The notes beneath the pieces were generated by a model that was not told where the DNA came from, ran no database searches, and saw only the letters and a list, made by a program, of their open reading frames with translations. From an uncultured Bacteroidia bacterium (GTDB taxonomy: Bacteria > Bacteroidota > Bacteroidia > Bacteroidales > CAJPTX01): a DNA stretch of 64,000 nt. The stretch covers positions 64,697 to 128,696 of the forward strand of contig CAMXWF010000006.1 of NCBI GenBank assembly GCA_947252645.1. The letters run 5' to 3'. Below are positions 1-64,000 of this stretch, piece after piece. The position numbers were made by a program, and so were the translations under genes. How positions within the stretch are numbered: the stretch's first letter is position 1; each line of letters begins with the position of its first letter.

Positions 1-277
1 GGTTGCAGCCCTCTACGCATCCAACCCAGCTAAGCTCCTCAGCGTGGCCAATCGGGGCAGTATTGCGCCGGGCTACTGGGCTGACCTGGTGATAGTGTCG
101 CGACACAACGAAGCCCTCCCTGCGCAGCCAGTGCTAAGCAAGTGCGGATGGAGCCCCCTGGCCTCGGAGCACTACCACCACACCATCGAGGCGACGCTGG
201 TGAACGGACAGCTAGCCTACTGCGCCAATCAGGTGGTGGGGCAGCCGCAGGGGCAGCCGCTCAGCTACGCCCGTTAG
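1..277 (+). CDS. Amidohydrolase, dihydroorotase-like (C-terminal fragment; the gene starts left of the window)
   Basis: The frame is open from the window edge to the stop at 277. The tail GSIAPGYWADLVIV...SKCGWSPL resembles the C-terminus of dihydroorotase-type amidohydrolases. Confidence 0.55.
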   Translation, partial: VAALYASNPAKLLSVANRGSIAPGYWADLVIVSRHNEALPAQPVLSKCGWSPLASEHYHHTIEATLVNGQLAYCANQVVGQPQGQPLSYAR

Positions 278-1485
278 GCCTTCCCCTGCTCGCTGCTAGG
301 CTTGGCCTTTTGCTGCTGCAGGCGGCCTTTGTGCTGATTGCGCCGCCTATTCCGGTTCTGGTTCTGGCGTTTGGGACGGTCGAAGCGGGTGATGTTTTCC
401 TCAACGATGACGTTGTCGAAGCTGGAGACCTCGGGCGCGGCCTCAGGTTCGGGGAGGCGTAGGTCTTCGAGCGGGGCGCCTTTCTTGCCCTCGGCGTTGA
501 GGGCCATCACGCGGCGCACCTCAGCCACGGAGAGCATGACCAAGTTACTCGTAGACTTGGGCTCAGGGGCAAACCACATGATCTGGCGGAAGAGATCGTT
601 CTTTACGTAGTAGAGCTGCATGTCCTCCAGCTGCAGGGGAGCCTTGACCGTGGGCATATGGCGTCGGGCATCGAGGTAGGCCTCCAGCTCGAAGTTGAGG
701 CAGCATTTGAGCTTGCCGCATTGCCCGGCGAGCTTCTGGATGTTGCCGTAGAGTTCCTGGGCCTTGATGGTGGCGGTGGTGACGGAGCGGATCTCCATTT
801 TCCACCGGGAGCAGCACAGGCACTGTCCGCAGGGCCCCATACCGCCCAGAAGCACCGCGCCCTGCCGAGGGCCTATCTGGCGCATCTCAATGCGCACGTG
901 CAGCTCTGCGGCCAGGGAGCGCACGAGTCCACGAAAGTCTACCCGAGACTCGGCGTTGAAGTAGAAGGTGGCCTTTTTGCCATCGCCCTGGAACTCCACG
1001 TCGAGGATTTTGATGGGCAGCTCCATGCGCTCCGCAAGGCCACGGGCAAGGAACATGGTGGAGGCCTCTTGGGAAATGCACTCAATCCATTTTTCCACGT
1101 CGTTGGCATTGGCGTGGCGGTAGACCTCCATGGGGGGGGCGGGCCTGTCGGCCTGGGTGCGCACGTACTCGCGCCAAGCGAGCCAGCCCGTCAGGGCCAC
1201 TGCGCCCACATCGCGCCCAGAGGGCACGGCCACCGTCACGAGGTCATCGGTCTGGAGGGGCAGACGCTGCGCATTCACAAAGTAATCGTAGCGCTTGTTC
1301 TTGAATTGCACTAGCACCACCGGCAAGGCATTGCTCGGCAACTGATGCATGCGCCCCCAGTCGTAAAGACGCAAGCTGTGCTGCGCGGCGCTATCGAGCG
1401 TATATACCTCTTGGTTGTCGCGGCGTGCAATCCGACCGCGGGAACACTCCCTATAGTCCATACCCCTTCCCTCGCGGATGGCCAT
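274..1485 (-). CDS. PSP1 domain protein (YaaT/RicT-like) with a basic low-complexity C-terminal tail
   Basis: The ORF is 274-1533. The Cys-rich core GGMGPCGQCLCCSRW...GQCGKLKCCLNFE is typical of the PSP1 C-terminal domain. I placed the start at the first in-frame ATG (1485, MAIREG; 1461 is the alternative) downstream of a TACCTTTG box at 1506-1513 that lies inside the longest ORF. Confidence 0.8.
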   Translation of the reverse strand: MAIREGRGMDYRECSRGRIARRDNQEVYTLDSAAQHSLRLYDWGRMHQLPSNALPVVLVQFKNKRYDYFVNAQRLPLQTDDLVTVAVPSGRDVGAVALTGWLAWREYVRTQADRPAPPMEVYRHANANDVEKWIECISQEASTMFLARGLAERMELPIKILDVEFQGDGKKATFYFNAESRVDFRGLVRSLAAELHVRIEMRQIGPRQGAVLLGGMGPCGQCLCCSRWKMEIRSVTTATIKAQELYGNIQKLAGQCGKLKCCLNFELEAYLDARRHMPTVKAPLQLEDMQLYYVKNDLFRQIMWFAPEPKSTSNLVMLSVAEVRRVMALNAEGKKGAPLEDLRLPEPEAAPEVSSFDNVIVEENITRFDRPKRQNQNRNRRRNQHKGRLQQQKAKPSSEQGKA

Positions 1486-1505
1486 TGACCACCGCCATCC
1501 TCCCA

Positions 1506-1513
1506 CAAAGGTA
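1506..1513 (-). promoter_or_regulatory. Candidate Bacteroidota-type -7 box (TACCTTTG) for the PSP1 gene
   Basis: The minus strand reads gtttACCTTTGtggg and matches TAnnTTTG. It sits about 20 nt upstream of the ATG at 1485. Confidence 0.35.
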
Positions 1514-1555
1514 AACAAAAAGACCATCAGCACAGCCCATACTGGCAGAAAAGGC

Positions 1556-1563
1556 TATATTTG
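1556..1563 (+). promoter_or_regulatory. Candidate -7 box (TATATTTG) for the DUF4254 gene
   Basis: The sequence ggcTATATTTGcc matches TAnnTTTG and ends 25 nt upstream of the ATG at 1588. Confidence 0.4.
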
Positions 1564-1587
1564 CCAAGGAAGTAAGCACACAGGGCC

Positions 1588-2196
1588 ATGAGCTTTAGTA
1601 CGCACTGCAATCGACTGTTTTGGGATGTGGTGATAGACTACCACGTGAGCGACAACGTTGACACCCCCATCGAAAACCCCTACCCGCAGGGGACAATGGA
1701 TCACGACCTCTACCAGAAGGCGTGGGGCGACGCGGTGCAGTGGCACCTAGAAGACCTGATAAGAGACCCAAAGATAGCCCCAGAGGAGGCCTTGGCCCTC
1801 AAGCGGCGCATCGACCAGGCCAACCAGACCCGCACGGAGATGGTGGAGGCCCTCGACAGCTACTTCTACACGAAGTTCCACCAGGTGGAGGCCAGTCCCA
1901 ACGCCACGCTCAACACGGAGAGCCCAGCCTGGGCACTGGATCGACTGGCCATACTCACCCTCAAGATATACCACATGCAGGTAGAGGCCGTACGGCTGGA
2001 TGCCTCGGCTGAGCATAGGGCCCAGTGCCAAAGGAAGCTCAACGTGCTGCTCGAGCAGCGGGTCGACCTCTCCACGGCCATCGACCAGCTCCTCGAGGCC
2101 TACGCCGCAGGCACCAAGCGTATGAAGATGTACAAGCAGATGAAAATGTACAACGATCCTACCCTCAATCCCGTGCTCTACCGAGAGCAGCGGTAG
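1588..2196 (+). CDS. DUF4254 domain protein
   Basis: The 202-aa product contains YHV.DNVD, WGDAVQWHLEDLIRDP, SPAWALDRLAILTLKIYHM and a C-terminal KQMKMYND..LNPVL. This is the pattern I recall for DUF4254, which usually sits next to GT9 heptosyltransferases, as it does here. Confidence 0.75.
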   Translation: MSFSTHCNRLFWDVVIDYHVSDNVDTPIENPYPQGTMDHDLYQKAWGDAVQWHLEDLIRDPKIAPEEALALKRRIDQANQTRTEMVEALDSYFYTKFHQVEASPNATLNTESPAWALDRLAILTLKIYHMQVEAVRLDASAEHRAQCQRKLNVLLEQRVDLSTAIDQLLEAYAAGTKRMKMYKQMKMYNDPTLNPVLYREQR

Positions 2197-2217
2197 GGTC
2201 TCGCTAGGACATTCCCC

Positions 2218-3288
2218 ATGCCTACGCATCGCGCAGATGCCCCCAAGCCTCCACGTCGCGTGCTGGTGTTACGCCTGTCTGCGCTGGGCGATGTGGTGAT
2301 GATGCTGCCCCTGCTGCGCCAGGCCGCAGAGAGCTACCCAGAGGTGGAGTGGGTGGTGGTTTCCCAGGCGCACGTGGCCACGCTCTTCAGCGCGCTGGAG
2401 CGTGTGCGCTTCATCCCGGCCTACACCCATGGCGCCCATAAAGGCCTCCGTGGCCTATGGCAGCTGGCCAAAACCATCCATGCAGCAGGCCCCTACGAGG
2501 GGGTGGCCGACATGCACTCCGTGTTGCGGGCGTGGATCATTTGCCTCTTCCTACGTCTACTAGCACTACCCCACCACCTACAACTGGCGCATATCGACAA
2601 AGGGCGGCGCGGCAAGCGCGCGCTCTGCCGTGCGCACCATAAGCTCCTTCAGCCGCAGACTCACTCCATGATCCGCTATAGCAATGTGTTGGCGCAATTG
2701 GGATTCCTCGTCAACGTGCCCAAATGCTCCCATCTGATACCTCAACACCATGACCTGCCCCACATCCTAGAGCTGCTTGCGCCGTGCCGCGACTGGGTAG
2801 GCATAGCGCCCTTCGCTAAGCACGCAGGGAAGATGTATCCGCTGGCGTATAGCCTAGCGGTGGCCCAGCAGCTCTACGCGCGGGGCTACGGGCTTTGCCT
2901 CTTCGGGGCGGGCAACGAGGAGTCCCGCGTGCTGGAGGCATGGCATGAAAGCATGCCGCGAAGTATCAACGTGGCCGCGCTCCACAAAGGCCTTGACTGG
3001 GAAGTGGCCCTGATGCAGCAGCTGGAGGTGATGTTCACCATGGACTCAGCCAACCTGCATCTGGCCTCCTGGGCAGGCATCCCCGTGGTCTCCTTCTGGG
3101 GGGCTACGCACCCCTACGCGGGCTTCTACGGATGGGGACAAGCCCCGCAGCACTCCCTAGGGCGGCAAGACCTCGACTGTCGCCCCTGCTCTGTCTACGG
3201 TAATAGGCCCTGTAGACGGGGCGACTATGCCTGTAAGCAGATGCCCCCGGCACGCATTGTGGAGGTCATGCTCTCGGCCATAAAATAG
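2218..3288 (+). CDS. Glycosyltransferase family 9 (LPS heptosyltransferase-like)
   Basis: The 356-aa product has the N-terminal motif RVLVLRLSALGDVVMMLPLL typical of GT9 and a C-terminal Cys-rich tail. Confidence 0.75.
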   Translation: MPTHRADAPKPPRRVLVLRLSALGDVVMMLPLLRQAAESYPEVEWVVVSQAHVATLFSALERVRFIPAYTHGAHKGLRGLWQLAKTIHAAGPYEGVADMHSVLRAWIICLFLRLLALPHHLQLAHIDKGRRGKRALCRAHHKLLQPQTHSMIRYSNVLAQLGFLVNVPKCSHLIPQHHDLPHILELLAPCRDWVGIAPFAKHAGKMYPLAYSLAVAQQLYARGYGLCLFGAGNEESRVLEAWHESMPRSINVAALHKGLDWEVALMQQLEVMFTMDSANLHLASWAGIPVVSFWGATHPYAGFYGWGQAPQHSLGRQDLDCRPCSVYGNRPCRRGDYACKQMPPARIVEVMLSAIK

Positions 3289-3315
3289 TAACTTGGCCCC
3301 CAATAGGCGTTTAGC

Positions 3316-4179
3316 ATGAGCATCAACGACACCACGCCCCCCGCGCCTGAGAGGCCCGAGGCTCGCCACTTAGGCCATCGCTCTCCACTGCCCGACCGCT
3401 ACGACCCCACCTTGCTGGTTCGCGTGGAACGCCAACTGGCCAGAAAAGCCAACCGAGTGGACACCTCCAGCTCTCCCTTCGAGGGCTTCGACGTTTGGCA
3501 CGCCTACGAGGTAGCCTGCATGCAGCAAGCCGGACTGCCCATCGAGGGGATTCTCAAGGTGATCTACCCTGCCAGCAGCCCCTACATCGTGGAGAGCAAG
3601 TCGCTCAAACTCTACCTCCACTCCCTCAACAACGTCGCCATGGGCTTTACCCGCCCCGCGTGCATTGCACAGCTCGTCAGCACCGTGCAGCAAGACCTAC
3701 GCCTGCTGCTCAAAACCGATGTGCGGTGCCAATTCTTCGACCACTACACCGCACCATGCGACTTTGAGGGGTGGCAACCCTACGAAACCGCTACCCCCAC
3801 AAGCGCAGCCCAAGAGAATGCACTCGACCACGAGCTACACTTCCACACTCGCCTGCTGCGCAGTCGTTGTCGCGTGACTGGGCAACCAGATTGGGGCAAT
3901 CTCTACGTACACATGCAGGGCGAAAAGCTCCCGCACCCCCAAGAGCTACTCCAGCAGGTCGTTGCGCTACGCAATGGCTTCCACTTCCACGAAGAGATCT
4001 GCGAACTGCTCTACAGCGCGCTCTACCAGAAATACCTCCCTGCGCTTCTAACCGTATGCACCCTCTACACGCGGCGCGGGGGGATCGACATCAACCCCTG
4101 CCGAACAAACAACCTCAACGACCTTCCCCAGGGCCTCACAGACCTCAACGCACTGACGCATCCCTCGTGGCGACAGTAA
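3316..4179 (+). CDS. queF: NADPH-dependent 7-cyano-7-deazaguanine reductase, two-domain (type II) form
   Basis: The 287-aa product contains IVESKSLKLYLHSLNN and CRVTGQPDWGNLYV, which are hallmark QueF motifs. Confidence 0.85.
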   Translation: MSINDTTPPAPERPEARHLGHRSPLPDRYDPTLLVRVERQLARKANRVDTSSSPFEGFDVWHAYEVACMQQAGLPIEGILKVIYPASSPYIVESKSLKLYLHSLNNVAMGFTRPACIAQLVSTVQQDLRLLLKTDVRCQFFDHYTAPCDFEGWQPYETATPTSAAQENALDHELHFHTRLLRSRCRVTGQPDWGNLYVHMQGEKLPHPQELLQQVVALRNGFHFHEEICELLYSALYQKYLPALLTVCTLYTRRGGIDINPCRTNNLNDLPQGLTDLNALTHPSWRQ

Positions 4180-7100
4180 ACGCCACGGGGACCAAGGCCT
4201 CTCTCTGCCCGCAACCCTTGCCCTGCGGGCGCATCCTGCGGGCGCATAGCTGGTTATGGTGGCTGCGCGCCCTCCTGCCCACAGCCCTCCTCCTGCTGCC
4301 TAGGCAGCTGCCCGGCCAAAGCATCAGCAATGCCCTAGCCACCGATACCATCGCCTATAGCTTTTCAGCGGCCGCACTGCTCGGCGGGCAGAATGCCGAC
4401 AGTGCCCTGATCCCTTTCCAGCCGTTCACCAAACACCCTGCCCCGGCGGCTGTTCCGCCCCCCTTTACCATCCACGGCATGGCCGAGCGCAATATTGGTA
4501 CGGGCGGCAACTCTCAAAATCCGCGCGGGGGCATGACCGACTTGACCATCGAGGGCCCGCTCTACCACGGCATCCGCACCACCATCCGCATCGCCGACCA
4601 AGCTCTGCCCTTCCAGCCTCAAGGCACAAGCCAAGAGCTGCGGCTCCTCAATGAACTCTACATCCACATCTACGACTCCTCCTGGCGCCTAGAGGCCGGC
4701 GATATCCGCATCCAAGCACAGCAAAACCACTTCCTCCTATTCACCCAACAAGCACGTGGACTCCTAGGCCGCGTGGCCCTGCGCACAAAGCACCATGGGC
4801 GTATCCGCCTACATGCCGCCTTCGGCCTCCCCAAGGGGCAAGTGATGAGGGTGTCGCTCGCCCCTATCGAAGGCGTGCAGGGCCCCTACGAACTCCAAGG
4901 CCATAGAGCCTTCACGCGGGTAGTGGTGCTGGCCAACTCCGAGCGGGTCTACCTCGATGACCAACTCCTGCAAAGAGGACTTGACCACGACTACACCATA
5001 GACTATAACCTCGGCACCATTACCTTCACGGCTCGCTGCCCCATTAGCTCCCGCAGTCGCATCGCAGTTGAGTATGAAACGAGCCAATCGCCCTACCAGC
5101 AGCTCGGCGGCCAGCTAGCACTCCAAGGCCAATGGCGCAACGGATGGTCCATGGCGCTGGGGGGCGTGGTAACCATGGAAACAAAGACGAACTCTCCGCG
5201 CGCACCGGGTAGCACACCACAAGCCCTTTTCCCCGAAACGCTCCTAGGAATTTCGTCTGGGGAAATGGCGGAGAATAGGACCTCCTACCAGCTACGCGAC
5301 ACCACCGTGGACGGACAGCGCTACCAGATCTACGTTCCTACGACCGCAGGAACACCGTCGTCGCAGGGACTAGCGGTCCCATTCAGCTACGTGGGGCCAA
5401 ACCAGGGCAATTACATCTCCACGCAGGGCAACAACAACCAGCAGCTCTTCCTATGGGTAGCCCCCAAGATGGGTACGCCCCAGGGCAGCTATATGCCCTC
5501 CACGGAAAAGCAACAAGCCCCACGCAGCCACCTACTGCTTGAGGCCACGCTAGGCAAAGCATGGCGCGACAGCGCTACGGGAGTGGCCTTCACCGGCGCA
5601 TACTCCCTACAAGGAAGCAAGACCCGCCAGGCTGGGGGTGGCTACCTGCAGGGCGGCGCACTCCTGCTCAGGCATCACGCCCTCCTCATGCAACGCCCCA
5701 ACTCGAAGCTCTCGCTACAAGCGCAAGCACAATGGGTACACAGGGCGTTTAGGGCCTTCCTCCCCTTCGTCCCTACCCCCATGGCGCACCAGTGGGGGCT
5801 ACACGATAGTCTCTTGGCGCATGATTTCGCTGATGCCTCCATCTCCATACTGCAGCGCACGCCCCAAGGACACTGGCGCATAGCGACACAGGGACTCGCA
5901 CGTCCCGCGCTCCTAGGGGGGGCAGCTAGCCTAGAGCAACAGCACCGACTCGGCCGCTGGTCGCTCGACAACGTCATAAAAACCTCACTAGTACGCCTCC
6001 AAACCACAAGATACCATCAGGGCTCAGTCGCTAGCAACGTGGCCCACCACTGGCACTACGCAACCCTAGGCAGCTGCACCAAGGCCGAATGGAAACAGCA
6101 GCTCACCCCCGGCAACAAAGACCTCCCCCAAGACTTCGCCACGCTCACGGGGGGGCTATATACCTGTCTACACGACTCCACGCGCTACTCCACGCGCCTC
6201 GATGTGCTCTATGAGCAGCGGTGGGACACGCTCCACAACAAGCTCACCCCCAGCAGCTCTGCGCTCCTAACCAAGCTGGAGGGTCGCATAGGACTTCCAG
6301 GGGCCGGGACTCTAAGTGCCACCTTGGGCTACAAGCACTTCCTCTCGGTAGCTGACGCATGGCGCAGCCTAGGGCGCAACCACTTCTTGGGCAACCTCTC
6401 GCTCCAGCTCCCCCTATGGGAGCATCGCGTAGGCCTCGCGCTCCTGACGCAGCTACGGGGGGAGACCGTCCAACGGTGGCAGCTGCACTACATCCCAGTC
6501 CCAGTGGGCCAAGGCCAGTATGCTTGGCTAGACCTCAACCGCGACGGCGTAGCCCAGCTCAACGAATTCGCCCCCGCGCAGCACCGCGACCAAGCCTGCT
6601 ATTCCCTACAGTACGTGCCAAGCACCAACAAAACCATGGCCACTGCCGGCGAAAGCCACCTCACGCTTCAGATATCGCCCCGCGCACGGCAACAACCCAT
6701 CGACTCCTCCACCGATTGGTGGCTGCGCTGGGACATCCACCTAGCACTCTCCGCCAGCACAAAAAGAACCGACAACCAATGGTACCTCGCGCCTCTCCCA
6801 TGGCTACCTCAAGACACAAGCTGCTGCCCAGAAGGCGCCTCTACGCTCCAGGCCCAACTCCTGCTCAACCACCACGCCAAGCCCATAGGCCTCACCTACG
6901 CCTACGTACGCACAAAAAGCCATCAGCTGCTTGCGCAAGGCCTACAGGCTTTTGGACGGAGTGCCCATTCCATCGCCCTCGAAACGCCAGTAATCCACGG
7001 CTGGTGCTCGCTGCTAAGCCTCCTCTTAGCCCATGAGCAGCGACTGCAACCCTACCACAGCAGCCAAATGGTGCGGGTCAAGCGCCTAGAACTCTCTGCC

Positions 7101-7472
7101 TCCATCGCCTACGAAACTAGCAAGCACGCTGTGCACCAGCTCACCGCGCAGTTCAATACCTACCTGCAGGAAAAACAAAACCGCGCGCGCGTCCAATCGT
7201 ATGGCTATAGGCTCGAATGCCCATTCGGCGACAAATGGCAAGCCCATCTCAGCGTCACCTACGCGCACGCTGATGCCACGAACCCAGGGAACAACGCCCT
7301 CAGCTACGAACTCCTACAGGGTCTAGGTAAAGGGCACAATGGACTCCTAGAGGCGCAACTACGCTATAAGATTACCCGATACCTCACTGGGGGGCTGACA
7401 TACTCATTCCGGAAAAACCAGCTCAGCCCAGCAGTACACAGCGGCTACATCCAACTACAGGCCAGCTTCTGA
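4167..7472 (+). CDS. Large (~1100 aa) predicted outer-membrane beta-barrel protein, function unknown
   Basis: The ORF is 3771-7472, but its first ~400 nt overlap queF in another frame. A signal-like segment WLWWLRALLPTALLLLPRQLPGQS follows the in-frame GTG at 4167 and TTG at 4218, and there is no in-frame ATG nearby. The product ends ...YIQLQASF (terminal aromatic residue) and has alternating beta-strand-like composition. Confidence 0.6.
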   Translation: MATVNATGTKASLCPQPLPCGRILRAHSWLWWLRALLPTALLLLPRQLPGQSISNALATDTIAYSFSAAALLGGQNADSALIPFQPFTKHPAPAAVPPPFTIHGMAERNIGTGGNSQNPRGGMTDLTIEGPLYHGIRTTIRIADQALPFQPQGTSQELRLLNELYIHIYDSSWRLEAGDIRIQAQQNHFLLFTQQARGLLGRVALRTKHHGRIRLHAAFGLPKGQVMRVSLAPIEGVQGPYELQGHRAFTRVVVLANSERVYLDDQLLQRGLDHDYTIDYNLGTITFTARCPISSRSRIAVEYETSQSPYQQLGGQLALQGQWRNGWSMALGGVVTMETKTNSPRAPGSTPQALFPETLLGISSGEMAENRTSYQLRDTTVDGQRYQIYVPTTAGTPSSQGLAVPFSYVGPNQGNYISTQGNNNQQLFLWVAPKMGTPQGSYMPSTEKQQAPRSHLLLEATLGKAWRDSATGVAFTGAYSLQGSKTRQAGGGYLQGGALLLRHHALLMQRPNSKLSLQAQAQWVHRAFRAFLPFVPTPMAHQWGLHDSLLAHDFADASISILQRTPQGHWRIATQGLARPALLGGAASLEQQHRLGRWSLDNVIKTSLVRLQTTRYHQGSVASNVAHHWHYATLGSCTKAEWKQQLTPGNKDLPQDFATLTGGLYTCLHDSTRYSTRLDVLYEQRWDTLHNKLTPSSSALLTKLEGRIGLPGAGTLSATLGYKHFLSVADAWRSLGRNHFLGNLSLQLPLWEHRVGLALLTQLRGETVQRWQLHYIPVPVGQGQYAWLDLNRDGVAQLNEFAPAQHRDQACYSLQYVPSTNKTMATAGESHLTLQISPRARQQPIDSSTDWWLRWDIHLALSASTKRTDNQWYLAPLPWLPQDTSCCPEGASTLQAQLLLNHHAKPIGLTYAYVRTKSHQLLAQGLQAFGRSAHSIALETPVIHGWCSLLSLLLAHEQRLQPYHSSQMVRVKRLELSASIAYETSKHAVHQLTAQFNTYLQEKQNRARVQSYGYRLECPFGDKWQAHLSVTYAHADATNPGNNALSYELLQGLGKGHNGLLEAQLRYKITRYLTGGLTYSFRKNQLSPAVHSGYIQLQASF

Positions 7473-7622
7473 TAGCCTCACCCTCCCCTACCCCGATGTG
7501 GGGGGAAGAATGGCCAGCGCTAGGGGAAAGCAAGTGCCAGGTACAAAGCGAGCCAGCCTTGGCGTGGCTGGCTCGGGGAAAGCTTGGGGCATTAGGGGTG
7601 CTAGCGCATTAATGCCATGCTT

Positions 7623-9422
7623 CTAGCGCAGGCTACGGACCGCACGGGCACGGTGATACTCAAATCTAGCAGTGCTTTTCGTCCCATCGCTAAAATTGAG
7701 CACCTCGTAATCATCATCTAATGTGGAAGTACTCGACCAATAGATATCGTCACTAAAGCCAACTATGTCTGCCCGCTTTTTGTAGAGTGTTTCCAACTCT
7801 CCTATCGAAGGTAACCTCCAGTCACTAAAACCTGCGAACACCACTTCATCGCACAGCTTATCGGCATGATAATGATCTTGGCCTGCAGTAATGTCTTGAT
7901 TCATCACCATGAGATTATCGGACCTAAGGATCACAATGTACTTCTCTAGAGCCATTTCTGTCCTGAACTTCTGCGTTGTTCCGTATGTCACACCCCCTGC
8001 GTGCTTGGCGTAGGCTCTTACATAGTAGGAGGTTTCATCCGTCAACCCAGAGACTTCAACGCTGAAGGCCCCACTTGTGCCAGCAACGACCACCGTTGTG
8101 GTTGCGCTGGGATCATCGTCCAGAGAGGGCTCTGCTTGTAGCTGCGCGTAGACAAAACCGCGCTCGGTGAAGGGCGGTTCGCCTGCGTAGACTATTTCCG
8201 CATTGAGCCTGGCGGTGGTCGTGGTAATGTGTGTTGGCTTTTTTGTACTCACAACGGGCAGGCCCGTGACCTCAAAACTAACCTCGTCTCCGTATACCAC
8301 TCCGCGACTATTCTTAGCATACGCCCGCACGTAGTAGGTGCCTTTCTGCAGGGCGCTCAGGGAAGCGGTAAATAGGTTGTTATACCCAAGAGAAAGAGAC
8401 CCTTTTACTACCAAACCATCTGTTAGGGGACTCGGGTGGTTGGCGTAGTAGAATCCATATTCAGACGGCGCAGGGCTGCCATGTAATTCAAAGTAACTGC
8501 CCAATACTACAGAACTCCCCGTGACAGCGGATTCTGCTTCGTGCACTGTCATCGTGTTTAGCCGGGCTAAGGCAACATCGCACCTCACCCGCTTGCCCAG
8601 CTCTGCGTTCACGGAAGCCTTGGAATCCTTATAATCGTATTTTTGCACCACCACATCGTAGCTTCCCCCTTTCTCAAGTTTGCTGAACGCATAATTACCG
8701 CGGTTCGCGTAGGTGTCTGCAATCAAAACGCCGCTCGAAAACAGCTTTACTGTTGCCTCCAATGGATACCCTTCAGCCGCATCTGTCACCTTGCCGTAAA
8801 TGCTGGTTTGAGGGGTTTGAGGGGTCAACACAATATCGAAATGAACCCTTTGCTCCTGCTGCACGATCACCTTGGCGGTGTAATCTTTATATCCATTTGC
8901 AGCAATCTTTACCGTATATATTTTGGGATGAACTGGCTTGAACTCATAGCTGCCATCGTCGGAGGTGCGAGTGCTCAACAGCAGGGCCCCCTCGCTATAC
9001 AAGCAAACCATCGCTGCTCGCAGAGGCTCCCCCGTAGACGCATCGACTACCACGCCGTAGATACTGCTTTTTGGGGTGGGGCCGGCCGCAGAGAGCAATG
9101 CGATATCGCATCTGGCTTGGCGCCCAGATTCTACGGTCACTGCCGCCGCAAAATCCTTGTACCCGACTTTCTTTACCCCAACCGCATAGCTGCTTCCAGG
9201 AGCCAAATCCTTGAACTCGTAGTGTCCATCATCGTACGTAACGGTACTCAATAGGAGCTCGCTACCCGTATACAGCTGCACCTGCGTGCCCCGCATGGGC
9301 TCAGCACTTTGCGCATCGACCATTACACCGTAGATACTACCTTTTTCCTGCTCGTTCTTACAGGAAGTGAGAAGCAGTGTGAGCGTAAGTATTGCTAGCA
9401 ATAGGGATATGGTTTTATTCAT
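7623..9422 (-). CDS. Multidomain lipoprotein: three carboxypeptidase-regulatory-like domains, Fn3/Ig-like repeats and a C-terminal DUF1566 (Lcl-like) domain
   Basis: The start is set at MNKTISLLLAILTLTLLLTSCKNE (lipobox). SIYG(V/K)(M/V)(V/T)DA...EP/YPL...V.L(Y/F) modules occur three times. The C-terminus FSDWRLPSIGELETLY...YWSSTS matches the DUF1566 pattern. Confidence 0.75.
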   Translation of the reverse strand: MNKTISLLLAILTLTLLLTSCKNEQEKGSIYGVMVDAQSAEPMRGTQVQLYTGSELLLSTVTYDDGHYEFKDLAPGSSYAVGVKKVGYKDFAAAVTVESGRQARCDIALLSAAGPTPKSSIYGVVVDASTGEPLRAAMVCLYSEGALLLSTRTSDDGSYEFKPVHPKIYTVKIAANGYKDYTAKVIVQQEQRVHFDIVLTPQTPQTSIYGKVTDAAEGYPLEATVKLFSSGVLIADTYANRGNYAFSKLEKGGSYDVVVQKYDYKDSKASVNAELGKRVRCDVALARLNTMTVHEAESAVTGSSVVLGSYFELHGSPAPSEYGFYYANHPSPLTDGLVVKGSLSLGYNNLFTASLSALQKGTYYVRAYAKNSRGVVYGDEVSFEVTGLPVVSTKKPTHITTTTARLNAEIVYAGEPPFTERGFVYAQLQAEPSLDDDPSATTTVVVAGTSGAFSVEVSGLTDETSYYVRAYAKHAGGVTYGTTQKFRTEMALEKYIVILRSDNLMVMNQDITAGQDHYHADKLCDEVVFAGFSDWRLPSIGELETLYKKRADIVGFSDDIYWSSTSTLDDDYEVLNFSDGTKSTARFEYHRARAVRSLR

Positions 9423-9645
9423 GGCTCTTTGTCTTTTACACGTGAACTGGTAACCTAACTGCCACCCCAAGCAGGGCATCATGGTGTAGAGGCAGAGTAG
9501 CCCGCCCTATGCGCCACGATGGCGTACTGCTCGGGATTGGCTTGATGAACTTTAGCCATCGGTCGATCCTCAGGGGCTGCGGGTTGCCCCTGGGGGCTGC
9601 GCTGCGCGCTGGCGATCGTGGGCTTCTTGGCATCTGAACGGCAAT

Positions 9646-10059
9646 TTACTTAACCTCTATATCGACTCGGCACTCTTTCCCAGGCTCTACTGTGGTGCTA
9701 GCCTCTCCAGAAAGAGTGTAACTGATACCAGCTACTCTCGCCTTAACCTCTATTGAATATTTGTACTGTTTAATCCAGTAGTAGTCCTTATATTCGCATA
9801 GAAGATCTTTGAACTCGTAGCGGCCAACGATAGAGGTAGTGGCTCCAGCCATGTAGTGGTCATATGTATACCCCCCATCATCACTACTTCCTCCTGTTCT
9901 ATATAGCTTTACTGTGGCGCCGACCACTGGTTCTCCGTTGCTCTGCAGGGTTACCACGCCGTAAATGCTACCTGGTTTTTTACTCGGCTTCTTCTCACAG
10001 CCATAGAGGAACCCCGCAAGGGGGAGGAGGACGACGAGTATGTAAATCAACCTATTCAT
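9646..10059 (-). CDS. Small lipoprotein with one carboxypeptidase-regulatory-like domain
   Basis: The signal and lipobox are MNRLIYILVVLLPLAGFLYGCEKK. They are followed by GSIYGVVTLQSNGEPVVGATVKLY. Confidence 0.65.
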   Translation of the reverse strand: MNRLIYILVVLLPLAGFLYGCEKKPSKKPGSIYGVVTLQSNGEPVVGATVKLYRTGGSSDDGGYTYDHYMAGATTSIVGRYEFKDLLCEYKDYYWIKQYKYSIEVKARVAGISYTLSGEASTTVEPGKECRVDIEVK

Positions 10060-10393
10060 GGCTCGGCTTGAGTTTAGTCATTGAAATGTTCACCTCATTG
10101 TTCTCCCCCACCACGGCCGTCACCGTCTTCGTGTTGGTGCTGTAGCCGTCCTTCTGCACCTGGATGGTGTACTGCACTGGCTCGAGGTCAACGAACTCAA
10201 AGCGCCCGTCGGTGCCGGTGGTCTGCGTTTTGCCGCCAGGGCTTAGCTGCACGCTCACGCCAGCTATGGGCTCCGCGCTACTGTGGTCTTTCACCACCCC
10301 GTGCAGGGTGGCGAACGTATCGTACTCGGCCTTCTTGCAGCCCGCGCATACCACTAGCGATAGGCAGGCTAATATCACGATTGCTCTCCTCAT
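10052..10393 (-). CDS. Small lipoprotein with one carboxypeptidase-regulatory-like domain
   Basis: The start is set at MRRAIVILACLSLVVCAGCKK (lipobox). The domain reads LHGVVKDHSSAEPIAGVSVQLSPGGKTQTTGTDGRFEF. The gene overlaps the next gene by 8 nt. Confidence 0.7.
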   Translation of the reverse strand: MRRAIVILACLSLVVCAGCKKAEYDTFATLHGVVKDHSSAEPIAGVSVQLSPGGKTQTTGTDGRFEFVDLEPVQYTIQVQKDGYSTNTKTVTAVVGENNEVNISMTKLKPSHE

Positions 10394-10413
10394 ATTCCAA
10401 TTACTCCAGGTCA

Positions 10414-11214
10414 TTAAAAATCCAATGCCACGTCTACCCCCACGGCTGTTGGCGTGACGTAGGGACCAAAACGACACTCCGCAGTGCCGATGACTACGTG
10501 CTTCTTGCCCTTGCAGGCTATACCATCGATGACATTCCATACGTAGAAGGCCGCGGCGCCAGCGATCAACCCGTTACGTACGTTCTGCGCCACGCTGGCA
10601 CTCTTGGCGTACGAGGCCCTCTTTCGGGCATCGTGCGTCGTTCGGAGCTGCGCAGCGTAGGAGGCGCGCAGGCACTCAGCCGCCACAAGCCCCCCCACCA
10701 GGGCCACCTCACCCGCAATGAAAAAGCCACCCCGACCAATGCTGCCCCGATGGATCTGCGCCCACCCAGGTACAAAGACCCGGGCCGAGAAGGGGTACTC
10801 GTTCGTAACCTGTACAGGCTCAAAGTCCCAAGCAGGTTTTTTGGCCGTCTGTATCAGGAGGTAAACCCTATAATTCCCCGGGGCGCAGTACTCCCGGTAC
10901 TCATCGATAACCCTCGACTTGACGGTGAGCTCATCGTTGCCCTTGACACGCACCGCGCCGTGCTCCACGTAGACGCTCACACGCTTCCCCGTGCTGAGGC
11001 TACGGCGGCTGATGGCGATCTCGGCGGCCTTGTTGCGCGCGGTGGCCTCATCGGGCCCCTCGGCACTGACCACCTCCGTATAGGAGTTCGCAGACTCGGC
11101 AAAAAATCCACCAACCCACGCAGGCCGCTCCTGCGTGGAGTAGCATTGGCCCCATACCAAGCAGGGAAGCAATGCAAAAACCGGTAAGAGTACTAAACGT
11201 CTCATTGTACGCAC
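10414..11214 (-). CDS. Secreted/membrane protein of unknown function with a PGWAQ-motif hydrophobic C-terminal half
   Basis: The signal peptide is MRRLVLLPVFALLPCLVWGQ. The N-terminal half has an alpha/beta pattern similar to the neighbouring LPP20-like paralogs. The C-terminal half, VPGWAQIHRGSIGRGGFFIAGEVALVGGLVAA, resembles the DUF5683-type PG.GQ membrane motif (weak recall). Confidence 0.55.
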   Translation of the reverse strand: MRTMRRLVLLPVFALLPCLVWGQCYSTQERPAWVGGFFAESANSYTEVVSAEGPDEATARNKAAEIAISRRSLSTGKRVSVYVEHGAVRVKGNDELTVKSRVIDEYREYCAPGNYRVYLLIQTAKKPAWDFEPVQVTNEYPFSARVFVPGWAQIHRGSIGRGGFFIAGEVALVGGLVAAECLRASYAAQLRTTHDARKRASYAKSASVAQNVRNGLIAGAAAFYVWNVIDGIACKGKKHVVIGTAECRFGPYVTPTAVGVDVALDF

Positions 11215-11222
11215 GTAGGTTA

Positions 11223-11867
11223 CTACTCCGCCTCTAGCTCAGACGCTGATGCTGGCTGCGGCTCGGGCTTCGCATTCGGATCCTTGAAGTACTTCTCCAT
11301 GCGCTTTCGGAAATTCTCCTCATTGACGCGCACACTCAGCTCCTCATCCTGCGCCACTTCTTCTGCTATAGCCCTTGCCAACCGATTCTTGTCGATGCGA
11401 ATACCCGTGATGCATTGCACGTTGCCCTTATCGTCAGGCGAGGTGAACTTTTGGCACCAAGCCTTCGTATCGTTCAATATGGCATTAATGACATGCTTAC
11501 CAGCACGTTCCAATTTGTTGACAATATCCGTTCCCCCATCGTTGCCCATGGAGAGGCCATAGTCCTCAATAACCGCCTGGTAGACATGTGACATCTTCTG
11601 GGCTACTATAGCTTGCGCATTGGAAAGCGCATTAATCTGCAGCTCGTCAAGTCTAGTAGACGAGCCGTACGCAAAGCCGGTAGCGGTAAATTCGCTTTCG
11701 CTATCCGCCGCAAAGCAAGGTGCCTCTACCGTCTCCCCAAATAGACTATTCCTACTCGCTGGCTCTTGGGCCAGCACCCGACTACCACTGCCGCTGCCCA
11801 TGGAGAGCACGGCTACCCCCGCTAACCAAGCGACCACGGTCGCCCAACTCGCACCTCCGATCCTCAT
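11223..11867 (-). CDS. Secreted protein, LPP20-like family (paralog 1)
   Basis: It has a signal peptide ending VLAQ. It shares F.A.G.A.GS....L...AL.NAQ, VIEDYGL, ERAGK.VI and G.R.D...L with the ORF at 12707-13321. The LPP20-like assignment is tentative. Confidence 0.6.
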   Translation of the reverse strand: MRIGGASWATVVAWLAGVAVLSMGSGSGSRVLAQEPASRNSLFGETVEAPCFAADSESEFTATGFAYGSSTRLDELQINALSNAQAIVAQKMSHVYQAVIEDYGLSMGNDGGTDIVNKLERAGKHVINAILNDTKAWCQKFTSPDDKGNVQCITGIRIDKNRLARAIAEEVAQDEELSVRVNEENFRKRMEKYFKDPNAKPEPQPASASELEAE

Positions 11868-11893
11868 AATCCTACCCTTTCAATTCTAGTGTA

Positions 11894-12316
11894 TTACTTC
11901 TTCCCTTTCTTCTCAAAAACCTTCTCCATTCGCCTACGGAACTCGGCCTGGCGTTGCGTCTGGCTCTGCTCCCCATCGCTCGCCGAGGCCTCCGCGACGT
12001 TGGCGCCGAAACGCTGCGTATCGCCCCTTGTCGAATCGAATACTGCCGACCCTCTTCGCGCCACATCGCCGCGGACGTAGGTGCCTGTGTCGTTGCCCTC
12101 GTAGAGGCCATAATCCTCGATAACGCCCTTGTAGACATAAGGCCTCTGCTGCCGAGCTACATTCTGCCCATGGTCTTGCGCTGTGGAGGGCTCCACGCAC
12201 TTTTGCTTTGCAGCGCCTCTAACCATGGCGATTGCCAGCACCGCGCATCCCGCTAGTAAAGCACCCAGAAGGACTACTGTCGCAATTCGCCTACACTTAC
12301 AACATCCAACTTTCAT
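11894..12316 (-). CDS. Short, degenerate paralog of the LPP20-like lipoproteins
   Basis: It has the lipobox LLGALLAGC. It retains only YKGVIEDYGLYEGNDTG and EFRRRMEKVFEKKGKK of the family, and the middle is unalignable. It may be a decaying copy. Confidence 0.4.
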   Translation of the reverse strand: MKVGCCKCRRIATVVLLGALLAGCAVLAIAMVRGAAKQKCVEPSTAQDHGQNVARQQRPYVYKGVIEDYGLYEGNDTGTYVRGDVARRGSAVFDSTRGDTQRFGANVAEASASDGEQSQTQRQAEFRRRMEKVFEKKGKK

Positions 12317-12706
12317 CGCCAGTGTCGTTGGTACTTCATTCTTGAATCACGCAAAACGAGTATGGCGCACCTACACACCACCTCCCGAATATTTATGCAC
12401 AAGCAGCCTGGCGTAAATATCCTCGAGTGGCCCCATGCAAATCATCCCGCTACGCTCGTGGAATGGAATGATGTTGAAATGGCGCCACCCCACGTTGCAG
12501 TACGGACTTCCTCAGGGGAGCTGCCAACTCCAAGCTTCCCCTCGAACGTAGGGCTCAAGGGCAAACTCGCGCAGGCATACGCCAGGAGCAACATGTTGTC
12601 GGGGGCACCCTGGCACGCGCGCTGGAGGCAGCGCATGCGCGGCGAATAGCACAACGACTGCAGTCAAGCAGGCCAATTAGGCAACAAATGCACTTCTCTT
12701 GCGCCC

Positions 12707-13321
12707 CTACTCGCCCCTTTCGTTCTTGTGAGTTCTGAGCTCTTCGGCATACTTTTCACGGAACTTCGCCTCATCGAAACGCACCCGCAGCTCATCATCC
12801 CTGGTAATCTCATTGGCAATCGCATTCACGAGCTGTTTTACGTTGATCCTAATGCCTACGAAGCATTTCGTTTCCCCCCTCTCGTCTTCTGGGGTGAATT
12901 TGGGACCACACACCACCCGCGTATCATTGACCATCCGATCGATCACCTGGGTGCCTGCCCGCTCCACCTTGTTTTGCATGTTGCTGCCCTTGTTGAGCCC
13001 GATGTCGTTGCTATAGTCTGCTATAACGCCCTTGTAGAGGTGCTGCAGCCTCTGGCGCACCGAATTCTGGGCATTGGTCAGTGCCGAGGTCTGCAGCACG
13101 TCCATACGATACGCTGAACCTCGGGCTACGCCAACCGCAGCAAAATACTCATCAGTGTCTGACTCATGGCAGGGAAGATCATAGGCCACCTCTGGGGTGG
13201 GCGCAGCTACTGGGGTAGGAGTAGGCACATAGGTGACCATCTGCTTTGCACCACCACACCCCGCCATCAGCAAGACAACTAAAGTTGCCAAGGCAACAAA
13301 CTCCAAACTACACTTCCTCAT
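12707..13321 (-). CDS. Lipoprotein, LPP20-like family (paralog 3)
   Basis: It has the lipobox LVVLLMAGCGG. It is clearly paralogous to 11223-11867. Confidence 0.65.
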   Translation of the reverse strand: MRKCSLEFVALATLVVLLMAGCGGAKQMVTYVPTPTPVAAPTPEVAYDLPCHESDTDEYFAAVGVARGSAYRMDVLQTSALTNAQNSVRQRLQHLYKGVIADYSNDIGLNKGSNMQNKVERAGTQVIDRMVNDTRVVCGPKFTPEDERGETKCFVGIRINVKQLVNAIANEITRDDELRVRFDEAKFREKYAEELRTHKNERGE

Positions 13322-13426
13322 AGCTGTACCGTATTATTGTTTTTTGATACATACATCCTCTGCGCATGCATGCGCTGCTGAAAAGCATACGCTGCCCCTG
13401 CCCGCGGCATTTGTCGGCCTGACGGG

Positions 13427-13471
13427 AAATAAAAAAGGCGATGGCTCTGCCTCGTAGGCAGTGCCATCGCC
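13427..13471 (-). terminator. Intrinsic terminator (second of two downstream of rpoD)
   Basis: A 15-bp stem, ggcgatggctctgcc / ggcagtgccatcgcc, has one mismatch. On the minus strand it is followed by TTTTTTATTT. Confidence 0.6.
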
Positions 13472-13649
13472 CAATGAGCGAGACTGGTGTACGCAGTCGC
13501 TACATTATGAATTCCATAAGATATCTGGGGGGGGGTGGCGTTTTCACGTATTTCCCAATTAATCCATGCCCTCTACGATTGCGCGAAGATAGGTAAAAGA
13601 TTTTCCACATGAACAAACGAACACCAGCTCCCCTGCAAACCACTGCCCG

Positions 13650-13690
13650 ACAAAAACAAGGCGGCCTATCGCCCCTAGGGGCGATAGGCC
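13650..13690 (-). terminator. Intrinsic terminator of rpoD
   Basis: A perfect palindrome ggcctatcgcccc/ggggcgataggcc lies 22 nt after the rpoD stop. On the minus strand it is followed by TTGTTTTTG. Confidence 0.5.
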
Positions 13691-13711
13691 GTGCCACGGC
13701 TACCTCGGCCC

Positions 13712-14572
13712 TTAGCCTAGGTAGGCCTTAAGATTCCTACAGCGGCTCGTATGGCGCAAGCGCCGTATGGCCTTCTCCTTGATCTGGCGCACGCGCTCGC
13801 GCGTCAGGCCAAACTGGTCGGAAATCTCCTCGAGGGTCTTGGCTGGCTCGCCGAGCCCAAAGAACGACTTGAGGATGTCGCGCTCCCGGTCAGTCAGGGT
13901 GGCCAGCGCACGCTCAATCTCACACTGCAGGCTCTCCTGCTGTAGCCCCGCATCGGCCTTGGGGGAGTCCTGATTGGGGATCACGTCCACCAAGCTATTG
14001 TCCTCACCCTCGGCGAAGGGCGCATCGATGGAGACGTGACGCCCCGACACACGCATGCTGTCGGCTATCTTCTCCTTGGGCAAACTGAGAATGGCCGCCA
14101 GCTCCTCGGCCGAGGGCGAGCGCTGATTCTCCTGCTCAAACTTCGAGTACGCCTTGTTGATCTTATTGAGCATGGCCACCTGGTTTAGCGGCAAGCGCAC
14201 AATGCGCGACTGCTCCGCCAAAGCCTGCAGAATGCTCTGCCGTATCCACCATACCGCGTAGGAGATGAACTTGAAGCCACGCGTCTCATCAAACTTCATG
14301 GCCGCCTTGATGAGCCCTAAGTTCCCCTCGTTGATCAGGTCGCAGAGCGCCAAGCCTTGGTTCTGATACTGCTTGGCCACCGAGACCACGAAGCGCAAGT
14401 TCGCCTTACAGAGCTTCTCCAAGGCCGCGGGGTCACCCCGACGAATCCCCTGCGCATACTCCACCTCCTGCTCTATGGTGATGAGCGGCTCCTTACCTAT
14501 TTCCTGTAGATACTTGTCGAGCGAGGGACTCTCGCGGTTGGTTATCGACTTGGTTATCTTAAGCTGTCGCAT
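13712..14572 (-). CDS. rpoD: Primary RNA polymerase sigma factor, Bacteroidota short type
   Basis: The product starts [32 protein letters not shown]. It carries the region 2 motif [18 protein letters not shown]...[13 protein letters not shown] and the region 4 motif [23 protein letters not shown]. Confidence 0.9.
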
Positions 14573-14671
14573 GGTCCCCCTCTCCTTCCTGTAGGCCCAC
14601 GAAGAACCCACGAATTTCTCTATCCATAGCTATCACCTGTTTAATTCCTATCGCTATTTCGCACCACACTA

Positions 14672-15856
14672 TCAAAAGGCTACCTCCACTTCGATGGTCC
14701 TACCCCCGCGAATGACAGTCAGCTTGGCCCTATCGCCTCCCTGAAGCTTACTCACTGCGCTCTGGAGCTGCGACACCGTATTGGTGCGCACCCCATTGAG
14801 TGCCTGTATCACATCGCCCTCCATGAGCCCCGCCTGCGCCGCGGGCGAATCCGCTATCACATCGATGACCAAAGCACCACGAGTATCCCCCCCTGTAAGC
14901 TGCGCCGCCATCTGGTCGTTGAGCGTGGTCAAGTGAACCCCTAGATACACGCGCTGCACCTCGCCCCCATCGGCCCCATCGCCCCTCCGCAAAGACTTGG
15001 CGAGAAACTTCTCCACTATCGTCTCAGGAATGGCAAACGCATAGCCCGCAAAGGCCCCCGTGGGGGAGGCTATGGCGGTGTTGATCCCCACCAGACGGCC
15101 ATCGAGATCCACCAACGGCCCCCCGCTATTCCCAGGGTTGACCGCCGCATCGATCTGGATGAACGACTCCATCGACACCCGCCCAGACTGCAAATCGATA
15201 TTCCGCGGACGCGCACTCACAATGCCCGCAGTCACCGTGGTCTCCAAATTAAACGGATTCCCTATCGCCAGCACCCACTCGCCCACACGCAGACTATCGG
15301 ATGTCCCAAACTCCAAGTAGGGCAAAACATCGCTCGTATTCACCTTCAGCAAGGCCAAGTCTGTCGCAGGATCTCGCGAAACCACCCGCGCAGGGTAGTG
15401 GCGCCCATCGGGCAACGACACCTCGATCTGGCGCGCATTCGCTATCACATGATTATTCGTGATGATATGGCCCTCTCGGTCAACGATGGCCCCAGACCCT
15501 GAAACCTGCACTGGCACCTTCACATCGGGCTGCGGGCCAAAAAAGAACTCTATCACCGAGCCACGGTACGGGCTCGCCTGCTCCATCACCCCCCTCGTCC
15601 GCACATGCACCACGCCAGGCTTGGCGCGGGCTGCAGCCGTGACAAAGTAGGGCAGCCCGCCCTGCGTGGCAGCCCGAGGCCCCAACGCCACGCTATCGCC
15701 TCCCGCAGCATGGTACGAAGGCAAAGCCTGACCCCCGCGCAACGCCTCACCACCTTGGAAGCGCAACGCCAGATAGCCCCCGAAAAAACCCACTACCAGC
15801 GCCAGCAACAGCGTCAGCCACACCGGCATCCCGCGATGCCCATCTCGTCTACGCAT
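14672..15856 (-). CDS. S1C (HtrA/DegP-family) serine protease with a single PDZ domain
   Basis: It has an N-terminal TM segment, HIITNNHV, DLALLKV and GNSGGPLVDLDGRLVGINTAI, followed by a C-terminal PDZ-like region. Confidence 0.85.
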   Translation of the reverse strand: MRRRDGHRGMPVWLTLLLALVVGFFGGYLALRFQGGEALRGGQALPSYHAAGGDSVALGPRAATQGGLPYFVTAAARAKPGVVHVRTRGVMEQASPYRGSVIEFFFGPQPDVKVPVQVSGSGAIVDREGHIITNNHVIANARQIEVSLPDGRHYPARVVSRDPATDLALLKVNTSDVLPYLEFGTSDSLRVGEWVLAIGNPFNLETTVTAGIVSARPRNIDLQSGRVSMESFIQIDAAVNPGNSGGPLVDLDGRLVGINTAIASPTGAFAGYAFAIPETIVEKFLAKSLRRGDGADGGEVQRVYLGVHLTTLNDQMAAQLTGGDTRGALVIDVIADSPAAQAGLMEGDVIQALNGVRTNTVSQLQSAVSKLQGGDRAKLTVIRGGRTIEVEVAF

Positions 15857-15909
15857 AGCTCCTCGTTTATCCGTTTTTCACCCCAATTGCCCCGTACAAC
15901 CTGACCAGG

Positions 15910-16791
15910 CTACTTACTGCCCCACTCCGTGCCAAACACAAAACGGGCAGGGCCTTCGAGCCAATCAGAATTGCACACCGACAGCTCGCCCCCAGGCACG
16001 ATCACCCTCACGGTGCGAAGGTCGGAATTCTCAATGCAACACGCGCGCGCTACCGCCACTGCGCCGCTACCACACGAGAGGGTCTCCCCCTCCACCCCCT
16101 TCTCAAAGGTACGCATGCGCACCTGGCATTCCCCCTGCTCGCCGTCCACATGCAGCACCTCGTAGAAATCCACATTCGCCCCGCCCTGCGGCGCATTCAC
16201 CACATGGCGTAAGGACGAGGCCTCCGCCTCAAAGCGGGCATCCAACGTGCCCGGTGCGCAGCACACCACGCAGTGCCACACGCCCGTATTGAGCAGCAAG
16301 GCCTCCCCCCCGTCTGCCAAGGAAACCCTCTCCGGGGAAGAAGTAGGCTTAGCCACCTTCACGCGCACCAGGCCGTCATAGCCCACCCGCACATCGTAGA
16401 GCTGATTCCAAAACAGCAACCTGCCCTCCAGAGCGGGAACAAACTCGGCATGCGCTACGCCACTTATATCCCCCAATTCCACACGACTCAGCCATCCACG
16501 GCACTGCGCGTGGCGCGCCACGCACCGCGCCCCATTCCCGCAGAACGCCGCCATACTCCCATCAGCATTGTAAAAATGCACCAACACCGCCTGGTCGCCC
16601 CCTGGCAAGCCCTCGAGCCTCTCGACCACCATCAAGCCATCGGCCCCTATGCCGTAGTGACGGTCGCAAAGCACTGACACGCACTCGGCGCGCACCCTAC
16701 CGCTCCGCGTATCCGTGAGGTACGACAGCGCATCCCAACCCTCCACGATCAGGAAATCGTTGCCTGTAGCCTCATACTTCTCTACGCGCAT
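15910..16791 (-). CDS. dapF: Diaminopimelate epimerase
   Basis: The motifs are YEATGNDFLIV, FYNADGSMAAFCGNGARCVARH and ETLSCGSGAVAVA, which include the two catalytic Cys motifs. Confidence 0.85.
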   Translation of the reverse strand: MRVEKYEATGNDFLIVEGWDALSYLTDTRSGRVRAECVSVLCDRHYGIGADGLMVVERLEGLPGGDQAVLVHFYNADGSMAAFCGNGARCVARHAQCRGWLSRVELGDISGVAHAEFVPALEGRLLFWNQLYDVRVGYDGLVRVKVAKPTSSPERVSLADGGEALLLNTGVWHCVVCCAPGTLDARFEAEASSLRHVVNAPQGGANVDFYEVLHVDGEQGECQVRMRTFEKGVEGETLSCGSGAVAVARACCIENSDLRTVRVIVPGGELSVCNSDWLEGPARFVFGTEWGSK

Positions 16792-17049
16792 AGCCTAGAC
16801 TCCTCTCGCACCCCAGCGTACCTTGTAACGAAGAAAGAGGAGAAATTGTTTCATAGCGCGCTTCGCCATAGTGCATCAAGCTCAGACTTGCGGCCACTCA
16901 ACCCGCAAGTCCAGGATATTCACAACAAATTCTGCGCCAAGAGCCCCGGGCAGGGGGCATAGCATGCGAAGGGAGGCCACGCGACGAGAAGTCTGCACGC
17001 CCAAGCTGCCAGTTTTTCCCTACCTTGCGCCTGTAACGACCTGGAGTGC

Positions 17050-17892
17050 GTGAGCAAACAGCCTATACAACTTATCGCCACGGACATCGACGGCACCCTC
17101 ATCGATGCCCAGCACCAGCTCCCGGCCGCCAATCGCTACGCGCTCCTGCGCGCCAAGGCCGCTGGCCTCCACTTGGCACTCGTCACCGGCCGCTCCATGG
17201 AAACTGCCCGCATGGTCGTCACAGCCCAGTGGCCCTTCACCCACCTGGTCTTCTCCACGGGGGCCGGCGTAGCCACCTGGCCCAGCCTCACCCTACTCCA
17301 TGAAGTCCACTTCAACCCCACAACTGCGCGCAGCATCCTCCAGCTACTATTAGCCCACCACCTCTCCTTCACCGTGCACGCCCCAATCCCCGATAGCCAC
17401 CTCTTCCTCTACCACCAAGCCGACTACCTCGCCAACACCGACTTCAACCATCGCCTGCAAACCTACCGCCAGCACGCCACCCCCCTACCCCACGACCCCG
17501 CAACGCTCCCCTGGCCCCCCTCCCTCTTCCTCACCACTATCCCCCCAAGCCCAGACCTCTACCAGCAGGTAGCCCAGATGCTGATGCCCTACGGCCAAGT
17601 CACTCGCACCACCTCCCCCATCGACCACCGCTCCATCTGGGTAGAACTCTACCCCAAGGGGGTCTCCAAGGCCAGCGGGCTACTCTGGCTAACAAAAAAA
17701 CTAGGAATCCCACCCGAAGGCGTGGCCGTAATTGGCAACGACTACAACGACCTCCCCATGCTCAAGGCCTTCCCCGCGGCCTTCATCATCGCCGATGGAC
17801 ACCCCGATCTCCAGCAGCATTTCCAGCAGGTAGCCCCCTGTAAGCTCGGCGGCCTAGCAGAGGCCATCTACCGCTGCCTCGGCGGGCGCTAG
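17050..17892 (+). CDS. HAD-IIB (Cof-type) phosphatase
   Basis: The start codon is GTG. The motifs are LIATDIDGTLID and VIGNDYNDLPML. Confidence 0.7.
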   Translation: MSKQPIQLIATDIDGTLIDAQHQLPAANRYALLRAKAAGLHLALVTGRSMETARMVVTAQWPFTHLVFSTGAGVATWPSLTLLHEVHFNPTTARSILQLLLAHHLSFTVHAPIPDSHLFLYHQADYLANTDFNHRLQTYRQHATPLPHDPATLPWPPSLFLTTIPPSPDLYQQVAQMLMPYGQVTRTTSPIDHRSIWVELYPKGVSKASGLLWLTKKLGIPPEGVAVIGNDYNDLPMLKAFPAAFIIADGHPDLQQHFQQVAPCKLGGLAEAIYRCLGGR

Positions 17893-18296
17893 CCCAAGGG
17901 GAACTGGCCGCCGCAACATGGGCCAAACGCTCGGTCTTGGCCAAGCACTCGTCGAGTCGCCGCACGGCAAAAGTAACGGCACTTGACTAGGACCAGCACT
18001 GGCCTCCGCCCGCGGGCATCGGTCTGCCCTACCGTGCCGAGATTGAGCTGTACCGTGTACGATGTACCCGCACGTTCCATGGCACCTCCGATTTTCATTA
18101 ACAATCGTTATGAGGAAAAAGCGGGCGTTTTTAACAATCACTAACAATCACTGCCCGCTCTTTCACAGCCGCGAAGTTATAAAAGCGAAGATTACCGCAC
18201 GGACTTTCGCGGCAATTATAAGTACTCCCCGAAACGGCAGGGAGGGAATCGGGCCCCCGCAGCCCATGGTAACCCGCTGGCGCACAGCCTGTTGGC

Positions 18297-18330
18297 AAAG
18301 AAAAAGGGCACGCCCAAACCGAGCGCGCCC
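18297..18330 (-). terminator. Intrinsic terminator directly after tRNA-Ser
   Basis: On the minus strand an 8-bp stem gggcgcgc/gcgtgccc (one G-U pair) is followed by TTTTTCTTT. Confidence 0.6.
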
Positions 18331-18332
18331 CG

Positions 18333-18417
18333 CGGAGGGAAAGGGATTCGAACCCCTGGTGCATTGCTGCACAACGGTTTTCAAGACCGCCGCATTCGAC
18401 CGCTCTGCCATCCCTCC
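18333..18417 (-). tRNA. tRNA-Ser (anticodon TGA)
   Basis: The minus strand reads GGAGGGATGGCAGAGCGGTCGAATGCGGCGGTCTTGAAAACCGTTGTGCAGCAATGCACCAGGGGTTCGAATCCCTTTCCCTCCG. It has a 7-bp acceptor stem, the anticodon loop CTTGAAA, a long variable arm and a GGTTCGAATCC T-loop. CCA is not encoded. Confidence 0.85.
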
Positions 18418-18456
18418 AGTGCGGCGCAAAGGTACACTTTTCAGCGCATCGTCCTC

Positions 18457-19602
18457 CTACCGCGAGGCGCGCAGGCCCGCGCCACGCTGCCCCCGCGTGG
18501 CCTCGGTGTCCTTCACATTGCCTGTGAACGTATTGCTCGAGGCCAGGCTGTGCAGGAGACTGGAGTAGGCCTTTACGCCCACCCGGCAGTCGCGGATGGT
18601 ATTGTTCATGAAGCGGAACCTCCGCGCGTTCTCAAAGATAGCCCCCACCTCGGCCCCCGCGATGGTGCAGCCCGTAAAAAGCGACTCAGCAGTCACCCTC
18701 GCATTGAAACTAATGCCCGCCCAGCGCTGTTGACCAAAAAGTGCGGGGTGCTTGATGAAGCGCACCCCCTGGCAGTTCAACGTGCAAGGCTCAAAGCAGC
18801 CAAAGTCCAGGATACCAGGCATTTTGAAGTAGATGGTCGTTCCCGAAGCCACTTGGAAGGTAGGCGCATCGATACTTATCACCTGATCGATGCAGTAGGG
18901 GTAGGAGAGCTTGGGCAAACGTACAGCGGCTATTTTCTCAGCTGGAGGCAAGAGCAGTACGCTGGGCGCATCGGCCGAACTGGAAAGCCCCAGGCCCGCC
19001 AGGGACTCCACGCCCTGGATAGGGCACGCCAGGGGAGCTTCGCCGCCGCAGCTGACGTTTAGTCCCGACAGCATCCCCCCGTTGCCTAGCCGCTCCACCC
19101 AGAGTCCATTGGTATCGGATTCGATAGAGAGATTGTAGATAGCGAAGTTGAGCTTTTTCACCACCATGGCCGCCCTATGCTCCAACGTAGAGTACACATC
19201 CTCCAGCCGGAGATTGCTAATGCGCGATCCCGGGGCGGCCATGTCGATAAGTAGACCATTGCAGCTGGCCCCCATGCCCTCCCCCTGGATCACCACCGGG
19301 GCCTCGGCCGTGCCGTTGATTACTATCCTCACGGGCTTGATAGTTCCTATGGAAAGGTTGGTGCCGGGCGCGCACTTGATGGTCACCCCGGCATCGATAA
19401 TCAAGGAGGGCCCATCGATATTGGTTGTCCGCTCGACCTGGATCGTGCTCCCAGCCAACCAATGCACTGGCTCGGTGGTATCGGTAATGGCCTGCGGATT
19501 GTCAAGAGAATCCTTCACGCATGCGCTCACCGCAATACCCCACACCAGTGCCAGCACCACGAACCGCAACCTAGATAGAAAGTATACTCTCCTCATGTCC
19601 AC
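18457..19602 (-). CDS. Lipoprotein with parallel beta-helix-like repeats, function unknown
   Basis: The signal and lipobox are LALVWGIAVSACVKD. Gly/Asn/Ile-rich ~22-aa turns recur (IIDAGVTIKCAPGTNLSIG..., ISNLRLEDV..., IYNLSIESD...). The assignment is tentative. Confidence 0.5.
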   Translation of the reverse strand: MDMRRVYFLSRLRFVVLALVWGIAVSACVKDSLDNPQAITDTTEPVHWLAGSTIQVERTTNIDGPSLIIDAGVTIKCAPGTNLSIGTIKPVRIVINGTAEAPVVIQGEGMGASCNGLLIDMAAPGSRISNLRLEDVYSTLEHRAAMVVKKLNFAIYNLSIESDTNGLWVERLGNGGMLSGLNVSCGGEAPLACPIQGVESLAGLGLSSSADAPSVLLLPPAEKIAAVRLPKLSYPYCIDQVISIDAPTFQVASGTTIYFKMPGILDFGCFEPCTLNCQGVRFIKHPALFGQQRWAGISFNARVTAESLFTGCTIAGAEVGAIFENARRFRFMNNTIRDCRVGVKAYSSLLHSLASSNTFTGNVKDTEATRGQRGAGLRASR

Positions 19603-20132
19603 CTCCTACTACGCACCGCACCCCGCCGCGAAGCTAGGTAGAAAAGACCAATTGCGCCCCAGCATCCCGACCACGATTCCTGCACGCAGGCCCAGAAGTG
19701 CCCCCCAAATTTCCCATTCCACCCCATTTACCGCACCCTCGCCGTACCAACTCCGCTCATGGCCGCTCGAGAAGCGGAGTTGGTACGGAGAGAATAGATT
19801 GAAGCCCTAAGAGTTGTGGTGATAGATAGCAACAGCACCACCGCGCACCCCCCCGCTATTGACTAGCATCGAGCGAACGATTAACGGTGGTGCGCGGAAT
19901 AGCCTGCGCCGCGCAACTGCATGCTACTCAGGGCAGAAGCAAGATATAGGGGAAACACCAATGGTATCGTGATTTATTGATTATTTGGCAAATAAGCCAA
20001 TCGGGGCCTATTTTTTGGGATACGTATGGAGATGGAATAATGTTACAAGCCCCACCCTGAGAGGCCTCGTCCAGCAGAGGTCGCCCCGCCCGGCGCCCGC
20101 CCTGCGAAGGTAAATCTTAGCGTGGAATCTCG

Positions 20133-20140
20133 TATCTTTG
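20133..20140 (+). promoter_or_regulatory. Candidate -7 box (TATCTTTG) for the M20 peptidase gene
   Basis: The sequence cgTATCTTTGtcc matches TAnnTTTG and lies about 50 nt upstream of the ATG at 20192. Confidence 0.3.
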
Positions 20141-20191
20141 TCCATATCCCAAGCAGGCCCCGAGGCAGGGGCGCAAAGAAAAGAGAACTCT

Positions 20192-21565
20192 ATGGATGTA
20201 ATCAAGGATTATGTGGCCAAGCACCAAGCGCGCTTCCTCGAGGAGCTTTTTGGCCTATTGCGCATTCCCTCAATCAGCTCCGAGCCCGCGCACGCGGAGG
20301 ACATGGTACGCACCGCGGAATACTGGCGTGACGCGCTGCTGAAAGCCGGGGCCGATAGGGCCGAGGTGATGCCCACGGTAGGGCCCCCGGTAGTCTATGG
20401 GGAGAAGATCCTCGACGAGCAGCTGCCCACGGTTCTGGTCTACGGGCACTACGATGTCATGCCCGTGGACCCCATCGACGAGTGGCGCACCAAGCCCTTC
20501 GAGCCCGTGATCAAGGATGGCTGCATCTGGGGCCGCGGGGCCGATGACGACAAGGGGCAGAGCTTCATGCACGCCAAGGCCTTCGAGCTCATGGTGGCCA
20601 CCCATACGCTGCCCTGCAACGTCAAGTTCATGCTGGAGGGCCAGGAGGAGATTGGCTCGGGCGCGCTGTCGCTGTGGCTCGACGACCATAAGGAGCTGGT
20701 CAAGTCCGACGTGATCCTGGTGTCCGACACCTCGATGCTCGCCAGCGATATCCCCTCCATCACGGTTGGGCTGCGGGGCCTGTGCTACATGGAGGTAGAG
20801 GTGGAGGGCCCCAATGCCGACCTGCACTCGGGGGTCTATGGCGGGGCAGTGGCCAACCCAGCCAACGTGCTCTGCCAGATGATCGGCCAGCTCATCGACG
20901 CCAACGGCCACATCACCATCCCGGGCTTCTACGACGATGTGGAGGTCATTTCGCCCCAAGAGCGCAAGGCCATGAACGAAGCGCCCTTCTGCCAGCAAGA
21001 GTACATGGACGCCATCGGCGTGCCGGCCCTGCAGGGCGAGCACAGCTTCACCACCATTGAGCGCACGGGCATCCGCCCCACCTGCGATGTCAACGGCATC
21101 TGGGGCGGCTACACGGGCGAGGGCACCAAGACCATTATCCCGGCGCGCGCACACGCCAAAATCAGCATGCGACTCGTGCCGCACCAGGACTACCAGAAGA
21201 TCGCCGAGCTCTTCACGGAGTACTTTAAGCAAATGGCCCCTAAATCCGTCAAGGTGCACACTAAATTCCTCCACGGGGGCGTGCCCTACGTTGCGCCCAC
21301 CGACACCAAGGCCTACCAGGCAGCGCATAAAGCCGTGGAGCAAACCTTCGGCAAGGCCCCAATCCCCACCCGGAGCGGCGGCAGCATCCCCATCATCAGC
21401 ACGTTTGAGCAAAAACTCGGCGTGAAGTCTATCCTCATGGGCTTTGGCCTCGAATCCGATGCCATCCACTCGCCCAACGAGAACTACCCCGTGGCCCAGT
21501 TCCTCAAGGGCATCGCGACGATACCGCTCTTCTACCGGTATTTTGCTGAAGCCATGAAGCAGTAG
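20192..21565 (+). CDS. M20-family dipeptidase / metallohydrolase
   Basis: The start is set at MDVIKDYV. The motifs are LVYGHYDVMPVDP, GRGADDDKGQ, EGQEEIGS and HSPNE. Confidence 0.85.
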   Translation: MDVIKDYVAKHQARFLEELFGLLRIPSISSEPAHAEDMVRTAEYWRDALLKAGADRAEVMPTVGPPVVYGEKILDEQLPTVLVYGHYDVMPVDPIDEWRTKPFEPVIKDGCIWGRGADDDKGQSFMHAKAFELMVATHTLPCNVKFMLEGQEEIGSGALSLWLDDHKELVKSDVILVSDTSMLASDIPSITVGLRGLCYMEVEVEGPNADLHSGVYGGAVANPANVLCQMIGQLIDANGHITIPGFYDDVEVISPQERKAMNEAPFCQQEYMDAIGVPALQGEHSFTTIERTGIRPTCDVNGIWGGYTGEGTKTIIPARAHAKISMRLVPHQDYQKIAELFTEYFKQMAPKSVKVHTKFLHGGVPYVAPTDTKAYQAAHKAVEQTFGKAPIPTRSGGSIPIISTFEQKLGVKSILMGFGLESDAIHSPNENYPVAQFLKGIATIPLFYRYFAEAMKQ

Positions 21566-21589
21566 CCCCGCCGCGGCGCACGCTATCGA

Positions 21590-21645
21590 CCCCCAGCCCT
21601 GCTATATGCTACAGCGAGGCTGGGGGCTTTTTCTTACCCGTAGAA
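21590..21645 (+). terminator. Intrinsic terminator after the M20 gene
   Basis: The stem cccccagcc / ggctggggg is followed by CTTTTTCTT. Confidence 0.55.
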
Positions 21646-21817
21646 GTCGTCAAATTGTCGCGAATTGATGGCAATTATGCCAAATTGACAGTATCTGCAG
21701 ATGGCGCGTCTTGTGACTTTATTGGTTAATTATCAATGTATTATGGGTTAGTCGCTCCGTCCTTACGCCCCTAGAGAACGATATTTGCTCCCAGGGGAGG
21801 CACGAGGAAAAGAAACC

Positions 21818-24409
21818 ATGAAACTAGAACAGTTCACCATAAAGAGCCAGGAGGCCATTGGGGCAGCCTTTGAGATTGCCCGGGCCCACGGGCAGCAGGC
21901 GGTAGAGCCACTCCACCTGCTGCTCGGGCTCATCCGTAAAAGTGGCGACGTGTTCCAATATATTGCGCAGAAGGTGGGGGCCAATAGCCAGGGCATGCTC
22001 TCGGGCTGCGAGGCCCTACTAGAGCAACTGCCCCGGGTGCAGGGGGGCGAGCCCTACCTCTCGCAGGATAGCGAGCGTGTGCTACAGGCCGCCGTGTCGG
22101 CCTCAGAGAAGGCCAAGAACAGCTACGTGTCGGTAGAGTACATCCTGCTGGCCCTTCTCGACGCGCCGGCCCCGGTGGGGCAGCTGCTCAAGGATGCCGG
22201 CCTGAGCCGGCAGCAGGTGCTGGAGGCCATCGCGGCGCTGCGGCGCGATAAGCCCGTTGACACGCCCAGCGCCGAGGAGAGCTACAATGCCCTGGGCAAG
22301 TACGCCATCGACCTGAATGCCCAGGCACGCTCGGGCAAGCTCGACCCCGTAATAGGGCGCGACGAGGAGATACGGCGCGTACTCCAGATCCTGGCCCGGC
22401 GCACCAAGAACAATCCTATCCTCATCGGCGAGCCCGGGGTGGGCAAAACGGCCATAGCCGAGGGCATCGCCTACCGGATTGTCAACGGCGACGTGCCCGA
22501 CAACCTGCTCTCCAAGCGGGTGTATTCGCTCGACATGGGGGCCCTGATCGCCGGGGCCAAGTACAAGGGCGAGTTCGAGGAGCGGCTGAAGGCCGTGGTC
22601 AACGAAGTCATAGAGTCGGAGGGGGAGGTGATCCTCTTCATCGATGAGATCCACACCCTGGTGGGCGCAGGGGGCGGCGAGGGGGCCATGGACGCGGCCA
22701 ACATCCTTAAACCTGCGCTGGCCCGAGGGGAGCTGCGGGCCATCGGGGCCACCACCTACCAGGAGTACCAAAAGTACTTCGAGAAGGATAAGGCCTTGGC
22801 GCGGCGCTTCCAAACGGTACAGATCGATGAGCCTAGCGAGGAGGATGCCATCTCGATATTGCGTGGCCTGAAGGAGCGCTACGAGAATCACCACTCCGTG
22901 CGTATCAAGGACGAGGCCATCGTGGCCGCCGTCCAGCTTTCCCGCCGCTACATTTCCGACCGCTACCTGCCCGATAAGGCCATCGACCTGGTCGATGAGG
23001 CGGCCGCGAAGCTCCGCCTGGAGATGCACTCGCTGCCCTCAGAGCTCGATGAGGTGGAGCGCAAGGTGCGCCAGCTACAAATAGAGCGGGCAGCCCTGCA
23101 GCGCGAACACGACCAGGCGAAGGTAGACGCCATCGACGCGGAGCTAGCCACCCTCGGCGAGCAGCGCTCGGCCATGCGCAGCAAGTGGAGCGAGGAGAAG
23201 CGGCTAGTAGATTCCATCCAGCAGCGCAAGCACGAGATAGAGCAGCTCAAGCAGCAGGCGGTGGAGGCCGAGCGCAACGGCGACTACGGGACGGTGGCCG
23301 AAATCCGCTACGGCAAGGTGGCCGCAGCTGAAAAGGCCATTGCCCAAGCCCAGCAGGAGCTGCGCAGCACCCAGCATGGCCAGGCGATGATCAAGGAGGA
23401 GGTGGACGCAGAGGACATCGCGGAGATCGTGGCGCGCTGGACGGGGATTCCCGTCAGCCGGATGCTCCAAAGCGACAAGGAACGTCTGCTGCACCTGGAG
23501 GATGCCCTGCGGGCCCGCGTGGTGGGGCAAGACGAGGCCATCGGGGTAGTGGCCGACGCCGTGCGCCGGAGCCGCGCGGGGCTACAGGACACCAAGCGCC
23601 CCATTGGCTCCTTCCTCTTCCTAGGCAGCACGGGCGTGGGGAAAACCGAGCTTGCCAGGGCGCTGGCCGAGTTCCTCTTCGACGATGAGTCCATGATGAC
23701 GCGCATCGACATGAGCGAGTACCAGGAGCGCCATTCGGTCTCCCGGCTGGTCGGTGCGCCCCCAGGCTACGTGGGCTACGAGGAGGGCGGACAGCTCACC
23801 GAGGCCATCCGGCGTAAGCCCTACTCGGTCATCCTGCTCGACGAGATAGAGAAAGCACACCCCGATGTGTTCAACATCCTCCTACAGGTGCTCGACGACG
23901 GGCGACTCACCGATAACAAGGGACGCACGGTGGACTTCAAAAACACCATCGTCATCCTGACATCAAACCTTGGCTCTGAGCTCCTTACGGAAGCCATAGG
24001 AGAGCAGTCCACAGCGGCCACCAAAGCAAACTACGAGCGGGCCAAGGGGCAAGTGCTCGAGCTGCTCAAGCAGCGCATCCGGCCGGAATTCCTCAATCGG
24101 CTCGATGAGGTGGTGGTGTTCCATCCGCTGGGCCTGGAGCAGGTGCGGGCCATCGTACGGCTGCAGGAAAAGCGGCTGCAGGCGCTTCTGGCGGCCCAGT
24201 CGATAAGCCTAGAGCTCACCGACGCCGCGGTGGCGTGGATAGCCCAACAGGGCTATGAGCCAGCCTACGGGGCTCGGCCGGTCAAGCGATGCCTACAGCG
24301 CGAGGTAGTCAATAGGCTCTCCAAGGCCATCATTGGGGGGGAGGTTTCGGCCAAGAGCCACATCGTGGTGGACTACCAGGGCGGCCAGAGCCTAACCTTC
24401 AGCAACTAA
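21818..24409 (+). CDS. clpB: ATP-dependent chaperone/disaggregase ClpB
   Basis: The start is set at [14 protein letters not shown]. There are two AAA+ modules ([13 protein letters not shown] and [13 protein letters not shown]), a long coiled-coil middle domain, and GARPVKR near the end. Confidence 0.95.
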
Positions 24410-24429
24410 ACCACCTGCCACACTATCTA

Positions 24430-24470
24430 AGCTGCATGCCGTGGCCTATCCCGGCGTGCAGCTTTTTTTT
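24430..24470 (+). terminator. Intrinsic terminator of clpB
   Basis: A 12-bp stem agctgcatgccg / cggcgtgcagct (one G-U pair) is followed by T8. Confidence 0.7.
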
Positions 24471-24734
24471 GTCTTAGGCCAGCACTGCAACCGACGCAAG
24501 CCCACGGCGGCCTGCAGCGCTACCCGGTAGCCAAAAGGCTACATGGGGGCGCCACTGCAAACGCTGCGTGCGGCCGTAGATCCTCAATCCTTTGTTTACG
24601 CTGGAGCGCATGCGCAAGCGCTGTCGGAGCAAAGGACCCTCTCGGGGCGCTACGGGAGCGGAGAAATTTCCCCCGCACTCGGGGGAAAACGCAGAGCGGA
24701 GGCCAGAGACGAGGCGCAAAAGCGCAGGATAGAA

Positions 24735-24766
24735 CAAAAAAAAGGAGATGATTCGCACCATCTCCT
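24735..24766 (-). terminator. Intrinsic terminator about 220 nt downstream of the RRM gene
   Basis: On the minus strand the hairpin aggagatggtgcgaatcatctcct is followed by T8. Confidence 0.6.
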
Positions 24767-24907
24767 TACACAAGTCACTAAGAAACGAACTGGGGCGGAA
24801 GAGTTCCGCCAACACTACGTTGTCTAGGAAAACCGAACAGTCCTACGCAAGATAGACTCAGGCGCAGACTTCACGCCACCGACCTGAAGGGAACACCAAA
24901 CCAAGCC

Positions 24908-24965
24908 TGATGGAAACAACAGCCTCTGCCCCTCCACGGAGGTCACCCTCGGCTGGGGCAGAGGC
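24908..24965 (-). terminator. Hairpin just downstream of the RRM gene (possible first terminator)
   Basis: An 11-bp stem gcctctgcccc / ggggcagaggc is followed on the minus strand by TGTTGTTTCC. Confidence 0.4.
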
Positions 24966-24985
24966 ATTAGACAAGACGGATTAGG

Positions 24986-25288
24986 CTAGTAGCCGCCGCC
25001 GAAACCGCCACGGTCGCTGTGATAGCCATCGTGGTGCGGCCTATCGGTACGAGGCTGCGCCTTGTTGACCACAATCTGGCGGCCACCAAAGTCGGTGCCG
25101 TTGAGCGCATCGATGGCAGCTTGCGCCTGCCCATCATCGGGCATCTCCACAAAGCCATAGCCCTTGCTGCGCCCGGTGTTGCGATCCTTAATAATCCGAG
25201 CGCTCGACACTTCACCGTACTCCTGGAACAGCTCGTTCAACTCGTCCTCCTGGGTCCTAAACGGAAGACTTCCCACAAATATGTTCAT
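24986..25288 (-). CDS. RRM-type (RNP-1) RNA-binding protein with a Gly/Arg-rich tail
   Basis: The start is set at MNIFVGSLPF (RNP-2), with KGYGFVEM (RNP-1). The tail reads HSDRGGFGGGY. Confidence 0.85.
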   Translation of the reverse strand: MNIFVGSLPFRTQEDELNELFQEYGEVSSARIIKDRNTGRSKGYGFVEMPDDGQAQAAIDALNGTDFGGRQIVVNKAQPRTDRPHHDGYHSDRGGFGGGY

Positions 25289-25317
25289 ACTTGGAACAAT
25301 TGAATATGAATTCGGGG

Positions 25318-25325
25318 CAAAGGTA
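25318..25325 (-). promoter_or_regulatory. Candidate -7 box (TACCTTTG) for the RRM gene
   Basis: The minus strand reads catTACCTTTGccccgaattc. The box lies about 30 nt upstream of the ATG at 25288. Confidence 0.4.
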
Positions 25326-25680
25326 ATGCCTTTTTCTTTTCCGCAAAGCCTGGCGACAAGGTTTGCCCCACGTCTTCGCAAGGTAAGAATCATAATCGAC
25401 TCATCACAAGGCATTTACGAATAAATCTTGAGGACAAATATTCCCCAGGCGAGATGTCGCATAGGGCGCGGAATCGGCGGTTGCACACCCCTATTGATCA
25501 TCCCCCGCTAAGCCGCCACAGCGGGCGAGTATGGGGGGAGGGGGCGCAATTTGAACACAATACAGATACTCATCGGCAGGCCACGAAAAGGCGCGAATGC
25601 GTACATTCGCCATGGAGAATCAGGCCCGATGGCTTTGCGTGCTAGCGCGTTGACGGTCGGGCGAGAAGAAAGATACGCAT

Positions 25681-27300
25681 ATGGGAAGAGAACTGATGTT
25701 AGGCGATGAGGCCGTAGCGCAGGGTGCCCTGGATGCTGGGATCAGTGGGGTCTATGCCTACCCGGGGACGCCATCGACCGAGATCATGGAGTACGTGCAG
25801 CAATCAACGTTGGCCGCCGCCCGCAACGTGCATAGGGTGTGGTCGGCCAACGAGAAAACGGCCATGGAGGCCGCGCTGGGCATGTCGTATGCTGGGAAGC
25901 GGGCCTTGGTGTGCTTCAAGCACGTGGGGCTGAACGTGGCCGCGGATGCTTTCGTCAATTCAGCCATCACCGGGGTGAACGGGGGCATCGTGGTGGTGGC
26001 CTGCGACGACCCCTCCATGCACTCCTCGCAGAATGAGCAGGACAGCCGTTTCTACGCCAAGTTTGCCATGGTGCCCGCCCTGGAGCCTAGCAACCAGCAG
26101 GAGGCCTACGAGATGGTGCAGGAGGCCTTTGACCTCTCGGAGCAGTTCAACATGCCCGTAGTGCTGCGCTTGACCACCCGACTGGCGCATTCGCGGGCCG
26201 GCGTGGAGCTGGCCGAAAGGGCAAAAGACCCCAAAGAGCTTCGCCTCCCGGGCGACCCCAAGCAATACGTGCTGCTGCCTGCCATTGCCAAAAGAAACTA
26301 CACGGTGCTCCTCGGGCACCAAGAGGGCATATTGGCGGCGGCTGAACAGGCTAGACACTCTGCGCTTACGCTTGGGGCCAAGGGGGGGCTCGGCATCATC
26401 ACCACGGGCATAGCCTACAACTACCTCATGGAGGCGCTCCACTTTGAGCTGGGCGACCGCTCGCTGCTTAAAATCACGCAATACCCCACCCCGCGCAAGC
26501 TGGTGCAGCAGCTCTACGCGCACTGCGGGCGTCTCCTGGTGCTGGAGGAGGGGATGCCCTTCGTGGAGGGCGAGCTGCGCGGGCTCTTGGCGCTGGAAAA
26601 GCCCGTGCACGGGCGCATGGATAACACGGTGCCCCGGATCGGAGAGCTATCCCCCGGCGCCGTGGCAAAGGCCCTGGGCCTCGAGCTACCCCAAGGGCAC
26701 AGCATCCCCGACTTCGTGGTGGGGCGTCCGCCCGCGCTCTGCATGGGCTGCGGCCATAGAGACGTCTACAATGCCCTCAACGCCGCCCTAGCCCCCTACG
26801 GGCCTGGCCATGTGTTTGGCGATATCGGCTGCTACACGCTGGGCGCGCTGCCACCTTTCAACGCCATCAATAGCTGCGTAGACATGGGGGCCTCTATCAC
26901 CATGGCCAAGGGTGCCTACGATGCTGGCCTACGGCCGGCGGTGGCCGTCATTGGCGACTCCACCTTCACCCACAGCGGCATGACCGGGCTGCTCGATGCC
27001 GTCATTGAGCATGCGGGCATCACGGTCATCATCTCCGACAACTCCACCACTGGCATGACTGGCGGGCAAACCTCCTCGGCCACGGGGCGACTGATCAACA
27101 TCTGCACTGGCCTAGGCGTGGAGCCTGAGCATATCCGCGTCATCGAGCCGCTCAGGAAAAACCACGAGGCCAACGTCAAGGTCATCGAGGAGGAGCTGGC
27201 CTACCAGGGCGTCTCAGTCATCATCCCTCAGCGCGAGTGCATCCAGACGTTCCAACGCCGCATGCGCAAACAGCGCGCCGAGAAGCAACACGAGGCCTAG
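25681..27300 (+). CDS. iorA: Indolepyruvate:ferredoxin oxidoreductase, alpha subunit
   Basis: The 539-aa product has the TPP-enzyme N-terminus GDEAVAQGALDAGISGVYAYPGTPSTEI and GDIGCYTLG...GDSTFTHSG. It is followed by the iorB-like gene. Confidence 0.8.
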   Translation: MGRELMLGDEAVAQGALDAGISGVYAYPGTPSTEIMEYVQQSTLAAARNVHRVWSANEKTAMEAALGMSYAGKRALVCFKHVGLNVAADAFVNSAITGVNGGIVVVACDDPSMHSSQNEQDSRFYAKFAMVPALEPSNQQEAYEMVQEAFDLSEQFNMPVVLRLTTRLAHSRAGVELAERAKDPKELRLPGDPKQYVLLPAIAKRNYTVLLGHQEGILAAAEQARHSALTLGAKGGLGIITTGIAYNYLMEALHFELGDRSLLKITQYPTPRKLVQQLYAHCGRLLVLEEGMPFVEGELRGLLALEKPVHGRMDNTVPRIGELSPGAVAKALGLELPQGHSIPDFVVGRPPALCMGCGHRDVYNALNAALAPYGPGHVFGDIGCYTLGALPPFNAINSCVDMGASITMAKGAYDAGLRPAVAVIGDSTFTHSGMTGLLDAVIEHAGITVIISDNSTTGMTGGQTSSATGRLINICTGLGVEPEHIRVIEPLRKNHEANVKVIEEELAYQGVSVIIPQRECIQTFQRRMRKQRAEKQHEA

Positions 27301-27326
27301 CGGCACTAGCCAACAAAGGGAACACT

Positions 27327-27941
27327 ATGCAAGTAAATAACCAAGCGGTCAAAACCGACATCATCCTGGCGGGCGTGGGCGGCCAGGGCATTCTATCGGT
27401 GGCCACCATCATCGGCCACGCTGCCCTCGAAAACAAGCTCTACCTCAAGCAGGCTGAAACGCATGGCATGAGCCAGCGGGGCGGCGACGTGCAGTCGCAC
27501 CTGCGCATATCGAAGCAGACCATAGCCTCCGACCTCGTGCCGATAGGGAGTGCCGACCTCGTGCTATCCAGCGAGCCCATGGAGGCCCTACGCTACCTGC
27601 CGTTCCTAGCCCCCAACGGCTACATCATCACCAGCTGCAATCCCTTCGTCAACGTGCCTAACTACCCAGACCAGAACAAGGTGATCGACTACCTGCGGGG
27701 CCTGCCGCGCACCATCCTGCTCGACGCCGAGCAGCTCGCAAAGGATGCAGGCAACGCTCGGGCGGCCAACGTGGTCATGCTGGGGGCCGCCGCGCCGCTG
27801 CTCATTCTCCCCTTCGAAAGCTTGGAAAATGGCATCAGGGCCATCTTCCAGGCAAAGGGGCACGATGTGGTTGAAATGAACCTCAAAGCCCTAAAAGCAG
27901 GCCATGAGGCCGTAAAAAAACAACTCGCTCAATGCGCCTAA
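27327..27941 (+). CDS. iorB: Indolepyruvate:ferredoxin oxidoreductase, beta subunit
   Basis: The start is set at MQVNNQAVKTDIILAGVGGQGILS. It continues ETHGMSQRGG. Confidence 0.8.
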   Translation: MQVNNQAVKTDIILAGVGGQGILSVATIIGHAALENKLYLKQAETHGMSQRGGDVQSHLRISKQTIASDLVPIGSADLVLSSEPMEALRYLPFLAPNGYIITSCNPFVNVPNYPDQNKVIDYLRGLPRTILLDAEQLAKDAGNARAANVVMLGAAAPLLILPFESLENGIRAIFQAKGHDVVEMNLKALKAGHEAVKKQLAQCA

Positions 27942-28714
27942 CCCTCACGGGCACTGGCCACTCGCAGGGCATCCCCACCATCGGATGCCCCTGCGCGGTG
28001 TGCCACTCATCTGACCCGCACGACCACCGACTGCGCACGGCCGCCCTACTCCAGGCCCAGGGGCTCAACATTGCCCTGGACATAGGCCCCGACTTCCGCC
28101 AGCAGATGCTCACCTGCGGCTGCACGCACCTCGATGCCCTGCTCATCTCCCATGAGCATAGCGACCACGTGGCCGGGCTAGACGACATCCGACCCTTCAA
28201 CTGGGAAAGCCCTACCCGCTCCACCCCTCTCTACGCAGGCCCCAGGACTCTCGAGGCCATCAAGGCCCGCTTCGGCTACGTCTTTCTGCCCCCAGAGCTG
28301 CACTACCCCGGGGCGCCAGAAGTAACCACCCACCCCATCGAGGAGCCCTTAGCTCCATTTACCATCGGTAAGCTCACCATTACCCCCTTCCGCGTACTCC
28401 ACGGGCAACTGCCCATCCTGGGCTACCGCATAGGCTCCCTAGCCTACATCACCGACTGCAAGTCGCTTCCTCCTGCGAGCGTGGCGCAGCTACAGGGCCT
28501 AGACACCTTGGTCATCAACGCGCTGCGTCGAGCCCCACACCCTGCCCACATGAACCTCCAAGAAGCCCTAGCCCTAGCTCAGCAGCTCAAGGCCCGCCGG
28601 ACGGTACTCTCGCACATCAGCCACGAGATGGGATTGTACGCTGACCTCTGCCGCGAAGTCCCAGAAAACGTCGTGGTGGGCTACGATGGGTTGACCCTGG
28701 ACATCCCTGACTAG
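27932..28714 (+). CDS. MBL-fold metallohydrolase (PhnP-like)
   Basis: The motifs are LTGTGHSQGIP, CPCAVC and LLISHEHSDHVAGLDD. The gene overlaps iorB by 10 nt. Confidence 0.7.
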   Translation: MRLTLTGTGHSQGIPTIGCPCAVCHSSDPHDHRLRTAALLQAQGLNIALDIGPDFRQQMLTCGCTHLDALLISHEHSDHVAGLDDIRPFNWESPTRSTPLYAGPRTLEAIKARFGYVFLPPELHYPGAPEVTTHPIEEPLAPFTIGKLTITPFRVLHGQLPILGYRIGSLAYITDCKSLPPASVAQLQGLDTLVINALRRAPHPAHMNLQEALALAQQLKARRTVLSHISHEMGLYADLCREVPENVVVGYDGLTLDIPD

Positions 28715-29090
28715 CAGCTAGCCCTCCCCCACGTCAATAGCTGTCGGCAGAAAACCTACGGGCATCACTCCACGGTGCGCCGTGAGGCTGCAGCACCCCT
28801 AGCGGGGGCAGGCTGCGACTACTATCGGTGGGGGCTTGGCGGGCAGGCACGCTATCCTGCGCCATGCGGCGCGGTAGGCCAGCTGGACACACCCACTGGC
28901 AGGCGAAGCAGAAGCGGGAGGGAACCTAGGCAACTAAGCTGGGCTGATGTCCGCGAAGGCCTCGCCGGTATGGCGCAGCGCATCCGCTAGCGTCTAGTCG
29001 CCCTCAGTGCCTCCACGGAATCACCGAGGCCTCACCCTGCGCGCCGAGGCGGAAACAGAGGGAACTCTCTCCTACAGCCACGGAAGGCAG

Positions 29091-30962
29091 CTATATCGTG
29101 AAGTTAGAGACGCTACCCCGCATGGTGTTGCTCTGCTCGAGCAGACCGTGGCTACTGCTGGCCAGCTCCTCGCTGATAGCCGCATTGCGCTGGGCACTTT
29201 GGCTTATCTGCTCCACAGCCATGGACACCTGGAGCACGGCCTCGTGGACAGAGTCAGAGTTGACCTTGATGCGTTTTGACGTTTCAGAGAGCTCTGCCAT
29301 CACAGGCAACAGGTCTTTGAGCTGCTCCATGGTGAGCTTGGAGTCCTCGATGGCCTGTCGGCCCAGTTCGTTGATATGCTTGACCAAGGCAGCACTGGTT
29401 CCGGCCAGGCGGCCTACCTCTTGGGCCACTACGGCAAAGCCGCGCCCATGCTCGCCCGCCCTTGCAGCCTCTACGGCGGCGTTAAGGGCCAAGAGGTTGG
29501 TTTGACGGGCCACGGCGGAGAGCGCATCCTCCTGCGCCACGATGGCCTGCAGCTGGGTGACGGTCTCGGTCAGCTTAGAGGCCAAGTGATCGAGGCGCTG
29601 GGCGGCCAGGTCGGTCTTCTGGCTCGACTGGTTGATGTGTTCCACGGCCATGGCCGAGCTGTCTTTAATGAGGCTGCACTGAGCACTGGCCTCCTCCGAA
29701 GCCGAGGCGGAGGCACTGGCCGCGTCGGCAATGGCCTCCGACTGCTTTGTAATCGCATCGCTTGAGGCCTGAAGCAAAGCACTGGAGTGGTGGATGTCGT
29801 TGATCATCGCCTTAAAGCGCACGTTCATGATCTGGAAGTTGGTCAGCATGGTGCCTATCTCATCGTTGCGCTCGCTGAGCGCAACGGGCGCTATCCGTAA
29901 ATTCCCTTCTGAGAGCGACATGAGGCGATCGTTGAGGATCAGAATAGGCTGGAGCTCCCGCTTGATGATGCGCGCCATCAAAACTGTGAGGGCCACGCCC
30001 AGCACGACCGCAAGGCCTGAGGCCAACGCGAGGACTCTGTGCGAGGCACGAAGTATCGTGGCGCGCTCAATGCTTGAGCAGAGTACAAAAGGCTTGGAGT
30101 AGCTGCCCACATAGAGGGGCAGGTAGACGTAGTAACGGCCGTGGGCTGTGCGGTAATAGGGCTCGCGGTCACTGGGGATGTCTGCCGGGTCAAGCTGCTC
30201 TTCAAAGCACGAAGGCTGCGCATTGGTCGAGTGCTGAAGGAGGGCTGCGTTGGGCGAATAGAGAGCCAAGGTCCCCTGTCCATCGTAAAAATTGGCCGAG
30301 GCCACCCACTCAAGCACGGTGGTCAGGTTGACATCGGCCTGACACACGCCGCAAAAGACCCCTTGCCGCATCACCGGGATGCTCGTGGTATAGAGGTAGG
30401 TGCTGTCTCTGTCTAGGATCTTGACGTAGTAGGGGTCGGTGATGTATGGCTCACCCGTGTGCATCGGGACGAAGTACCAGGAATCGGGAGAATCCACCTT
30501 GTAGTTGAAGCAGGTGTCGTCGAACTTCCCCTGGCCATCGGCCCCCTTAGCCAAGTACGGGGCATAGCGCCCCTCGTGGTCGGAGCCTGGCTTATAGACG
30601 AAGAGGCTATCGGCCCCATCGAAGGCATTGGGCTCAAACACTAGGCCTATACCCTCCAGCATGGGGTAGCTGGGCAGTGCCTCGATGACCATGGCGATCA
30701 GATTGGCACGCATGGGCTGCTGTTGCTCAACGGCCAGCATGCTGGCCAAAGACTCCACCAGCTGGTTGCCCCGAGTTAGCTGCGCAGCGATGCGCGCGCC
30801 AACGGCGCGCGTTTGCGCCAAAAGCTGACTCTGTGCACCCTCTCGAGCCATGCGCACCGAGGAAGGGTACATGACGGACAGCGTCAAGCCTATGAGTAGC
30901 ACACTGCTCAATGCCGCTATGAATGCTATTCGCTGACGAAGACTGTGCCTTATATTCTTCAT
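29091..30962 (-). CDS. Methyl-accepting chemotaxis protein (Cache-like periplasmic domain, HAMP, MCP signalling domain)
   Basis: The start is set at [23 protein letters not shown] (TM1). There is a ~270-aa extracytoplasmic region, then TM2 and HAMP. The conserved hairpin tip reads [34 protein letters not shown]. Confidence 0.8.
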
Positions 30963-31142
30963 GGCAATGAGGTTTAGGTCAACACTAGCCCGCGGCATAG
31001 GGTACGCCCAGTGCGCAGCAAGGTACAATATTTTCTGAAAACGCTCGGTTGCGGCTAACTATCCACAGCCGAAGTGCTTAGGTATATGATCGTAAGGAAT
31101 CTACTTCGCCACGGCGCAACGGCGCAAGGGGCCGCAGAAACA

Positions 31143-32573
31143 TTAAATACTATCCCCTCGCCAAGGGGCCAGGCGGAAGAAAAGGGTCGTTGCCACTATT
31201 AGGAACACGTTGTAAAGAAGGTCAACCGTCCAGACCACTGGCAACGGCATGCAGAACACATGGGCCAGCAGGTAGGCCGCCAGCAGGTATACCACCAGGA
31301 CAGCCAGCTCGAGCAGGAGCGCCGTCATGGTGCGCCCTGTACCCGTCACTCCGCTAAAGTACACCACGCCCACCGACTGGAATAGGGAGCTGAAGGCCAC
31401 CACGTAGAGCACAGGCATCGCACCCTGAATAAGGGCCAGATCATCCGTGTAGACTGCAAGCACCTGGCGCGAGAAAACGGCGCAAAGCAAGGAGATAGGC
31501 GCCACGAATGCCAAGCAGTACCACCCGATTCTCCGCACAACGGGTATCACCCTTTGCGGCTGACGGCGACCAAGCAAGAAGCTCACTATCGTGTTGGTAG
31601 CCGAAGTAAAGCCCATGACGGGGATCAGTATGATCAGAAAAACACTGCGCACTACCTGCGAAATTGCCAAGGCCTGCTCGCCCATATGCTCTATTACGAT
31701 GAAGAACAGGAGCCAGGCATTGGTGGAGATTACGTTCTGAAGCATGACCGGTAGGGCCAAACGCACCAGGTGACGTAGCAAAGGCCAGCTCAAGACACGG
31801 AAGGTAAAAAGCCTATAGCGGCGACGATCGATTTTCACCGCCGTGTAGACTATAAAGGTACACGTGCAAACCACCTCGGCCAGCATGGAGGCCAACGCAG
31901 CGCCCGCAATGCCCATAGCCGGGAAAGGCCCTATGCCGAAAATGAGCAGGTAGTCCAGTAGAATGTTGGCCCCCACCTGCATCCCCGAAGTCAGAGTGAT
32001 TACGCCCGTGCGCGCCATACCCACGTAGAAGGAGCGGAAGGTGAAGTTGGTGTGGGCAAAGATGAGCCCAAACAGACGGTAGCTCAGGTAGATGTCGGCA
32101 GCCTCCAACACATTCGGGGAGCTGATCATCCAGCCGAGAAGCGCATCCTTGGTCGTCCACGTGAGCAGGAAGAGCGACAAGCCCATGGCCCACTGGAAGA
32201 GAAAAGCGTGGGTTAGCACACGCCCCACCTGGCGAAGCCGCCCCTGCCCGAAGCGGTGCGCCACCAAGACCTGCGTGCCCACGCCAAAGCCAAAGGCAAA
32301 CATGATGATGACCAAGTAGACCAGGCCCCCAAGGGCCGTGCCTCCCAAGGCCACTCGCCCAAGACGACCCACAAAGGCCGTGTCCGTGACGCTCATGAGC
32401 GTCTGGACCGCACTCCCTAGGATGATAGGCCAGACTACTGGCCAAACCGCGCGGAAATCTACCTTCTTGGCTAGACGCAGGAAGTTGGGCGACTGGTAAT
32501 CGGAATTCCGCTCGCCCACATCCTCGGAGGCCTCAGCCCTCAACGCCTCCTGCTCCCCCTCATGCAGCACCAT
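31143..32573 (-). CDS. MATE-family efflux transporter
   Basis: The 476-aa product has about 12 hydrophobic segments. The N-terminal pattern VWPIILGSAVQTLMSVTDTAFVGRLG is typical of MATE transporters. Confidence 0.75.
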   Translation of the reverse strand: MVLHEGEQEALRAEASEDVGERNSDYQSPNFLRLAKKVDFRAVWPVVWPIILGSAVQTLMSVTDTAFVGRLGRVALGGTALGGLVYLVIIMFAFGFGVGTQVLVAHRFGQGRLRQVGRVLTHAFLFQWAMGLSLFLLTWTTKDALLGWMISSPNVLEAADIYLSYRLFGLIFAHTNFTFRSFYVGMARTGVITLTSGMQVGANILLDYLLIFGIGPFPAMGIAGAALASMLAEVVCTCTFIVYTAVKIDRRRYRLFTFRVLSWPLLRHLVRLALPVMLQNVISTNAWLLFFIVIEHMGEQALAISQVVRSVFLIILIPVMGFTSATNTIVSFLLGRRQPQRVIPVVRRIGWYCLAFVAPISLLCAVFSRQVLAVYTDDLALIQGAMPVLYVVAFSSLFQSVGVVYFSGVTGTGRTMTALLLELAVLVVYLLAAYLLAHVFCMPLPVVWTVDLLYNVFLIVATTLFFRLAPWRGDSI

Positions 32574-32578
32574 TCACA

Positions 32579-34738
32579 CTAGAGCCAGCGATTGATGTAG
32601 TCGGTCACCTTGTTCATGAGTTGCACCCTATCCCGCCCCCGGACATTGTGCGGGTGGCCAGGATAGAAAAAGGCATCCACCTCGTAGCGCCCAGCGTCTA
32701 CCACGGCCTTCATGAACGACAGCGAGTGCTGCGGCACCACGGTGCCATCCTGGTAGCCATGGAGGATGAGCAAGCGCTTGCCCTCTAGATTCTGCACGCT
32801 CGTCCGCAAATTCGCCCAGGCATAGCCATCGGGGTTCTCCTGCGGACGATCCATATAGCGCTCACCGTACATTACCTCGTAGTACTGCCAATCGATCACG
32901 GGGCCGCCGGCCACACCCACCTTGAACGCCCCCTGGCTCCTAAGGAGCATATTGATGGCCATGAAGCCGCCAAAGCTCCAGCCATGCACCGCCATCCGCT
33001 CACTATCTACATACGGAAGGCTCTTGAGAAACGCCACCCCTCGGAGCTGATCCTGTAGCTCAAGCTGCCCTAGCCTACGGTGGATGGGTTGCTCAAAGGC
33101 AAAGCCCCGATTGGCCGAGCCGCGATTGTCCATGACGAATACCACGTAGCCCTGCTGCGCCATCAGGCATTCCCAGAGGTTGGCCCCTGCCAGCCACGAG
33201 TTGGTGACCAGCTGCGCATGGGGTCCCCCATAGACGTATACCACCACCCTATGCTTTTGCGTCGAGTCCATATGGGGCGGGGTAATCAAGCGACCGTAGA
33301 GATCCGTTGTACCGTCCGCCGCCTTCAACGACACCAAGCGCACACTGGGCATGGCGTAACCCGCAAGCGGGTTGGCGTGCTTACGCTGATTGGTCGTAGG
33401 CCCCCCCAGAAGAGAACTGATGTAGAAGCCCCCAGCATCCGCCACGCTGCTCCAACGCGCGGCAAAACGACCCGCCTGGGTGTCGAGCCAAACGGTGCTG
33501 TAGCCATCTTTAGAGGTCAAACGCTGCCTGCTCTTGTCCACCACGTTGACCGCCCAGAGCTGCCTATCCAGCACGGCACTCTCATTGGAGTAGATGAAAA
33601 GGGTGGAGCGTTGCCTATCGTAGCCAAGCACACCCAGCACATCCCAGTCGCCCGAAGTGATGGGCGCTATGAGCCCCCCCTCCACGCTATAGAGGTAGGC
33701 GTGGTTATGGCCTGTCCTTTGGCTCATCCAGATGAACTCACCCGGCCTATTGGGCAGAAACCGCATGGGCACCAAGGGCTCCACGTAGCGCGGACTAGTC
33801 TCTGAAAACAGCACCCGCCGGCGCGCGCCCGTCTGGGCATCGTACTCCACCAAGTGCATCGTATCCTGGCCACGGTTGACCTCCGCAATGTAAATCCTCC
33901 GCGCATCTGGCGACCACGCAATGTTGGTGAGATATTTCTCCTTGGGCAAGCCCGTTTGCAGCCATACGACCCGACTCGGCGCGTCCCGATGCACCACGCC
34001 CACCGTGACCTCGTGGCTCGCCTGACCAGCCATGGGGTAGCGGATAGCAGACAAATGGGCCGGGCGATCGTCTATCCTCACCAGGGGGTAGGGCGTAACC
34101 ATGCGCTCGTCGAGGTGGTAGAAGGCAAAGGCCTCACCCTTGCCCGACCAAAAAATCCCATCCTCTATCCCAAACTCATTGCGGTGCACCGCACGGCCAT
34201 TCTGGATACCATCCACCGTGTCGGTCACCACCCGAATGCGCTTCCCATCGGCATCTTGCAGCTCTAGGCTCTGCCCAACGTTATAGACCACCGCATCGCC
34301 CGCAGGCGACTCATGGGCGTTGTCCGCCCCCTGGGGTAGCTGCCAGAGCAAGGTCACACCCGTGAAGTCGACTCCCACGCTATACTTCGCCGACCCCGTC
34401 CAGAAAGCCAACTCCCGGCCATTGCGCCACGTGACAGGTCCCCAGCTATTGAGCGCACTCGCCGTAGCGGGCAACAGGGCATTCAGCTGACGCAGGGAAA
34501 TGCGCTTAAGGTCTTTCGCACTCGCCACGTTGCGAAACACCAGGGTGTCGCCCTCTGCGTAGGTATAGTCTCCGCTCAACGGTCTCCACTGGAAACAGGC
34601 GTAGCGCGCGGGGTAGAGCTCACCCCCACGCGCCAAAACAGCCTCCTCCATGGTGAGACTACGCTGTGCGCTGCATACCAGCGAAAACAACATCAACACA
34701 ACCAACGCACATACCCAGCGCATCTTCCTCATGACCAC
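32579..34738 (-). CDS. Dipeptidyl-peptidase IV (S9B)
   Basis: It has a signal peptide and a beta-propeller N-terminal half. The catalytic Ser motif is HGWSFGGFMA, and DGTVVPQHS lies near the C-terminus. Confidence 0.85.
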   Translation of the reverse strand: MVMRKMRWVCALVVLMLFSLVCSAQRSLTMEEAVLARGGELYPARYACFQWRPLSGDYTYAEGDTLVFRNVASAKDLKRISLRQLNALLPATASALNSWGPVTWRNGRELAFWTGSAKYSVGVDFTGVTLLWQLPQGADNAHESPAGDAVVYNVGQSLELQDADGKRIRVVTDTVDGIQNGRAVHRNEFGIEDGIFWSGKGEAFAFYHLDERMVTPYPLVRIDDRPAHLSAIRYPMAGQASHEVTVGVVHRDAPSRVVWLQTGLPKEKYLTNIAWSPDARRIYIAEVNRGQDTMHLVEYDAQTGARRRVLFSETSPRYVEPLVPMRFLPNRPGEFIWMSQRTGHNHAYLYSVEGGLIAPITSGDWDVLGVLGYDRQRSTLFIYSNESAVLDRQLWAVNVVDKSRQRLTSKDGYSTVWLDTQAGRFAARWSSVADAGGFYISSLLGGPTTNQRKHANPLAGYAMPSVRLVSLKAADGTTDLYGRLITPPHMDSTQKHRVVVYVYGGPHAQLVTNSWLAGANLWECLMAQQGYVVFVMDNRGSANRGFAFEQPIHRRLGQLELQDQLRGVAFLKSLPYVDSERMAVHGWSFGGFMAINMLLRSQGAFKVGVAGGPVIDWQYYEVMYGERYMDRPQENPDGYAWANLRTSVQNLEGKRLLILHGYQDGTVVPQHSLSFMKAVVDAGRYEVDAFFYPGHPHNVRGRDRVQLMNKVTDYINRWL

Positions 34739-34785
34739 AATGTTAGATTAGAACTCTGCACACCCATCGCCCAAGTCGCCACGCC

Positions 34786-35394
34786 CTAGCGCTTAAGCAG
34801 CTCAGAGAAAACCTCCCGGAGCTTGGCCACTTTCGGGGCTATCACCATGCGGCAATAGCCCTCATGCGGGTGGGCCTTGTAATAGTCCCGATGGTAGGCC
34901 TCCGCCGGGTAGAACTCCGGCATGGGCAAAACCTGCGTCACGATCGGATCGCTCCACACATGCTCCTCATCTAGCTTGAGGATGATGTTTTGCGCCATGG
35001 CCTCCTGGGCGGACGTATAGGTGAAAATCACCGAGCGATACTGCGAACCAACATCCACTCCCTGCTGATCCACCGTGGTAGGATCGTGCATTGCAAAGTA
35101 GACCTCCAAGAGCTTTTGGTAGGGAATGACGGCAGGATCATACGTCACACGCACCACCTCGGCGTGGCCTGTATCACCCGAACAAACCTCGCGATAGCTC
35201 GGGTTCGCCTTGGCACCACCCGCAAAGCCCACCTCCACCTTCTCCACTCCCCTAAGACGACTGAATATCGCCTCTGCACACCAAAAACACCCCATCCCAA
35301 AGCTCGCGCACTCTGTGCTTACAGACTGCCCCTGCGCTCCCATAGCTGCTACCAAAATTATCAACATCCCCACCAAGCTACTTCTGCATAGCAT
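34786..35394 (-). CDS. msrA: Peptide-methionine (S)-S-oxide reductase, exported form
   Basis: The active site is GMGCFWCAEAIF, followed by GHAEVVRVTYDP. The start is ambiguous (35394 or 35364). The longest ORF overlaps the upstream gene. Confidence 0.85.
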   Translation of the reverse strand: MLCRSSLVGMLIILVAAMGAQGQSVSTECASFGMGCFWCAEAIFSRLRGVEKVEVGFAGGAKANPSYREVCSGDTGHAEVVRVTYDPAVIPYQKLLEVYFAMHDPTTVDQQGVDVGSQYRSVIFTYTSAQEAMAQNIILKLDEEHVWSDPIVTQVLPMPEFYPAEAYHRDYYKAHPHEGYCRMVIAPKVAKLREVFSELLKR

Positions 35395-36115
35395 AAACCA
35401 CACGGAAGTCCTTGATGTGGCTGACATAATACGCCATGAGGTCGTCAAGGTACTTCCTGGTGGCCTCGTCCTCTAGCTCGGCCGCCGGGGGCACCAGCTT
35501 AAACTTTTTGAGACCCGCCAAGATGTTACCCCTCACTTGGGGAGCTGCCCCTGCCTTAACCGCCAACACCCGCAGCTTCGTGGAGGGATAGGAGAGCAGA
35601 AGGGCATTGCTCGAAGGCTGCTCGTAGTCAAAGCACACCTCGGCAAACACTGCCCGCACCTGGCTATCCGCAGCTTCCGCAAGCTTAAGGATGCTAAACT
35701 GGCGCACTTCGCGGTCAAATAGATACGTACCTCCTAGATTCAGCTCCTGCGGGCCTTCCTGCAGCACGAGCTGGAGCTCACCCTTCGGCTTGCACTCCAT
35801 AGACTTGACCATGGATCCCAAGGTCGACTCCAACATGGACCCTGTAACCATGTCCATCACCACCACCAGCTGCCTACAGGCCTCCACTGGAAGGCCCTTC
35901 TTCGCCGATGCCGGATCGGGCGAATAAAGCGGGAAATTGGCGCTATACTCCTCCGTGACCTCACTCTTGACCACCACCTCGGCACCCGTACACGCCCACC
36001 GGCCCAAGAGATCCTCATCATCGCCCTTCGGCTTGCAACCAGTGAACACACCACCCAACAATGCTCCGCCCAACAACACCAACAGCGTCCACAGAAAAAT
36101 TGACCTATTGCCCAT
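35378..36115 (-). CDS. Hypothetical lipoprotein
   Basis: The signal and lipobox are FLWTLLVLLGGALLGGVFTGCKPK. I recognise no family. Confidence 0.5.
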   Translation of the reverse strand: MGNRSIFLWTLLVLLGGALLGGVFTGCKPKGDDEDLLGRWACTGAEVVVKSEVTEEYSANFPLYSPDPASAKKGLPVEACRQLVVVMDMVTGSMLESTLGSMVKSMECKPKGELQLVLQEGPQELNLGGTYLFDREVRQFSILKLAEAADSQVRAVFAEVCFDYEQPSSNALLLSYPSTKLRVLAVKAGAAPQVRGNILAGLKKFKLVPPAAELEDEATRKYLDDLMAYYVSHIKDFRVVYAMQK

Positions 36116-36174
36116 GCGACTAGCCCCTCCTCAAGCAAGAAAAATGCTACACGCGCAAATTTAGCGTTATGTTC

Positions 36175-38350
36175 CTAGATCTCCAAACCAACCGCCAGGT
36201 TCCAGCTCAAGGGGGCCCCCAGCTGGCCAAAATAGCGGTAGCCCCGCCGTTTCTTGCCCACCGGGCTGGTGAACATATAGGCAAAGTACCTGGAGTTGAG
36301 CAGATTGTTCCCCCAGGCGCGCAGATAGAGTCCACGGTAGGCCACACGCAGCTCCGCCTGCAGCTCCCCATGGTAGGGCTGCATAAGCGTGTTCTGCTCA
36401 TCGAAATACTGCCGACCATAGGCCTGGTAGGCCACGCTGCCCGATAGGTGCCAACTGCTGCGGGGGCCAAACGTCTGCTGCGCCCCCACGCGCAGCGACC
36501 CCGTGAAGGCCGGCGCCATGACCGTGTACTTACCCACCACCTCCGGCCGGGCGTGGCGCACATAGCGTGCGTTGGTATACCCCGCGCTCACATCCACTGT
36601 AAGCCAGCTCAACGGTTGCCAGCTACAATCCGCCTCCACCGAATAGCTATGCACATCCCCCGCATTGCGGATGGCCGGGCCCATCATCTCTATCAGGAAG
36701 ATCTGCTGATCGCGCCAGTCAATGAAATTCACCGCCAGCGACCCCCGCAGCATGCGCATCAAATCCACCAGACGCACGCCTAGCTCATAGCTCCAAAGAC
36801 TCTCCCGACCATATCCAAGCTGCGGATTATGCTCCATGGGGCGATTGTCCACCGCGTTGAAGCCCCCAGGCTTAAAACCCCGCGCCACCGTGATGTAGGT
36901 CGTCCACCTACCTGCCCACAGGCGAAGCAGGGAAACGCGCGGCAAAAGCGCCACAAAGTGCGCAGGCGCACGCTGCGTACCCCAAGGCCCATGCCCTAGA
37001 ATCGGACTGAAGAGCTCCTGCGCGTAGTCCAGATGGCTATACTCATATTCCAGCCGCACGCTGCCCGTTAGCTGCAGCTGGGTACGCGGTGCGATCCAGC
37101 TCACCTGACCAAAAACCGAGCCTCCTGCCGTCTGGACACTGCTGCGGTAGTGCATGCTGTCAACCATGCTAGCAGCCACACCGAGCAGCAAGGCCTTGTC
37201 GGGGCCAAAGGGCGCATAGAGTCGCATGCCATGGTGCTGATAGCTAAGAAATAGCCCCGCCAGCCAACGCAAAGGGGCCTGAGGCCGAGACTGCGCCAAC
37301 ACCTCCAGCGTCCCCGTGTACTGCCCGATGAACCTACGATGCGAAAACACCGAGAGATTGGTATAGTCCGCATCCATCCGCTGCCTATCATCCCGGTAGG
37401 CCACACTCGCAGTCGCCTCCAGCCCCCAATCGGGAAACTGTCCGCGATAGCTCACATGGCCTCTGGCATGCCAACGCACGTAGTCACACGGCGCATCGTA
37501 GTTCACCCAGTACGGGCACGCCATGAGAGAATCTACCGGCGCGTAGCCATAGCCCGCATCGTCCGTCAGTCCGCCCGACAGACCAAACTCCAGCCGCGCG
37601 CTGTCTGAAAGGCGACAGCGCCCCCGGTAGCGCCCATAGTAGAGACTGCGGGGCGTATTCCAGCGCCCATCGTGGCGGTTGCGGTAGTAGCCCCTAGAGC
37701 GCAACGCCGTCAGCACCACCCTATTGCCCACGCAACCCACCGGGAGATCGCCACCAAGCATGGCACCGAGGGTCCGAAAAGCCCCATAGGAAACCTCTGC
37801 ACGCAGGGCCCGACGACGGCGTGGCGCAGGCGTGTAAACATTCATCTGGCCTATGATGCTGTTGCGACCATAGAGCGCAGTCTGCGGGCCACGCAGCATC
37901 TCCACACGCCATATATCCACCAAGGGCAGCTGGAAGGCATCACGGTCAAAATAGGGCACGCCATCCACGTAGAGCCCCACGGGAGCAGCACCCATCACCG
38001 ACCCCACTCCCCGCACGTAGATCGGGCTGGAAATGCGCAGACCGCTAGGCTGCAAATACACATTGGGCACTAGGCCTGAAAGACTCCGCAAATCTGCACC
38101 TGGCATCTCTCGGCGCACCGGCAGCACCGTGGTAATAGCATGCGGCGCCAAGCGCACATCTTGTTCCCAACGGTCACCCCGCACCATCACAGGTGCTATC
38201 TGCCTCGCGCAGAGAAGGCTATCCGTATCGTCCTGCTCGTTCGACAACGCCAGCCCCCTGGCCTGCAGGGTGGGAAAAATCAAGGCCAAGAACACCAACC
38301 GGCAAATGGCCCGCCCCCTAATCCGCGCTGACCGACAAAAAAAATCCATG
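36175..38350 (-). CDS. TonB-dependent receptor
   Basis: The plug region reads PNVYLQPSGLRISSPIYVRGVG...LRGPQTALYGRNSIIG, followed by a long beta-barrel. The first ATG is at 38350; the longest ORF begins with TTG at 38358. Confidence 0.75.
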
Positions 38351-38425
38351 TGCAGCAACCATCTAGCAATGGGAATCTGCCCCTCTGCGCCAACCCTAGG
38401 CAGAGCAACACACCCACACTCCCCG

Positions 38426-38499
38426 TGATCCAGTCGGGGATCGAACCCGAAACCTACAGCTTAGAAGGCTGTCGCTCTATCCGATTGAGCTACTGGACC
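38426..38499 (-). tRNA. tRNA-Arg (anticodon TCT)
   Basis: The minus strand reads GGTCCAGTAGCTCAATCGGATAGAGCGACAGCCTTCTAAGCTGTAGGTTTCGGGTTCGATCCCCGACTGGATCA. It forms a cloverleaf with the anticodon loop CTTCTAA. CCA is not encoded. Confidence 0.85.
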
Positions 38500-38543
38500 T
38501 CCCACCGCCTTCCCCCGATAGCTTGCGGGAAAGGCAAACACCA

Positions 38544-39953
38544 CTACGCCCGACCAGCACTACCCTTGCGAACCTCCTCGCACACCGCCTCAGGCTCTAT
38601 CGGAATGCGGTGCTCGCCTAGAATCCGGCAGCCCGTGGCGGTGATGACAATATCGTCCTCTAGGCGAATGCCCCCGAATTCGTAGTACTTCTCCAGCTCC
38701 CGAAAATTGATGAAGGCGTTATTGATCTTCTCCTTGTGCCACTTCTCTATGAGCTTGGGGATGAAGTAGATACCAGGCTCCACGGTCACCACAAAGCCCT
38801 CCTGCAGACGCTTACCACAGCGCAGGGAGGCCGTGCCAAACTGCGCGCTACGCTGCACCTCCGTGTCGTAGCCCACGTAGTCCTCCCCGTAGCACTCCAT
38901 GTCGTGCGTATCAAGCCCCATCATATGGCCCAAGCCGTGGGGCAAAAAGAGCGCATGGGCCCCGTTGGCCACCGACTCATCTACGTTACCCTTCATCACC
39001 CCGATGGCCTGTAAGCCCTCCGTGAGCACGCGGCACACAGCCATGTGCACATCCACGTACTTCACGCCAGGCCGCGCCAACTCCACCCCCTTATTCACGC
39101 CCCGAAGCACCGTCTCGTACACCGCCAGCTGCTGCTGGCTAAACGCACCCCCTACGGGCGAAACGCGCGTATTGTCGCTCGCGTAGTGCAGCTGCGACTC
39201 CGCCCCGCAATCTACCAGCAGTAGGCGCCCCTTCTCCAAAATACCATCGTGAGCCTCGTTGTGCAAACGCTCCCCGTGCTGCGAAAGGATGGTGTTGAAG
39301 GAGGTCATGTATCCATACCCTACCGCTATGCCCTCCAGCTCGCCGGTCAAGACCTGCTCCGAGGCCCCAGGCTGCGCCCCGCGCATGGCCGCCACATGCA
39401 TCTTGTAGCCCACCTCATGGATGGCATCCAACTCCGCAATCTCCTCGGCCGACTTCACCGAACGCTGGGCTATAACCGCCTCCACCAGCTGATGCGACAC
39501 GTAGTTGCGCACCCCCTCGGGCGTCAGCCCCAGCAGCTCATGCAGCTGGAGAACCTGCTCGGCACGGTATGGCGGAAGGTAGTGCACCTTGCGCCCATGG
39601 CGCACCGCGCTATCTAGCTCATCCTTCAGCTCGGCCAGCGGGCGCACGCATTGTATGCCCACCTGCTCAGCCCGGGACACCAGCGATGCCTGGTCCCCCA
39701 TCCAGATGATATCATCCATGGTATACTCATCGCCAAAAAGGTAGTCCTTGCCTCCGTCCAAATCCAGCAAACCCACCAAGTTGGCCGCATCGAGTCCAAA
39801 ATAGTAGAGGAAGGAGCTATCCTGACGGAAACGGTACGGATTCCCCTCATAGTTGATGGGGGAGTAACCATTGCCTAGCATCAGCACAAGCCCACCCTTC
39901 ATCCGGCTACGCAGTGCCTGTCGGCGCTCTATATAGACTTTGCTCGCAAACAT
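38544..39953 (-). CDS. Xaa-Pro aminopeptidase (M24B, with an AMP_N domain)
   Basis: The motifs are FRQDSSFLYYFG, D.GAE...YASD.TR, HGLGHMMGLDTHD and VVTVEPGIY...GGIRLEDD. Confidence 0.85.
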   Translation of the reverse strand: MFASKVYIERRQALRSRMKGGLVLMLGNGYSPINYEGNPYRFRQDSSFLYYFGLDAANLVGLLDLDGGKDYLFGDEYTMDDIIWMGDQASLVSRAEQVGIQCVRPLAELKDELDSAVRHGRKVHYLPPYRAEQVLQLHELLGLTPEGVRNYVSHQLVEAVIAQRSVKSAEEIAELDAIHEVGYKMHVAAMRGAQPGASEQVLTGELEGIAVGYGYMTSFNTILSQHGERLHNEAHDGILEKGRLLLVDCGAESQLHYASDNTRVSPVGGAFSQQQLAVYETVLRGVNKGVELARPGVKYVDVHMAVCRVLTEGLQAIGVMKGNVDESVANGAHALFLPHGLGHMMGLDTHDMECYGEDYVGYDTEVQRSAQFGTASLRCGKRLQEGFVVTVEPGIYFIPKLIEKWHKEKINNAFINFRELEKYYEFGGIRLEDDIVITATGCRILGEHRIPIEPEAVCEEVRKGSAGRA

Positions 39954-40027
39954 GTTCTCCTGCTTTGATACGCTAACCGCGGCAAGTTACAACTAATTCA
40001 ACCAACCTGCCCCACCCCGCGCCCTGC

Positions 40028-41212
40028 TCAGCTGACAATATTCAGCGTGGATAGCGCCAGCTGGATCTCCTCGGGGCAGCCTATGTGCTTGCCCGGTACA
40101 TCCGAGAGCTTGACGCAATTGTACCACGGCTGCGAGGAGGTCAGCTGGCAGCGGTAGAGCTTCATGACGATGTTCAGCGGCCTGACCCCGGGGGCCACAT
40201 CGTTGGTCAGGTTGGTGCCTATCCCAAATGTGCTCCCGATGCGCCCACGGCAGTAGTCCTGGATCTTCACCGCCTTCGGAATCGTCAGCGCATCGGAAAA
40301 AACTATGTACTTGAGCATGGGGTCGATCCGCAGCTCCTGGTAGCGCGCAATCACCTTATCCGCAAACGAAAAAGGATCCCCGCTATCCTGGCGCACTGAA
40401 GTGAACAGCGCGGCATGCTTCTTACTCAGGTTCTTCAAAAACACATCCGTGGTATACGTGTCGGCCAACACCGTCCCAAGGTCGCCATCGTAAACCCGAA
40501 TCCAGTCCTCCATCGACATGTAATTGGCCATCTTATAGCCGTAGACCGCCCCGTGGAACTGCACCCACTCATGGGGATGCGTCCCCGCAGGCTTGAGGTG
40601 TTCCCGCAGGGCAAAGTAAAGATTACTCGTCCCAAAAAGACTATGCGGACAGTTCTCCTTGAGTATGCGCGTCACCTCGGCCTCCACGGCCCAGCTAAAC
40701 CGACGCCGAGCCCCAAAAATTGACACCCGCAGCCCATGGTCCTCCATGATCTGCGCCTTCTCCCGCGCAGCGCTCGCTAGGTACTCCGCATCGACACGCT
40801 GCCCCGTAAGACGAAAATAGAGCTCCGACACCGTGGCCAAAATGGGAATCTCCCACAGCGTAACCCGATACAACGGGCCACGGGCCACTATCCCCAGCGA
40901 CCCATCGTGCAGCGAAACCTCCACCTCCCGCGAATCAAACCGATAGCCCCGCAAAAAATCAATGTACGTGGGCGGCAGGTACGGCAACTCTTCGCGCAAA
41001 AAGAGCTCCTCCTCCCGCGTCAAGGCCAGCGATTCCATCATCAGCAACTGCTCCCGTAGCAGCACATCAAACCCCTCGGGAAACTTGATGCCATCCCTAT
41101 CCTGAAAATGAAACTCACCATTGGCCCGCGGGAAAAGCGAAAAATACGCATACCCACACGTGAACTTATACAGATCGGTATCCAGCAAACTCCTAATAAT
41201 CGGCTCTGCCAT
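40028..41212 (-). CDS. pncB: Nicotinate phosphoribosyltransferase
   Basis: The start is set at MAEPIIRSLLDTDLYKFT. A further motif is FGARRR...GTSN. Confidence 0.85.
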   Translation of the reverse strand: MAEPIIRSLLDTDLYKFTCGYAYFSLFPRANGEFHFQDRDGIKFPEGFDVLLREQLLMMESLALTREEELFLREELPYLPPTYIDFLRGYRFDSREVEVSLHDGSLGIVARGPLYRVTLWEIPILATVSELYFRLTGQRVDAEYLASAAREKAQIMEDHGLRVSIFGARRRFSWAVEAEVTRILKENCPHSLFGTSNLYFALREHLKPAGTHPHEWVQFHGAVYGYKMANYMSMEDWIRVYDGDLGTVLADTYTTDVFLKNLSKKHAALFTSVRQDSGDPFSFADKVIARYQELRIDPMLKYIVFSDALTIPKAVKIQDYCRGRIGSTFGIGTNLTNDVAPGVRPLNIVMKLYRCQLTSSQPWYNCVKLSDVPGKHIGCPEEIQLALSTLNIVS

Positions 41213-41252
41213 GGCTATATGCTTTCTCCTGGGGGCCACAGTGCCCCTCCAC

Positions 41253-43376
41253 CTATCCTACCTGTATCAAAGGATCCCGCGTGGCCCTGCGGAATGCTAT
41301 GGCCGCCTTGAGCTTTGCGTGCGCTGGCCGCTCCAGCAGGGGATCGGCCGCCAGCAACTCCTTGACGGTCTGCCGCACCGCCACCAACAGCTCCGCATCC
41401 TCCAGCACACTGGCCACCCGCAAGCCCAGATCGTGCCCACTCTGCGCCACCCCCTCCAGCTGACCAGAACCCCTAAGCCGCAAATCGGCCTCCGCTATCC
41501 GAAAACCATCGTTGGTCGCAACCATAGCGGACAAACGCGCCCGCGTGGCCGGCTTCATCTTCCTACTCGCCACCAGCACGCAGTAGCTCTGCGCCCCGCC
41601 GCGACCCACGCGCCCACGAAGCTGGTGGAGCTGCGAAAGACCAAACCGCTGCGCGCTCTCTATCACCATCACCGTGGCATTCGGCACATCCACCCCAACC
41701 TCTATCACGGTCGTAGCCACCAAGATTTGCGTCCGCTTGGAAGAAAAAGCCAACATCGCCGCCTGCTTCTCCTCCGCGCGCATCCGCCCATGCAGCATGC
41801 CCACCCGGTAGCCCTGGCCCGAAAAATAGTCCTTTATCTGCGCAAAGCCCTCCTCCAGGGAGCGCAAGTCGAGCTCCTCCGACTCCTCTATGAGCGGATA
41901 CACCACGTAGACCTGGCGCCCGCACGCCAGCTGGCCCTGCATGAGCCTATAGACCTCGCCCCGCCTATCCTCATAGGTCAGCAACGTCTGCACCGGCCGA
42001 CGACCTGGGGGCAGCTCATCGATCACGCTCACCTCCAAATCGCCATACACCGTCAAGGCCAGCGTGCGCGGAATCGGCGTGGCCGTCATGATCAGCACAT
42101 GCGGGTACACCGACCCATTCTTCACCCATAGCTTGGCGCGCTGCTCCACGCCAAAGCGGTGCTGCTCATCCACCACCACCAGCCCCAGCTCGTGGAAGCG
42201 AACCGCATCCTCTAGCAACGCATGCGTGCCCACTAGCAGCTGCACTGCCCCAGTCTCCACGCCGACCAGCAGTTCCCGGCGCACGCGCAACGGCGTACTC
42301 CCCGTAAGCAGACCTATCCGCACCGGCAACCCATCCAAGTAGTGCCGCAGCGTGGCCATATGCTGCTCCGCCAGTATCTCCGTGGGCGCCATCAGGCACG
42401 CCTGGTAGCCATTGTCCACCGCCAGCAGCATGCAGAAAAGCGCCACGAGGGTCTTCCCGCTCCCCACGTCGCCCTGAAGCAAACGGTTCATCTGACGGCC
42501 ACTCCCCATATCCGCACGCATCGCCCGCAACACCCGCTTCTGCGCCCCTGTCAGGTCAAACGGCAACTGCTCCTTGTAGAGCCGATTGAAGCACTCCCCT
42601 ACCCTACTAAACACTATCCCCTGATGCTCATGCCGCCGTCCCTCCGCCTGGCTCAGCATATCCGCCTGGAGCACAAACAGCTCATCGAACTTAAGCCGAT
42701 AGCGCGCTGCCAACACCTCCTCCATGCGCCGAGGACTATGGATGTGCTGAAAAGCCCAACCTCGGGGCGGCAACGCGTAGGCACTCTGGATCTCCAACGG
42801 CAAATACTCCTCCAGCAGCGGCGCGTAGTCCGACAATAGGCCCTCCATGAAGCTCGCCACGCTCGCCGACCCCACCTTCTCCTGGCGCATCTGCTGCGTG
42901 GAGGAATAGACCGGCTCTATATGACCCTCAAGCGGCGCCGAGGGGGCGCGGTAATCCATACGGGGCTGCGTGAGCGAGTAGGATCCTTTGTATTCGCTCA
43001 CCTTGCCGTAGGCCACATAGTCGCCACCCACCCGCAGACGTCGATAGATCCACTTGACGCTCTGAAACCACACCAGCCTAAGCTCCTGCCCCTGCGCATC
43101 GCGCAGCAAACCCTCCAAGCGCGCACGACCCCCGCCCTGGACTTTCTGAATGCTCACCAGCTGCCCCGCCACCTGCGCCGACGCCATCTGCCCATTGAGC
43201 TGGTGGACCATGAGAAACTGCGACCTATCCTCGTAGCGCAACGGCAAAAACCACAGCGCATCGTACACCGTGCGCAAACGGAAATCACGCATCAAGGCTA
43301 AGGCCACCTGCGGCATCGCACGCCCCGCAGATGCCAGCGAATCGGCTAACGACTTCATCTCTACAAATGTAGCCAT
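41253..43376 (-). CDS. recG: ATP-dependent DNA helicase RecG
   Basis: It has a wedge domain followed by helicase motifs LLQGDVGSGKT, VVDEQHRFG, MTATPIPRT and QLHQLRGRVGRG. Confidence 0.9.
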   Translation of the reverse strand: MATFVEMKSLADSLASAGRAMPQVALALMRDFRLRTVYDALWFLPLRYEDRSQFLMVHQLNGQMASAQVAGQLVSIQKVQGGGRARLEGLLRDAQGQELRLVWFQSVKWIYRRLRVGGDYVAYGKVSEYKGSYSLTQPRMDYRAPSAPLEGHIEPVYSSTQQMRQEKVGSASVASFMEGLLSDYAPLLEEYLPLEIQSAYALPPRGWAFQHIHSPRRMEEVLAARYRLKFDELFVLQADMLSQAEGRRHEHQGIVFSRVGECFNRLYKEQLPFDLTGAQKRVLRAMRADMGSGRQMNRLLQGDVGSGKTLVALFCMLLAVDNGYQACLMAPTEILAEQHMATLRHYLDGLPVRIGLLTGSTPLRVRRELLVGVETGAVQLLVGTHALLEDAVRFHELGLVVVDEQHRFGVEQRAKLWVKNGSVYPHVLIMTATPIPRTLALTVYGDLEVSVIDELPPGRRPVQTLLTYEDRRGEVYRLMQGQLACGRQVYVVYPLIEESEELDLRSLEEGFAQIKDYFSGQGYRVGMLHGRMRAEEKQAAMLAFSSKRTQILVATTVIEVGVDVPNATVMVIESAQRFGLSQLHQLRGRVGRGGAQSYCVLVASRKMKPATRARLSAMVATNDGFRIAEADLRLRGSGQLEGVAQSGHDLGLRVASVLEDAELLVAVRQTVKELLAADPLLERPAHAKLKAAIAFRRATRDPLIQVG

Positions 43377-43496
43377 TAACCGCTAGAATCCCAGAGTAGC
43401 TGCATCCTTAGGCTAAGCTACCAAGAATATCCCAGACCCTGCGCTGCTACCAAGCCGCCACCAGCCCACCGGCACCTAGCTGCACGGCATCCTATT

Positions 43497-45836
43497 CTAG
43501 AAATAGAAGCGTACCCCGCCCATGGGCATTATGGCATTCTCGTACACCGCGCGAGGCTTGCCGAACGCCTCATCGTAGAATACCTCGCGCACGTTCCTAC
43601 GGTTCGTTACGTTCGTCACCTCGACGTACGACTCCAAGGCCCCCCACGAAAAGTTCTGCTTCATCGTTACGTTCAAATCCAAGCGAAAGTAGAATGGCGT
43701 GCGCCCCTCGTATGCGCGTTCATACGAAATATCGAGCCGTCCGGTCGAATGCTTGTACGATGGGGTGTAACGCTTTCCCCCAAGGCACACGCAACGCGCA
43801 TTCACGCCTAGCAGCAGGCTCCGCAGCAGGCGCCATTCGTACCCTCCTACTGCCGTTACCCCAAAATCGCCAGCATATTTCCCCGGCCGCCACGCCCCAT
43901 CATGCCCACTGTAGTCGGCACGATACCACGTGCCAGTAAATGTAAAGTAATACCCCTTCCGAAACGGCCGCTCGAGGGTTAGCTCCACGCCGTAGTTCCT
44001 ACCACGCCCGCCATTGACAAAGCGCCGCCCCCAATCATCGTAGTAGGAATCGCCCATGTTCAAAAACGACTCCTGCGGCACGCTCACGGGCACCGGCACG
44101 CGGTAATGGCCTATGTAGTATATCTCTACCTTGGCCACCACCGACTCCACAAGGCGCTGCCCCGCTGAAAGCACCGCCTGCCAACTGCGCGCCGCGCCTA
44201 ACTCCCTATTCGGCATGTCGAGGCCTTCTCGATAGAAATACAGCTGCCTCGGCAAAAGCTGCGAATGCATCCCAGCGGCTATCCCTATAGAACTCCCCTG
44301 CGCGGCCCAACGCAACATCGCCCGTGGCTCCACTGCGTAGTCCCCATTGAGCGCGTAGCACTGCCCGTATACACCCAACCGCAGCGCCAAGGACTGCGCA
44401 AAATGATAATGCCACTGCGCAAATGCGCGCACCACCCCCGAATACATGGCCTCGGCTGGCATTCGAATCCTGCTATGCTCCCCTTTCCCCAACGCAGTGC
44501 CGTAGAGCGTCCCGCCAATCCCGCAACGCAGCGTGCTACGACTCGTGGGTAGCCAACTCAGCTCTGCGCGGCCATCGTACCGATCCTCCCGCTCGTAGCC
44601 TCGGTATACCAAGAATCCTGTATCTCTAGGATACCCAACCATTGTAACCTCCACATTGCGCGCAAAAAGCTGGTAGGAGAGCCTACCCTCAATGCGTACG
44701 CCCTCGGCCATCGCATACGTACTGCAAATACCAGTAAAAAACTGCCTGTTGCGGTTGTCTACCCACTGATTAAAAACCTGGGTCCCCGCCTGGTAGTCCG
44801 CTTCTCCTTGTTGCTCCTGCGCAGTTTCTATCCTACTGCGCCCCCAAAGGGCAAGCCACTCGAACGTGGCTCGCTTGTAGGGTAGGGTAATCTTGGCCAT
44901 GACGTCGTGGTAGCGCGGCACTCCATGCATATTGCGCACTACCCCGATGGCCTTCATCAACTCGAGGATAGAGTAGCGAGCACTGGCAATATACGTGGCT
45001 ACCCCTCGCCTTCCCAATGGCCCCTGCGCGCTCGCCTCTACGCCATTAAAACCCATGCCCGCAGTGAACTCATGGTGCGCTGCATTGCCCCGATGCAACT
45101 GCATATCGAATAGCCCCGAGGTCACATTGCCATACTCGGCAGGAAATGCCCCGGTGAAAAACGTGGAAGTGGCTAAAAAAGTGCTGTTGAGCATCGACAC
45201 CACCCCGCCCGTGCCGCCCAGCGAGCCGTAATGGTTCGGGTTGCTCAGCTCAAAACCATCCACCTGCCACTGCACGCCCAACGGACTATTGCCCCGTACC
45301 ACGATATCATTGCGCATATCGCCTACGCTTACCACACCAGCCGTATTGGTCACCATCCGCGCCGCATCGCCCCACGACCCTGCATAGCGGTTAACCTCTT
45401 CACTGCTCAGAGCCCGCGCGCTCACGCGCCCCCCCACGCCCCCACGGGCCAACACCGACACCTCGGCTATCGACACCTCCTCAGCATACAGCCCCACCAT
45501 GAGATACGCATCGCGCCCCGCAAGCAGCACCACCGAGCTCGCCTCCCAGGGCACATAATCCAGGCAAGTCACGCGTACCTCGGCGCGACCCATGGGCAAC
45601 CCCTCCAGCTCAAATCCGCCTGTCGTATCGCTATACGCCTTACGCAGCGAATCTCCCAATCGCACCTCCACGCTTGCCAACGAAAGCCCGCGGCGCGTCA
45701 TCACATCGTACACTAGACCGCGCAACGTCTGCCCATACCCCCCACTCGCCCATAGCTGGCCTATCACGACAATTAGAATCGCACACCGCCCCCAAGATAG
45801 CATCCCACAAAGTGTATATAAACGCTGCCACCGCAC
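43497..45836 (-). CDS. TonB-dependent receptor with an N-terminal carboxypeptidase-regulatory-like domain
   Basis: The start codon is GTG. The N-terminal domain reads LRGLVYDVMTRRGLSLASVEV. A plug and barrel follow, and the product ends GGVRFYF. Confidence 0.8.
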   Translation of the reverse strand: MRWQRLYTLCGMLSWGRCAILIVVIGQLWASGGYGQTLRGLVYDVMTRRGLSLASVEVRLGDSLRKAYSDTTGGFELEGLPMGRAEVRVTCLDYVPWEASSVVLLAGRDAYLMVGLYAEEVSIAEVSVLARGGVGGRVSARALSSEEVNRYAGSWGDAARMVTNTAGVVSVGDMRNDIVVRGNSPLGVQWQVDGFELSNPNHYGSLGGTGGVVSMLNSTFLATSTFFTGAFPAEYGNVTSGLFDMQLHRGNAAHHEFTAGMGFNGVEASAQGPLGRRGVATYIASARYSILELMKAIGVVRNMHGVPRYHDVMAKITLPYKRATFEWLALWGRSRIETAQEQQGEADYQAGTQVFNQWVDNRNRQFFTGICSTYAMAEGVRIEGRLSYQLFARNVEVTMVGYPRDTGFLVYRGYEREDRYDGRAELSWLPTSRSTLRCGIGGTLYGTALGKGEHSRIRMPAEAMYSGVVRAFAQWHYHFAQSLALRLGVYGQCYALNGDYAVEPRAMLRWAAQGSSIGIAAGMHSQLLPRQLYFYREGLDMPNRELGAARSWQAVLSAGQRLVESVVAKVEIYYIGHYRVPVPVSVPQESFLNMGDSYYDDWGRRFVNGGRGRNYGVELTLERPFRKGYYFTFTGTWYRADYSGHDGAWRPGKYAGDFGVTAVGGYEWRLLRSLLLGVNARCVCLGGKRYTPSYKHSTGRLDISYERAYEGRTPFYFRLDLNVTMKQNFSWGALESYVEVTNVTNRRNVREVFYDEAFGKPRAVYENAIMPMGGVRFYF

Positions 45837-45880
45837 TGCAAATCAAAGCAAACTTCGCAACTCTTGCAAGCTAGACAATA

Positions 45881-46006
45881 GCCTAACGGCAGCTACCTGT
45901 AGGAATTATACAGTGGAAATTATACAGTTAGCAGTATACTGCCTAATTCTAATCCTAGCTACTTACGGCTAACAACATGATAATAAATACTGACAACTGC
46001 CCACTG
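45881..46006 (+). repeat. Direct repeat copy 1 (126 bp): upstream region plus the first 10 codons of the alkylation-repair-like gene
   Basis: This segment aligns base-for-base, at a constant offset of 341 bp, with 46222-46347. Scattered substitutions are present. The repeat includes the ATG (45977 versus 46318). Confidence 0.85.
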
Positions 46007-46075
46007 AAAACAGACAACTGCCCACTGAAAACAGACAACTGCCCACTGAAAACAGACAACTGCCCACTGTTTTGA
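45977..46075 (+). CDS. Candidate 32-codon mini-ORF MIINTDNCPL(KTDNCPL)3F
   Basis: My own translation starts from the duplicated ATG and stops at TGA 46073-46075. It is too short for the ORF track. It inherits the same upstream sequence as the real gene at 46318. Expression is unproven. Confidence 0.3.
   Translation: MIINTDNCPLKTDNCPLKTDNCPLKTDNCPLF
45992..46069 (+). repeat. 21-bp tandem repeat, 3.7 copies (gacaactgcccactgaaaaca)
   Basis: Unit starts fall at 45992, 46013, 46034 and 46055. The copies are perfect. The minus-strand ORF track mirrors this as QWAVVCF x3. Confidence 0.9.
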
Positions 46076-46221
46076 CAGCACTGCCGCCAAAACAGCTGGA
46101 GGGCGTTGCAAGGTTTGCAGAACGAGCGGCAATTGCGTAAATTGCCAGTGGGCAGTAGACGGCAGGCAGTTGCTAGTGGGTTTCATACTGGTAGCTGGTA
46201 GCTGTTAACTGGCTTCAGCCT

Positions 46222-46347
46222 GCCTAACGGCAGCTACCTGTAGGCAGTATACAGTGGACAGTATACAGTTAGCAGTATACATCTTAATTCTAATTCTAGC
46301 TACTTACGTCTAACAACATGATACTAAATACTGACAACTGCCCACTG
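46222..46347 (+). repeat. Direct repeat copy 2 (126 bp), the copy attached to the intact gene
   Basis: See the entry for 45881-46006. Confidence 0.85.
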
Positions 46348-47055
46348 GCAACTACCCAGCGCGTGGCCTACGAAATCGCCCGCATGGCCAACCCTTCCTA
46401 CGCCCGTTTCCTCCACAAAGTCCTCCCCGGGCAAGAGGACCTCAAGATCCACGGCGTGAAAATCCCCCAACTGCGCGCCCTAGCTCGCCGCCTTGCCCAA
46501 GCCCAGCAGCGGCAGTGCTTTCTCGATGCCCTACCACACCCCAGCCTGGAAGAAAACCTGCTCCACGGACTCCTCATCAACGGCCTCCCAGACGGCCAGG
46601 CCACGCTCACAGAAATACAGCGATTTCTCCCCCACGTGAGCAACTGGATGGTCTGCGACACCACCTCCCCACAAGCCTTCCGCCAACACCCCGAAATCCT
46701 CCAGGGCATACTCCCCCACTGGCTAGCCCCAAGCGCGCAGCCCTACACCCAACGCTTCGCCTGCCTCTGCCTAATGCGCTACTTCCTAGGCCCCCTTTTC
46801 CAAACCGAGCACCTGCAGTGGGTGACTGCGCTCCCCACCTCGCACCGCTACGTACGCACGGGGGCCGCCTGGTACCTGGCCGAAGCCCTCATCGCGCAGC
46901 CTCGCCACGCATGGCCCTGCCTACTAAGCCCAGCAACCCCTACCCCACTGCGCCTCACCGCGCTACAAAAGGCCGTAGAAAGCAACCGCTCCTCCGCTGA
47001 CGACAAATCCTGCTTCCGAAAGCTCATCAAAGAAATCAGGCACGGCAACAGCTAG
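46318..47055 (+). CDS. DNA alkylation repair protein (AlkD-like HEAT-repeat family)
   Basis: The 245-aa product contains ARFLHKVLPGQEDLKIHGVKIPQLRALARRL and WMVCDT, which fit the PF08713-type pattern as I recall it. Confidence 0.75.
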   Translation: MILNTDNCPLATTQRVAYEIARMANPSYARFLHKVLPGQEDLKIHGVKIPQLRALARRLAQAQQRQCFLDALPHPSLEENLLHGLLINGLPDGQATLTEIQRFLPHVSNWMVCDTTSPQAFRQHPEILQGILPHWLAPSAQPYTQRFACLCLMRYFLGPLFQTEHLQWVTALPTSHRYVRTGAAWYLAEALIAQPRHAWPCLLSPATPTPLRLTALQKAVESNRSSADDKSCFRKLIKEIRHGNS

Positions 47056-47099
47056 CCCCAGCCCAAAACTCCTGCACCAAGCTCCTCGATGCCCCCAGG

Positions 47100-48236
47100 C
47101 TACCGCAGGCCTGGCCCCAGCAAACGGCTCAGGCGGAAGGCAAAGTCGGTCAGCAAGATCTTCTGATGCCCGTTGCGATAGAGGTGCTCCAGCAGATTCG
47201 AGCACTCGTAGAGCAGACGCCCCACGTTGCGCCCGTTGGTGTAGGGGCAGAAGTTGTTGAGAAACTGCGCCTCTTCGGGCCGGCAATAGCCCAGCTCAGG
47301 CAGACCAATATTCATCATAAATGCAGCCCGCAGCAGCTGCGCGTAATAGCGTACAGTAGCCTTGAGCTGCTCGCGGTCTAAGGCTGCCGCCTCATCCACC
47401 CACCCCAGCAGGCGCTCCACATCGGTACTATAGGCCGCTCGCATCAGCTCCTGAAACGCCGACAACACCTCAGGCGAAAACGACTGATTGACCAACGCTT
47501 GAGCCCTGGAAAAATCGCCCCCCGCCCAATGCGCCACCTGGTCAGCCTGCTGCTCCTCACAACCCAAGCGCCCCACCAGCGCCTCCCGCATGGCGGGCAG
47601 CGCAATGGGCGGCACCGTCACGCGCTGCAGGCGCGAATAGACCGTAGGCAAAATAAGCTCCTCGTGCTCCGTCACTAGCAAAAACACCGTGCCGCGTGAG
47701 GGCTCCTCCAGCACTTTGAGCAGCTTATTGGCCGCCACCACGTGCATGCGCTCGGGAAGCCAGAGAACCATGAATTTGAAGGGGAGCATACGGCTCTTGT
47801 AAAAAAGCGTCTCGATGATGCGCCCGCTGGTAGCCGCAGAAATTATTCCCTGCTTGCCCGTAGCCCCCAAGGCCGAATACCACTCCTGCTCCGTGAAGTA
47901 GGGATTCTCCACCATGAGCGACCTGAGTACCTGGAGCTGCTCAACGTAAACGTCCATGGGATCCACCCCCGACCGCACCCCAGCCTCCGGGAGGCAGAGA
48001 TGGAGGTCGGGATGCGTAAACGCCTGCATGGCTCGGCAACACGGGCACTCCCCGCAGGAGTCCCCATCACGGCGCTGCTCGCAACCCAAATACTGCGCGT
48101 AGGCCAGCGCCAGCAGGAATGCCCCACCGCCCGGATGCCCCACCAAGAGCTGCGCATGCGGCAAGCGCTGCTCCGCGTGCTGGCGCACGAAAAACGCCTT
48201 GACCTCCTCCTGACCTATAATATCGGCAAAACGCAC
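47100..48236 (-). CDS. holB: DNA polymerase III subunit delta-prime
   Basis: The motifs are IIGQEEVKAFF...RLPHAQLLVGHPGGGAFLLALAYAQYL, a Cys cluster CGECPCC and LKVLEEP. Confidence 0.8.
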   Translation of the reverse strand: MRFADIIGQEEVKAFFVRQHAEQRLPHAQLLVGHPGGGAFLLALAYAQYLGCEQRRDGDSCGECPCCRAMQAFTHPDLHLCLPEAGVRSGVDPMDVYVEQLQVLRSLMVENPYFTEQEWYSALGATGKQGIISAATSGRIIETLFYKSRMLPFKFMVLWLPERMHVVAANKLLKVLEEPSRGTVFLLVTEHEELILPTVYSRLQRVTVPPIALPAMREALVGRLGCEEQQADQVAHWAGGDFSRAQALVNQSFSPEVLSAFQELMRAAYSTDVERLLGWVDEAAALDREQLKATVRYYAQLLRAAFMMNIGLPELGYCRPEEAQFLNNFCPYTNGRNVGRLLYECSNLLEHLYRNGHQKILLTDFAFRLSRLLGPGLR

Positions 48237-48245
48237 AGTAACCCG

Positions 48246-49496
48246 CTAGCGTGAAAGGTGCATATAGGGCTCAATATTCCGAAGCGTCCGCTCGGTTGCA
48301 CCCTTGTTCGACTGCACGAACTCCCGGGCCGCTGCAGCCATACGTTCCTGGCGCTCCGCATCGTCCATCAGGGTCCTAAGCGCAGGCGCCAGCTCCGCGG
48401 GCTTGAGAACAGCCTGCCCTCCCCCGCAAGCCAATAGACCCAGCGCCTCATGGTAATCGCGATACCGCGGGCCAAACACCACAGGCAGCCCATACACCGC
48501 CGGCTCCAACGTATTGTGAATACCCGCACCAAAGCCACCACCCACGTAGGCCAAGCTCGCGTAGGCATAGATGGAAAAAAGTTGCCCAACGCTATCCACT
48601 ATGAGCACATCCACATCCTGGAGCTCCGCGGGCGAGCGCACCTCACTAGCCATCACAGCCGAGCAGGTGAGCCCGCGGCGAAGCGCCGCAAGCCTAGCCT
48701 GACCAAGCTCATGGGGCACCACCACGGCCCGCCAGCCCGAGGGAAGATCGTTGAGCAGCGGCAATAGCCCCTGCTCGTCAGATGGCCACGTACTACCAAA
48801 AACAACCACCTTATGCCCTTGGGCCAAGGACGACACCAACGGGTAGGGCTGGTTCTTCTCCCGGGCCGCTAGCACTCTGTCAAAACGACAATCTCCCGAC
48901 ACAAAGCATCGACTTACACCAAAATCGAGCAGCAGCTGCCGCGACTCCTCATCCTGCACAAAAAGCAGCGAAAAATAGTGCAACACCCGCTTGTAGAAGC
49001 CCCCATACCACTGAAAAAACGACTGCTGCCGACGAAAATAGGCCGATATGAGAAACGTTGGCACCTGACGCCGGGCCAGCTCCATGAGAAAATGCGGCCA
49101 GAACTCATACTTCACAAAGCAAACTATCTCCGGGCGCGCTATGGACAGAAAGTCCCGAACATTCCGCTTCGTATCCAAGGGAAGGTAGCCCACGTAGGTG
49201 GCCAGGGGATCATCGCGACGCACATTGTAGCCCGACGGGGAGTAAAAGGTCACCAGGAGGCGCCAATCGGGGTGCGCAGCCATAAACGCCTCCATGACCG
49301 ACCTCCCCTGCTCATACTCCCCCAAGGAGGCGCAGTGAAACCACACCACCGACCCCTGCCCGGCCGAAAACGCCCGACGCATACGATCCCGCCAACCCCT
49401 CCGCCCGCACAGCAGCGCCCGCGCCTTCGGATGCCACAGCGTCGCCAAATAGACCAAGCAATTGTAGACGTACAACCCCAACGTATAAAACAGCAT
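48246..49496 (-). CDS. waaA: 3-deoxy-D-manno-octulosonic acid (Kdo) transferase
   Basis: The 416-aa product contains VWFHCASLGEYEQGRSV and GGSF...GHN.LEPA-like (VGGGFGAGIHNTLEPA). Confidence 0.85.
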   Translation of the reverse strand: MLFYTLGLYVYNCLVYLATLWHPKARALLCGRRGWRDRMRRAFSAGQGSVVWFHCASLGEYEQGRSVMEAFMAAHPDWRLLVTFYSPSGYNVRRDDPLATYVGYLPLDTKRNVRDFLSIARPEIVCFVKYEFWPHFLMELARRQVPTFLISAYFRRQQSFFQWYGGFYKRVLHYFSLLFVQDEESRQLLLDFGVSRCFVSGDCRFDRVLAAREKNQPYPLVSSLAQGHKVVVFGSTWPSDEQGLLPLLNDLPSGWRAVVVPHELGQARLAALRRGLTCSAVMASEVRSPAELQDVDVLIVDSVGQLFSIYAYASLAYVGGGFGAGIHNTLEPAVYGLPVVFGPRYRDYHEALGLLACGGGQAVLKPAELAPALRTLMDDAERQERMAAAAREFVQSNKGATERTLRNIEPYMHLSR

Positions 49497-50702
49497 AGCT
49501 CACCTCCCACACGACCCCTCGGCCCCCAATGCCTCCTCCAAACCCCACAAAGTTAGAGAATAGTTACCTCTCCGCTACGCCGACCCCACTGACCCCTACG
49601 CCGCGGGAGGGCACCAAAGGAATTCAAGCGCAGCCCAGCGCCCAAACGTAGAATCGGATGCGCCAAGAGGGAGGCCCCGTATGGTCCTGCGCCCGAAAGT
49701 CAAACATCCCCTCCTGGCCATGCCCGTAGGCGTGCGGCAGCTCAGACTCGCCCAGGCGATCGATCAAAGAGAGCAGCACACCCACCACCGCCCCACAGAG
49801 ATGGCCCTCCCACGAAATAGCCGGATCCACTGCCAGCATGCCCCAAAGCAAGCTACCGTAGAGAAACACCACCAGCAGCGATATGGCCACCAGCACCCTA
49901 TCGCGATGCAGCAACCCCGAGAAAAACATGTAAAACGCCAGCGCATACACCAAGCCACTGGCCCCCACATGGTAGCTCGGCCGCGCAAAGCACCACACCC
50001 CCAGCCCCGTCAAGAGCCAGCCCAGCAAGTACACCCTATACCCCCTACGCGGATAGAAGAGGAAAAGCAACGTGCCTAGCACCAGCAAGGACAAGCTGTT
50101 GGTCAGGGCATGCTCCACATTCGGATGGAGCAACGGCATGAACAAAATGCCCAGCAGCCCTCGAAACGTCCGCGGGTAGACACCCAGCCAATAGAATTTA
50201 TCGCCCAGAAAAACGCCCACCAGCCACACACACCAGCCAAATCAGCCACACGTGGGCAGCCGGGAGGAGTAGATTGACCCGCCACCGCCGTAAGTCCTCC
50301 CACGCCTGCCGCGCCGAGGGCACTCCCTGCAAACTAGGCCTCTGGCGCATCGGCTGGTTGCACGTAGCGGATCTCCTGCACCTTCAGCTGCGGATTGTGG
50401 ATCTCCACGATGTCCTCCGAGATGTTGACCAGGCTATCCCCCACCCGCTCACACTGCGAGAGAATATCCACCTCCACCCTATCGCTGATCTCCTCATACT
50501 TCTCCACCCGCGCATAGATGCGGTGAAGCTCCTTCTCGTTCTGGGCATCCATCATGCTCCTGACGAAGTTGAACATGCGGTAGGTGCGCCGGGCATAGAC
50601 CAAGACCTCCTTCTTGGCCTGCAGCAGGGAGAGCTCGCCAGTCTGCAGTAGACCAATGCCTATGGAGTGCAGACGCTCATCCTCATCACCCTTCTCCCGC
50701 AC
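49411..50702 (-). repeat. Segmental duplication, copy A (1292 bp)
   Basis: This segment is colinear with 50703-52423. The offset is 1292 at the left end, 1331 across the rhomboid start and transporter stop, and 1721 at the right end. The indels sum exactly: +390 +54 -15. Confidence 0.9.
49624..50229 (-). CDS. Rhomboid-family intramembrane serine protease (copy A, catalytic residues intact)
   Basis: The start codon is GTG, with a stop 4 codons upstream in frame. The motifs are HPNVEHALTNS, the catalytic HVGASGLVYAL and the catalytic His in EGHLCGAVVG. Confidence 0.75.
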   Translation of the reverse strand: MWLVGVFLGDKFYWLGVYPRTFRGLLGILFMPLLHPNVEHALTNSLSLLVLGTLLFLFYPRRGYRVYLLGWLLTGLGVWCFARPSYHVGASGLVYALAFYMFFSGLLHRDRVLVAISLLVVFLYGSLLWGMLAVDPAISWEGHLCGAVVGVLLSLIDRLGESELPHAYGHGQEGMFDFRAQDHTGPPSWRIRFYVWALGCA

Positions 50703-50788
50703 AGCAGCGCCCGCGCCTTCGGATGCCACAGCGTCGCCAAATAGACCAAGCAATTGTAGACGCACAACCCCAACGTATAAAACAGCAT
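50334..50788 (-). pseudogene. Chimeric remnant: waaA codons 1-28 (50788-50703) fused out of frame to a deleted 3' part of the Na/Pi-cotransporter gene (50702-50334)
   Basis: Segment 50703-50788 is nearly identical to 49411-49496. Segment 50334-50702 matches 51665-51801 plus 52192-52423. In the waaA frame a TAG follows 15 codons after the junction. Confidence 0.8.
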
Positions 50789-51005
50789 AGCTCACCTCCC
50801 ACACGCCCCCTCGGCCTCCAATGCCTCCTTCAAACCCCACAAAGTTAGAGAATAGTTACCTCTCCGCTACGCCGCCCCCAGTGGCCCCTACGCCGCGGGA
50901 GGGCACCAAAGGAAGTCAAGCGCAGCCCAGCACCCCAATGTAGAATCGGATGCGCCAAGAGGAAGGCCCCGTATGGTCCTGCGCCCGAAAGGCAAACATC
51001 CCCTC

Positions 51006-51560
51006 CTAACCATGCCCGTAGGCGTGCGGCGGCTCGGACTCGCCCAGGCGATCGATCGAGGAGAGCAGCACACCCACCACCGCCCCACAGAGATGGCCCT
51101 CCCACGAAATCAGCATGTCCCAGACCAAGCTACCGTAGAGAAACACCACCAGCAGCGATTTGGCCACCAGCAGCGATATGGCCACCAGCAGCGATATGGC
51201 CACCAGCAGCGATATGGCCGCCAGCACCCCATCGCGATGCAGCAACCCCGAGAAAAACATGTGGAACTCCAGCGCATACACCAAGCCTCCGGCCCCCACA
51301 TGGTAGCCCGGCTGCGCGAAGCACCACACCCCCAACCCCGTCAAGAGCCAGCCCAGCAAGTACACCCTATACCCCCTACGCGGATAGAAGAGGAAAAGCA
51401 ACGTGCCTAGCACCAGCAAGGACAAGCTGTTGGTCAGGGCATGCTCCACATTCGGATGGAGCAACGGCATGAACAAAATGCCCAGCAGCCCTCGAAACGT
51501 CCGCGGGTAGACACCCAGCCAATAGAATTTATCGCCCAGAAAAACGCCCACCAGCCACAC
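51006..51560 (-). CDS. Rhomboid paralog (copy B), predicted catalytically inactive or decaying
   Basis: The first 82 aa are identical to copy A. After that it differs in four ways: GASG becomes GAGG, 18 aa are inserted (AISLLV x3), 5 aa (AVDPA) are deleted, and CAG becomes TAG, which truncates the tail. Confidence 0.55.
   Translation of the reverse strand: MWLVGVFLGDKFYWLGVYPRTFRGLLGILFMPLLHPNVEHALTNSLSLLVLGTLLFLFYPRRGYRVYLLGWLLTGLGVWCFAQPGYHVGAGGLVYALEFHMFFSGLLHRDGVLAAISLLVAISLLVAISLLVAKSLLVVFLYGSLVWDMLISWEGHLCGAVVGVLLSSIDRLGESEPPHAYGHG
51146..51217 (-). repeat. 18-bp tandem repeat x4 (ccaccagcagcgatatgg) inside rhomboid copy B
   Basis: The units are 51146-51163, 51164-51181, 51182-51199 and 51200-51217. 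Copy A has a single unit. Confidence 0.9.
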
Positions 51561-51664
51561 ACACCAGCCAAATCAGCCACACGTGGGCAGCCGGGAGGAG
51601 TAGATTGACCCGCCACCGCCGTAAGTCCTCCCACGCCTGCCGCGCCGAGGGCACTCCCTGCAAA

Positions 51665-53413
51665 CTAGGCCTCTGGCGCATCGGCTGGTTGCACGTAGCG
51701 GATCTCCTGCACCTTCAGCTGCGGATTGTGGATCTCCACGATGTCCTCCGAGATATTGATTAGGCTATCCCCCACCCGCTCACACTGCGAGAGAATATCC
51801 AGGTAAAACAACCCAGCCTGGCAACTGTAGCGCCCCTGCTCCATGTTGTCGACATGCGCAGACTTCATGTCGTTGCGATACCGGTTGATGGCATCCTCAC
51901 AGGCATAGGCCTCCGCCAGATCCACCCGCTCATCAGCGCCCCCCAGATTGCGCAGCATAGCCGCAAAGGCATCGTCTACGTAGGTAAACATCTGCTGTAT
52001 ACGGCTCACGATGTACTCGTTGAACCACACCCCATCGCGGTGCTTATTCATAAACAGCCGGGCGATGTTGTGGCAGTAATCGGCCACGTTCTCTATATCA
52101 TCTATCTCCTTGAGTAGGCCCCGCATCGTCGCGCTACCCTCCTCGCTCAACTCCGACGAGTGGATATTACCCAAATACGTGGATATCTCCACCTCCACCC
52201 TATCGCTGATCTCCTCATACTTCTCCACCCGCGCATAGATGCGGTGAAGCTCCTTCTCGTTCTGGGCATCCATCATGCTCCTGACGAAGTTGAACATGCG
52301 GTAGGTGCGCCGGGCATAGACCAAGACCTCCTTCTTGGCCTGCAGCAGGGAGAGCTCGCCAGTCTGCAGTAGGCCAATGCCTATGGAGCGCAGACGCTCA
52401 TCCTCATCGCCCTTCTCCCGCACGGGCAGCAACCGCGTCACAAGCTTCACCATCTGGGGCGTAAACCACACCTGCACCAGCGTGTTTGACACGTTGAAAC
52501 ACGTATGGAACAGCGAGAGCGCAAAGGGCGTGGCCCCCACAGGGTCGGCCTGCAGATCGAAGCCAGCCACCCCCACCAGCCAGGACACCCCCGCCAGGAA
52601 CGGCCTGAAAAGTATGAGTACCCAGCAAACGCCAAAAACATTGAACAGCATATGGAACAGCGCAGCCCGCTTGGCAGCCACATTGCCCACCGAGGCCGCC
52701 AGAATGGCCGTTATCGTCGTGCCGATGTTCTCCCCCAAAATCATGGCCGCCGCCATGGGAAAGTCGATCCAGCCGTTCGAACACATGATGAGCGTCAGGG
52801 CCACCGTGGCCGATGAAGACTGCACTATGAAGGTCATCAGCGTACCCACACCCAAGAAAATAAGCACCGAGAAAAAACCATAGGAGGTGAAGCCCCGAAG
52901 CGCCTCGAGTATCTGGGGATACTCCTGCAAATCGGGCATATTGGCCTTGAGGTACGCCAGGCCCAGGAAGATGAGCGAGAAGCCCAAGATGAGCTCGCCG
53001 CGCGAACGGCGCTTGGGGCGCTTGCTGAAGAGCAACGGTACCACTACGCCGATCATGGGCAAGGTGATGAGGGCTATATCCATCTTGAAGCCAAACAGGG
53101 CGATAATCCACGCCGTGGCCGTCGTGCCGATGTTGGCCCCCATAATCACCCCCACCGCCTGGACCAGGGTGAGCAAGCCCGCGTTGACGAAGCTCACCAC
53201 CATGACCGTGGTGGCCGAGGACGACTGGATCACCGCCGTGACGGCCAAACCCGTCAAAATGCGCTTGAACCGATTGCTCGTCATCGCGGCCAGCAAATCC
53301 CGCATCTTGTCGCCTGCCACCTTCTGGAGCGACTCGCTCATGAGCTTCATCCCGTAGAGAAAAACCCCCAGCGAGCCTACCAGCGTCAACACCTCAAGCA
53401 GTACCTCGAGCAT
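51665..53413 (-). CDS. Na+/phosphate cotransporter family protein with a C-terminal PhoU-like repeat domain
   Basis: The 582-aa product has an N-terminal half with duplicated GANIGTT / GENIGTT motifs. The C-terminal half has two PhoU-like helical repeats. Confidence 0.85.
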   Translation of the reverse strand: MLEVLLEVLTLVGSLGVFLYGMKLMSESLQKVAGDKMRDLLAAMTSNRFKRILTGLAVTAVIQSSSATTVMVVSFVNAGLLTLVQAVGVIMGANIGTTATAWIIALFGFKMDIALITLPMIGVVVPLLFSKRPKRRSRGELILGFSLIFLGLAYLKANMPDLQEYPQILEALRGFTSYGFFSVLIFLGVGTLMTFIVQSSSATVALTLIMCSNGWIDFPMAAAMILGENIGTTITAILAASVGNVAAKRAALFHMLFNVFGVCWVLILFRPFLAGVSWLVGVAGFDLQADPVGATPFALSLFHTCFNVSNTLVQVWFTPQMVKLVTRLLPVREKGDEDERLRSIGIGLLQTGELSLLQAKKEVLVYARRTYRMFNFVRSMMDAQNEKELHRIYARVEKYEEISDRVEVEISTYLGNIHSSELSEEGSATMRGLLKEIDDIENVADYCHNIARLFMNKHRDGVWFNEYIVSRIQQMFTYVDDAFAAMLRNLGGADERVDLAEAYACEDAINRYRNDMKSAHVDNMEQGRYSCQAGLFYLDILSQCERVGDSLINISEDIVEIHNPQLKVQEIRYVQPADAPEA

Positions 53414-53457
53414 AGCAGATCAGTTTTATAGCTCCTCCTAAGCGTCAATCAACGGAT

Positions 53458-53503
53458 ACAAAAAACGATGCGAGGCGCCGTCTTGAGCTTTTCCCCGCAT
53501 CGT
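53458..53503 (-). terminator. Intrinsic terminator after kbl
   Basis: On the minus strand the stem acgatgcg / cgcatcgt (loop ~23 nt) is followed by TTTTTGT. Confidence 0.45.
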
Positions 53504-53550
53504 ATCGTTCAATGCTAAATCGTGGTAGTAACAGTTACTCTGGCTAAAGG

Positions 53551-54741
53551 CTACTTGATAACTTTGAACTTCTTGCCCACCTTGATGAAGGCCTCGGCGC
53601 AACGATCAAGCTGCGCCCGGCTATGCCCTGCCGACACCTGCACTCGGATACGCGCCTGCCCCTTGGGCACCACCGGGTAGTAGAAGCCCGTAACGTAGAT
53701 CCCCTCCTCCAGCAGGGCCGCCGCCATATCCTGCGAAAGCTTGGCATCGTAGAGCATGACCGCCAGAATGGCACTCTGCGAGGGCTTGATGTCGAAGCCC
53801 GCTGCCCGCATCTTGTCCCCAAAGTACTTGGTATTCTCCACCAGCTTGCCATGCAGCGCATCGTCCTTCTCCAGCCGCTCAAACACGGCCAAACTGGCCC
53901 CCACCACGGCAGGCGGCACCGAGTTGGAGAACAGGTAGGGGCGCGAGCGCTGGCGCAGCATGTCAACGATCTCCTGGTGGGCCACCGTGAAGCCACCGCA
54001 CCCTCCACCAAACGACTTGCCGAGCGTACCCGTGATGATGTCCACCTGCCCACGCAGGTTGTAGAGCTCCGTCACCCCGCGCCCCGTGGCCCCCACCACG
54101 CCCGCAGAATGGCTCTCATCCACCATCACCAGGGCATCGTACTGCTTGGCCAAGGCCACGATCTTATCCACTGGGGCCACATTGCCGTCCATGGAAAAAA
54201 CCCCATCCGTGGCCACAATGCGGAAACGCTTGCCCTGCGCCTCCTTCAAGCAACGCTCCAGATCGGCCATGTCGCCATTGGCATAGCGCAGCCGCTGCGC
54301 CTTGCACAAGCGCACCCCATCGATGATCGAGGCGTGGTTGAGCGCATCGGATATAATGGCATCCTCCTCCGTGAACAACGGCTCAAACAGCCCACCATTG
54401 GCATCGAAGCAGGAAATATAGAGTATGGCATCGTCCAGCCCAAAGAACTTGGCAATGCGCTGCTCCAGCTCCCGGTGGATGTCCTGAGTGCCGCAGATGA
54501 AGCGCACCGACGACATGCCGTAGCCCCGCGCATCCATCATGGCCTTGGCCGCCTGCTTCACCGAGGGGTCGTCCGAAAGCCCCAAATAGTTGTTAGCACA
54601 GAAATTCAGCACGGGCTGCTTGGGCGCCACGGTGATGTCGGCCTGCTGCGGGGACACGATGATGCGCTCCTGCTTGTAGAGCCCAGCCCCACGGATAGAG
54701 GCCAGCTCCTGCCGAAGATGCTCCTGGAACTGCTTGTACAT
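53551..54741 (-). CDS. kbl: Glycine C-acetyltransferase (2-amino-3-ketobutyrate CoA ligase)
   Basis: The 396-aa product has the alpha-oxoamine synthase pattern NNYLGL, DESHS and TLGKSFGG. Confidence 0.9.
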
Positions 54742-54763
54742 GGTTTGGTGTTTTATTACGCAG

Positions 54764-54771
54764 CAAATGTA
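54764..54771 (-). promoter_or_regulatory. Candidate -7 box (TACATTTG) for kbl
   Basis: The minus strand reads ggcTACATTTGctgcg. The box lies about 22 nt upstream of the ATG at 54741. Confidence 0.35.
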
Positions 54772-54942
54772 GCCATTTCTTATCTATCGGCTACCACCCC
54801 AGCGCGCCCGACGGCGCCACGGGCACCCTGCTCCTAAGGCGCCCACGCGCCACCCGCCCACACCGCCGCCCACCGCAGGGCAGGAAGCCCCGCGCCCCGT
54901 GCGCTGGCCACGCCGGCACTGCCGAAAGGCCTGTAGAATTAG

Positions 54943-54950
54943 TACCTTTG
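54943..54950 (+). promoter_or_regulatory. Candidate -7 box (TACCTTTG) for the thiamine-phosphate-synthase-like gene
   Basis: The sequence agTACCTTTGccccgaaagc lies about 20 nt upstream of the ATG at 54971. Confidence 0.35.
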
Positions 54951-54970
54951 CCCCGAAAGCGCAAGTGACT

Positions 54971-55648
54971 ATGCAGAAGAGCCAGCATGCCCAATCCGCG
55001 GCGCGCCAAGCGCCCGCCGAGCGGCTAATATTCCTCACCAACCCCGGGAGTGCCTACAGCGCGCAGGCGCAGCTCTACCAATACCTCTTGGCTGGAGGGC
55101 GTCGGGCCATATACTGCGGGGGGCGCAAGCCATCAAGCCAGCTCACCAAAGAGCTCCAGGGCATGGTGCAAGCCGCCCAAGAGGTACAGGCCTGCGTGCT
55201 GGTGAAAGAACACCTCGAGCTGGTGGAAAGCTGCAAGGCCCAAGGCTTCCACATCGCTGGGCACTACCAGTCGCCCACCCAGGTACGAGAACGCCTTGGG
55301 GCCCAGGCCGTGGTAGGCCTCACCATCCACAGCCCCCAAGAGCTCGACCAGCTCACCCAGGCCCCCATCGACTACATCCTTGCGGGGCCCTTCGCGCCGT
55401 CACCCGCCGCCGGCATGCACAGCGCGCCCATCGGCCTAGAGGGCATAGCAGCCATCTGCCAACGCGCGCAGGCCCTCAGGCTCACCATCCCCATCTACGC
55501 CTACGGCAACGTGGAAAACATCGACGTGCGCGCGCTGCTCGCCGCGCGCTGCTTCGGCGTGGCCGTCTCCGATGGCATCGCCCTGGCGGCCAACATCCAG
55601 ACGGCCACCCAGAAATACCTCGAGCGCATAGCCACCAACACCCGCTAG
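54971..55648 (+). CDS. Thiamine-phosphate synthase-like (TMP-TENI family) protein
   Basis: The start is set at MQKSQH. The pattern is a TIM-barrel type: GFHIAG...VGLTIHSPQELDQ...DYILAGPF...YAYGNV. The sequence is divergent, so the functional call is tentative. Confidence 0.55.
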   Translation: MQKSQHAQSAARQAPAERLIFLTNPGSAYSAQAQLYQYLLAGGRRAIYCGGRKPSSQLTKELQGMVQAAQEVQACVLVKEHLELVESCKAQGFHIAGHYQSPTQVRERLGAQAVVGLTIHSPQELDQLTQAPIDYILAGPFAPSPAAGMHSAPIGLEGIAAICQRAQALRLTIPIYAYGNVENIDVRALLAARCFGVAVSDGIALAANIQTATQKYLERIATNTR

Positions 55649-56730
55649 ATACCCCCCTCTCGATGCCCCTGCCGAGTGAGCGCCCGGTGGTACTCCTCAG
55701 CGTAGCGCATATGCTCTAGCCCCGTGCGCGAAAAGTGGTGGTAGCCGCTGAAGTCCGCCTTGGCACAAAAATAGAGGTAATCGTGGTGCGCATAGTGCAG
55801 CACGGCCTCTAGGGCCTGCATGCTGGGATAGATAATGGGCCCCGGGGGCAACCCAGGGTGAATATACGTGTTGTAGGGCGATTCGATCTGGGTGTGCGCT
55901 TTCAAGACCCTAGTCAAGGCCATGTTGCCCGCGGCGTACTTGGCCGTGGGGCAGGCCTGAAGGTGCATACCCCTGCGCAAGCGATTGATGTAGACACCCG
56001 CCACCATGGGCAGCTCGCTGGGGTGCACAACCTCCTCCTGGATAATAGAAGCCAACGTGCTGATCTCCAGCGGCGTCAAGGGAATCTGGGCAGCCAAGGC
56101 CCGCCGCGTATCGCTCCAGTAGGCATCGTGTTCCCGCGCCAAGCGCGCCAGCAGCTGCTCGGGCGCGATGTCCCAGTAGACCTCGTAGGTGTTGGGGATG
56201 ACCATGCTCGGGAGGGCGCGGGGCGTAAAGCCCAACGAGGCCAGGAAGAGGCTATCGCGCATGCAGTCGTTGAGGGCCGCGGAGTCTATTGCGAGTTGGC
56301 TGGCCACCCTCCGCGCCCACTCGCCCGTGGTGCGCGTCGAGGTGACCACCAGCTGCACCGGCAGCTGACGCCGGCCCGCAATCTGATTGACGATGGCCCG
56401 GGTGGAGCTACCCCGTACCACGCGATATTGGCCAGAATAGCTCCGGGTCTCCAGGCCACGCTGCCGGAGATAGCGGTGGAAGGCGGCGCTGTCGGCCAGT
56501 GCCCCTTGCGCCGACAGCACGGCCGCCAGCTGCGCCCCCGACGTGCCCAAAGGCACGCGGACGGTCAGGGCCTCCTCCCCAAAGCCCGTGTTGGCCTGCC
56601 AGTAGGGCTTAAAGTGCTGAAATAGGCCAATAGCCACCACGATCCCCACCCCCAGGAGCAATGCCGCGCCCACCAGCAGCACTCTGCGCCACCTACAGCG
56701 GGCACGCCGCGGAGAAAGGATCTCGGTCAC
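55645..56730 (-). CDS. mltG: Endolytic murein transglycosylase MltG (YceG-like)
   Basis: It has an N-terminal TM segment. The motifs are LTLASIIQEE, SPYNTY...GLPPGPI and NP...ALEAVL. Confidence 0.85.
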   Translation of the reverse strand: MTEILSPRRARCRWRRVLLVGAALLLGVGIVVAIGLFQHFKPYWQANTGFGEEALTVRVPLGTSGAQLAAVLSAQGALADSAAFHRYLRQRGLETRSYSGQYRVVRGSSTRAIVNQIAGRRQLPVQLVVTSTRTTGEWARRVASQLAIDSAALNDCMRDSLFLASLGFTPRALPSMVIPNTYEVYWDIAPEQLLARLAREHDAYWSDTRRALAAQIPLTPLEISTLASIIQEEVVHPSELPMVAGVYINRLRRGMHLQACPTAKYAAGNMALTRVLKAHTQIESPYNTYIHPGLPPGPIIYPSMQALEAVLHYAHHDYLYFCAKADFSGYHHFSRTGLEHMRYAEEYHRALTRQGHREGGI

Positions 56731-56776
56731 GATATGTTGTGATTTTTAAGGTTAACCGCAATAGGCCCTTGGCAAG

Positions 56777-58111
56777 CTATTTGCACTCCTCGCGCAGTGG
56801 CGCCCCCTGCGCCCCCACGGGGGCCAGCGCGGGGCGATTCTTAGCATCCATAGCCGCCGAATGACCTGCCAGCGCCCCCGTAGAATACGCAATCTGGAGA
56901 TTGTAGCCACCCGTGGTGGCGTCAGCGTCCAGCACCTCTCCGCAGAAATAGAGGTGCGGATACTGGTGACAGCGCAGCGTAGTCGGGTCGAGCTGGTCGA
57001 GCGCAATGCCCCCGGCGGTCACAATGGCTCTATACCACCCCTCGCACCCCGAGACCTCAAAATCCATCCCCTTGATGGTGAGGGCCAGCTGCTGGAGCTG
57101 CGCCGGGCTCAGGGCTGCCCACCCCGCTCGCCGCGGCACGCCCACCCTGAGCAACACGGGCGCCACGAGGGGATTGGGGAGCAGCGCCCGCAGCGAGGAG
57201 AGCAGCGGCTCGTAGGGCCGGGCCTCCCGCTCGCGCCCCATGCGCCCCAAGAGCTTCTCGGGCGAGAGCGCGGGCTTGAGATCCAGCCGGAGCGTCAAGT
57301 GCCCAGAGCCCGGCCACGTGGAGACGTAGCGGCTGAGCTGCAAGGCCACAGGGCCATCGAACCCCCTATCGGTCAACATGAGATCACCGAAGGCCTCGGC
57401 CAGCTGGCGCGAACCATCGAGCAACGAAAGCTGCACATTCTTAATCAGAAGGTTGCGGGCGTTCCTGATCGGCTCTGCCAGCGTGATCCCCACCAAGCTG
57501 GGCACGGGAGGCACCACATCGATATAGAGCAGCCGCGCCAGCTCGAAGCCAAACCCAGTAGAGCCCGTGGCGGGGTAGCTCAGACCGCCCGTGGCCACTA
57601 CGACCGTCTTGGCGCGGAGACGCAACCGCGCCCCCTCGCTGGGCAGAGCCCGCACCCGGAATGTGCCATCGTCCATGGGCCGAATGCGCTGCACCTGCGC
57701 CCCGGTAATGAGCTCGGCACCCTGGGCAGTAGTCCAGGCCACCAGGGCATCGACCACATCGCGCGCCTTGCCACTCGTCGGGAAGACCCGCTGCCCCCGC
57801 TCCACGACAGTCGGCACCCCCTGCCGGGCCAAAAGCTCCACGATGCCCTGATTACTAAAAAACGAAAAGGCAGGCTGAAGGAACTCAAAGCCCTGGAAGA
57901 CGTGATCAGCATACTCCTGGATGGGCCGTGCGTTGGTGACATTGCAGCGCCCCTTCCCCGTAATGCCCAGCTTGCGCGCCGGCCGCTGGCGCGACTCGAG
58001 GATAACGGTAGAACACCCAGCCTTGGCCGCAAAACCGCCCGCCAACAAGCCCGCAGGGCCTGCCCCTACTACCAGCACGTCGCACTGTCGCTCCAGCATA
58101 ATCATCCACAA
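56777..58111 (-). CDS. NAD(P)/FAD-dependent oxidoreductase (HI0933/BaiN-like flavoprotein)
   Basis: The motifs are DVLVVGAGPAGLLAGGFAAKAG, GKGRCNVTN and a C-terminal GGYNLQ.A..TG. Confidence 0.8.
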   Translation of the reverse strand: MWMIMLERQCDVLVVGAGPAGLLAGGFAAKAGCSTVILESRQRPARKLGITGKGRCNVTNARPIQEYADHVFQGFEFLQPAFSFFSNQGIVELLARQGVPTVVERGQRVFPTSGKARDVVDALVAWTTAQGAELITGAQVQRIRPMDDGTFRVRALPSEGARLRLRAKTVVVATGGLSYPATGSTGFGFELARLLYIDVVPPVPSLVGITLAEPIRNARNLLIKNVQLSLLDGSRQLAEAFGDLMLTDRGFDGPVALQLSRYVSTWPGSGHLTLRLDLKPALSPEKLLGRMGREREARPYEPLLSSLRALLPNPLVAPVLLRVGVPRRAGWAALSPAQLQQLALTIKGMDFEVSGCEGWYRAIVTAGGIALDQLDPTTLRCHQYPHLYFCGEVLDADATTGGYNLQIAYSTGALAGHSAAMDAKNRPALAPVGAQGAPLREECK

Positions 58112-58356
58112 CCTTTAGCCGCACGCCTGCGCCCACTCCCCCACGCACCCTACCCCACACGGACTACCGCTCACCCGACGCCCGCCATGCACGGACACAG
58201 GCCCCTATCTAAAAGCTTTCTAGATACGCCCGCAATGTTAGCAAAAATTGGCGTAATCGAGCCTCCTGCCCCGGGCTGGCGACGCGCAACCAGATCGAAA
58301 GGTACTGCCAAAATGTCTTGCGCAACCACCATCCAGGTGCCAAGTCCACTCTAAAG

Positions 58357-58411
58357 CAACTCCATACCAACTCCGCACCAGCTCCGTACCCGCTCCGCAC
58401 CAACTCCGCTC
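58357..58411. repeat. 11-bp phased repeat x5 (CCRYAC/CCGCTC hexamers at 58362, 58373, 58384, 58395, 58406)
   Basis: The units read caactccatac caactccgcac cagctccgtac ccgctccgcac caactccgctc. The array ends in the 14-mer accaactccgctca, which is also found at 19746-19759. Confidence 0.8.
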
Positions 58412-58689
58412 ACTTACGCCCTGGAAGCGAAGCTTATGCGGAGTTTATACGTACTTAATGTCTATTTTGACAATAGACTGATCTGCAAGTTTTTATTTTC
58501 TTCATGACACCTTGGCAGAAGACCGCCTGCGGGGGAGGAGAAGGGGGGAGTAGCAGGTTGCACGGGGTGAGCGCAGAGATGCGGGCGCAGGACGAAGCCA
58601 GCAGCCAGGTCGACCTCCACGACGCCCGCTACTCCTCAGTGCAACTACTATACCACCTGGACACTGCCGGGGCATGGGCTGTGCCAATC

Positions 58690-58735
58690 AGCCTAAACGA
58701 AGCCTCCGCGCGCTGGGATGCCCGGCGCGCGGAGG
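58690..58735 (-). terminator. Hairpin downstream of the tricorn-like gene
   Basis: An 11-bp GC-rich stem cctccgcgcgc / gcgcgcggagg is followed on the minus strand by CTTCGTTTAGG. The T tract is weak. Confidence 0.4.
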
Positions 58736-58752
58736 TAAGGAGGTGGAAACGA

Positions 58753-61700
58753 TTACTTAGAGTACTTGGCATCGATCGTTGTCCACGGGCTATTGCCCTT
58801 GGCCTGGTCGCACTCCTGGAGGAGGACCTGGACGGCCTTCTCTATCTGGGTATCGTGACCTTTGGCGGCCTTTTGGTAGTCGAAGCGGACCTTGACGTCG
58901 GGCTCGAGCTGCTGGTTTTCCAGATAGCGGTCGTGGCTGTCGATGTAGCCCACGATGGGGATGCCGAAGTAGAGACTCTGGTCGATGAGGGTTTCCCACC
59001 AGACGCTGGTCATGGTGCCCGGGATGGGCATGCCGACGAGCTTCCCGAGGCGTTGGTGCTTGTAGACCCACGGTGTGCCGTGGGCATTGCTGTAGTTGGC
59101 CTCGCCGATGAGCATGATGCTGGGCTTGGTCCAGCGTTTGCGGGGCTGCTCGCCCACGAAGTGCTCACGGGGCACTTGGTCGAGATACTTGGTGCCGGAG
59201 AAGAGCACCTCAATATCCTCATGGAGATGGCCGCCGCCGTTGTAGCGCGTGTCGATGACCACGCCCTCGCGATCGTTGCTCAGGCCGAAGAGCTGCTTAT
59301 AGACGTTGCGGTAGCTCTCGGAATTCATGCTTCGGATATGGACGTAGCCGAGGCGGCCGTTGGAGAGGCTATCGACCTCATGGCGACGCTGCTCGACCCA
59401 GCGGTCGTAGAGCAAATTGCGTAGCGCGCCCAGGGAGATAGGCTTGACAATGTGGTTCTGCCCTGCCAGGGTAATCCGGATGCGCTCGCCAACGGTGTTG
59501 GCCAGGGCCTCATTGAGCTGTACCTGGGTGCTCACGGGGCGCCCGTTGACTTGGGTGAGGCGATCGCCAGGCTTGACCTTGATGTCGGCCTTATCGCAGG
59601 GGCCTCCGCGCAGCACCTCGGTGACCACGAGGCCCTTGGCATCGGGGTGAGGCCCAAAGAATAGCCCTAGAGTGCCCGTGGAGGCATAGGCTGGGCTTTT
59701 GCCGCCCCCCGTGTAGCCCGAGCCGGTGTGGGAGGCGTTGAGCTCGCCGAGCATCTCGCTGAGCAGGTCGGCAAAGTCGTAGTTGTTATTGATATGGGGG
59801 AGGAATTTCTCGTAGACGCCCTTGTAGTAGGCCCAGTCGATGCCATTGAGGTCGGTGCGATAGAACTTGTCGACCACCTGCTGCCAGACGTGCTGGAACA
59901 TGTAGGCGCGTTCCTCCACGGGCCTATACTCAAAGGGGGCGCTGACGGTAACGCGTTCCTTGGAGCAATCGGGCAGAGCCACGACCTGGAGGGTCTTGGA
60001 GTCGGCTATCAGGAGGTTGCTTCCATCCTTGTCAACATAGAAGGCGCCCCCGTCAGCTTCGAGGCTCAAGGCCTGTTTGGGTTCTTTTTCGCGCAGGTTC
60101 ATCTTCCAGAGGTTGTAGTCGCCCTCAAGGGCACAGAGGAAGTAGAGGTTTTTTCCCTTTTGGTCGACGAAGTAATCGGCCAGGTCGCAGCTAAAGGGTG
60201 TGAGTCGGACAATGCGACGCTCGGGTTGATCGAGCTCGAGCTGCATGGGCTTGGGGGCGTTGTCCTCCTTGTTGCCCTTCTTGGCTTTCTTGTCCTTCTT
60301 ATCGTTGGCGTTGTCCTCGGCGTCGCTGCTATCGTTCTTCCCCTCGAGGGAGGCCTCGAACTTGTCCTTCATGTACTCGTCGTAGGCGGCCTGCGTGGTG
60401 AAGAAGGCGTAGACGTCTTCTTGAGCGCCCCAGCTGGCTTGTTCCCGAAGGCCATTGCGGTCGCTGCGCCAGATAATCATCTTGCCATCGGCGGCGAACT
60501 TGGGGGCGGACTCGGTATAGCCGCTGTGGGTGATGTTGAAGATCTTCCCGTTGCCCTCGGCGGAGACGATGCCGATGTCGGTGTTGGGCCAGCGGTGCAT
60601 GGCGTTGAAATCCATGACGAGCCAGAGGCCATCGGGCGACCAGTCGAAGCTCAGGTCCCCATCGGCGTAGGAGTAGTTTTGGCTTCCGTCGGTGATCTGG
60701 GTCAGGGCCTTGGAGGCCACGTCGATGACCATAAGCTTCGTGCGATTCTGCAGGAAGGCCACCTTCTTGCCATCGGGGGAAAAGCGTGGCTGGAAGTTCT
60801 GGTTACCATCCTTGAGCAGCACCTCTTCGTTGATCATGGTGGCCTCGGCGAATGATTTTTCCTTGGGATCGGCTATGCGGGCTAGATAGAGATTCCAGGA
60901 TCCATCGCGTTCACCGGCGTAGACGAGGGTGCGCCCATCGGAGCAGAAGTCCACGCTGCGCTCCTGGGTTGGGGTATTAGTAATGCGGGTGGTTTGGTCG
61001 AATTCGACGGAGGCGACATAGACCTCCCCGTGGGCCACGTAGGCCACTTCCTTGGCCTTGGGCGAGAGGGCAGCGCTAGAGATCTCCCGACGCAAAGTGT
61101 TATACTCCACGGGGAGCTCATCGTTGGGTTGGCTGATGGTGATGTTGAGCTTGCTGGGCTGGGCCTGATCGCCCCGCTGGGTGTAGATTTCGCCATCGTA
61201 GGTGTAGCAGAGGGTGGCGTTGTTGGCCACGGAGAGAGACCTGACGGGGTTCTTCTCGAAGTGGGTGACCTGCACGGGTGTGCCGTTGGCCGCGAGCGGG
61301 AGCTTGTAGACGTTCATTGAGCCACCGTTGCGCTCGCTGAGGAAGTAGAAATGCTGGCCGTCGGGCGCGATGACGGGGTTGCGATCTTCGCCTGGGCGGT
61401 CGATGAGCTGGGTGAAGGTGGCTGAGCTGAAGTCGTAGCGCCAAATGTCGCGGGTAATGGAGCTGACGTGGTGCTTACGGAAGGGGTCTTCATTGCCCTT
61501 CACGTCCTCGAAGAGGAAGAATTGCCCGTCCTTGGAGGGGGAGAGGGCCGCGAGGGGATGGGTGAGGACTCTGGTAGGCTCACCGCCCTTGATGGAGATG
61601 CGATAGAGCGACTTGGTCCACCCGGTGTAGAAGATGGCGGACTTGCTATCGGGCATGTAAAGCGCGGTGAAGTAGATGCTATCGCCTTTGGCATTGAGGG

Positions 61701-62055
61701 CGAGGGGTACCTCGTAGGCCGAGCTGTTCGTCAGCCTCGTGGGCTGGCCGCCCTGGGCTGACACGGAGAAGATGTCGAAGCTCCCGTAGCTATCTGAGAC
61801 GTAGACGATGGTTTGGCCATCGGGGGTCCAAAGGGGCCTAGCGGCATAGTAGAGCCCCGTGGTGAGCGGGCGGGCTTCCCCACCCTGCGCCGAGACCACA
61901 TAGAGCGCGCCTCGGTAGGAGAAGGCGACCTGCTGCCCATCGGGCGAGATACTGGGCGTACGCAGCCAGAGCGGGGGGGTGGATTGGGCAAACAGAACCT
62001 GCAGACCGGCTAGCAGGAGCAGCAGGGAAAGGGAGAAAACGGATTTGAAGCGCAT
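58753..62055 (-). CDS. Tricorn-like protease: beta-propeller (PD40-type) repeats, PDZ and an S41 peptidase domain
   Basis: The start is set at MRFKSVFSLSLLLLLAGLQVLFAQ. WD40/PD40-like repeats recur (SPDG...). A PDZ region (GLVVTEVLRGGPCDKADIKVGD) and the S41 motif IDTRYNGGG...LIGEANYSNA follow. Confidence 0.8.
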   Translation of the reverse strand: MRFKSVFSLSLLLLLAGLQVLFAQSTPPLWLRTPSISPDGQQVAFSYRGALYVVSAQGGEARPLTTGLYYAARPLWTPDGQTIVYVSDSYGSFDIFSVSAQGGQPTRLTNSSAYEVPLALNAKGDSIYFTALYMPDSKSAIFYTGWTKSLYRISIKGGEPTRVLTHPLAALSPSKDGQFFLFEDVKGNEDPFRKHHVSSITRDIWRYDFSSATFTQLIDRPGEDRNPVIAPDGQHFYFLSERNGGSMNVYKLPLAANGTPVQVTHFEKNPVRSLSVANNATLCYTYDGEIYTQRGDQAQPSKLNITISQPNDELPVEYNTLRREISSAALSPKAKEVAYVAHGEVYVASVEFDQTTRITNTPTQERSVDFCSDGRTLVYAGERDGSWNLYLARIADPKEKSFAEATMINEEVLLKDGNQNFQPRFSPDGKKVAFLQNRTKLMVIDVASKALTQITDGSQNYSYADGDLSFDWSPDGLWLVMDFNAMHRWPNTDIGIVSAEGNGKIFNITHSGYTESAPKFAADGKMIIWRSDRNGLREQASWGAQEDVYAFFTTQAAYDEYMKDKFEASLEGKNDSSDAEDNANDKKDKKAKKGNKEDNAPKPMQLELDQPERRIVRLTPFSCDLADYFVDQKGKNLYFLCALEGDYNLWKMNLREKEPKQALSLEADGGAFYVDKDGSNLLIADSKTLQVVALPDCSKERVTVSAPFEYRPVEERAYMFQHVWQQVVDKFYRTDLNGIDWAYYKGVYEKFLPHINNNYDFADLLSEMLGELNASHTGSGYTGGGKSPAYASTGTLGLFFGPHPDAKGLVVTEVLRGGPCDKADIKVKPGDRLTQVNGRPVSTQVQLNEALANTVGERIRITLAGQNHIVKPISLGALRNLLYDRWVEQRRHEVDSLSNGRLGYVHIRSMNSESYRNVYKQLFGLSNDREGVVIDTRYNGGGHLHEDIEVLFSGTKYLDQVPREHFVGEQPRKRWTKPSIMLIGEANYSNAHGTPWVYKHQRLGKLVGMPIPGTMTSVWWETLIDQSLYFGIPIVGYIDSHDRYLENQQLEPDVKVRFDYQKAAKGHDTQIEKAVQVLLQECDQAKGNSPWTTIDAKYSK

Positions 62056-62110
62056 AAACGAACAGAAAGTTTGATAGACAGGCAAAGCTAGTGAAATATT
62101 CCCATATGCG

Positions 62111-63391
62111 CTAGTCCTTCAAGCAGCCAATGGGGACAATGAGGACACCATCCTCACGTCGGAAGGCATAGGGCGTGAGCCCAGAGAGAACCATGAGGAA
62201 GGCGGGCGGGGGCATGCGGGAGGTGTCGATTTTAGAGGCTAACTTTTTCAGAGAGGTAGCAGCCTCCTCGATCCATCGATCACCTCCAAGCTTTATCTCA
62301 ACTAGGCCATAATGGCCATTGCGAAGGTGTATGACGGCATCGCACTCCAGGCCATTCTTGTCGCGATAGTGGTACACCTGCCCATCGAGCGCATCAGCAT
62401 AGACCCTCAAGTCCCTAACGGCCATGGTTTCAAAGAGCAAACCCATGGTCTCTGGGTCTTGGAGTAGATCGTTAGGCCCGATTCCCAAAGCTGCGGTGGC
62501 GATAGAGGGATCAGTGAAATAGCGGGTATCGGAGGTGCGGATGGCCGTTCTGGAGCGCAGGTTGGGATTCCAAGCTGGGGCATCCTCAATGACGAAAAAG
62601 GACTTGAGGGAGTCCACATAAGCAGATACGGTTCTCGCATCAATAGCTGAGACAGGATCTGAGGCGAAATCAGCCGAAATAGTATTAAACGAGGCTTGTG
62701 TACTCTGGTGTCGCGCATAGGAGCGCATAAGATGCTTTACTCGGGTGGGATTGTGAGGAAATGGGCCAACACGATCAATGTCAACAGATCCCAGAGCGCC
62801 AAGATAGTCCAAGGCAGGCCGTAAGGATGCCGCTCTCGGCAGGATAGTAGAGCTAGGCCAACCACCACGACAAATTAGTTATGCTATATCAGCAATTTTA
62901 AGGTCATTCACTGCGGCCACCTCTACCTCTGGTCTGAATAGGTCCCCGAGGCATACTCTACCATTCGAATCACCCGACTCCCAGAGGCTCATGGTGCGCA
63001 TAGTAAGCCAGGAAAAGCGTCCTGTACCTGAGTGATGTATTTGCGATCTGTCAGCTGGGACAGCGCTCCCTGTGAGGATAAACTGTCCCGGTTCCCCCCG
63101 ATCGTCAACTGCTCGGCGCACCGAGTCCCATAGCGTTGGGGCAAGCTGCCACTCATCAAGCAAGCGCGGGGTAGCCCCCTCAAGCAGAAGTGCCGGGGAA
63201 AGCTTGGCCATTTGCCGGTATTTCATGCCATTTCCCAGATCATCAAGCGAGAGCACACTACCTGCAATTTGGGCTGCTGTAGTTGTTTTCCCACACCATT
63301 TTGGCCCCTGGATAAGAACCGCACCAACTGACCTAAGCCTTTCTGATAGGATTTTATCGGCTATGCGCGGACGATAAATCTTGCTTGGCAT
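62111..63391 (-). pseudogene. AAA-family ATPase (AAA_14 + DUF4143 architecture) interrupted by one in-frame TAA
   Basis: The ORFs 62879-63391 (Walker A GPKWCGKTT) and 62111-62812 are in the same frame. Reading through the TAA at 62879-62881 gives ...ADIA*LICRGGWPSSTILPRAASLRPALDYLGAL..., one continuous 427-codon frame. Confidence 0.75.
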
Positions 63392-63448
63392 CCCTGTAGC
63401 GTATAACTAGCATGTAAGCTGCTGCGAAGGTAGAGATTTTGTGCCACA

Positions 63449-63531
63449 TAGTAGCATTTGGCGCAATTCCATTGTAGCGTTTGGCCGACTTTCAATGTAG
63501 CATTCGGCGCAGTTCCATTGTAGCGTTTGGC
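63449..63531. repeat. Four 23-bp-phased repeats (core TGTAGCRTTYGGC) organised as a 46-bp unit x2
   Basis: gtagcatttggcgcaattccattgtagcgtttggc (63450-63484) matches gtagcattcggcgcagttccattgtagcgtttggc (63496-63530). Confidence 0.85.
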
Positions 63532-63573
63532 TGGTATTCTATGCTGGTTTTGGCCAAAAGGGCTGTACTCCCA

Positions 63574-63610
63574 GATAAAAGGCCGGGGGAGCATTTCTAC
63601 TCCCCCGGCC
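63574..63610 (-). terminator. Intrinsic terminator after the T9SS-CTD protein gene
   Basis: A 10-bp stem ggccggggga / tcccccggcc is followed on the minus strand by TTTTATCT. Confidence 0.55.
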
Positions 63611-63629
63611 AAAGACTAGCTACTAGGTG

Positions 63630-64000
63630 CTACCGCTGCACCAGCAGCTGGAGCGTTCTGACGGACTGCCCATCGCTGAGGATCAGGTAGACCACGCCTT
63701 CGGGCAAGGTGCGCACCGAGAGGGTCAGCTCGTGCTCGCCGGTGAGTTCCTGGCGGTGGAGCAGGTGCCCCATGGCGTTGCGCAGCTCCACAAAGCGGAT
63801 ACCTTCCACGTTTTCCAGCACCACGTGGTCTGTGGCGGGGTTGGGGTAGAGAAGTACCTGCGCTAGAGCCTGAGCCTCTACGGGACTCGGGGTGGACGGC
63901 GTGGAGACCTTGGCCAGCTTGTAGCTCTTGGCCAGGTTGGCCCCGCTGACCGTGAGGGTCTCGGAGACCGTCTGGTAGTCCGTGCGCTCGATGGTCAACG
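63630..64000 (-). CDS. C-terminal part of a secreted protein carrying a T9SS (Por) C-terminal sorting domain; the gene continues right of the window
   Basis: The tail LLYPNPATDHVVLENVEG...LSVRTLPEGVVYLILSDGQSVRTLQLLVQR matches the typical T9SS CTD pattern. Confidence 0.75.
   Translation of the reverse strand, partial: LTIERTDYQTVSETLTVSGANLAKSYKLAKVSTPSTPSPVEAQALAQVLLYPNPATDHVVLENVEGIRFVELRNAMGHLLHRQELTGEHELTLSVRTLPEGVVYLILSDGQSVRTLQLLVQR

Follow-up and report, generated by a model that had tools for sequence, protein, structure and literature searches.

A conserved Bacteroidales gene module that may carry variable lipoproteins on the cell surface

Seven consecutive genes in a 64,000-nucleotide stretch of DNA from an uncultured Bacteroidia bacterium (the window) encode products that all carry export signals, and most of these products lack annotation. 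The locus raises the question of whether the genes form a dedicated envelope or surface assembly, as the original prediction proposed, or a random run of secreted hypothetical proteins.

Gene order of the cluster and its relatives

The seven minus-strand ORFs (products P1 to P7) span positions 7623–13321 in the ORF listing of the window. The genes are separated by 390 nt (P1-P2), 26 nt (P2-P3), 20 nt (P4-P5) and 223 nt (P6-P7), and the P5 and P6 genes overlap by 8 nt. The P3-P4 gap is 8 nt with a GTG start and 17 nt with the ATG start that gene callers use. The coordinates and gaps thus bear out the predicted common direction and spacing, and the region between rpoD and P1 contains two terminator-like hairpins, also as predicted. 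Hairpin 1 (13662–13691, minus strand), just downstream of rpoD, contains 15-nt perfect inverted arms and a 13-pair stem followed by CCTTGTTTTT. Hairpin 2 (13437–13471, minus strand) precedes the P1 start by ∼115 nt and contains 16-nt arms (94% complementary) followed by TTTTTTAT. A T run comes after the arms in both hairpins.

Gene neighborhoods were compared at 80 loci from ∼78 Bacteroidales genomes, retrieved by the P4 family alone. The recurring order consists of a P1-family lipoprotein, a P4-family membrane protein, a small lipoprotein with a carboxypeptidase-regulatory-like (CPR) domain and one to five large lipoproteins that combine CPR, Ig-like and Lcl_C/DUF1566 domains. Of the 78 loci that offer space for it, 65 have a P1-family gene directly upstream of P4. 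A CPR gene is directly downstream of P4 in 58 of 75 loci, and a same-strand CPR gene is found within 8 kb in 73 of 80 loci. The module occurs in Alistipes/Rikenellaceae, Muribaculaceae, Paludibacteraceae, Odoribacter, Prevotellaceae, Bacteroidaceae and Tannerella, and its order is also kept in a locus assigned to Barnesiella. Operon-like spacing is seen both in this locus, assigned to Barnesiella intestinihominis (gaps of 3–15 nt), and in a locus of NCBI assembly GCA_964018355.1 whose P4 allele is present on 172 contigs. Recurrence of this order across Bacteroidales shows that the cluster is more than a chance arrangement. The genes are therefore co-conserved, as a dedicated assembly predicts, and none was placed in a described pathway by Pfam, NCBIfam, PADLOC, PDB profiles or the full-text literature. 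The same database and literature searches revealed no paper and no Pfam, NCBIfam or PADLOC entry that describes the module, in agreement with the original failure to match it to a known system.

The window cluster is an expanded copy of this conserved Bacteroidales module, and the conserved unit comprises four to five genes rather than seven. The window differs from its relatives by duplicated P1 and small-CPR genes, one of the copies being decayed, and by the absence of a gene for a ∼500-residue transglutaminase-like protein, which follows the large CPR genes in 43 of 80 loci. C413, H441 and P470 are invariant in this family; C468 and D469, which with P470 form the CDP of 'CDPTY', are nearly so (≥90%). 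Sub-threshold matches to Transglut_core and matches to DUF553 were obtained for 16 and 11 of 33 members, respectively, and residues C413, H441 and D469 are consistent with a Cys-His-Asp triad. Since the window and roughly 40% of complete loci lack the gene, the core mechanism must be able to operate without it. The prediction that the cluster encodes no enzyme, transporter or regulator holds for the seven products, which match no such family in Pfam or NCBIfam, but not for the system, because relatives often carry this putative enzyme.

The transglutaminase-like family invites an analogy with the LapA/LapG/LapD system, which combines a surface adhesin with a transglutaminase-like Cys-His-Asp protein of the periplasm and a membrane protein bearing a periplasmic domain. 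LapG cuts LapA and thereby controls adhesin release. The module likewise combines a candidate Cys-His-Asp protein with a putative surface adhesin and a membrane protein. However, homology to LapG, LapD or LapA was not found, and the module lacks a c-di-GMP domain and type I secretion genes.

The P1 family and P4

P1 (12707–13321, minus strand) is a 204-residue lipoprotein with the processing site LLMAGC/GGAKQ and no acidic residues after the lipid-bearing Cys. In the predicted model, a Pro/Thr-rich linker (residues 23–50) has low confidence (pLDDT below 50), and a β-α-α-β-β core adopts a predicted LPP20/Tip-α-like fold. The three-stranded sheet and helices of Helicobacter pylori Lpp20 (HP1456), Tip-α and HP1454 and of FlgP/FlgT are also predicted for P1 and P3. 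The top Foldseek match of the P1 model is Lpp20 (PDB 5ok8; E = 9e-3, target-normalised TM-score of 0.59), followed by Tip-α and HP1454; the top PDB matches comprise 5ok8, Tip-α entries and 4kzs, and a Campylobacter jejuni motor scaffold (9hmf) matches weakly. Unlike Lpp20, P1 has additional helices at the C-terminus and a pair of covarying Cys residues. At the sequence level, Pfam LPP20 does not match P1–P4 at E ≤ 1, no Pfam model covers the family founded on P1, and a verified Lpp20 sequence compared with the P1 family by hhalign gave no match. Sub-threshold matches are limited to LPP20 in 3 of 48 remote P1-family members and FlgT_N in one. LPP20-fold lipoproteins such as FlgP undergo self-assembly beneath the outer membrane, to which long unstructured tethers at their N-termini connect them (PMC11756786). 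P1, likewise a lipoprotein, has a comparably long disordered tether at its N-terminus. In contrast to Lpp20 and FlgP, P1 and P3 lack sequence-level membership in the family and occur in a module without a flagellum, and the partners encoded at the hp1454-1457 and flgP loci are unrelated to P4 and the CPR lipoproteins.

P3 (11223–11867, minus strand), a 214-residue paralog of P1 (40% identity, E = 8e-46), is predicted to be a soluble periplasmic copy because it lacks a lipobox and has an ordinary signal peptide (RVLA/QEP). P2 (11894–12316, minus strand) is a truncated, degenerate paralog with 30% identity to P3 over 122 residues. Its N-terminal half is missing, without a trace in the 390-nt P1-P2 gap, and a 26-residue internal deletion leaves only profile positions 60–133 and 159–196. 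Gene callers place the P2 start so that the product has 110 or 140 residues. P2 is kept at 92–100% identity among strains and is a probable pseudogene or remnant. Of the three LPP20-like paralogs originally proposed, P1 and P3 are thus borne out as paralogs, and the modeled structures support a likeness to LPP20 at the fold level only; P2 is a degenerate fragment without a Pfam LPP20 match.

P4 (10414–11205, minus strand; alternative GTG start at 11214) is a 263-residue protein in which a signal peptide ending in GQ is followed by an α/β N-terminal domain, an FVPGWAQ motif and two long helices (residues 156–189 and 193–230). Neither Pfam nor hhalign nor Foldseek recovered the proposed LPP20-like character of the N-terminal half. 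Within the module, P4 shows the highest conservation (63% mean column identity in the family) and is the only component predicted to be membrane-embedded. The membrane-proximal halves of the helices are moderately hydrophobic and contain the conserved residues E166, E177, R210, N211 and D227. The mean Kyte-Doolittle hydropathies of the helices are only 1.3 and 1.1, and positive charge flanks both sides. At the C-terminus, three strands end in the family motif G-Φ-A-Φ-x-Φ-[NK]-F, with a terminal Phe in 73 of 77 homologs, alternating hydrophobic residues at positions -1, -3, -5 and -7 and Gly at -8. The C-terminal half weakly resembles DUF5683 (PF18935), an uncharacterized Bacteroidota membrane-protein family of no known function for which no literature was found. 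DUF5683 weakly matches 31 of 36 P4-family members over the PG-x-xQ motif and two-helix region (best E = 2.2e-5) and is a precomputed Pfam annotation on three P4 homologs; the P4 of the window itself is not matched at E ≤ 1. A conserved α/β N-terminal domain distinguishes the P4 family from DUF5683.

CPR lipoproteins, export signals and strain variation

P5 (10052–10393, minus strand; VVCAGC/KKAEYDTF) is a 113-residue lipoprotein with a single CarboxypepD_reg domain (59.9 bits; Pfam threshold, 32.3) and corresponds to the conserved small CPR protein encoded next after P4 in most genomes. P6 (9646–10059, minus strand; FLYGC/EKK), a second small CPR-like lipoprotein of 137 residues, scores 23.8 bits and remains below the same threshold. 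P7 contains, in its N-terminal half (8523–9422, minus strand), the lipobox LLTSC/KNEQEK and three CarboxypepD_reg modules (residues 24–300; 114.9 bits over three stretches, above the threshold). Its C-terminal half (7623–8522, minus strand) contains two Ig/Fn3-like repeats (residues ∼300–500) and a lectin-like Lcl_C/DUF1566 domain (residues 513–596; 40.7 versus a Pfam threshold of 34.9), which also matches the NCBIfam adhesin_Lcl model (E = 2.7e-6). The repeats resemble the BT0360 arabinanase model in its N-terminal domain (E = 1.6e-11); fn3 scores below the Pfam threshold.

These data confirm the predicted signature motif, with SIYG-type module starts at P6 residue 31 and P7 residues 29, 120 and 207 and with LHGVVKD in P5. 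Other assignments hold in part: CPR modules are above the threshold in P5 and P7 but not in P6, DUF1566 in P7 but not fn3, and the five proposed lipoboxes fit a PROSITE-like pattern for P1, P6 and P7. The P5 lipobox fails solely through its Cys at -3, and P2 fits but is doubtful, with another hydrophobic stretch after its Cys.

Experimentally defined lipoprotein export signals of Bacteroidota are K-(D/E)2, SDDDD and CS(D/E)2 (PMC5080379, PMC6222051), and they are matched by the N-terminal motif of the large CPR proteins, C-[TAS]-[EKD]-[DE]-[ED]-E, with two or more acidic residues in 71%. In contrast, the P1 family starts with C-G-[AS]-S-K-Q and has on average 0.016 acidic residues at +2 to +7. 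Because acidic residues are lacking after the lipid Cys, the sequences suggest that P1-family lipoproteins face the periplasm. The window signals of P7, P6 and P5 are weaker than the consensus; that of P7 (C-K-N-E-Q-E-K) has two non-adjacent acidic residues, and that of P6 (C-E-K-K-P-S-K-K) is weaker still.

The large CPR proteins share polar and then acidic residues after the lipid Cys, and a modular architecture of β-sandwiches and binding domains, with the surface lipoproteins SusD/SusG, BtuG/H and BamH-K, but they lack an adjoining β-barrel gene and belong to a fixed operon with two uncharacterized families. The missing β-barrel partner, which normally accompanies surface lipoproteins of Bacteroidota, speaks against surface display; the only possible exception is P4, should it form a barrel as an oligomer. 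Lcl_C is the domain of the Legionella adhesin Lcl that binds sulphated glycosaminoglycans (PMC11162425). P7 carries this domain at its C-terminus as well, but it is a lipoprotein whose stalk is made of CPR and Ig-like domains, and it lacks collagen-like repeats and a type II secretion context.

In strains whose RpoD and P1 are 100% identical, P4 is 97–98% identical, and identity decreases to 68% for P6 and to 83% for P7. P7 alleles have 599 or 288–289 residues; the N-terminal half is present in all of them, and the shorter alleles of other strains lack the C-terminal half. Instead of selection acting on surface-exposed proteins, this variability could be the outcome of relaxed constraint. The GC3 values of P6 and P7 are 0.51–0.56 (P6, 0.51), compared to 0.70–0.80 in housekeeping neighbors.

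Possible architectures of the module

We tentatively favor a conserved periplasmic and membrane base that carries variable, adhesin-like surface lipoproteins, with the products physically assembled. The base would contain the LPP20-fold proteins P1 and P3, with P1 held on the periplasmic side by its lipid anchor and flexible linker, together with membrane-embedded P4 and the small one-domain lipoprotein P5. The outer part would be formed by the large lipoproteins (P7 in the window), each with a stalk of CPR and Ig-like β-sandwiches and a C-type-lectin-like Lcl_C/DUF1566 tip. Judged by sequence, these proteins probably sit on the cell surface, which they would reach through the acidic export signal, and they may act as ligand- or glycan-binding adhesins that diversify between strains because they are exposed. 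In many species, the periplasmic transglutaminase-like protein would serve as an accessory enzyme that probably processes, cross-links or releases surface proteins.

An unlikely alternative is a wholly periplasmic scaffold that stabilizes the envelope without adhesin display. P1 and P3, and perhaps the P4 N-domain, would polymerize beneath the outer membrane as a ring or sheet, like the FlgP basal disk, and the CPR/Ig proteins would act as periplasmic spacers or as struts that bind peptidoglycan or polysaccharide. The structural matches of P1 (including 9hmf), the FlgT_N match and the documented self-assembly of FlgP on a tether comparable to that of P1 are consistent with this arrangement, and periplasmic proteins such as PorE carry CPR domains. 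However, acidic export-like N-termini are found in the large CPR proteins and not in the P1 family, Lcl_C and BACON_2 (the latter an additional domain of the Barnesiella homolog) are lectin-like domains typical of exposed binding proteins, and the strong strain variability of P6 and P7, with the loss of whole P7 domains over a constant base, would be unusual for a periplasmic lattice. Rather less probable is a P4 oligomer that forms a new outer-membrane channel or anchor as a dedicated partner or exporter of the lipoproteins, with its C-terminal strands inserted via BAM and release controlled by the transglutaminase-like protease by a LapG/LapA logic. The Phe-ending C-terminus resembles a β-signal, and the modest hydrophobicity of the helices, the high conservation of P4, the putative Cys-His-Asp residues and weak fold echoes of KpsE and Wzc (probability of 0.2 or lower), oligomeric envelope proteins with an α/β base and helical hairpin, point the same way. 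Nevertheless, P4 has no significant structural match, a barrel built from three short strands per protomer would be unusual, an inner-membrane hairpin is an equally plausible arrangement of the helices, and the LapG parallel lacks detected homology and involves a gene absent from the window.

Accessory nutrient or glycan capture, in which lectin-tipped lipoproteins pass ligands to a TonB-dependent transporter encoded elsewhere in the manner of BtuG/BtuH, is improbable. Lcl_C, BACON_2 and the Ig-like domains resembling a glycoside hydrolase model are of carbohydrate-binding type, and surface lipoproteins of Bacteroidota commonly serve nutrient capture. Yet genes for SusC/SusD, a TonB-dependent transporter, a glycoside hydrolase or a regulator are not conserved beside the module in the 80 loci, and capture would leave the conserved partners P1 and P4 unexplained. 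The low GC of P6 and P7 relative to the surrounding genome and the scarcity of annotation could suggest a chance run of secreted proteins or prophage or mobile-element cargo, but synteny across Bacteroidales families effectively refutes this reading, to which we assign almost no weight. A scan of viral contigs revealed no relative, PADLOC returned no match, no integrase or repeat signature flanks the cluster in the window, and the housekeeping flanks (rpoD, htrA and dapF) are unchanged in all strains.

The base-and-adhesin arrangement can also be compared with the type V (FimA/Mfa) pili of Bacteroidales. The seven products have no fimbrillin- or Mfa-type Pfam match, anchor and usher-like genes are absent, and P5 is far smaller than a pilin. 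Features in common are lipoprotein precursors with a transthyretin-like β-sandwich, variability between strains and a surface location, which is putative for the module.

Gene layout and conserved synteny

Seven genes, P1 to P7, run on the minus strand of the window from position 13321 down to 7623. P1 (12707-13321, 204 aa) is followed by P2 (11894-12316, 140 aa), P3 (11223-11867, 214 aa), P4 (10414-11205, 263 aa, with an alternative GTG start at 11214), P5 (10052-10393, 113 aa), P6 (9646-10059, 137 aa) and P7 (7623-9422, 599 aa). The intergenic gaps from P1 to P7 are 390, 26, 17 (8 with the GTG start of P4), 20, -8 and 223 nt. Seven minus-strand ORFs with tightly packed inner genes had been proposed from the sequence, and the same coordinates and spacing were found here. 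Both of the terminator hairpins that had been placed between rpoD (end at 13712) and the cluster were also located, at 13662-13691 and 13437-13471, each with a T run. Ten metagenomic contigs with identical P1 carry the same seven genes according to independent gene calling, and the same genes flank the cluster: rpoD, htrA and dapF at one end, a convergent gene for a 1101-aa protein at the other. Rfam models matched nothing within 7300-13800. A repeat search around the 223-nt and 390-nt gaps detected no inverted repeats of the invertible-promoter type and returned the two terminator hairpins and paralog-derived direct repeats, nothing else. Both gaps may contain internal promoters. A sigma-70-type promoter scan, using a model that does not include Bacteroidota promoter types, gave no more than the shuffled expectation. 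Long ORFs run antisense to P4, P3 and P7 (for example, 10081-11187 and 8643-9254 on the plus strand); they are absent from gene calls on related contigs and are attributed to the high GC content (window GC 0.596).

The cluster is related to a gene set that recurs in Bacteroidales, here called the module. A scan with the P4 alignment, limited to one genome per species, yielded 112 confirmed relatives, from which 80 loci were kept, and all ORFs of these loci were searched with profiles of every window family. The loci are almost all labelled Bacteroidales or Bacteroidia, with a few records named 'bacterium' alone, and cover Alistipes/Rikenellaceae, Muribaculaceae, Paludibacteraceae, Odoribacter, Prevotellaceae, Bacteroidaceae, Tannerella and several Candidatus genera. 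A P1-family gene lies directly upstream of P4 in 65 of the 78 loci with room for it, and a gene with a CarboxypepD_reg (CPR) domain lies directly downstream in 58 of 75, 51 of these being small (~110-aa) CPR genes. A same-strand CPR gene is present within 8 kb in 73/80 loci. Large CPR proteins with a P7-type Ig region and/or an Lcl_C (DUF1566) domain are encoded in 58/80 loci, and Lcl_C is present in 42/80. In the canonical arrangement, P1 and P4 precede a small CPR gene, after which come one to five large CPR-Ig-Lcl_C genes; certain lineages have their CPR genes upstream instead. Conservation of the gene neighbourhood, which had been named as a check on the cluster, is borne out by the P1-P4-CPR order, which recurs in the 80 loci. 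Barnesiella is represented separately from the 80 loci: at a locus assigned to Barnesiella intestinihominis, P1-family (215 aa), P4-family (266 aa) and two CPR genes (110 and 117 aa) are followed by a CPR+BACON_2+fn3+Lcl_C gene (648 aa) and a gene for a 505-aa protein, with gaps of 3-15 nt. Many genera keep the module as a fixed operon, and two cultured species of the gut, B. intestinihominis and Alistipes senegalensis, are among the carriers. When order and members are compared with the canonical loci, the window cluster is an expanded module with a triplication of P1 (one copy decayed) and a duplication of the small CPR gene, and with the last gene missing.

Unsupervised clustering of all ORFs from the 80 loci revealed no recurring family beyond P1, P4, CPR and a transglutaminase-like family. 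The latter is a secreted protein of ~500 aa that is encoded in 43/80 loci, usually at the end of the run (for example, 4771-6258 of locus L014, 12487-14004 of L091 and 11403-12887 of L092, with ~40 further loci), and that has no copy in the window. It consists of a charged N-terminal segment, a long Pro-rich linker and a C-terminal core. Residues C413 and H441 are invariant in the family, and D469 is nearly invariant (at least 90%). Sub-threshold matches were obtained to Transglut_core (PF01841) in 16 of 33 members (best E 4.8e-3) and to DUF553 in 11 of 33 (best E 3.5e-4). The family has no PDB sequence match and no NCBIfam model.

P1 to P3 and the candidate membrane protein P4

At 40% identity (E 8e-46), P1 and P3 are clearly paralogous. 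Close homologs of the P1 family number 49, and the family is matched by 504 cluster representatives (E≤1e-3) of a library of 1.84 billion proteins. P1 contains the lipobox LLMAGC, and the lipid Cys is at least 90% conserved across the family; P3 has an ordinary signal peptide in place of a lipobox. P2 aligns to two segments of the family profile and no more. The N-terminal strand region and 26 internal residues are missing from it, many invariant positions have been lost, and no remnant of its missing half was found in the 390-nt gap. Judged from this alignment, P2 is a decayed copy of P1/P3.

The three proteins had been described as LPP20-like paralogs. In Pfam, neither P1, P2 nor P3 matches LPP20 (PF02169) at E≤1. 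The P1 family is covered by no Pfam model, and none of its 37 aligned members matches LPP20. Sub-threshold LPP20 matches (E ~1e-3) occur in 3 of 48 remote P1-family members, and a sub-threshold FlgT_N match occurs in one. In an hhalign comparison with H. pylori Lpp20, using a sequence that Pfam assigns to LPP20 with an E of 1.2e-17, the signal peptide alone aligns with the P1 family, and a profile search of the P1 family against PDB sequences returned nothing real. The AF2 model of P1 (pLDDT 79) comprises a disordered Pro/Thr linker (aa 23-50) and a beta-alpha-alpha-beta-beta core followed by helices. In the Lpp20/Tip-alpha fold, helices pack against an antiparallel sheet of three strands. In a Foldseek search of the PDB with the P1 model, the top match is Lpp20 (5ok8; E 9.4e-3, probability 1.0, target-normalised TM 0.59), followed by Tip-alpha and HP1454, and none reaches E≤1e-3. 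Because of these fold matches and the sub-threshold matches in remote members, P1 and P3 plausibly belong to the LPP20 fold group as distant members, and they stand outside the Pfam LPP20 family. The original prediction therefore holds for P1 and P3 as paralogs and, plausibly, at the level of the modelled fold, but not for the decayed P2 or as Pfam membership. In the P1-family alignment, C51 ('PC' motif) and C138 ('CGPKF') co-occur across subfamilies with one exception, which suggests a disulfide and would fit an extracytoplasmic location. C153 of P1 is invariant and has no obvious partner Cys.

P4 is the sole candidate membrane protein of the cluster, and its family is extremely conserved. 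In the AF2 model (pLDDT 80.6), an alpha/beta domain is followed by two helices, each 34-38 residues long, and by three strands at the C-terminus. The helices are moderately hydrophobic (Kyte-Doolittle 1.3 and 1.1), carry the conserved residues E166, E177, R210, N211 and D227 and are flanked by positive charge on both sides. The C-terminal motif G-Phi-A-Phi-x-Phi-[NK]-F is found in 73 of 77 P4 homologs and resembles, as a sequence pattern, an outer-membrane beta-signal.

An LPP20-like N-terminal half had also been assigned to P4, and this assignment fails in every search made. Pfam gave no LPP20 match for 36 family members, the isolated N-domain or three stand-alone N-domain paralogs, and Foldseek gave none for the whole P4 model against the PDB. 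No relationship between the P4 and P1 families was detected by hhalign, and the P4 N-domain is therefore not a P1 paralog. In the hhalign comparison of the P4 family with Lpp20, a 14-residue P-x-W-V-G motif alone aligns, at a probability of 0.4%, and this short motif probably prompted the LPP20 call. Phage baseplate proteins, KpsE, Wzc and dodecin, which appeared as weak, low-probability Foldseek matches of the full model in the PDB, were given no weight as evidence of homology. A profile search of the P4 family against PDB sequences returned nothing real, and Pfam and NCBIfam contain no matches for P1-P4. DUF5683 (PF18935) does not match window P4 at E≤1. The half of P4 that contains PGWAQ and the helices gives weak DUF5683 matches in 31 of 36 family members (best E 2.2e-5), and PF18935 is annotated on three P4 homologs in precomputed data. 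At the family level, the C-terminal half of P4 thus appears weakly DUF5683-like.

In some genomes, a stand-alone gene of ~145 aa that resembles the P4 N-domain only is located between the P1- and P4-family genes (9541-9978 of locus L034, 9555-9989 of L047 and 1099-1536 of L056). A Gln residue is positioned at the predicted signal-peptidase I site of the two members that are not lipoproteins, P4 (VWG|Q; signal peptide at 11130-11205) and P3 (VLA|Q; 11760-11867), and 'GQ' is conserved at the signal-peptide end across the P4 family. These residues fit the Bacteroidota 'Q-rule', by which the exported protein begins with an N-terminal pyroglutamate.

CPR lipoproteins and strain variation

P5 and P7 match CarboxypepD_reg (PF13620) above the gathering threshold of 32.3 bits, with 59.9 bits for P5 and 114.9 bits in three stretches for P7. 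P6, the third protein to which CPR modules had been ascribed, remains below it (23.8 bits). P7 also contains Lcl_C/DUF1566 (PF07603) at aa 513-596 (40.7 bits, E 3.2e-10; gathering threshold 34.9), and its C-terminal region matches NCBIfam adhesin_Lcl (E 2.7e-6). The fn3 match in P7 is sub-threshold, and an NCBIfam arabinanase model matches the same region through its Ig-like N-terminal domain (E 1.6e-11). Of the Fn3/Ig repeats and DUF1566 predicted for P7, DUF1566 and an Ig-like region were thus recovered and fn3 stayed below threshold. Of the five lipoboxes that had been listed, those of P1, P6 and P7 satisfy a PROSITE-like pattern, a Cys at -3 is the sole reason why that of P5 does not, and the 'lipobox' of P2 sits within a longer hydrophobic stretch. 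In the literature, Lcl_C is described as a C-type-lectin-like binding domain, as binding glycosaminoglycans in Legionella Lcl (PMC11162425) and as a frequent target of diversity-generating retroelements.

P7 occurs as alleles of 599 and 288 aa, and the Ig and Lcl_C half is missing from the shorter one. When strains that share identical RpoD and P1 are compared, P4 and P5 retain 97-99% identity, and identity falls to 68% in P6 and to 83% in P7. The GC3 of P6 and P7 (7623-10059) is 0.51-0.56 versus 0.70-0.80 in rpoD, htrA, dapF, P4 and P5. The low-GC3 genes are those that vary most among strains, and this coincidence suggests that the P6/P7 part of the locus is exchanged by recombination. The short P7 allele consists of three CPR modules only, with ~930 nt for the Ig-like repeats and Lcl_C absent, and the two lengths divide loci of one species (L003, L004, L005, L008 and L010 versus L001, L002, L006, L007 and L009). 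Length variants were also observed for P5 (108/113 aa) and P6 (131/136/137 aa).

Lipoprotein signals and readings of the module

The lipoproteins of the module differ in the residues that follow the lipid Cys. In Bacteroidota, the experimentally defined signal for surface exposure combines a polar or basic residue with at least two acidic residues, and periplasm-facing lipoproteins are without it (PMC5080379, PMC6222051). The definition of the export signal applied here was a lipobox, then a polar/basic residue, with two or more acidic residues at approximately +2 to +6. The P1 family displays G-[AS]-S-K-Q after the Cys, with acidic residues averaging 0.016 at +2 to +7. Large CPR proteins display C-[TAS]-[EKD]-[DE]-[ED]-E-E, and 71% have at least two D/E at +2 to +7; small CPR proteins display S-K-x-E-Y-D-x-F. 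Among the window proteins, P7 (CKNEQEK) is a weaker instance of the export signal, its two Glu residues not being adjacent; acidic residues occupy +5 (E) and +7 (D) in P5 (CKKAEYD), and P6 (CEKKPSK) contains a single one.

The best-supported reading, which is put forward tentatively, is that a conserved base consisting of P1/P3, P4 and the small CPR protein would carry variable, lectin-tipped lipoproteins exposed at the surface as putative adhesins. In many species, the transglutaminase-like enzyme may serve in their maturation or release. The gene order, the domain assignments, the difference in N-terminal motifs and the strain variability are observed; assembly, surface exposure, adhesin function and the part played by the enzyme are deduced. 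A further reading has a small chance of being correct. In it, P1 and P4 would be the conserved core of an unrecognised Bacteroidales envelope machine that specifically inserts, holds or releases a dedicated class of CPR-Ig-lectin surface lipoproteins. The LPP20-fold proteins would form a periplasmic assembly tethered beneath the outer membrane; P4 would be an oligomeric membrane protein of new architecture, in which an alpha/beta domain is joined to a helical hairpin that buries conserved Glu/Arg/Asp residues and to a beta-signal-like C-terminus; and a transglutaminase-like protease or cross-linker would govern maturation or shedding in many species. LPP20-fold lipoproteins such as FlgP self-associate below the outer membrane on long disordered tethers (PMC11756786).

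A module that acts entirely as a periplasmic scaffold is rather unlikely; the acidic N-termini of the large CPR proteins, set beside the acid-poor ones of the P1 family, speak against it. It is quite unlikely that P4 forms an anchor or conduit of a new type in the outer membrane, with release controlled in the manner of Lap, a proposal in favour of which the C-terminal motif of P4 speaks. An accessory role in nutrient capture is improbable; no SusC/SusD match of a Sus-like or polysaccharide utilisation locus was found in the window cluster, and no such pair recurs in the 80 loci. TIGR04056 matches P5 with 23 bits against a 368-bit cutoff and covers the CPR plug-proximal domain only. An origin of the cluster by chance or from a mobile element is effectively excluded by the conserved synteny and by a viral-contig scan with the P4 family, which found no relatives.

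No described system has this parts list, and the module represents a variant among Bacteroidota surface-lipoprotein loci that is built on two uncharacterised families. The original prediction had likewise matched the cluster to no described system, and Pfam, NCBIfam, PADLOC and literature searches place P1-P4 nowhere known. Six window products and the transglutaminase-like protein were compared with PADLOC, where none matched at E≤0.01, and a full-text literature search found no description of DUF5683/PF18935 or of this gene combination. The likeness to Lpp20, Tip-alpha and FlgP is confined to the fold of P1, that to export-signal-dependent surface lipoproteins to the targeting logic of the CPR proteins, that to Legionella Lcl to the terminal domain of P7 and that to DUF5683, itself uncharacterised, to one half of P4; the LapA/G/D adhesin-release system and type V pili are comparable by analogy only. 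No C-terminal sorting domain of type IX secretion cargo was found in P5-P7 with Pfam and NCBIfam, and lipoboxes are present instead; none of the seven proteins matches a fimbrillin/Mfa-like Pfam family of type V pili (FimA/Mfa). The BAM dome (BamG-K) recently described in Bacteroidota was rejected as an identity of the module since the dome components are different proteins.

Bacteroidales dominate animal guts, where they meet the host, phage and neighbouring bacteria via surface lipoproteins. Most characterised surface-lipoprotein systems centre on a beta-barrel transporter, whereas the module has no barrel gene. It joins two families without functional annotation to lectin-tipped proteins that vary among strains of one species. 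If the base does anchor or handle these variable proteins, the module would represent a new mode of adhesin mounting on the Bacteroidota surface and a strain-typing and colonisation determinant, and would provide the first functional handle on DUF5683-like proteins. The module is open to genetic test in cultured carriers.

The convergent gene for the 1101-aa protein adjoins P7 downstream, at 4168-7472 on the plus strand (3771-7472 in the ORF listing), and is present in every strain of the window's species. Precomputed data give no Pfam match for its product, whose C-terminus (...YIQLQASF) is like that of an outer-membrane beta-barrel. The gene was rejected as a module member, since in other species it is not kept beside the module. 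At an atypical locus in a Paludibacteraceae metagenome-assembled genome from horse faeces (L088, 8682-14183), four P1-family genes surround P4, and the CPR genes are replaced by a gene whose 821-aa product faintly resembles P4 and contains a Cds6_C-like NTF2 domain. Two genomes carry two module copies on separate contigs (L070 and L075 in one, L042 and L080 in the other).

Follow-up and report, generated by a model that had tools for sequence, protein, structure and literature searches.

Phase variation in the Bacteroidales proceeds mainly through invertible promoters, invertons being common in this order, while SSR-based switching is not its usual mode; surface receptors are a typical phase-variable class. 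Bacteria are enriched in heptameric SSRs, and these vary among relatives, as reported by Rehm et al. in 2015; the systems concerned include the cyanobacterial STRR heptamers, the GGGAATC repeats of Xanthomonas and the GGGGA(C/T)T repeats of Nostoc, and the repeats of that study lie nearer to the upstream (5') neighbouring ORF (PMC4692102). In H. influenzae, promoters P2 and P1 of hmw1A and of hmw2A enclose a heptamer SSR, (ATCTTTC)n; that of hmw1A is transcribed and forms a long hairpin, expression being inverse to the repeat number (PMC8262952, PMC12721329). The element described here, found in a stretch of 64,000 nucleotides from an uncultured Bacteroidia bacterium (hereafter the window), is of this already known kind, that of the heptameric SSRs, but unusual in its position and its consequence. 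We consider that it is probably a heptanucleotide minisatellite bordering the inside of an insertion that only some strains have, which gives an alkD-like gene a surrogate start and incidentally makes a second, expanding pseudo-start ORF.

The original prediction for this locus, a 126-bp direct repeat at an offset of 341 bp, was borne out: positions 45881-46006 (copy 1) and 46222-46347 (copy 2), both read on the plus strand, are identical at 116 of 126 positions (92%; BLAST E ~7e-47), and the match stretches to 131 nt at 91% in a repeat-finding run. The duplication does, as proposed, take in upstream sequence together with the first 10 codons of the gene. Copy 1 carries an ATG at 45977 from which a 32-codon ORF opens, while copy 2 carries the start codon of the alkD-like gene at 46318, whose frame runs on, again as claimed, into a 245-aa AlkD-like protein (46318-47055, plus strand). 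This protein matches PF08713 (DNA_alkylation; residues 20-190; 44.4 bits for a cut-off of 21) and, weakly, AlkD structures in a phmmer search (E = 0.003). The perfect 21-bp tandem array that had likewise been announced was recovered by TRF at 45992-46069 (3.7 copies, 100% matches). With its slightly diverged first unit included it spans 45986-46069 on the plus strand and comprises four units of the three heptamers ACTGCCC, ACTGAAA and ACAGACA, each with a ACAACTGCCCACTG core; other strains have two units. The same 14-mer occurs once more at 46334 and once in inverted form, with 2 mismatches, at 46146, against a chance expectation of 0.7.

Two further tandem arrays lie in the same region on the plus strand, one of the 7-bp unit CTGGTAG (46188-46212) and one, inside copy 2, of a 14-bp (2 x 7) unit (46245-46281; CAGTATACAGTnnn), whose counterpart in copy 1 reads AATTATACAGT in both sub-units. 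Four of the 10 positions at which the two copies differ represent the same AAT-to-CAG change in both 14-bp sub-units, and the joint alteration of both sub-units in each copy (AATTATAC versus CAGTATAC) points to concerted evolution within each array. As the 8% divergence between the copies is much greater than that between strains, the duplication predates the spread of the haplotype; it probably arrived together with the inserted segment.

The 126-bp duplication is most likely a higher-order repeat within a heptanucleotide minisatellite of ~474 bp (45881-46354), hereafter the block. Autocorrelation over 45881-46360 (480 bp) showed a 7-nt periodicity that was strongest at lags of 7, 14 and 21 (z ~10) and lower at 28, 35 and 42, with z of 5-7 (~10 through lag 28 by another statement of the result), and this is the sole region of the 64 kb that is periodic at lags 7 and 21. 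All five phased CAGT/ACTG arrays of the window fall inside it, where 0.025 would be expected. Each module is laid out with CAGTnnn units on the left (GGCAGTA TACAGTG GACAGTA ...), an AT-rich spacer of ~45 nt that holds the ATG, and ACTGnnn units on the right (AATACTG ACAACTG CCCACTG ...), so that the 21-bp unit corresponds to three heptamers and codons 5-13 of alkD to four. The block is intergenic, placed between the start of a receptor-like gene (45803, minus strand) and the body of the alkD-like gene, with which it overlaps in codons 1-13 only, and its right end lies within a few bases of the boundary of an inserted segment (46354). A search of 45600-46500 against Rfam at E <= 1 gave no match.

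Similar heptamers were readily found elsewhere. Two ACTGCCCACTG cores 21 nt apart (22 specified bases) were matched in at least 120 metagenome DNA stretches, the chance expectation being far below 1, and all listed matches were (CAGTGGG)n/(ACTGCCC)n heptamer arrays, on contigs of 35-74% GC. Arrays of this type are free of stop codons in all frames, and three ACTGCCC units read in frame (ACT GCC CAC TGC CCA CTG CCC) give TAHCPLP; the KTDNCPL of the window is the same effect, its unit of three heptamers having diverged. CAGT is reportedly present also in the heptamers STRR1 and STRR3 (Mazel et al., 1990). With the intergenic heptanucleotide SSRs of Rehm et al. (PMC4692102) the block shares heterogeneous tandem 7-nt units, often in inverted pairs, and a length that varies between close relatives. 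It differs from the STRR, Xanthomonas and Nostoc heptamers in that CAGTnnn/ACTGnnn units are here built into 14-, 21- and 341-bp higher-order repeats, and in that the block supplies a gene with its start codon and first 13 codons. The metagenome (CAGTGGG)n arrays were found directly after stop codons in 57 of 132 cases, compared with 49 of 600 random positions, and their occurrence there in many metagenomes may merit a study of its own. Unlike these arrays, and unlike the repeats of Rehm et al. near the 5' ORF, the block is not 3' of a stop codon and is placed between two gene starts, with only minor echoes of the stop-codon arrangement, one at 46129, where CAGTGGG follows a TAA after 5 nt, and one in the degenerate heptamers past the stop of the receptor-like gene (43449-43478).

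The inserted segment (43449-46354; 2906 bp) stands in for 350 bp of a majority haplotype (L016, 5673-6022). In a BLAST comparison of L016 with the window the flanks were 99.8% (37777-43448) and 98.5% (46355-53095) identical, whereas what they enclose showed no homology, and the junctions of the replacement were also read directly in the sequence. Among the strains of this uncultured, Bacteroidales-like species, a minority have the 2.9-kb segment with its receptor-like gene. The gene (43497-45803, minus strand) encodes a 768-aa CarboxypepD_reg/TonB-dependent-receptor-like outer-membrane protein (PF13620 plus a weak Plug match) whose homologues are annotated as TonB-dependent receptors in Bacteroidota; it occurs in the insertion haplotype only and is absent from L016-L025. 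A -7-box-like TACACTTTG (45808-45816, minus strand) lies outside the repeat, 4 nt before the ATG of this gene. NCBIfam returned nothing for the receptor-like or the alkD-like gene. The genes neighbouring the locus are recG, the receptor-like gene itself, holB and kdtA, and the nearest named relatives of the RecG protein are from Bacteroidales MAGs (~51% identity).

No donor of the segment was identified, since the nearest homologues of the receptor gene (60% and 52% identical; L027 and L028) have neither a similar repeat block nor an adjoining alkD. Compared with plasmids the segment gave nothing meaningful, a single 122-nt match at 71% falling inside a Hymenobacter TonB receptor gene, and compared with phages no meaningful match. 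Degenerate heptamers follow the stop codon of the receptor gene (43449-43478). Among them, 15 nt inside the left boundary and just past the stop, GCCCACCGGCACCTA (43464-43478, plus strand) agrees in direct orientation with 13 of the 15 nt that close the segment (46340-46354, GCCCACTGGCAACTA), scoring 20 where 500 shuffles gave at most 19; heptamer-like sequence is thus found at both ends of the insertion.

Two alleles of the alkD-like gene correspond to the two haplotypes. In the 90% cluster of the AlkD-like protein, the commoner allele (P0003; 240 aa) is identical to that of the window from residue 14 on, and starts with MQAQRQLPQRVA (MQAQRQLPQ) in place of MILNTDNCPLATTQRVA. P0003 was found on at least 24 contigs and the window's allele on 10, and both haplotypes were recovered in samples from the same studies; both alkD 5'-end alleles circulate in the same sampled populations. 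The P0003 contigs have recG directly upstream of alkD, with no receptor-like gene and no repeat block. Ahead of the gene, L016 reads ccTAccTTTGccccATG, with a canonical Bacteroidota -7 box (TAccTTTG-N4-ATG), and the same 17 nt precede the orthologue in a relative with 67% identity (L009/L010; MLLPDNLAL...), whose BLAST homology starts 20 nt before the ATG with L016 but only at 46355 with the window. This relative was the single non-identical one in the homologue search, on contigs too short for more than 225 bp of upstream sequence; contigs of species-representative genomes, queried with the AlkD-like protein and with the two-sequence alignment, yielded only proteins of 25-37% identity from unrelated MAGs. 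Because L016 and the 67% relative have the native 5' end in common, the P0003-type end is ancestral; in the window, the segment has taken the place of the native promoter and of codons 1-8.

The case illustrates how the 5' end of a gene may evolve, the insertion having taken the native promoter and start codon and a repeat sequence having given an in-frame substitute. In the window, codons 1-13 (46318-46356) come from the block, and the gene is identical to the majority allele from 46355. The ORF of the insertion haplotype would thus start at a surrogate, block-derived ATG, its first 13 codons being heptamer repeats. That the substitute start leaves alkD in frame could reflect selection, but an in-frame ATG within a stop-free stretch is not improbable.

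The idea that the duplicated region constitutes the promoter and leader of the alkD-like gene did not hold, as most conspecifics encode the identical protein with another, canonical promoter and N-terminus and have no block; block and duplication were both missing from the majority haplotype when related strains were compared. In addition, the -7 motif TAnnTTTG is present in neither repeat copy in a local scan, even with 1 mismatch, although many genes of the window have it in front. Exact TAnnTTTG occurs 27 times in the window, in 14 cases with an ATG within the next 60 nt that opens an ORF of at least 80 codons; recG is an example (TACATTTG-N5-ATG). The intergenic region has only one plus-strand near-match to the -7 box, AAGGTTTG at 46110, which falls in unique sequence separating the copies, and near-matches on the minus strand are seen at 45839-45856. 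We relied on exact matches and on the local scan alone, as the 1-mismatch scan of the whole window was not enriched over shuffles. A sigma-70-type scan detected only TTGTTA-N18-TAGAAT, on the minus strand inside each copy, which we give little weight because the consensus of this phylum is different. A non-canonical promoter may lie within the repeat.

The array itself varies between strains. Four units of 21 bp are present in the window and in L002, and two in L001, a MEGAHIT (k141) contig that shows 0 mismatches to the window over the 6.4 kb of flanks compared (the recG flank, the receptor gene, the rest of alkD and holB) and differs from it only by a 42-bp gap, that is, by two units. Firm counts are restricted to these three sequences, as the Logan contigs (k = 31) show 2 units but could have collapsed a longer array. 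Identical flanks with four versus two units make the array a hypermutable VNTR. In L004 the block has 1.9% SNPs, compared with ~0.3% in the flanks, and one extra CTGGTAG. The 21-bp, the 7-bp CTGGTAG and the 14-bp CAGTATAC arrays all expand and contract far faster than point mutations arise, and replication slippage or unequal recombination would be the driving mechanism.

An inverted copy of the repeat core (TTGCCAGTGGGCAGT) is located at 46142-46156. It is perfectly complementary to 46337-46351, so that all its 15 nt repeat alkD codons 7-11 in inverted form, and it is complementary at 11 of 11 positions to the core of each 21-bp unit. Folded against shuffles, 45977-46380 gave z = -3.7 on the plus strand and -4.3 on the minus strand, and the predicted folds pair a repeat unit with the inverted core at 46146-46156 (z = -2.9 to -3.7). 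The notion that each module is a hairpin was dropped, the 139-nt modules folding alone at z ~-1.1. In L004 two uncompensated substitutions in the arms leave 13 of 15 positions of the inverted repeat paired. The better-than-shuffle folding and the 15-nt inverted repeat could reflect function, but these changes in L004, the folding of the single modules and the one orientation seen in all covering assemblies speak against a conserved structure or a recombinase site.

The main rival to our reading, although we judge it unlikely, is a role for the block as a contingency (phase- or rheostat-variation) element, in which the number of 21-bp or 7-bp units would tune the divergent receptor gene, alkD or both, most naturally the co-inserted receptor gene. 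In its favour, the block came in with a surface-receptor gene, and thus with a member of a typical phase-variable class, and the copy number differs between otherwise identical strains; but switching by SSRs is not typical of Bacteroidales, the sequences compared show two copy-number states only, and no promoter was identified in the block. The 21-bp tract lies 5' of both start codons, 250-325 bp from the ATG of alkD and 190-270 bp from that of the receptor gene. Such tuning might work through promoter spacing or, by analogy with the hmw1A heptamer SSR, through a transcribed, repeat-containing hairpin. The position of the repeats between two copies of one upstream module is reminiscent of the hmw P2-SSR-P1 arrangement (PMC8262952), and the predicted pairing of repeat and inverted core recalls the hairpin in the hmw 5'-UTR that RNase III cleaves (PMC12721329). 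Against this stand the two non-compensated changes in the inverted-repeat arms of L004 and the folding of single modules, which is no better than that of shuffles (z ~-1.1).

More generally, the locus and hmw1A/hmw2A are alike in having a 7-nt-based repeat of polymorphic copy number 5' of a gene, with upstream elements on its flanks that are duplicated or paired; the repeat can pair, here by prediction, with a complementary segment further downstream as one side of a long hairpin. They differ in phylum and promoter grammar, and in that the variation seen here is between 2 and 4 copies of a higher-order unit of 21 bp. A narrower version, which we find more doubtful still, takes the block for an SSR contingency switch mobile with its gene, which might set expression of the receptor gene and, as a side effect, of alkD, through 21-bp/7-bp slippage and a repeat/anti-repeat hairpin like that of the hmw1A 5'-UTR. 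If true, a rheostat set by repeat number would operate in an order whose known switches are otherwise mostly invertible promoters.

Functions of the upstream ORF itself, an inverton and an assembly artefact are all less likely than a contingency switch. Translation of 45977-46075 on the plus strand yields MIINTDNCPLKTDNCPLKTDNCPLKTDNCPLF* (32 codons), which agrees with the mini-ORF as originally proposed, MIINTDNCPL(KTDNCPL)x3F followed by a stop. This mini-ORF is most likely a by-product of the repeat and not a functional gene, which is the one of the options initially put forward that we favour, since ACTGCCC-type heptamers are stop-free in all frames and each module has an ATG, so that the upstream module automatically opens an ORF; and since three heptamers make 21 nt, or 7 codons, the outcome is the KTDNCPL heptad. 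Its Cys-Pro-Leu motif is the translation shadow of TGCCCACTG. Because gain or loss of a 21-bp unit leaves the reading frame and the helical phase intact, changes in copy number cannot separate coding from non-coding function.

The other options, a leader or decoy ORF for alkD or a small Cys-containing repeat peptide, would demand that the mini-ORF is truly translated, which we regard as improbable. Its ATG context equals that of the alkD-like start (AACAACATGATA), the upstream sequence is A-rich, and the frame is intact in all strains seen. However, the ORF is missing upstream of the identical protein in the majority haplotype and of the 67% orthologue, its peptide sequence is set by the stop-free DNA heptamers, and the peptide length is unstable (32 versus 18 aa), with the final codon changed from F to S in L004. 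Furthermore, it was not called by gene callers on any contig, its exact sequence is absent from a collection of 15 billion proteins, Pfam shows no domain in it, no terminator- or attenuator-like site was found on the plus strand of 45700-46450, and the genes nearby (recG, the receptor gene, holB and kdtA) include none for peptide maturation. The mini-ORF thus resembles upstream ORFs and attenuation leaders in being a short ORF 5' of a gene with the same start context, but differs from them in that it is not conserved beyond one haplotype, has no terminator/antiterminator pair, and owes its peptide sequence and length to unstable DNA repeats. A RiPP precursor with repeated core peptides was also considered and rejected, as the ORF is haplotype-specific and has no adjoining maturation enzymes or transporter. 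A 75-codon antisense ORF through the array (45959-46186, minus strand; QWAVVCF repeats) has no support as a gene, as it has no Pfam match and was never called on any contig, and exact look-up of the 75-aa and a 61-aa antisense ORF found neither in the protein collection. For the annotation of small ORFs, our reading of the mini-ORF as a repeat by-product calls for caution: the dynamics of DNA repeats alone can yield what looks like a promoter and leader ORF in duplicate, and a heptad in a peptide may merely mirror a 7-nt repeat in the DNA.

The inverted repeat suggested yet another arrangement, in which the 180 bp at 46157-46336, flanked by the 15-nt arms at 46142-46156 and 46337-46351, would be an invertible switch for the alkD start; this we consider very unlikely. 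A perfect 15-nt inverted repeat bracketing the alkD start has a chance expectation far below 1, invertons are common in Bacteroidales, and by manual reading the flipped state (junction GCGTAAATTGCCAGTGGGCAGTTGTCAG) would lose the alkD start and bring a TAG stop in frame, leaving the gene without a start upstream of Met23, the next in-frame ATG. Yet a single orientation is seen in all assemblies of this haplotype that cover the segment, and the members of the 90% cluster show no alternative N-terminus. Moreover, the likeness to the invertible promoters of Bacteroidales, namely a perfect 15-nt inverted repeat around 180 bp at the 5' end of a gene, ends there: no TAnnTTTG lies within 46157-46336 on either strand with 0-1 mismatch, and both arms are changed in L004 (13/15) and hence not conserved. 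The inverted copy is better explained as a further heptamer array in the opposite orientation.

That the duplication or the copy-number difference arises from assembly is hardly credible: perfect 21-bp tandem repeats longer than k may collapse at k = 31 (Logan contigs L003, L004, L007 and L026), but every covering contig, from different assemblers, has the duplication, and four units in the window and L002 stand beside two in a k = 141 MEGAHIT contig whose array is shorter than k. Both copies are present in six contigs (L001-L004, L007 and L026), the shorter contigs L006 and L008 showing copy 2 only. The duplication recurs wherever an independent metagenome assembly of this haplotype spans the region, which argues that it is no assembly error. 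A homologous alkD 5' end from a diverged donor may be the source of MILNTDNCPLA, given that the relative's protein starts with MLLPDNLAL, but the likeness of the two is too slight for a decision either way.

The 21-bp array is usable as a strain-typing marker for this uncultured Bacteroidales-like lineage. Two other polymorphic repeats were observed in the window, an 18-bp in-frame VNTR and a 1.3-kb duplication.

The region upstream of the alkD-like orthologue in the relative whose protein is 67% identical (contigs L009, positions 1-209, and L010, positions 1-224) carries short tandem heptamers of its own, namely two copies of AGAGTTG and two of GTACTCT followed by ACTCTGn units, together with GC-rich repeats of the GGCGCTAGCGC type. 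These repeats are inserted between a 14-nt motif that L016, the majority-haplotype contig devoid of the block, also has and the conserved -7 box (TAnnTTTG). The upstream region of alkD therefore seems to be repeat-prone in this lineage.

Heptamer arrays of the (CAGTGGG)n type occur widely in environmental contigs whose GC content spans 35-74%, with at least 120 metagenome loci (L029-L148) matched by a scan for two heptamer-type cores 21 nt apart; examples lie at positions 1451-1716 of L089, 3335-3533 of L065 and 3534-3736 of L055. Among the matches listed, paired arrays nearly always follow the order CAGT array, spacer of 10-100 nt, ACTG array (28 versus 2), and 57 of 132 arrays start, in gene-sense orientation, within 40 nt of a stop codon that closes an open frame of at least 100 codons; for random positions the figure is 49 of 600. 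For the listed arrays that start near such a stop codon, the distance is mostly 1-10 nt, and the stop codon they follow is frequently TAG, resembling a piece of a CAGTAGG unit. Within the unique spacer of the block (45881-46354), a small perfect hairpin, GGCAATT-GCGTA-AATTGCC (46121-46139), contains TAA in its loop and is directly followed by a CAGTGGG CAGTAGA array, which echoes the arrangement, seen at metagenome loci, of a CAGT array after a stop codon.

The window harbors a second local direct duplication (49397-50715 and 50689-52437; 92-98% identical), which contains two rhomboid-family paralogues and in which the promoter region of the neighbouring kdtA gene is present in a second copy (TAACTTTG at 49555 and 50847). 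This duplication is polymorphic, being absent from two other metagenome contigs, L018 and L026, the latter carrying the insertion haplotype. An in-frame 18-bp VNTR (51146-51226), encoding 4.5 copies of AISLLV, lies in the rhomboid paralogue at 51006-51560, inside one of its membrane segments; the ORF called for this paralogue differs in length between strains (142, 166, 172, 178 or 184 aa), the steps between lengths being mostly 6 aa.

Cumulative GC skew is lowest near 58.5 kb (about 58000-59000); across 30-58 kb, where genes lie in both orientations, skew values are strongly negative (-0.1 to -0.3), and they turn positive thereafter. An 11-bp tandem array of 4.8 copies (58357-58409) sits at this turning point, and neither of the ORFs beside it (56777-58111 and 58753-62085) matched a DnaA family. 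A 23-bp tandem array of 3.7 copies was found at 63.4 kb (63447-63531), and a perfect 30-bp palindrome (13662-13691) lies between two minus-strand ORFs.

Follow-up and report, generated by a model that had tools for sequence, protein, structure and literature searches.

The locus lies in a 64-kb window (the whole stretch of DNA that was analysed) and consists of two adjacent, colinear direct repeats, copy A and copy B, which self-BLAST, repeat finding and global alignment all recovered at the limits proposed in the initial annotation. Self-BLAST and repeat finding also showed that this pair is the sole long repeat across the window. Pfam searches returned PF04413 for waaA, PF01694 twice for rhomboid, and Na_Pi_cotrans plus PhoU for the transporter, in agreement with the gene content given in that annotation. 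An Rfam search of the whole window detected two tRNAs, both outside the region, and no RNA element at the duplication. The features are as follows.

48246-49496, minus strand: intact waaA (Kdo transferase, 416 aa; ORF; Pfam PF04413, E=4e-43)
49411-50702, unstranded: duplication copy A, 1292 bp (self-BLAST, repeat finding, global alignment)
49624-50229, minus strand: rhomboid A, 201-aa ORF as assembled, GTG start, without TM1 (Pfam PF01694, E=3.9e-20)
50005-50423, unstranded: 419-bp block exactly equal to 51336-51754 of copy B (alignment, strain comparison)
50334-50702, minus strand: 3′ remnant of the Na/Pi cotransporter, residues ~331-409 plus 540-582 of the PhoU-like tail (ORF; alignment)
50696-50702, unstranded: junction microhomology CCCGCAC, 7 bp (alignment; junction 40-mer)
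50703-52423, unstranded: duplication copy B, 1721 bp (self-BLAST, repeat finding, global alignment)
50703-50788, minus strand: waaA stub of 28 codons and 2 nt, with its ATG at 50788
51006-51560, minus strand: rhomboid B, 184-aa ORF, read as a pseudogene
51146-51226, unstranded: 18-bp tandem repeat, 4.5 copies, within rhomboid B
51665-53413, minus strand: intact 582-aa Na/Pi cotransporter carrying a PhoU-like tail (ORF; Pfam)
51798-52187, unstranded: 390-bp segment present in B only, deleted from A (alignment)

Copy A contains the first 28 codons of waaA with its upstream region, and copy B contains residues 331-582 of the transporter. Both outer genes are intact as had been claimed, with the start of waaA in copy A and the end of the transporter in copy B, and the exact waaA protein is present on 10 contigs. 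Three events account for the 429-bp difference in length between the copies: A has an in-frame deletion of 390 bp, B has gained 54 bp as three added units of the 18-bp repeat, and a 15-bp indel leaves a surplus in A (49819-49833). The two smaller events are the left-part indels that the initial annotation had reported; it was silent on the deletion, which makes up most of the length gap. Recounting the substitutions between A and B gave 33 in 49411-50004, none in the 419 bp of 50005-50423 and 6 in 50424-50702, matching the dozens, zero and about six described earlier, and the identical 66-aa shadow ORFs are present in the ORF list.

A junction shared by independent assemblies

The novel junction (50702|50703) joins codon ~28 of waaA to codon 330 of the Na/Pi transporter at the heptamer CCCGCAC, whose parental copies lie at 49404-49410 (waaA codon ~28) and 52417-52423 (Na/Pi codon 330). 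Exact matches to the 40-mer spanning this junction are present in L001-L005, L016, L020 and L021, and L015 and L019 have none; a scan of JGI metagenomes gave no match to it. The loci that carry it come from 7 other samples, six represented by MEGAHIT k141 contigs, in which each 141-mer must occur in the reads, and one by a contig from a '-scaffold' pipeline. The 40-mer across the deletion joint (50466|50467) is likewise exact in 7 other samples, and the same duplicated architecture is found in these independent assemblies. The view that the duplication is a real feature and not a trivial assembly error is thereby upheld.

In the genome collection a waaA scan found no relative above 41% identity and no close representative of the species, and synteny was therefore drawn from metagenome contigs. 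The best placement from a RecG search was likewise broad, with 51-52% identity to Tannerella and Bacteroidaceae MAGs. The outgroup locus L015 (~80% nucleotide identity) is single-copy, with the order kbl-NaPi(582)-rhomboid(232)-waaA(416) and no self-repeat. The dS between A and B is 0.06-0.08, whereas strains differ from each other by ~1% or less; on these divergences the duplication predates diversification of the sampled strains. L019 was considered as the ancestral single-copy state and rejected, because its rhomboid bears derived B-specific defects, which mark it as a secondary deletion.

From the junction sequence we infer that the duplication would have arisen through illegitimate recombination at CCCGCAC between the two codons named above. 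The original unit would have measured ~1.68 kb. The duplication is lineage-specific, in an uncultured Bacteroidia-like host of ~60% GC. The outer halves have preserved one intact transporter and one intact waaA, and the inner, redundant material has decayed.

Decay of the inner material

The waaA stub is not in frame with the transporter remnant into which it continues, and it meets a stop after 42 codons. The 168-aa ORF at 50334-50840 has no Pfam family, and its N-terminal part reads the waaA leader in another frame. A functional waaA-transporter fusion protein was rejected on these grounds. In the remnant the in-frame joint at 50466|50467 marks the absence of the sequence equivalent to 51798-52187 of B, and this 390 bp was lost from A during decay.

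Rhomboid proteases (PF01694) share a GlpG-type six-TM core, and copy A of the other strains has TM1, the H..N motif of TM2, the serine of GxSG and the histidine of TM6, and is alignable with Bacteroidota rhomboid orthologs. Rhomboid A is 240-245 aa long in all other duplication-bearing strains. The window version retains the PF01694 match, the catalytic motifs GASG (GxSG) and WEGH, and the Ser and His codons (49957-49959 and 49801-49803), but as assembled has no in-frame TM1, which is in frame in the other strains only. The dN/dS of rhomboid A against its ortholog is 0.14, compared with 0.63-0.80 for A against B. The downstream rhomboid A is the working gene in most strains.

Rhomboid B lacks the attributes of a protease. 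A 4-bp GTGT insertion places TM1, with the motif 'RRWRV..IPA..' that is conserved among orthologs, out of frame in all B copies, and the catalytic GASG has become GAGG (Ser to Gly, codon 51288-51290), again in all of them. A 5-codon deletion and a premature stop are also present. The number of 18-bp units in B varies from 1 (L016/L020) to 2 (L001-L003), 3 (L004) and 4.5 (window), while A always has 1. Derived changes in the rhomboid core number 17 in B and 5 in A, a polarisation that is noisy because the outgroup is 20% diverged. Given the frameshift that cuts off TM1, the loss of the serine, the variable array, the early stop and the dN/dS, the rhomboid of copy B is, by its sequence, a pseudogene. 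These defects, all observed, were gained by the upstream copy, an 18-bp duplication within it turning into the copy-number-variable array.

Exchange between the copies in the population

Analysis of k141 contigs from two samples revealed, in the B copies of L016 and L020, an A-type tract (alignment columns 1460-1520) enclosed by B markers 125 bp apart, so that the whole b-a-b pattern fits within one k-mer length. These tracts are ~60 bp long, run from A to B and fall within the C-terminal end of rhomboid B, the pseudogene, at ~50932-50992 in the equivalent B coordinates of the window. In addition, L023 (k141) and L019 are B-left/A-right hybrids. The recombinant patterns of the k141 contigs demonstrate exchange between copies in the population. 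The copies still recombine and leave short conversion tracts, and deletion back to a single hybrid copy probably occurs as well. The mosaics of L022 and L024 (low-coverage SPAdes contigs) were set aside as evidence of conversion, since they end on 56-67 bp shared runs and are possibly collapsed graph edges.

Origin of the identical blocks

The initial annotation read the mosaic identity as an old duplication partly re-homogenised by gene conversion. Its age and the exchange hold; the 419-bp block as proof of conversion is not secure. We compared the window with the near-identical L004 (MEGAHIT k=141), from which it is separated by no ordinary SNP over 21 kb: 7.8 kb are without any difference, and a further 13.5 kb differ only in the duplication and in two tandem arrays. 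On this background the block stands out as a paralog-matching cluster, with 17 substitutions and the 4-bp GTGT insertion (~50225-50233) inside 305 bp, all of B type. The A and B copies of L004 share runs of at least 55 bp with lengths of 67, 55, 75, 59 | 59, 122. In the window the 55, 75 and 59 runs have fused into 419 bp and the 59 and 122 runs into 185 bp, the rest being unchanged, so that homogenisation has affected precisely the short bulges with shared runs of at least 55 bp on either side and nothing else.

De Bruijn metagenome assemblers of the SPAdes type reduce short parallel paths between shared k-mers to a single consensus, which they traverse twice. To judge from contig naming and from one contig end, that of L005 ('-scaffold_N' naming scheme) on exactly 55 bases common to A and B, the assembler of the window appears to have used k=55. 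The coincidence of the homogenised stretches with the bulges eligible at k=55, together with this pipeline signature, favours the interpretation that the 419-bp and 185-bp blocks are probably the consensus of a k=55 assembler that collapsed A/B bulges; for the 419-bp block, such a consensus is at least as likely as a real conversion tract. The strain itself would then lack these blocks, and its rhomboid A would really be intact, as in L004. The SPIRE paper, whose sample naming is like that of the window, reports MEGAHIT, and a second paper gave nothing on the assembler. An exact repeat of 419 bp could not be carried within a single MEGAHIT contig.

A serious competitor, to which we give tentative credence, is that the block is a real and very recent B-to-A conversion, and the synonymous pair at 52247/52250 a short A-to-B tract. 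Pseudogene sequence, including the GTGT frameshift, would have been copied into the working rhomboid A and knocked it out. The pattern is the classic signature of such an event: 20 consecutive diagnostic markers plus the indel in copy A of the window match the resident B haplotype (that of the window and L004), all seven other A copies (7/7) are A-type in the block, and the background is otherwise clonal with L004. The tracts of L016, L020 and L023 show that inter-copy exchange is real in k141 contigs, and further 201-aa forms are known (P0127, P0129). The window haplotype itself occurs on 2 contigs in the collection, but one is the window's own and the other may not be independent of it. Against conversion, the homogenised stretches are only those that k=55 can collapse, in a pipeline with a k=55 contig end, and conversion would require two separate events of opposite direction against a background free of point mutations.

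The ends of real conversion tracts, too, tend to fall in the longest identical runs, which makes the k=55 coincidence weaker than it looks. The tandem arrays differ between the window and L004, showing that fast changes other than point mutations did happen; the 21-bp array measures 78 bp in the window against 36 bp in L004, so the strains really are distinct, and rapid change by recombination is plausible. Inflation of this array is not to be expected from a k=55 graph, an observation that speaks against collapse.

Known systems and persistence of the duplication

Spontaneous tandem duplications in Salmonella and E. coli, studied by Roth, Andersson and others, have short-homology join points, and in the laboratory such duplications tend to be large, unstable and short-lived. 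The present case is alike in its head-to-tail copies, its novel junction at a microhomology of a few bases, the survival of both truncated flanking genes in one intact version, and a structure prone to RecA-dependent loss that leaves a hybrid. Unlike laboratory duplications, it is small (1.7 kb), occurs in every same-species contig that was examined except two, and is old, with 5-7% divergence and copy-specific decay. The event is of an ordinary kind and is well documented at this locus.

Gene conversion between paralogs is known from tufA/tufB and, templated by pseudogenes, from Neisseria pilS to pilE and human CYP21A1P to CYP21A2. The locus resembles these systems in its patchy paralog-matching tracts on an otherwise diverged pair and, in the window as assembled, in a defective copy that would have overwritten and inactivated the working one. 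It differs from them in that there is no sign of a programmed or selected mechanism and that the window tract is doubtful; the secure tracts here (L016 and L020) are ~60 bp and run from A to B. The perfect identity bounded by shared runs resembles SPAdes-type bulge collapse, but collapse could have produced neither the junction nor the 390-bp deletion nor the long divergent part, which are independently corroborated. As a joint reading, we hold with good confidence that this is a genuine tandem duplication with decayed inner copies and ongoing exchange, in which the 419-bp and 185-bp blocks are most likely assembler consensus.

The finding is scientifically modest: it presents a small tandem duplication in clean form in nature, for which strains of one uncultured species show the birth junction, asymmetric decay, the emergence of a variable 18-bp repeat, inter-copy exchange and probable reversion by deletion. 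It also cautions that 'mosaic identity' of paralogs in short-read metagenome contigs can be assembler-made, which comparison with larger-k assemblies reveals.

That selection rather than neutrality has kept the duplication seems unlikely to us. Complementary defects in the two copies could trap the structure, as most homologous deletions would give a dead rhomboid or a truncated transporter and the repeat would so be stabilised; translation of rhomboid A could be coupled to the remnant ORF and keep it open; or a silent copy B could switch rhomboid A off. Persistence to a dS of ~0.06-0.08 despite 1.3 kb of direct homology points this way, as do a 156-aa frame open in all strains through the in-frame 390-bp deletion, a rhomboid start that overlaps the upstream ORF stop in the outgroup and in copy A, and a divergence of 2.5% in the remnant against 4.7-6.9% in the rhomboid region. 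The non-synonymous share of the remnant differences is 2/6 by manual count from the alignment, but such counts are too small for significance, copy B looks like plain pseudogene decay, and there appear to be single-copy hybrids whose rhomboid is dead (L019). A trapped structure with copy B as recurrent donor of rhomboid A null alleles (window haplotype, L019, L023) is similarly doubtful; if true, a natural population would be polymorphic for an intramembrane protease that is switched on or off from a pseudogene template.

Finally, the initial annotation had raised an assembly artefact as a possibility. That the whole duplication is artefactual, through a mis-join or the serial placement of haplotypes from two strains, is effectively refuted despite the single-copy appearance of L019 (same species, Logan k=31) and of the short contig L023, since the junction has only 7 bp of homology to rest on, its exact 40-mer recurs in k141 contigs of six samples and in one '-scaffold' contig, copy-specific defects are fixed in all strains, and L019 is a secondary deletion. 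Diversity-generating or targeted hypermutation was also considered for the divergent left part and rejected on inspection, as all substitution types are mixed there.

Tandem duplication at the waaA locus

Repeat finding and self-BLAST detected a single long repeat in the 64-kb window. Together with global alignment, they resolved it into two adjacent and colinear direct repeats, copy A (49411-50702, 1292 bp) and copy B (50703-52423, 1721 bp), as the initial annotation had proposed. All genes of the duplicated region lie on the minus strand and are arranged as follows:

53413-51665, minus strand: Na/Pi cotransporter gene with PhoU-like tail, intact, 582 aa
51560-51006, minus strand: rhomboid B (rhomboid gene of copy B), 184-aa ORF
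ATG at 50788, minus strand: waaA upstream region and codons 1-28, stub only
50702/50703: junction of the two copies, a novel joint
to 50334, minus strand: transporter remnant in copy A, residues about 331-409 and 540-582
50229-49624, minus strand: rhomboid A (rhomboid gene of copy A), 201-aa ORF as assembled
49496-48246, minus strand: waaA, intact, 416 aa

Alignment showed that three indels make up the 429-bp difference in length between the copies: a 390-bp in-frame deletion in copy A (B 51798-52187 is absent at 50466/50467), 54 bp extra in copy B, corresponding to three additional units of an 18-bp repeat, and 15 bp extra in copy A. The difference counts reported previously also held, with 33 substitutions in 49411-50004, 0 in 50005-50423 and 6 in 50424-50702. 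The 7-bp sequence CCCGCAC marks the junction (50696-50702) and recurs at 49404-49410 in waaA and at 52417-52423 in the transporter gene. The duplication probably originated by illegitimate recombination mediated by this microhomology, a kind of event that is already well known.

The duplication is genuine and derived

The exact waaA protein of the window was present on ten contigs. The two-copy architecture recurred at ~99% identity in loci from 7 other samples (MEGAHIT k141 contigs L001-L004, L016/L021 and L020, and the '-scaffold' contig L005), and each of these loci contained both the exact 40-mer spanning the junction and the exact 40-mer spanning the deletion joint. A join via 7 bp of homology is impossible for a k=141 graph to invent. 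A relative with ~80% nucleotide identity, locus L015, carries one copy, its genes being ordered kbl-NaPi(582)-rhomboid(232)-waaA(416)-holB, and no self-repeat was found in its locus. Because this outgroup is single-copy and the duplication is common to the sampled strains, duplication took place after the split from L015 and before the strains diverged. dS was 0.06-0.08 between A and B, and 0.8-1.4 to the outgroup. The 40-mers in the other samples and the single-copy outgroup bear out the earlier view of a real duplication rather than a trivial assembly error; its structure, its junction, its presence across the population and the state of the outgroup are all directly observed.

The redundant parts of both copies show decay

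Rhomboid orthologs keep an N-terminal transmembrane helix, TM1 ('RRWRV..IPA..'). In every B copy TM1 is out of frame through a 4-bp GTGT slippage, the catalytic GASG is changed to GAGG, five codons are deleted and a stop cuts the C-terminus short; one strain's rhomboid B protein (P0003) has also lost the catalytic His. dN/dS was 0.63-0.80 for A versus B and 0.14 for A versus the ortholog and, with the outgroup as reference, changes in the rhomboid core were B-derived in 17 cases and A-derived in 5. Both measures agree with pseudogene decay of rhomboid B. The 18-bp unit, single in all A copies and in the outgroup, is present 1, 2, 3 or 4 times in B depending on the strain. This array was born inside the pseudogene, and its polymorphism, like the pseudogene features of B, is a direct observation.

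In copy A, the redundant tail of the transporter gene has undergone the 390-bp deletion and a few derived changes. The waaA stub, whose frame differs from that of the remnant, terminates after 42 codons, so that a fusion protein is not expected. Neutral decay would account for the redundant parts. One might speculate, at long odds, that the duplication is stabilised because most deletion products would be defective, or that translational coupling of rhomboid A preserves the open frame of the remnant. The rhomboid start overlaps the stop of the upstream ORF in the outgroup and copy A alike.

Exchange between the copies in the population

Painting of 59 A/B diagnostic markers over all loci revealed an A-type tract (cols 1460-1520) in copy B of L016 and L020, k141 contigs from two samples. 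Because only 125 bp separates the flanking B markers, less than one k-mer length in these contigs, the recombinant molecules, and hence these A-to-B tracts, are real. Copy B of L020 contained a second tract. Another k141 contig, L023 (ERZ27283127), is a B-left/A-right hybrid joined on its left to the full-length transporter gene and on its right to full waaA. L019 (SRR32921336), a 28-kb Logan contig of the same species, is single-copy and lacks the junction 40-mer; its 39 B markers give way to 20 A markers in one clean step at the 18-bp repeat. Its rhomboid has the B-specific defects, which rejects it as the ancestral state; most simply, the sequence would represent a deletion derivative. The copies probably undergo RecA-type exchange and deletion.

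The identical block of the window

From 50364/50322 through 50060, all markers of the window's copy A are B-type, GTGT included, and all 7 other A copies are A-type over 50060-50364. Taken at face value, this would be a B-to-A conversion that frameshifted the working rhomboid. The window sequence matches scaffold_57 of ERZ28569623 (sample SAMN25037372) without any difference; its haplotype occurs on 2 contigs of the collection, one being the window's own and the other not counted as independent. Comparison with L004, a k141 contig from a different sample, showed zero differences across 7.8 kb and only four kinds of difference across a further 13.5 kb: 17 substitutions plus a 4-bp indel within 50060-50364, two synonymous substitutions (52247/52250) that give B the same bases as A, one 18-bp repeat unit, and a 21-bp array at 45992-46069.

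The 419-bp block shared by the copies (50005-50423) is probably an assembler collapse. L005, whose naming scheme is that of the window, ends on exactly 55 bases common to A and B, base 56 being copy-specific, a pattern characteristic of a de Bruijn graph with k=55. Exact A/B runs of at least 55 bp in L004 measure 67, 55, 75 and 59 bp and, in a second group, 59 and 122 bp. In the window, the 55-, 75- and 59-bp runs have merged to give the 419-bp block, and the 59- and 122-bp runs a block of 185 bp, the runs being otherwise unchanged. Every short bulge between shared runs of k-mer length was homogenised; a long bulge (about 590 bp) and one with unequal arms (the 390-bp deletion) were kept divergent. 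SPAdes simplification, by bulge removal and then repeat traversal, would yield this pattern. A real B-to-A conversion is a serious, if somewhat less probable, explanation of the block: genuine tracts also tend to end within the longest identical runs, and the 21-bp array, 78 bp in the window versus 36 bp in L004, cannot be put down to assembly at k=55, which makes the two strains truly distinct and rapid change by recombination plausible. Against conversion, the homogenised stretches coincide with short bulges flanked by shared runs of at least 55 bp. The substitutions at 52247/52250 lie 3 bp apart, and at no other position does the intact transporter gene differ from that of L004. Both carry the alleles of the copy A remnant and would reflect either a micro-conversion or the assembler effect proposed for the block. 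Gene conversion, which the initial annotation read from the mosaic identity, is real as A-to-B tracts elsewhere, but the window's own block may be assembler-made, given the k=55 coincidence and the L004 comparison. The practical lesson is that mosaic identity, the most interesting feature at the outset, may be the product of an assembler.

Neighbouring features and lineage

A 2.9-kb segment (43449-46354) with a CarboxypepD_reg-domain gene (ORF 43497-45836, 779 aa) is present in the window and L004 and absent in L001-L003, L005, L016 and L019; without it, recG directly follows the DNA-alkylation-repair gene. A 126-bp direct repeat (45881-46006 and 46222-46347, 92% identity, 341 bp apart), also in L004, duplicates the first codons of the DNA-alkylation-repair gene (46318-47055) together with the sequence upstream of them. 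With the waaA event 3 kb away, this makes two duplications of the 'promoter plus 5′ end' kind. Just past the duplicated start codon, the perfect 21-bp tandem array (GACAACTGCCCACTGAAAACA) at 45992-46069 has 3.7 copies in the window versus 1.7 in the otherwise identical L004, and encodes a 'QWAVVCF' repeat in an opposite-strand 75-aa ORF.

A waaA search found no close relative among 185,579 GTDB species genomes (best match 41%), and RecG reached only 51-52% identity with named Bacteroidales MAG proteins and at most 52% with any named protein; the species (GC content about 60%) therefore belongs to a poorly sampled Bacteroidia-like lineage. Upstream of kbl, L015 has a methyl-accepting chemotaxis (MCPsignal) gene (1655-3199) and the window species has thiamine-phosphate synthase (TMP-TENI) and YceG genes instead, placing a synteny break immediately upstream of kbl. 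The window also contains a 30-bp perfect palindrome (13662-13691) and, at 63451-63531, two 35-bp direct repeats that are 46 bp apart and 94% identical.

Follow-up and report, generated by a model that had tools for sequence, protein, structure and literature searches.

A probable decaying pseudogene from a recent tandem duplication of a rhomboid gene in an uncultured Bacteroidia lineage

The eukaryotic iRhoms and Derlins are intact, ancient, and conserved proteins that are under purifying selection, and iRhoms are further marked by an iRhom homology domain, a long cytoplasmic N terminus, and a Pro beside the position of the former catalytic Ser. The human pair CYP21A1P/CYP21A2 is a textbook tandem-duplication pseudogene with gene conversion onto the working copy. 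iRhoms and Derlins are described as rhomboid-derived proteins without the catalytic Ser (PMC3149277 and PMC12615303), and an adaptor role is described for the B. subtilis rhomboid YqgP (PMC7231995). Here we analyze a locus with two rhomboid genes, copy A and copy B, in a 64,000-nucleotide stretch of DNA from an uncultured Bacteroidia bacterium (the window). Copy B has lost its catalytic Ser, and we conclude that it is very probably a non-functional, decaying pseudogene derived from a recent tandem duplication, which is ordinary biology. All genes and landmarks of the locus lie on the minus strand, which is called the gene strand below.

Read along the gene strand, the locus consists of a Na+/Pi cotransporter-PhoU gene (NaPi/PhoU), rhomboid B, a kdtA'::NaPi' remnant, rhomboid A, and kdtA. 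The two outer genes, NaPi/PhoU upstream (51665-53413; Pfam PF02690/PF01895) and the Kdo transferase gene kdtA downstream (48246-49496; Pfam PF04413), are intact and are the partners of the rhomboid gene in the ancestral operon. Direct repeats and the alignment of A with B show that both rhomboid copies are held in a tandem duplication of ∼1.3 kb. The remnant between them (50334-50840, from the ORF list and the alignment) is composed of a duplicated kdtA promoter and 31 codons from the start of kdtA, which run out of frame into the 3' end of NaPi/PhoU (its last 120 codons' worth), and the NaPi' part has an internal, in-frame deletion of 390 bp. At the duplication junction (50696-50702), kdtA codon ∼31 and the NaPi/PhoU linker share 7 bp of microhomology, GTGCGGG when read on the gene strand, and the junction of the 390-bp deletion, at 50467-50470, has the microhomology TGGA (gene strand).

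The remnant had no Pfam match. It contains an ORF of 156-168 codons that is open in all genomes compared; in the C-terminal 120 codons of this ORF, the first half of PhoU repeat 1 from the NaPi gene is joined in frame to the second half of its PhoU repeat 2. Only 1-2 amino acid changes separate the genomes in this ORF, a number too small for a selection test. An Rfam search over the window returned only two tRNAs, both distant from the rhomboid locus.

Related contigs were recovered via exact-protein look-ups and a cluster listing. Independent metagenome assemblies of close relatives, at least 8 in number, contain the same duplication junction; the architecture of the window is shared by L003, L004, L088, L089, L090, and L091, and also by L092, where it is cut by the contig end, and across the junction the window, L003, and L004 have the same sequence. 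A single rhomboid gene was found in three more distant genomes. The outgroup L005 (∼80% nucleotide identity) has NaPi, one intact rhomboid gene (232 aa), and kdtA, and the closest GTDB genomes with synteny, L007 and L008 (an uncultured Bacteroidia MAG and Candidatus Bacteroides periocalifornicus), have one rhomboid each with GASG and His present. Because the junction is shared by close relatives and L005, L007, and L008 each have a single rhomboid, the sequences indicate that the duplication was one recent event in a narrow lineage of uncultured Bacteroidia.

A GTDB scan with P0001, the protein of an intact full-length A orthologue, found nothing, and a scan with the NaPi protein found no relative above 66% identity, the matches being uncultured Bacteroidia, Candidatus Bacteroides periocalifornicus, and dolphin oral MAGs, so that GTDB holds no close representative of this organism. 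Nothing was found when JGI metagenomes were scanned for the duplication junction. A degenerate JGI scan around the Ser codon yielded one human-gut contig, L006 (2.6 kb, 3x coverage), which is a collapsed A/B chimera that is unusable as a strain sample; this human gut metagenome contig provides the sole environmental label for the lineage.

We propose that the locus was derived from an ancestral NaPi/PhoU–rhomboid–kdtA operon, the arrangement shown by L005, L007, and L008. Illegitimate recombination that joined kdtA codon ∼31 to the NaPi C-terminal region through the shared 7 bp would have duplicated ∼1.7 kb in tandem, and the 390-bp deletion would later have trimmed the NaPi' fragment; both junctions are visible in the DNA, and the order of the two events is inferred. 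The window is itself a metagenome scaffold (ENA ERZ28569623, sample SAMN25037372, BLOO22-1 scaffold_57, 139 kb), and chimeric or collapsed A/B contigs are known from L006, L087, and a patch in L092_B, which raises the alternative that the tandem pair is an assembly artefact in which two strain variants of one gene were set side by side. This is exceedingly improbable, as the homologies at the junctions are only 7 and 4 bp, far under any assembly k-mer and too short for an assembler to create, so that both junctions must exist in the reads. In addition, the same junctions and gene order are present in 8 assemblies that come from different samples and from at least two pipelines, MEGAHIT (k141) and a scaffold pipeline.

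Copy A (49624-50229; PF01694, E=3.9e-20) encodes 201 aa and is shortened by a TGTG frameshift. Its GASG and His motifs, YHVGASGLVYAL and SWEGHLCGAVVG, are intact, as had been stated in an earlier reading made from the sequence of the window only (hereafter, the sequence-only reading). The 184-aa ORF of copy B (51006-51560) is the longest that remains of the probable pseudogene, and its rhomboid domain is still recognizable by sequence (PF01694, E=1.8e-13). Residues 1-82 of copy B in the window are those of copy A, after which copy B reads YHVGAGGLVYAL. The codon for the catalytic Ser is AGT in A (49957-49959) and GGA, encoding Gly, in B (51288-51290). Copy B also has a TM5 segment with three extra 18-bp units, is missing the 15 bp that encode AVDPA in the TM5-TM6 loop (codons 172-176) at 51110/51111, and is closed by a premature TAG where A has CAG (51006-51008). 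Each of these differences had been noticed before and was confirmed here. A sequencing error at the Ser codon, which had been named as a possible cause, is ruled out: the Gly codon, the deletion, and the TAG recur in the B copies of 7 other independent assemblies (in L092_B the patch at the deletion site is A-type). Copy B in the window retains the TM2 HxxxN motif, the TM4 G-x-x-G frame, and the TM6 His (SWEGH), and peptides unique to B include AISLLVAISLLV and HVGAGGLVYALEF.

Intact orthologues such as P0001 and P0002 are 232-245 aa long, start at an ATG overlapping the stop codon of NaPi, and have an N-terminal tail and TM1; the orthologous A copies, of 240-245 aa, are intact in 9 other assemblies. 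When compared with P0001, P0002, and these nine A copies, the B copies have disabling lesions. In all of them a TGTG insertion after codon 40 splits off the N-terminal ∼40 codons, including TM1. In the window this 4-bp insertion lies in a (CA)4/(TG)4 tract at 51556-51563, aligned with (TG)2 in intact A copies at alignment columns 238-241, and the readings at the TM1 site are GGCTGGTGTGTGTGGCTGG for frameshifted and GGCTGGTGTGGCTGG for intact genes. The original start of copy B, its N-terminal tail, and half of TM1 are still present as a detached ORF of 50 codons (51529-51681; MRQRPSLQG...HVWLIWLV) that matches the N terminus of P0001 and P0002; its ATG and the end of the NaPi gene overlap, which is also the arrangement in the intact orthologues. 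The proposal that all changes in copy B keep the reading frame is therefore wrong for the gene as a whole and holds only inside the residual ORF. Use of the (TG)n tract as a hypermutable, phase-variable, or programmed frameshift site was considered and rejected, as the length of the tract does not vary within either group, being (TG)4 in every B copy and (TG)2 in every intact A copy.

The other lesions fall into those found in every B copy and those confined to some strains. The S130G change at the nucleophile (AGT to GGA), which turns the GxSG motif into GAGG, is present in 8/8 B copies, and R122Q, S124G, A137E, R150G, V153A, L167V, G169D, and L194S are also found in all of them, as is Q211stop, with loss of the conserved C-terminal HTG..W tail. 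The strain-specific lesions are W38stop (4 assemblies), H126Y (4 assemblies), and H182P, which replaces the catalytic TM6 His by Pro in L003_B, L088_B, and L089_B; Y139H and an Ile to Lys change within a repeat unit are additions of copy B in the window. Positions that are invariant in the family are thus altered in B (G55, G169, R122, and His), and Ser and His are both kept in 119 of the 120 best homologue clusters, with the one exception being itself a B copy. Neither the full six-TM core with TM1 nor an intact reading frame is found in any B orthologue (frameshift and Q211stop in all, W38stop in some).

Selection was estimated by the Nei-Gojobori method and from events polarized by parsimony with the outgroup. 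The A copies compared with the outgroup gave ω values of 0.14-0.20, and B compared with A in the unconverted 3' part gave values of 0.6-1.14. Pairs of B copies differ by 0-1 synonymous and 5-15 non-synonymous changes, with ω undefined where dS=0. In the polarized data, the B lineage has accumulated 31 non-synonymous or nonsense changes and 6 synonymous ones (ω ∼1.8), and the A lineage has 6 of each, its replacements being five in the N-terminal tail/TM1 and one at S86. The ratio in the B lineage is not significantly different from that expected under neutrality (p=0.26) and does differ from the regime of the family (Fisher p=8e-7; binomial versus ω 0.17, p=3e-10), so that purifying selection on B after the loss of catalysis was not detected. 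The divergence of A from B is about equal in downstream non-coding DNA (4.8%) and in coding DNA (7.2%). The nominal ω of B is greater than 1 (1.8) and, with more data, could come to indicate adaptive change instead of drift.

A profile of the subfamily alignment had no match at E≤0.001 among PDB sequences, so a fold search was needed to tie the family to GlpG. The model of P0001 (mean pLDDT 83, >90 across TM1-TM4) is predicted to be a 6-TM GlpG-like fold that includes TM1 (residues ∼18-52) and superposes on the whole GlpG core, with a target-normalized TM-score versus GlpG of 0.72-0.79. In copy B the TM1 hydrophobic segment is missing and a 46-residue hydrophobic run replaces TM5. AlphaFold gave low confidence only at the N terminus of B and over the repeat insertion (pLDDT ∼55), and modeled most of B as a rhomboid-like bundle (pLDDT 79), a method that is insensitive to such lesions. 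The model fits a damaged fold, which is weak evidence by itself and uninformative on function.

The sequence-only reading had left two outcomes for copy B, a decaying pseudogene and an inactive, substrate-binding rhomboid analogous to iRhoms, and had proposed a dN/dS estimate, a survey of relatives, and a prediction of topology and structure as checks. All three were run: the B lineage is not different from neutral; Gly is present in 8/8 B copies with 1, 2, or 4 copies of the 18-bp unit in B and 1 in A; and B is without TM1 and has a poorly modeled insertion, yet a bundle is still predicted for it. The second outcome, that B is a functional, catalytically dead rhomboid that binds substrates or partners as an iRhom, a Derlin, or the YqgP adaptor would, draws on the fixation of the Ser to Gly change in all B copies, on an ORF of 166-184 codons that persists in most of them, and on the Pfam rhomboid domain that is still detected; rhomboid pseudoproteases and a non-catalytic adaptor role of a bacterial rhomboid are also known (PMC3149277 and PMC7231995). 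We regard this reading as very unlikely. The frameshift removes TM1, the stop codon cuts off the conserved C-terminal tail, ω is ∼1 or above, invariant residues are altered, the insertion varies in length by strain and has a Lys in mid-helix in one unit, and B is confined to one shallow lineage. The iRhom-like reading failed in each of the tests applied, which were an intact frame, purifying selection, a complete fold, and conservation past one shallow lineage.

The first outcome, a decaying pseudogene, is the one supported by the frameshift, by one or two nonsense codons, by a neutral substitution pattern (dN/dS indistinguishable from 1), by a repeat of variable length, and by lesions that arose independently in different lineages, with loss of the catalytic His among them. 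After the duplication, the upstream copy B would have been redundant and would have drifted without constraint, acquiring the +4 frameshift with loss of TM1, the Ser to Gly change, at least 11 other amino acid changes, the 15-bp deletion, and a nonsense codon, to which different strains would then have added further hits. Besides the nominal ω and the modeled bundle, there are further counterpoints to the pseudogene reading. The ORF of 166-184 codons, which starts at an internal GTG, is open in most B copies and is called by gene callers (the ORF called for B of L090 is 142 aa), and transcription of copy B is probable, given that the NaPi gene immediately precedes it. From its position between the NaPi gene and kdtA, B would be at most passively transcribed, and no protein function is proposed for it.

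The 18-bp tandem array of copy B (51146-51226) lies in TM5, and its unit, CCACCAGCAGCGATATGG on the plus strand, encodes AISLLV. Tandem Repeats Finder (TRF) counted 4.5 copies at 96% matches in B and 1.5 copies by the same count in A, and copy B is longer than A by 54 bp, which is three additional AISLLV units, one unit having Lys in place of Ile in mid-helix. All A copies have a single unit, as do L003_B, L088_B, and L089_B; there are two units in L004_B, L090_B, L091_B, and L092_B, and four in B of the window. The ancestral sequence contains the 9-bp direct repeat TGCTGGTGG twice with an 18-bp period, and such a pair is a substrate for slippage. We propose that the expansion occurred by replication slippage on this pre-existing repeat and was tolerated only in the unconstrained copy. 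Because the unit of 18 bp is a multiple of three, the frame would be kept without selection, and the confinement of the expansion to the unconstrained copy is the prediction of drift.

The two copies in the window are 100% identical over 419 bp (50005-50423 in A, 51336-51754 in B), a stretch made up of the 5' half of the gene together with its upstream region. In other genomes A and B differ at 14 sites and by a 4-bp indel in this region, and differ over their whole length; the identity of the first 82 residues thus stands for the window and does not extend to the other genomes. An A-specific upstream marker, CCTGGTCAACATC, is located at 50422-50434 of the window (reverse strand). All nine diagnostic sites of the shared sequence are of the B lineage (5 B-derived states present, 4 A-derived states absent), and L69F, A75P, and D76N are common to the shared sequence and to other B copies. 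Copy A of the window therefore has a B-type 5' half with the frameshift included (the TGTG insertion lies within 50225-50232), which accounts for a length of 201 aa and not 240-245 aa. It follows that copy A, taken earlier as a sound reference, has the same N-terminal frameshift as B. Because the 5' halves of the copies were homogenized, by conversion or by the assembler, the changes seemed to cluster around the active site; the clustering that had been called notable is a product of this homogenization and not of targeted change. Targeted mutagenesis like that of diversity-generating retroelements (DGR), considered for the one-sided clustering, was rejected, as every type of substitution occurs between A and B, without restriction to the adenines of one copy.

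The B-type tract in copy A of the window is about equally likely to be a real B-to-A gene conversion and an assembly artefact. An artefact is favored by the collapsed chimera L006 and by the A-type patch of L092_B, which comes from the same scaffold pipeline as the window and is absent from the MEGAHIT contigs of the same strain, L090 and L091. Should the conversion into A be real, the strain would be left without a good copy of the gene at this locus, which would suggest that the rhomboid is dispensable in the lineage. In L087 (Logan SRR32921336, a 28-kb contig), positions 2719-3792 contain one rhomboid gene between NaPi and kdtA, without the remnant; it is B-type to about codon 153-167 and A-type thereafter, and looks like a collapse of the duplication by unequal crossing-over or a collapse in assembly. 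Two proteins from contigs of ∼1 kb, P0126 and P0127, are additional A/B mosaics.

Mosaics of this kind could be taken to mean that copy B is a silent donor cassette and that frequent conversion or unequal crossing-over turns the A rhomboid off reversibly. If true, an intramembrane protease would here undergo phase variation by recombination within populations of an uncultured, host-associated Bacteroidia lineage, with the window (A with the B-type frameshift) and L087 (a B5'/A3' chimera) as "off" states; the B-type tract of at least 260 bp in copy A, with its frameshift, would fit, as would P0126, P0127, the single chimera of L087, and the patches in L088_B and L092_B. We nevertheless consider such a switch very unlikely indeed. 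Of 10 A copies on long contigs, 9 are intact without any mixing, most mosaics are on very short or low-coverage contigs, and others come from the scaffold pipeline of the window, whereas MEGAHIT contigs of the same strain are unmixed (L090 and L091 versus L092). No recombinase gene or specific site was seen at the locus, and sporadic conversion between tandem repeats that are 93-96% identical is expected without any function.

Elsewhere in the window, the region between the RecG gene and a gene with a DNA_alkylation domain (43448-46355, ∼2.9 kb) differs from L003 and L004; it is ∼350 bp long in these relatives, and in the window a 779-codon gene of CarboxypepD_reg type (TonB-receptor-like) is located there. 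A 131-nt direct repeat that is 91% identical (45881-46011 and 46222-46352) consists of the promoter and first codons of the DNA_alkylation-domain gene, duplicated 341 bp upstream, and the upstream copy leads into an array of perfect 21-bp tandem repeats, GACAACTGCCCACTGAAAACA x3.7 (45992-46069). This local duplication with expansion of a unit is in the same style as the rhomboid locus. Other short tandem arrays are at 63447-63531 (a 23-bp unit x3.7, 74% matches) and at 58357-58409 (an 11/22-bp unit x4.8/2.4).

For annotation, copy B should be treated as a pseudogene and not as a 184-aa "rhomboid family protein", and it is not citable as a bacterial analogue of iRhoms. Outside annotation the significance of the locus is slight. 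It is a tidy, small example of a microhomology-mediated tandem duplication that is decaying in a bacterial operon, and it combines frameshift, nonsense, active-site loss, and repeat slippage in one place. It also advises caution in reading a single genome, as a seemingly targeted active-site pattern came from half of the copies being homogenized.

Among known systems, copy B is derived from a gene of the rhomboid protease family (PF01694; prototype E. coli GlpG), the fold of which is modeled for P0001. In contrast to active rhomboids, B has Gly at the nucleophile position, no TM1, no AVDPA in loop 5, 18 extra residues in TM5, and an early end, and it cannot be an active member. Like iRhoms and Derlins, B is rhomboid-derived and without the catalytic Ser; unlike them, it is young (dS ∼0.05-0.1 from A), lineage-restricted, frameshifted, and truncated, with ω ∼1. 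The additions specific to iRhoms are absent from B, which is shorter than its parent, has only PF01694 in Pfam, and has GAGG without a Pro. The likeness of B to iRhoms, Derlins, and the YqgP adaptor role (PMC3149277, PMC12615303, and PMC7231995) is one residue only. With contingency-locus-like VNTRs, which vary by slipped-strand mispairing, the 18-bp array shares variation among strains (1, 2, or 4 units) and a 9-bp direct-repeat seed; here, in contrast, the variation is in the dead copy only, the unit is a multiple of three and is unable to switch the frame, and there is no sign of a regulatory role. The comparison with CYP21A1P/CYP21A2 differs in its setting: the unit here measures 1.3 kb, arose at a microhomology of 7 bp, and lies in a bacterial operon, and the conversion in the window is indistinguishable from an artefact. 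What the two loci share is a tandem duplicate that gathers lesions and from which pieces are now and then copied into the adjacent working gene, with copy A of the window having a B-type tract that includes the frameshift.
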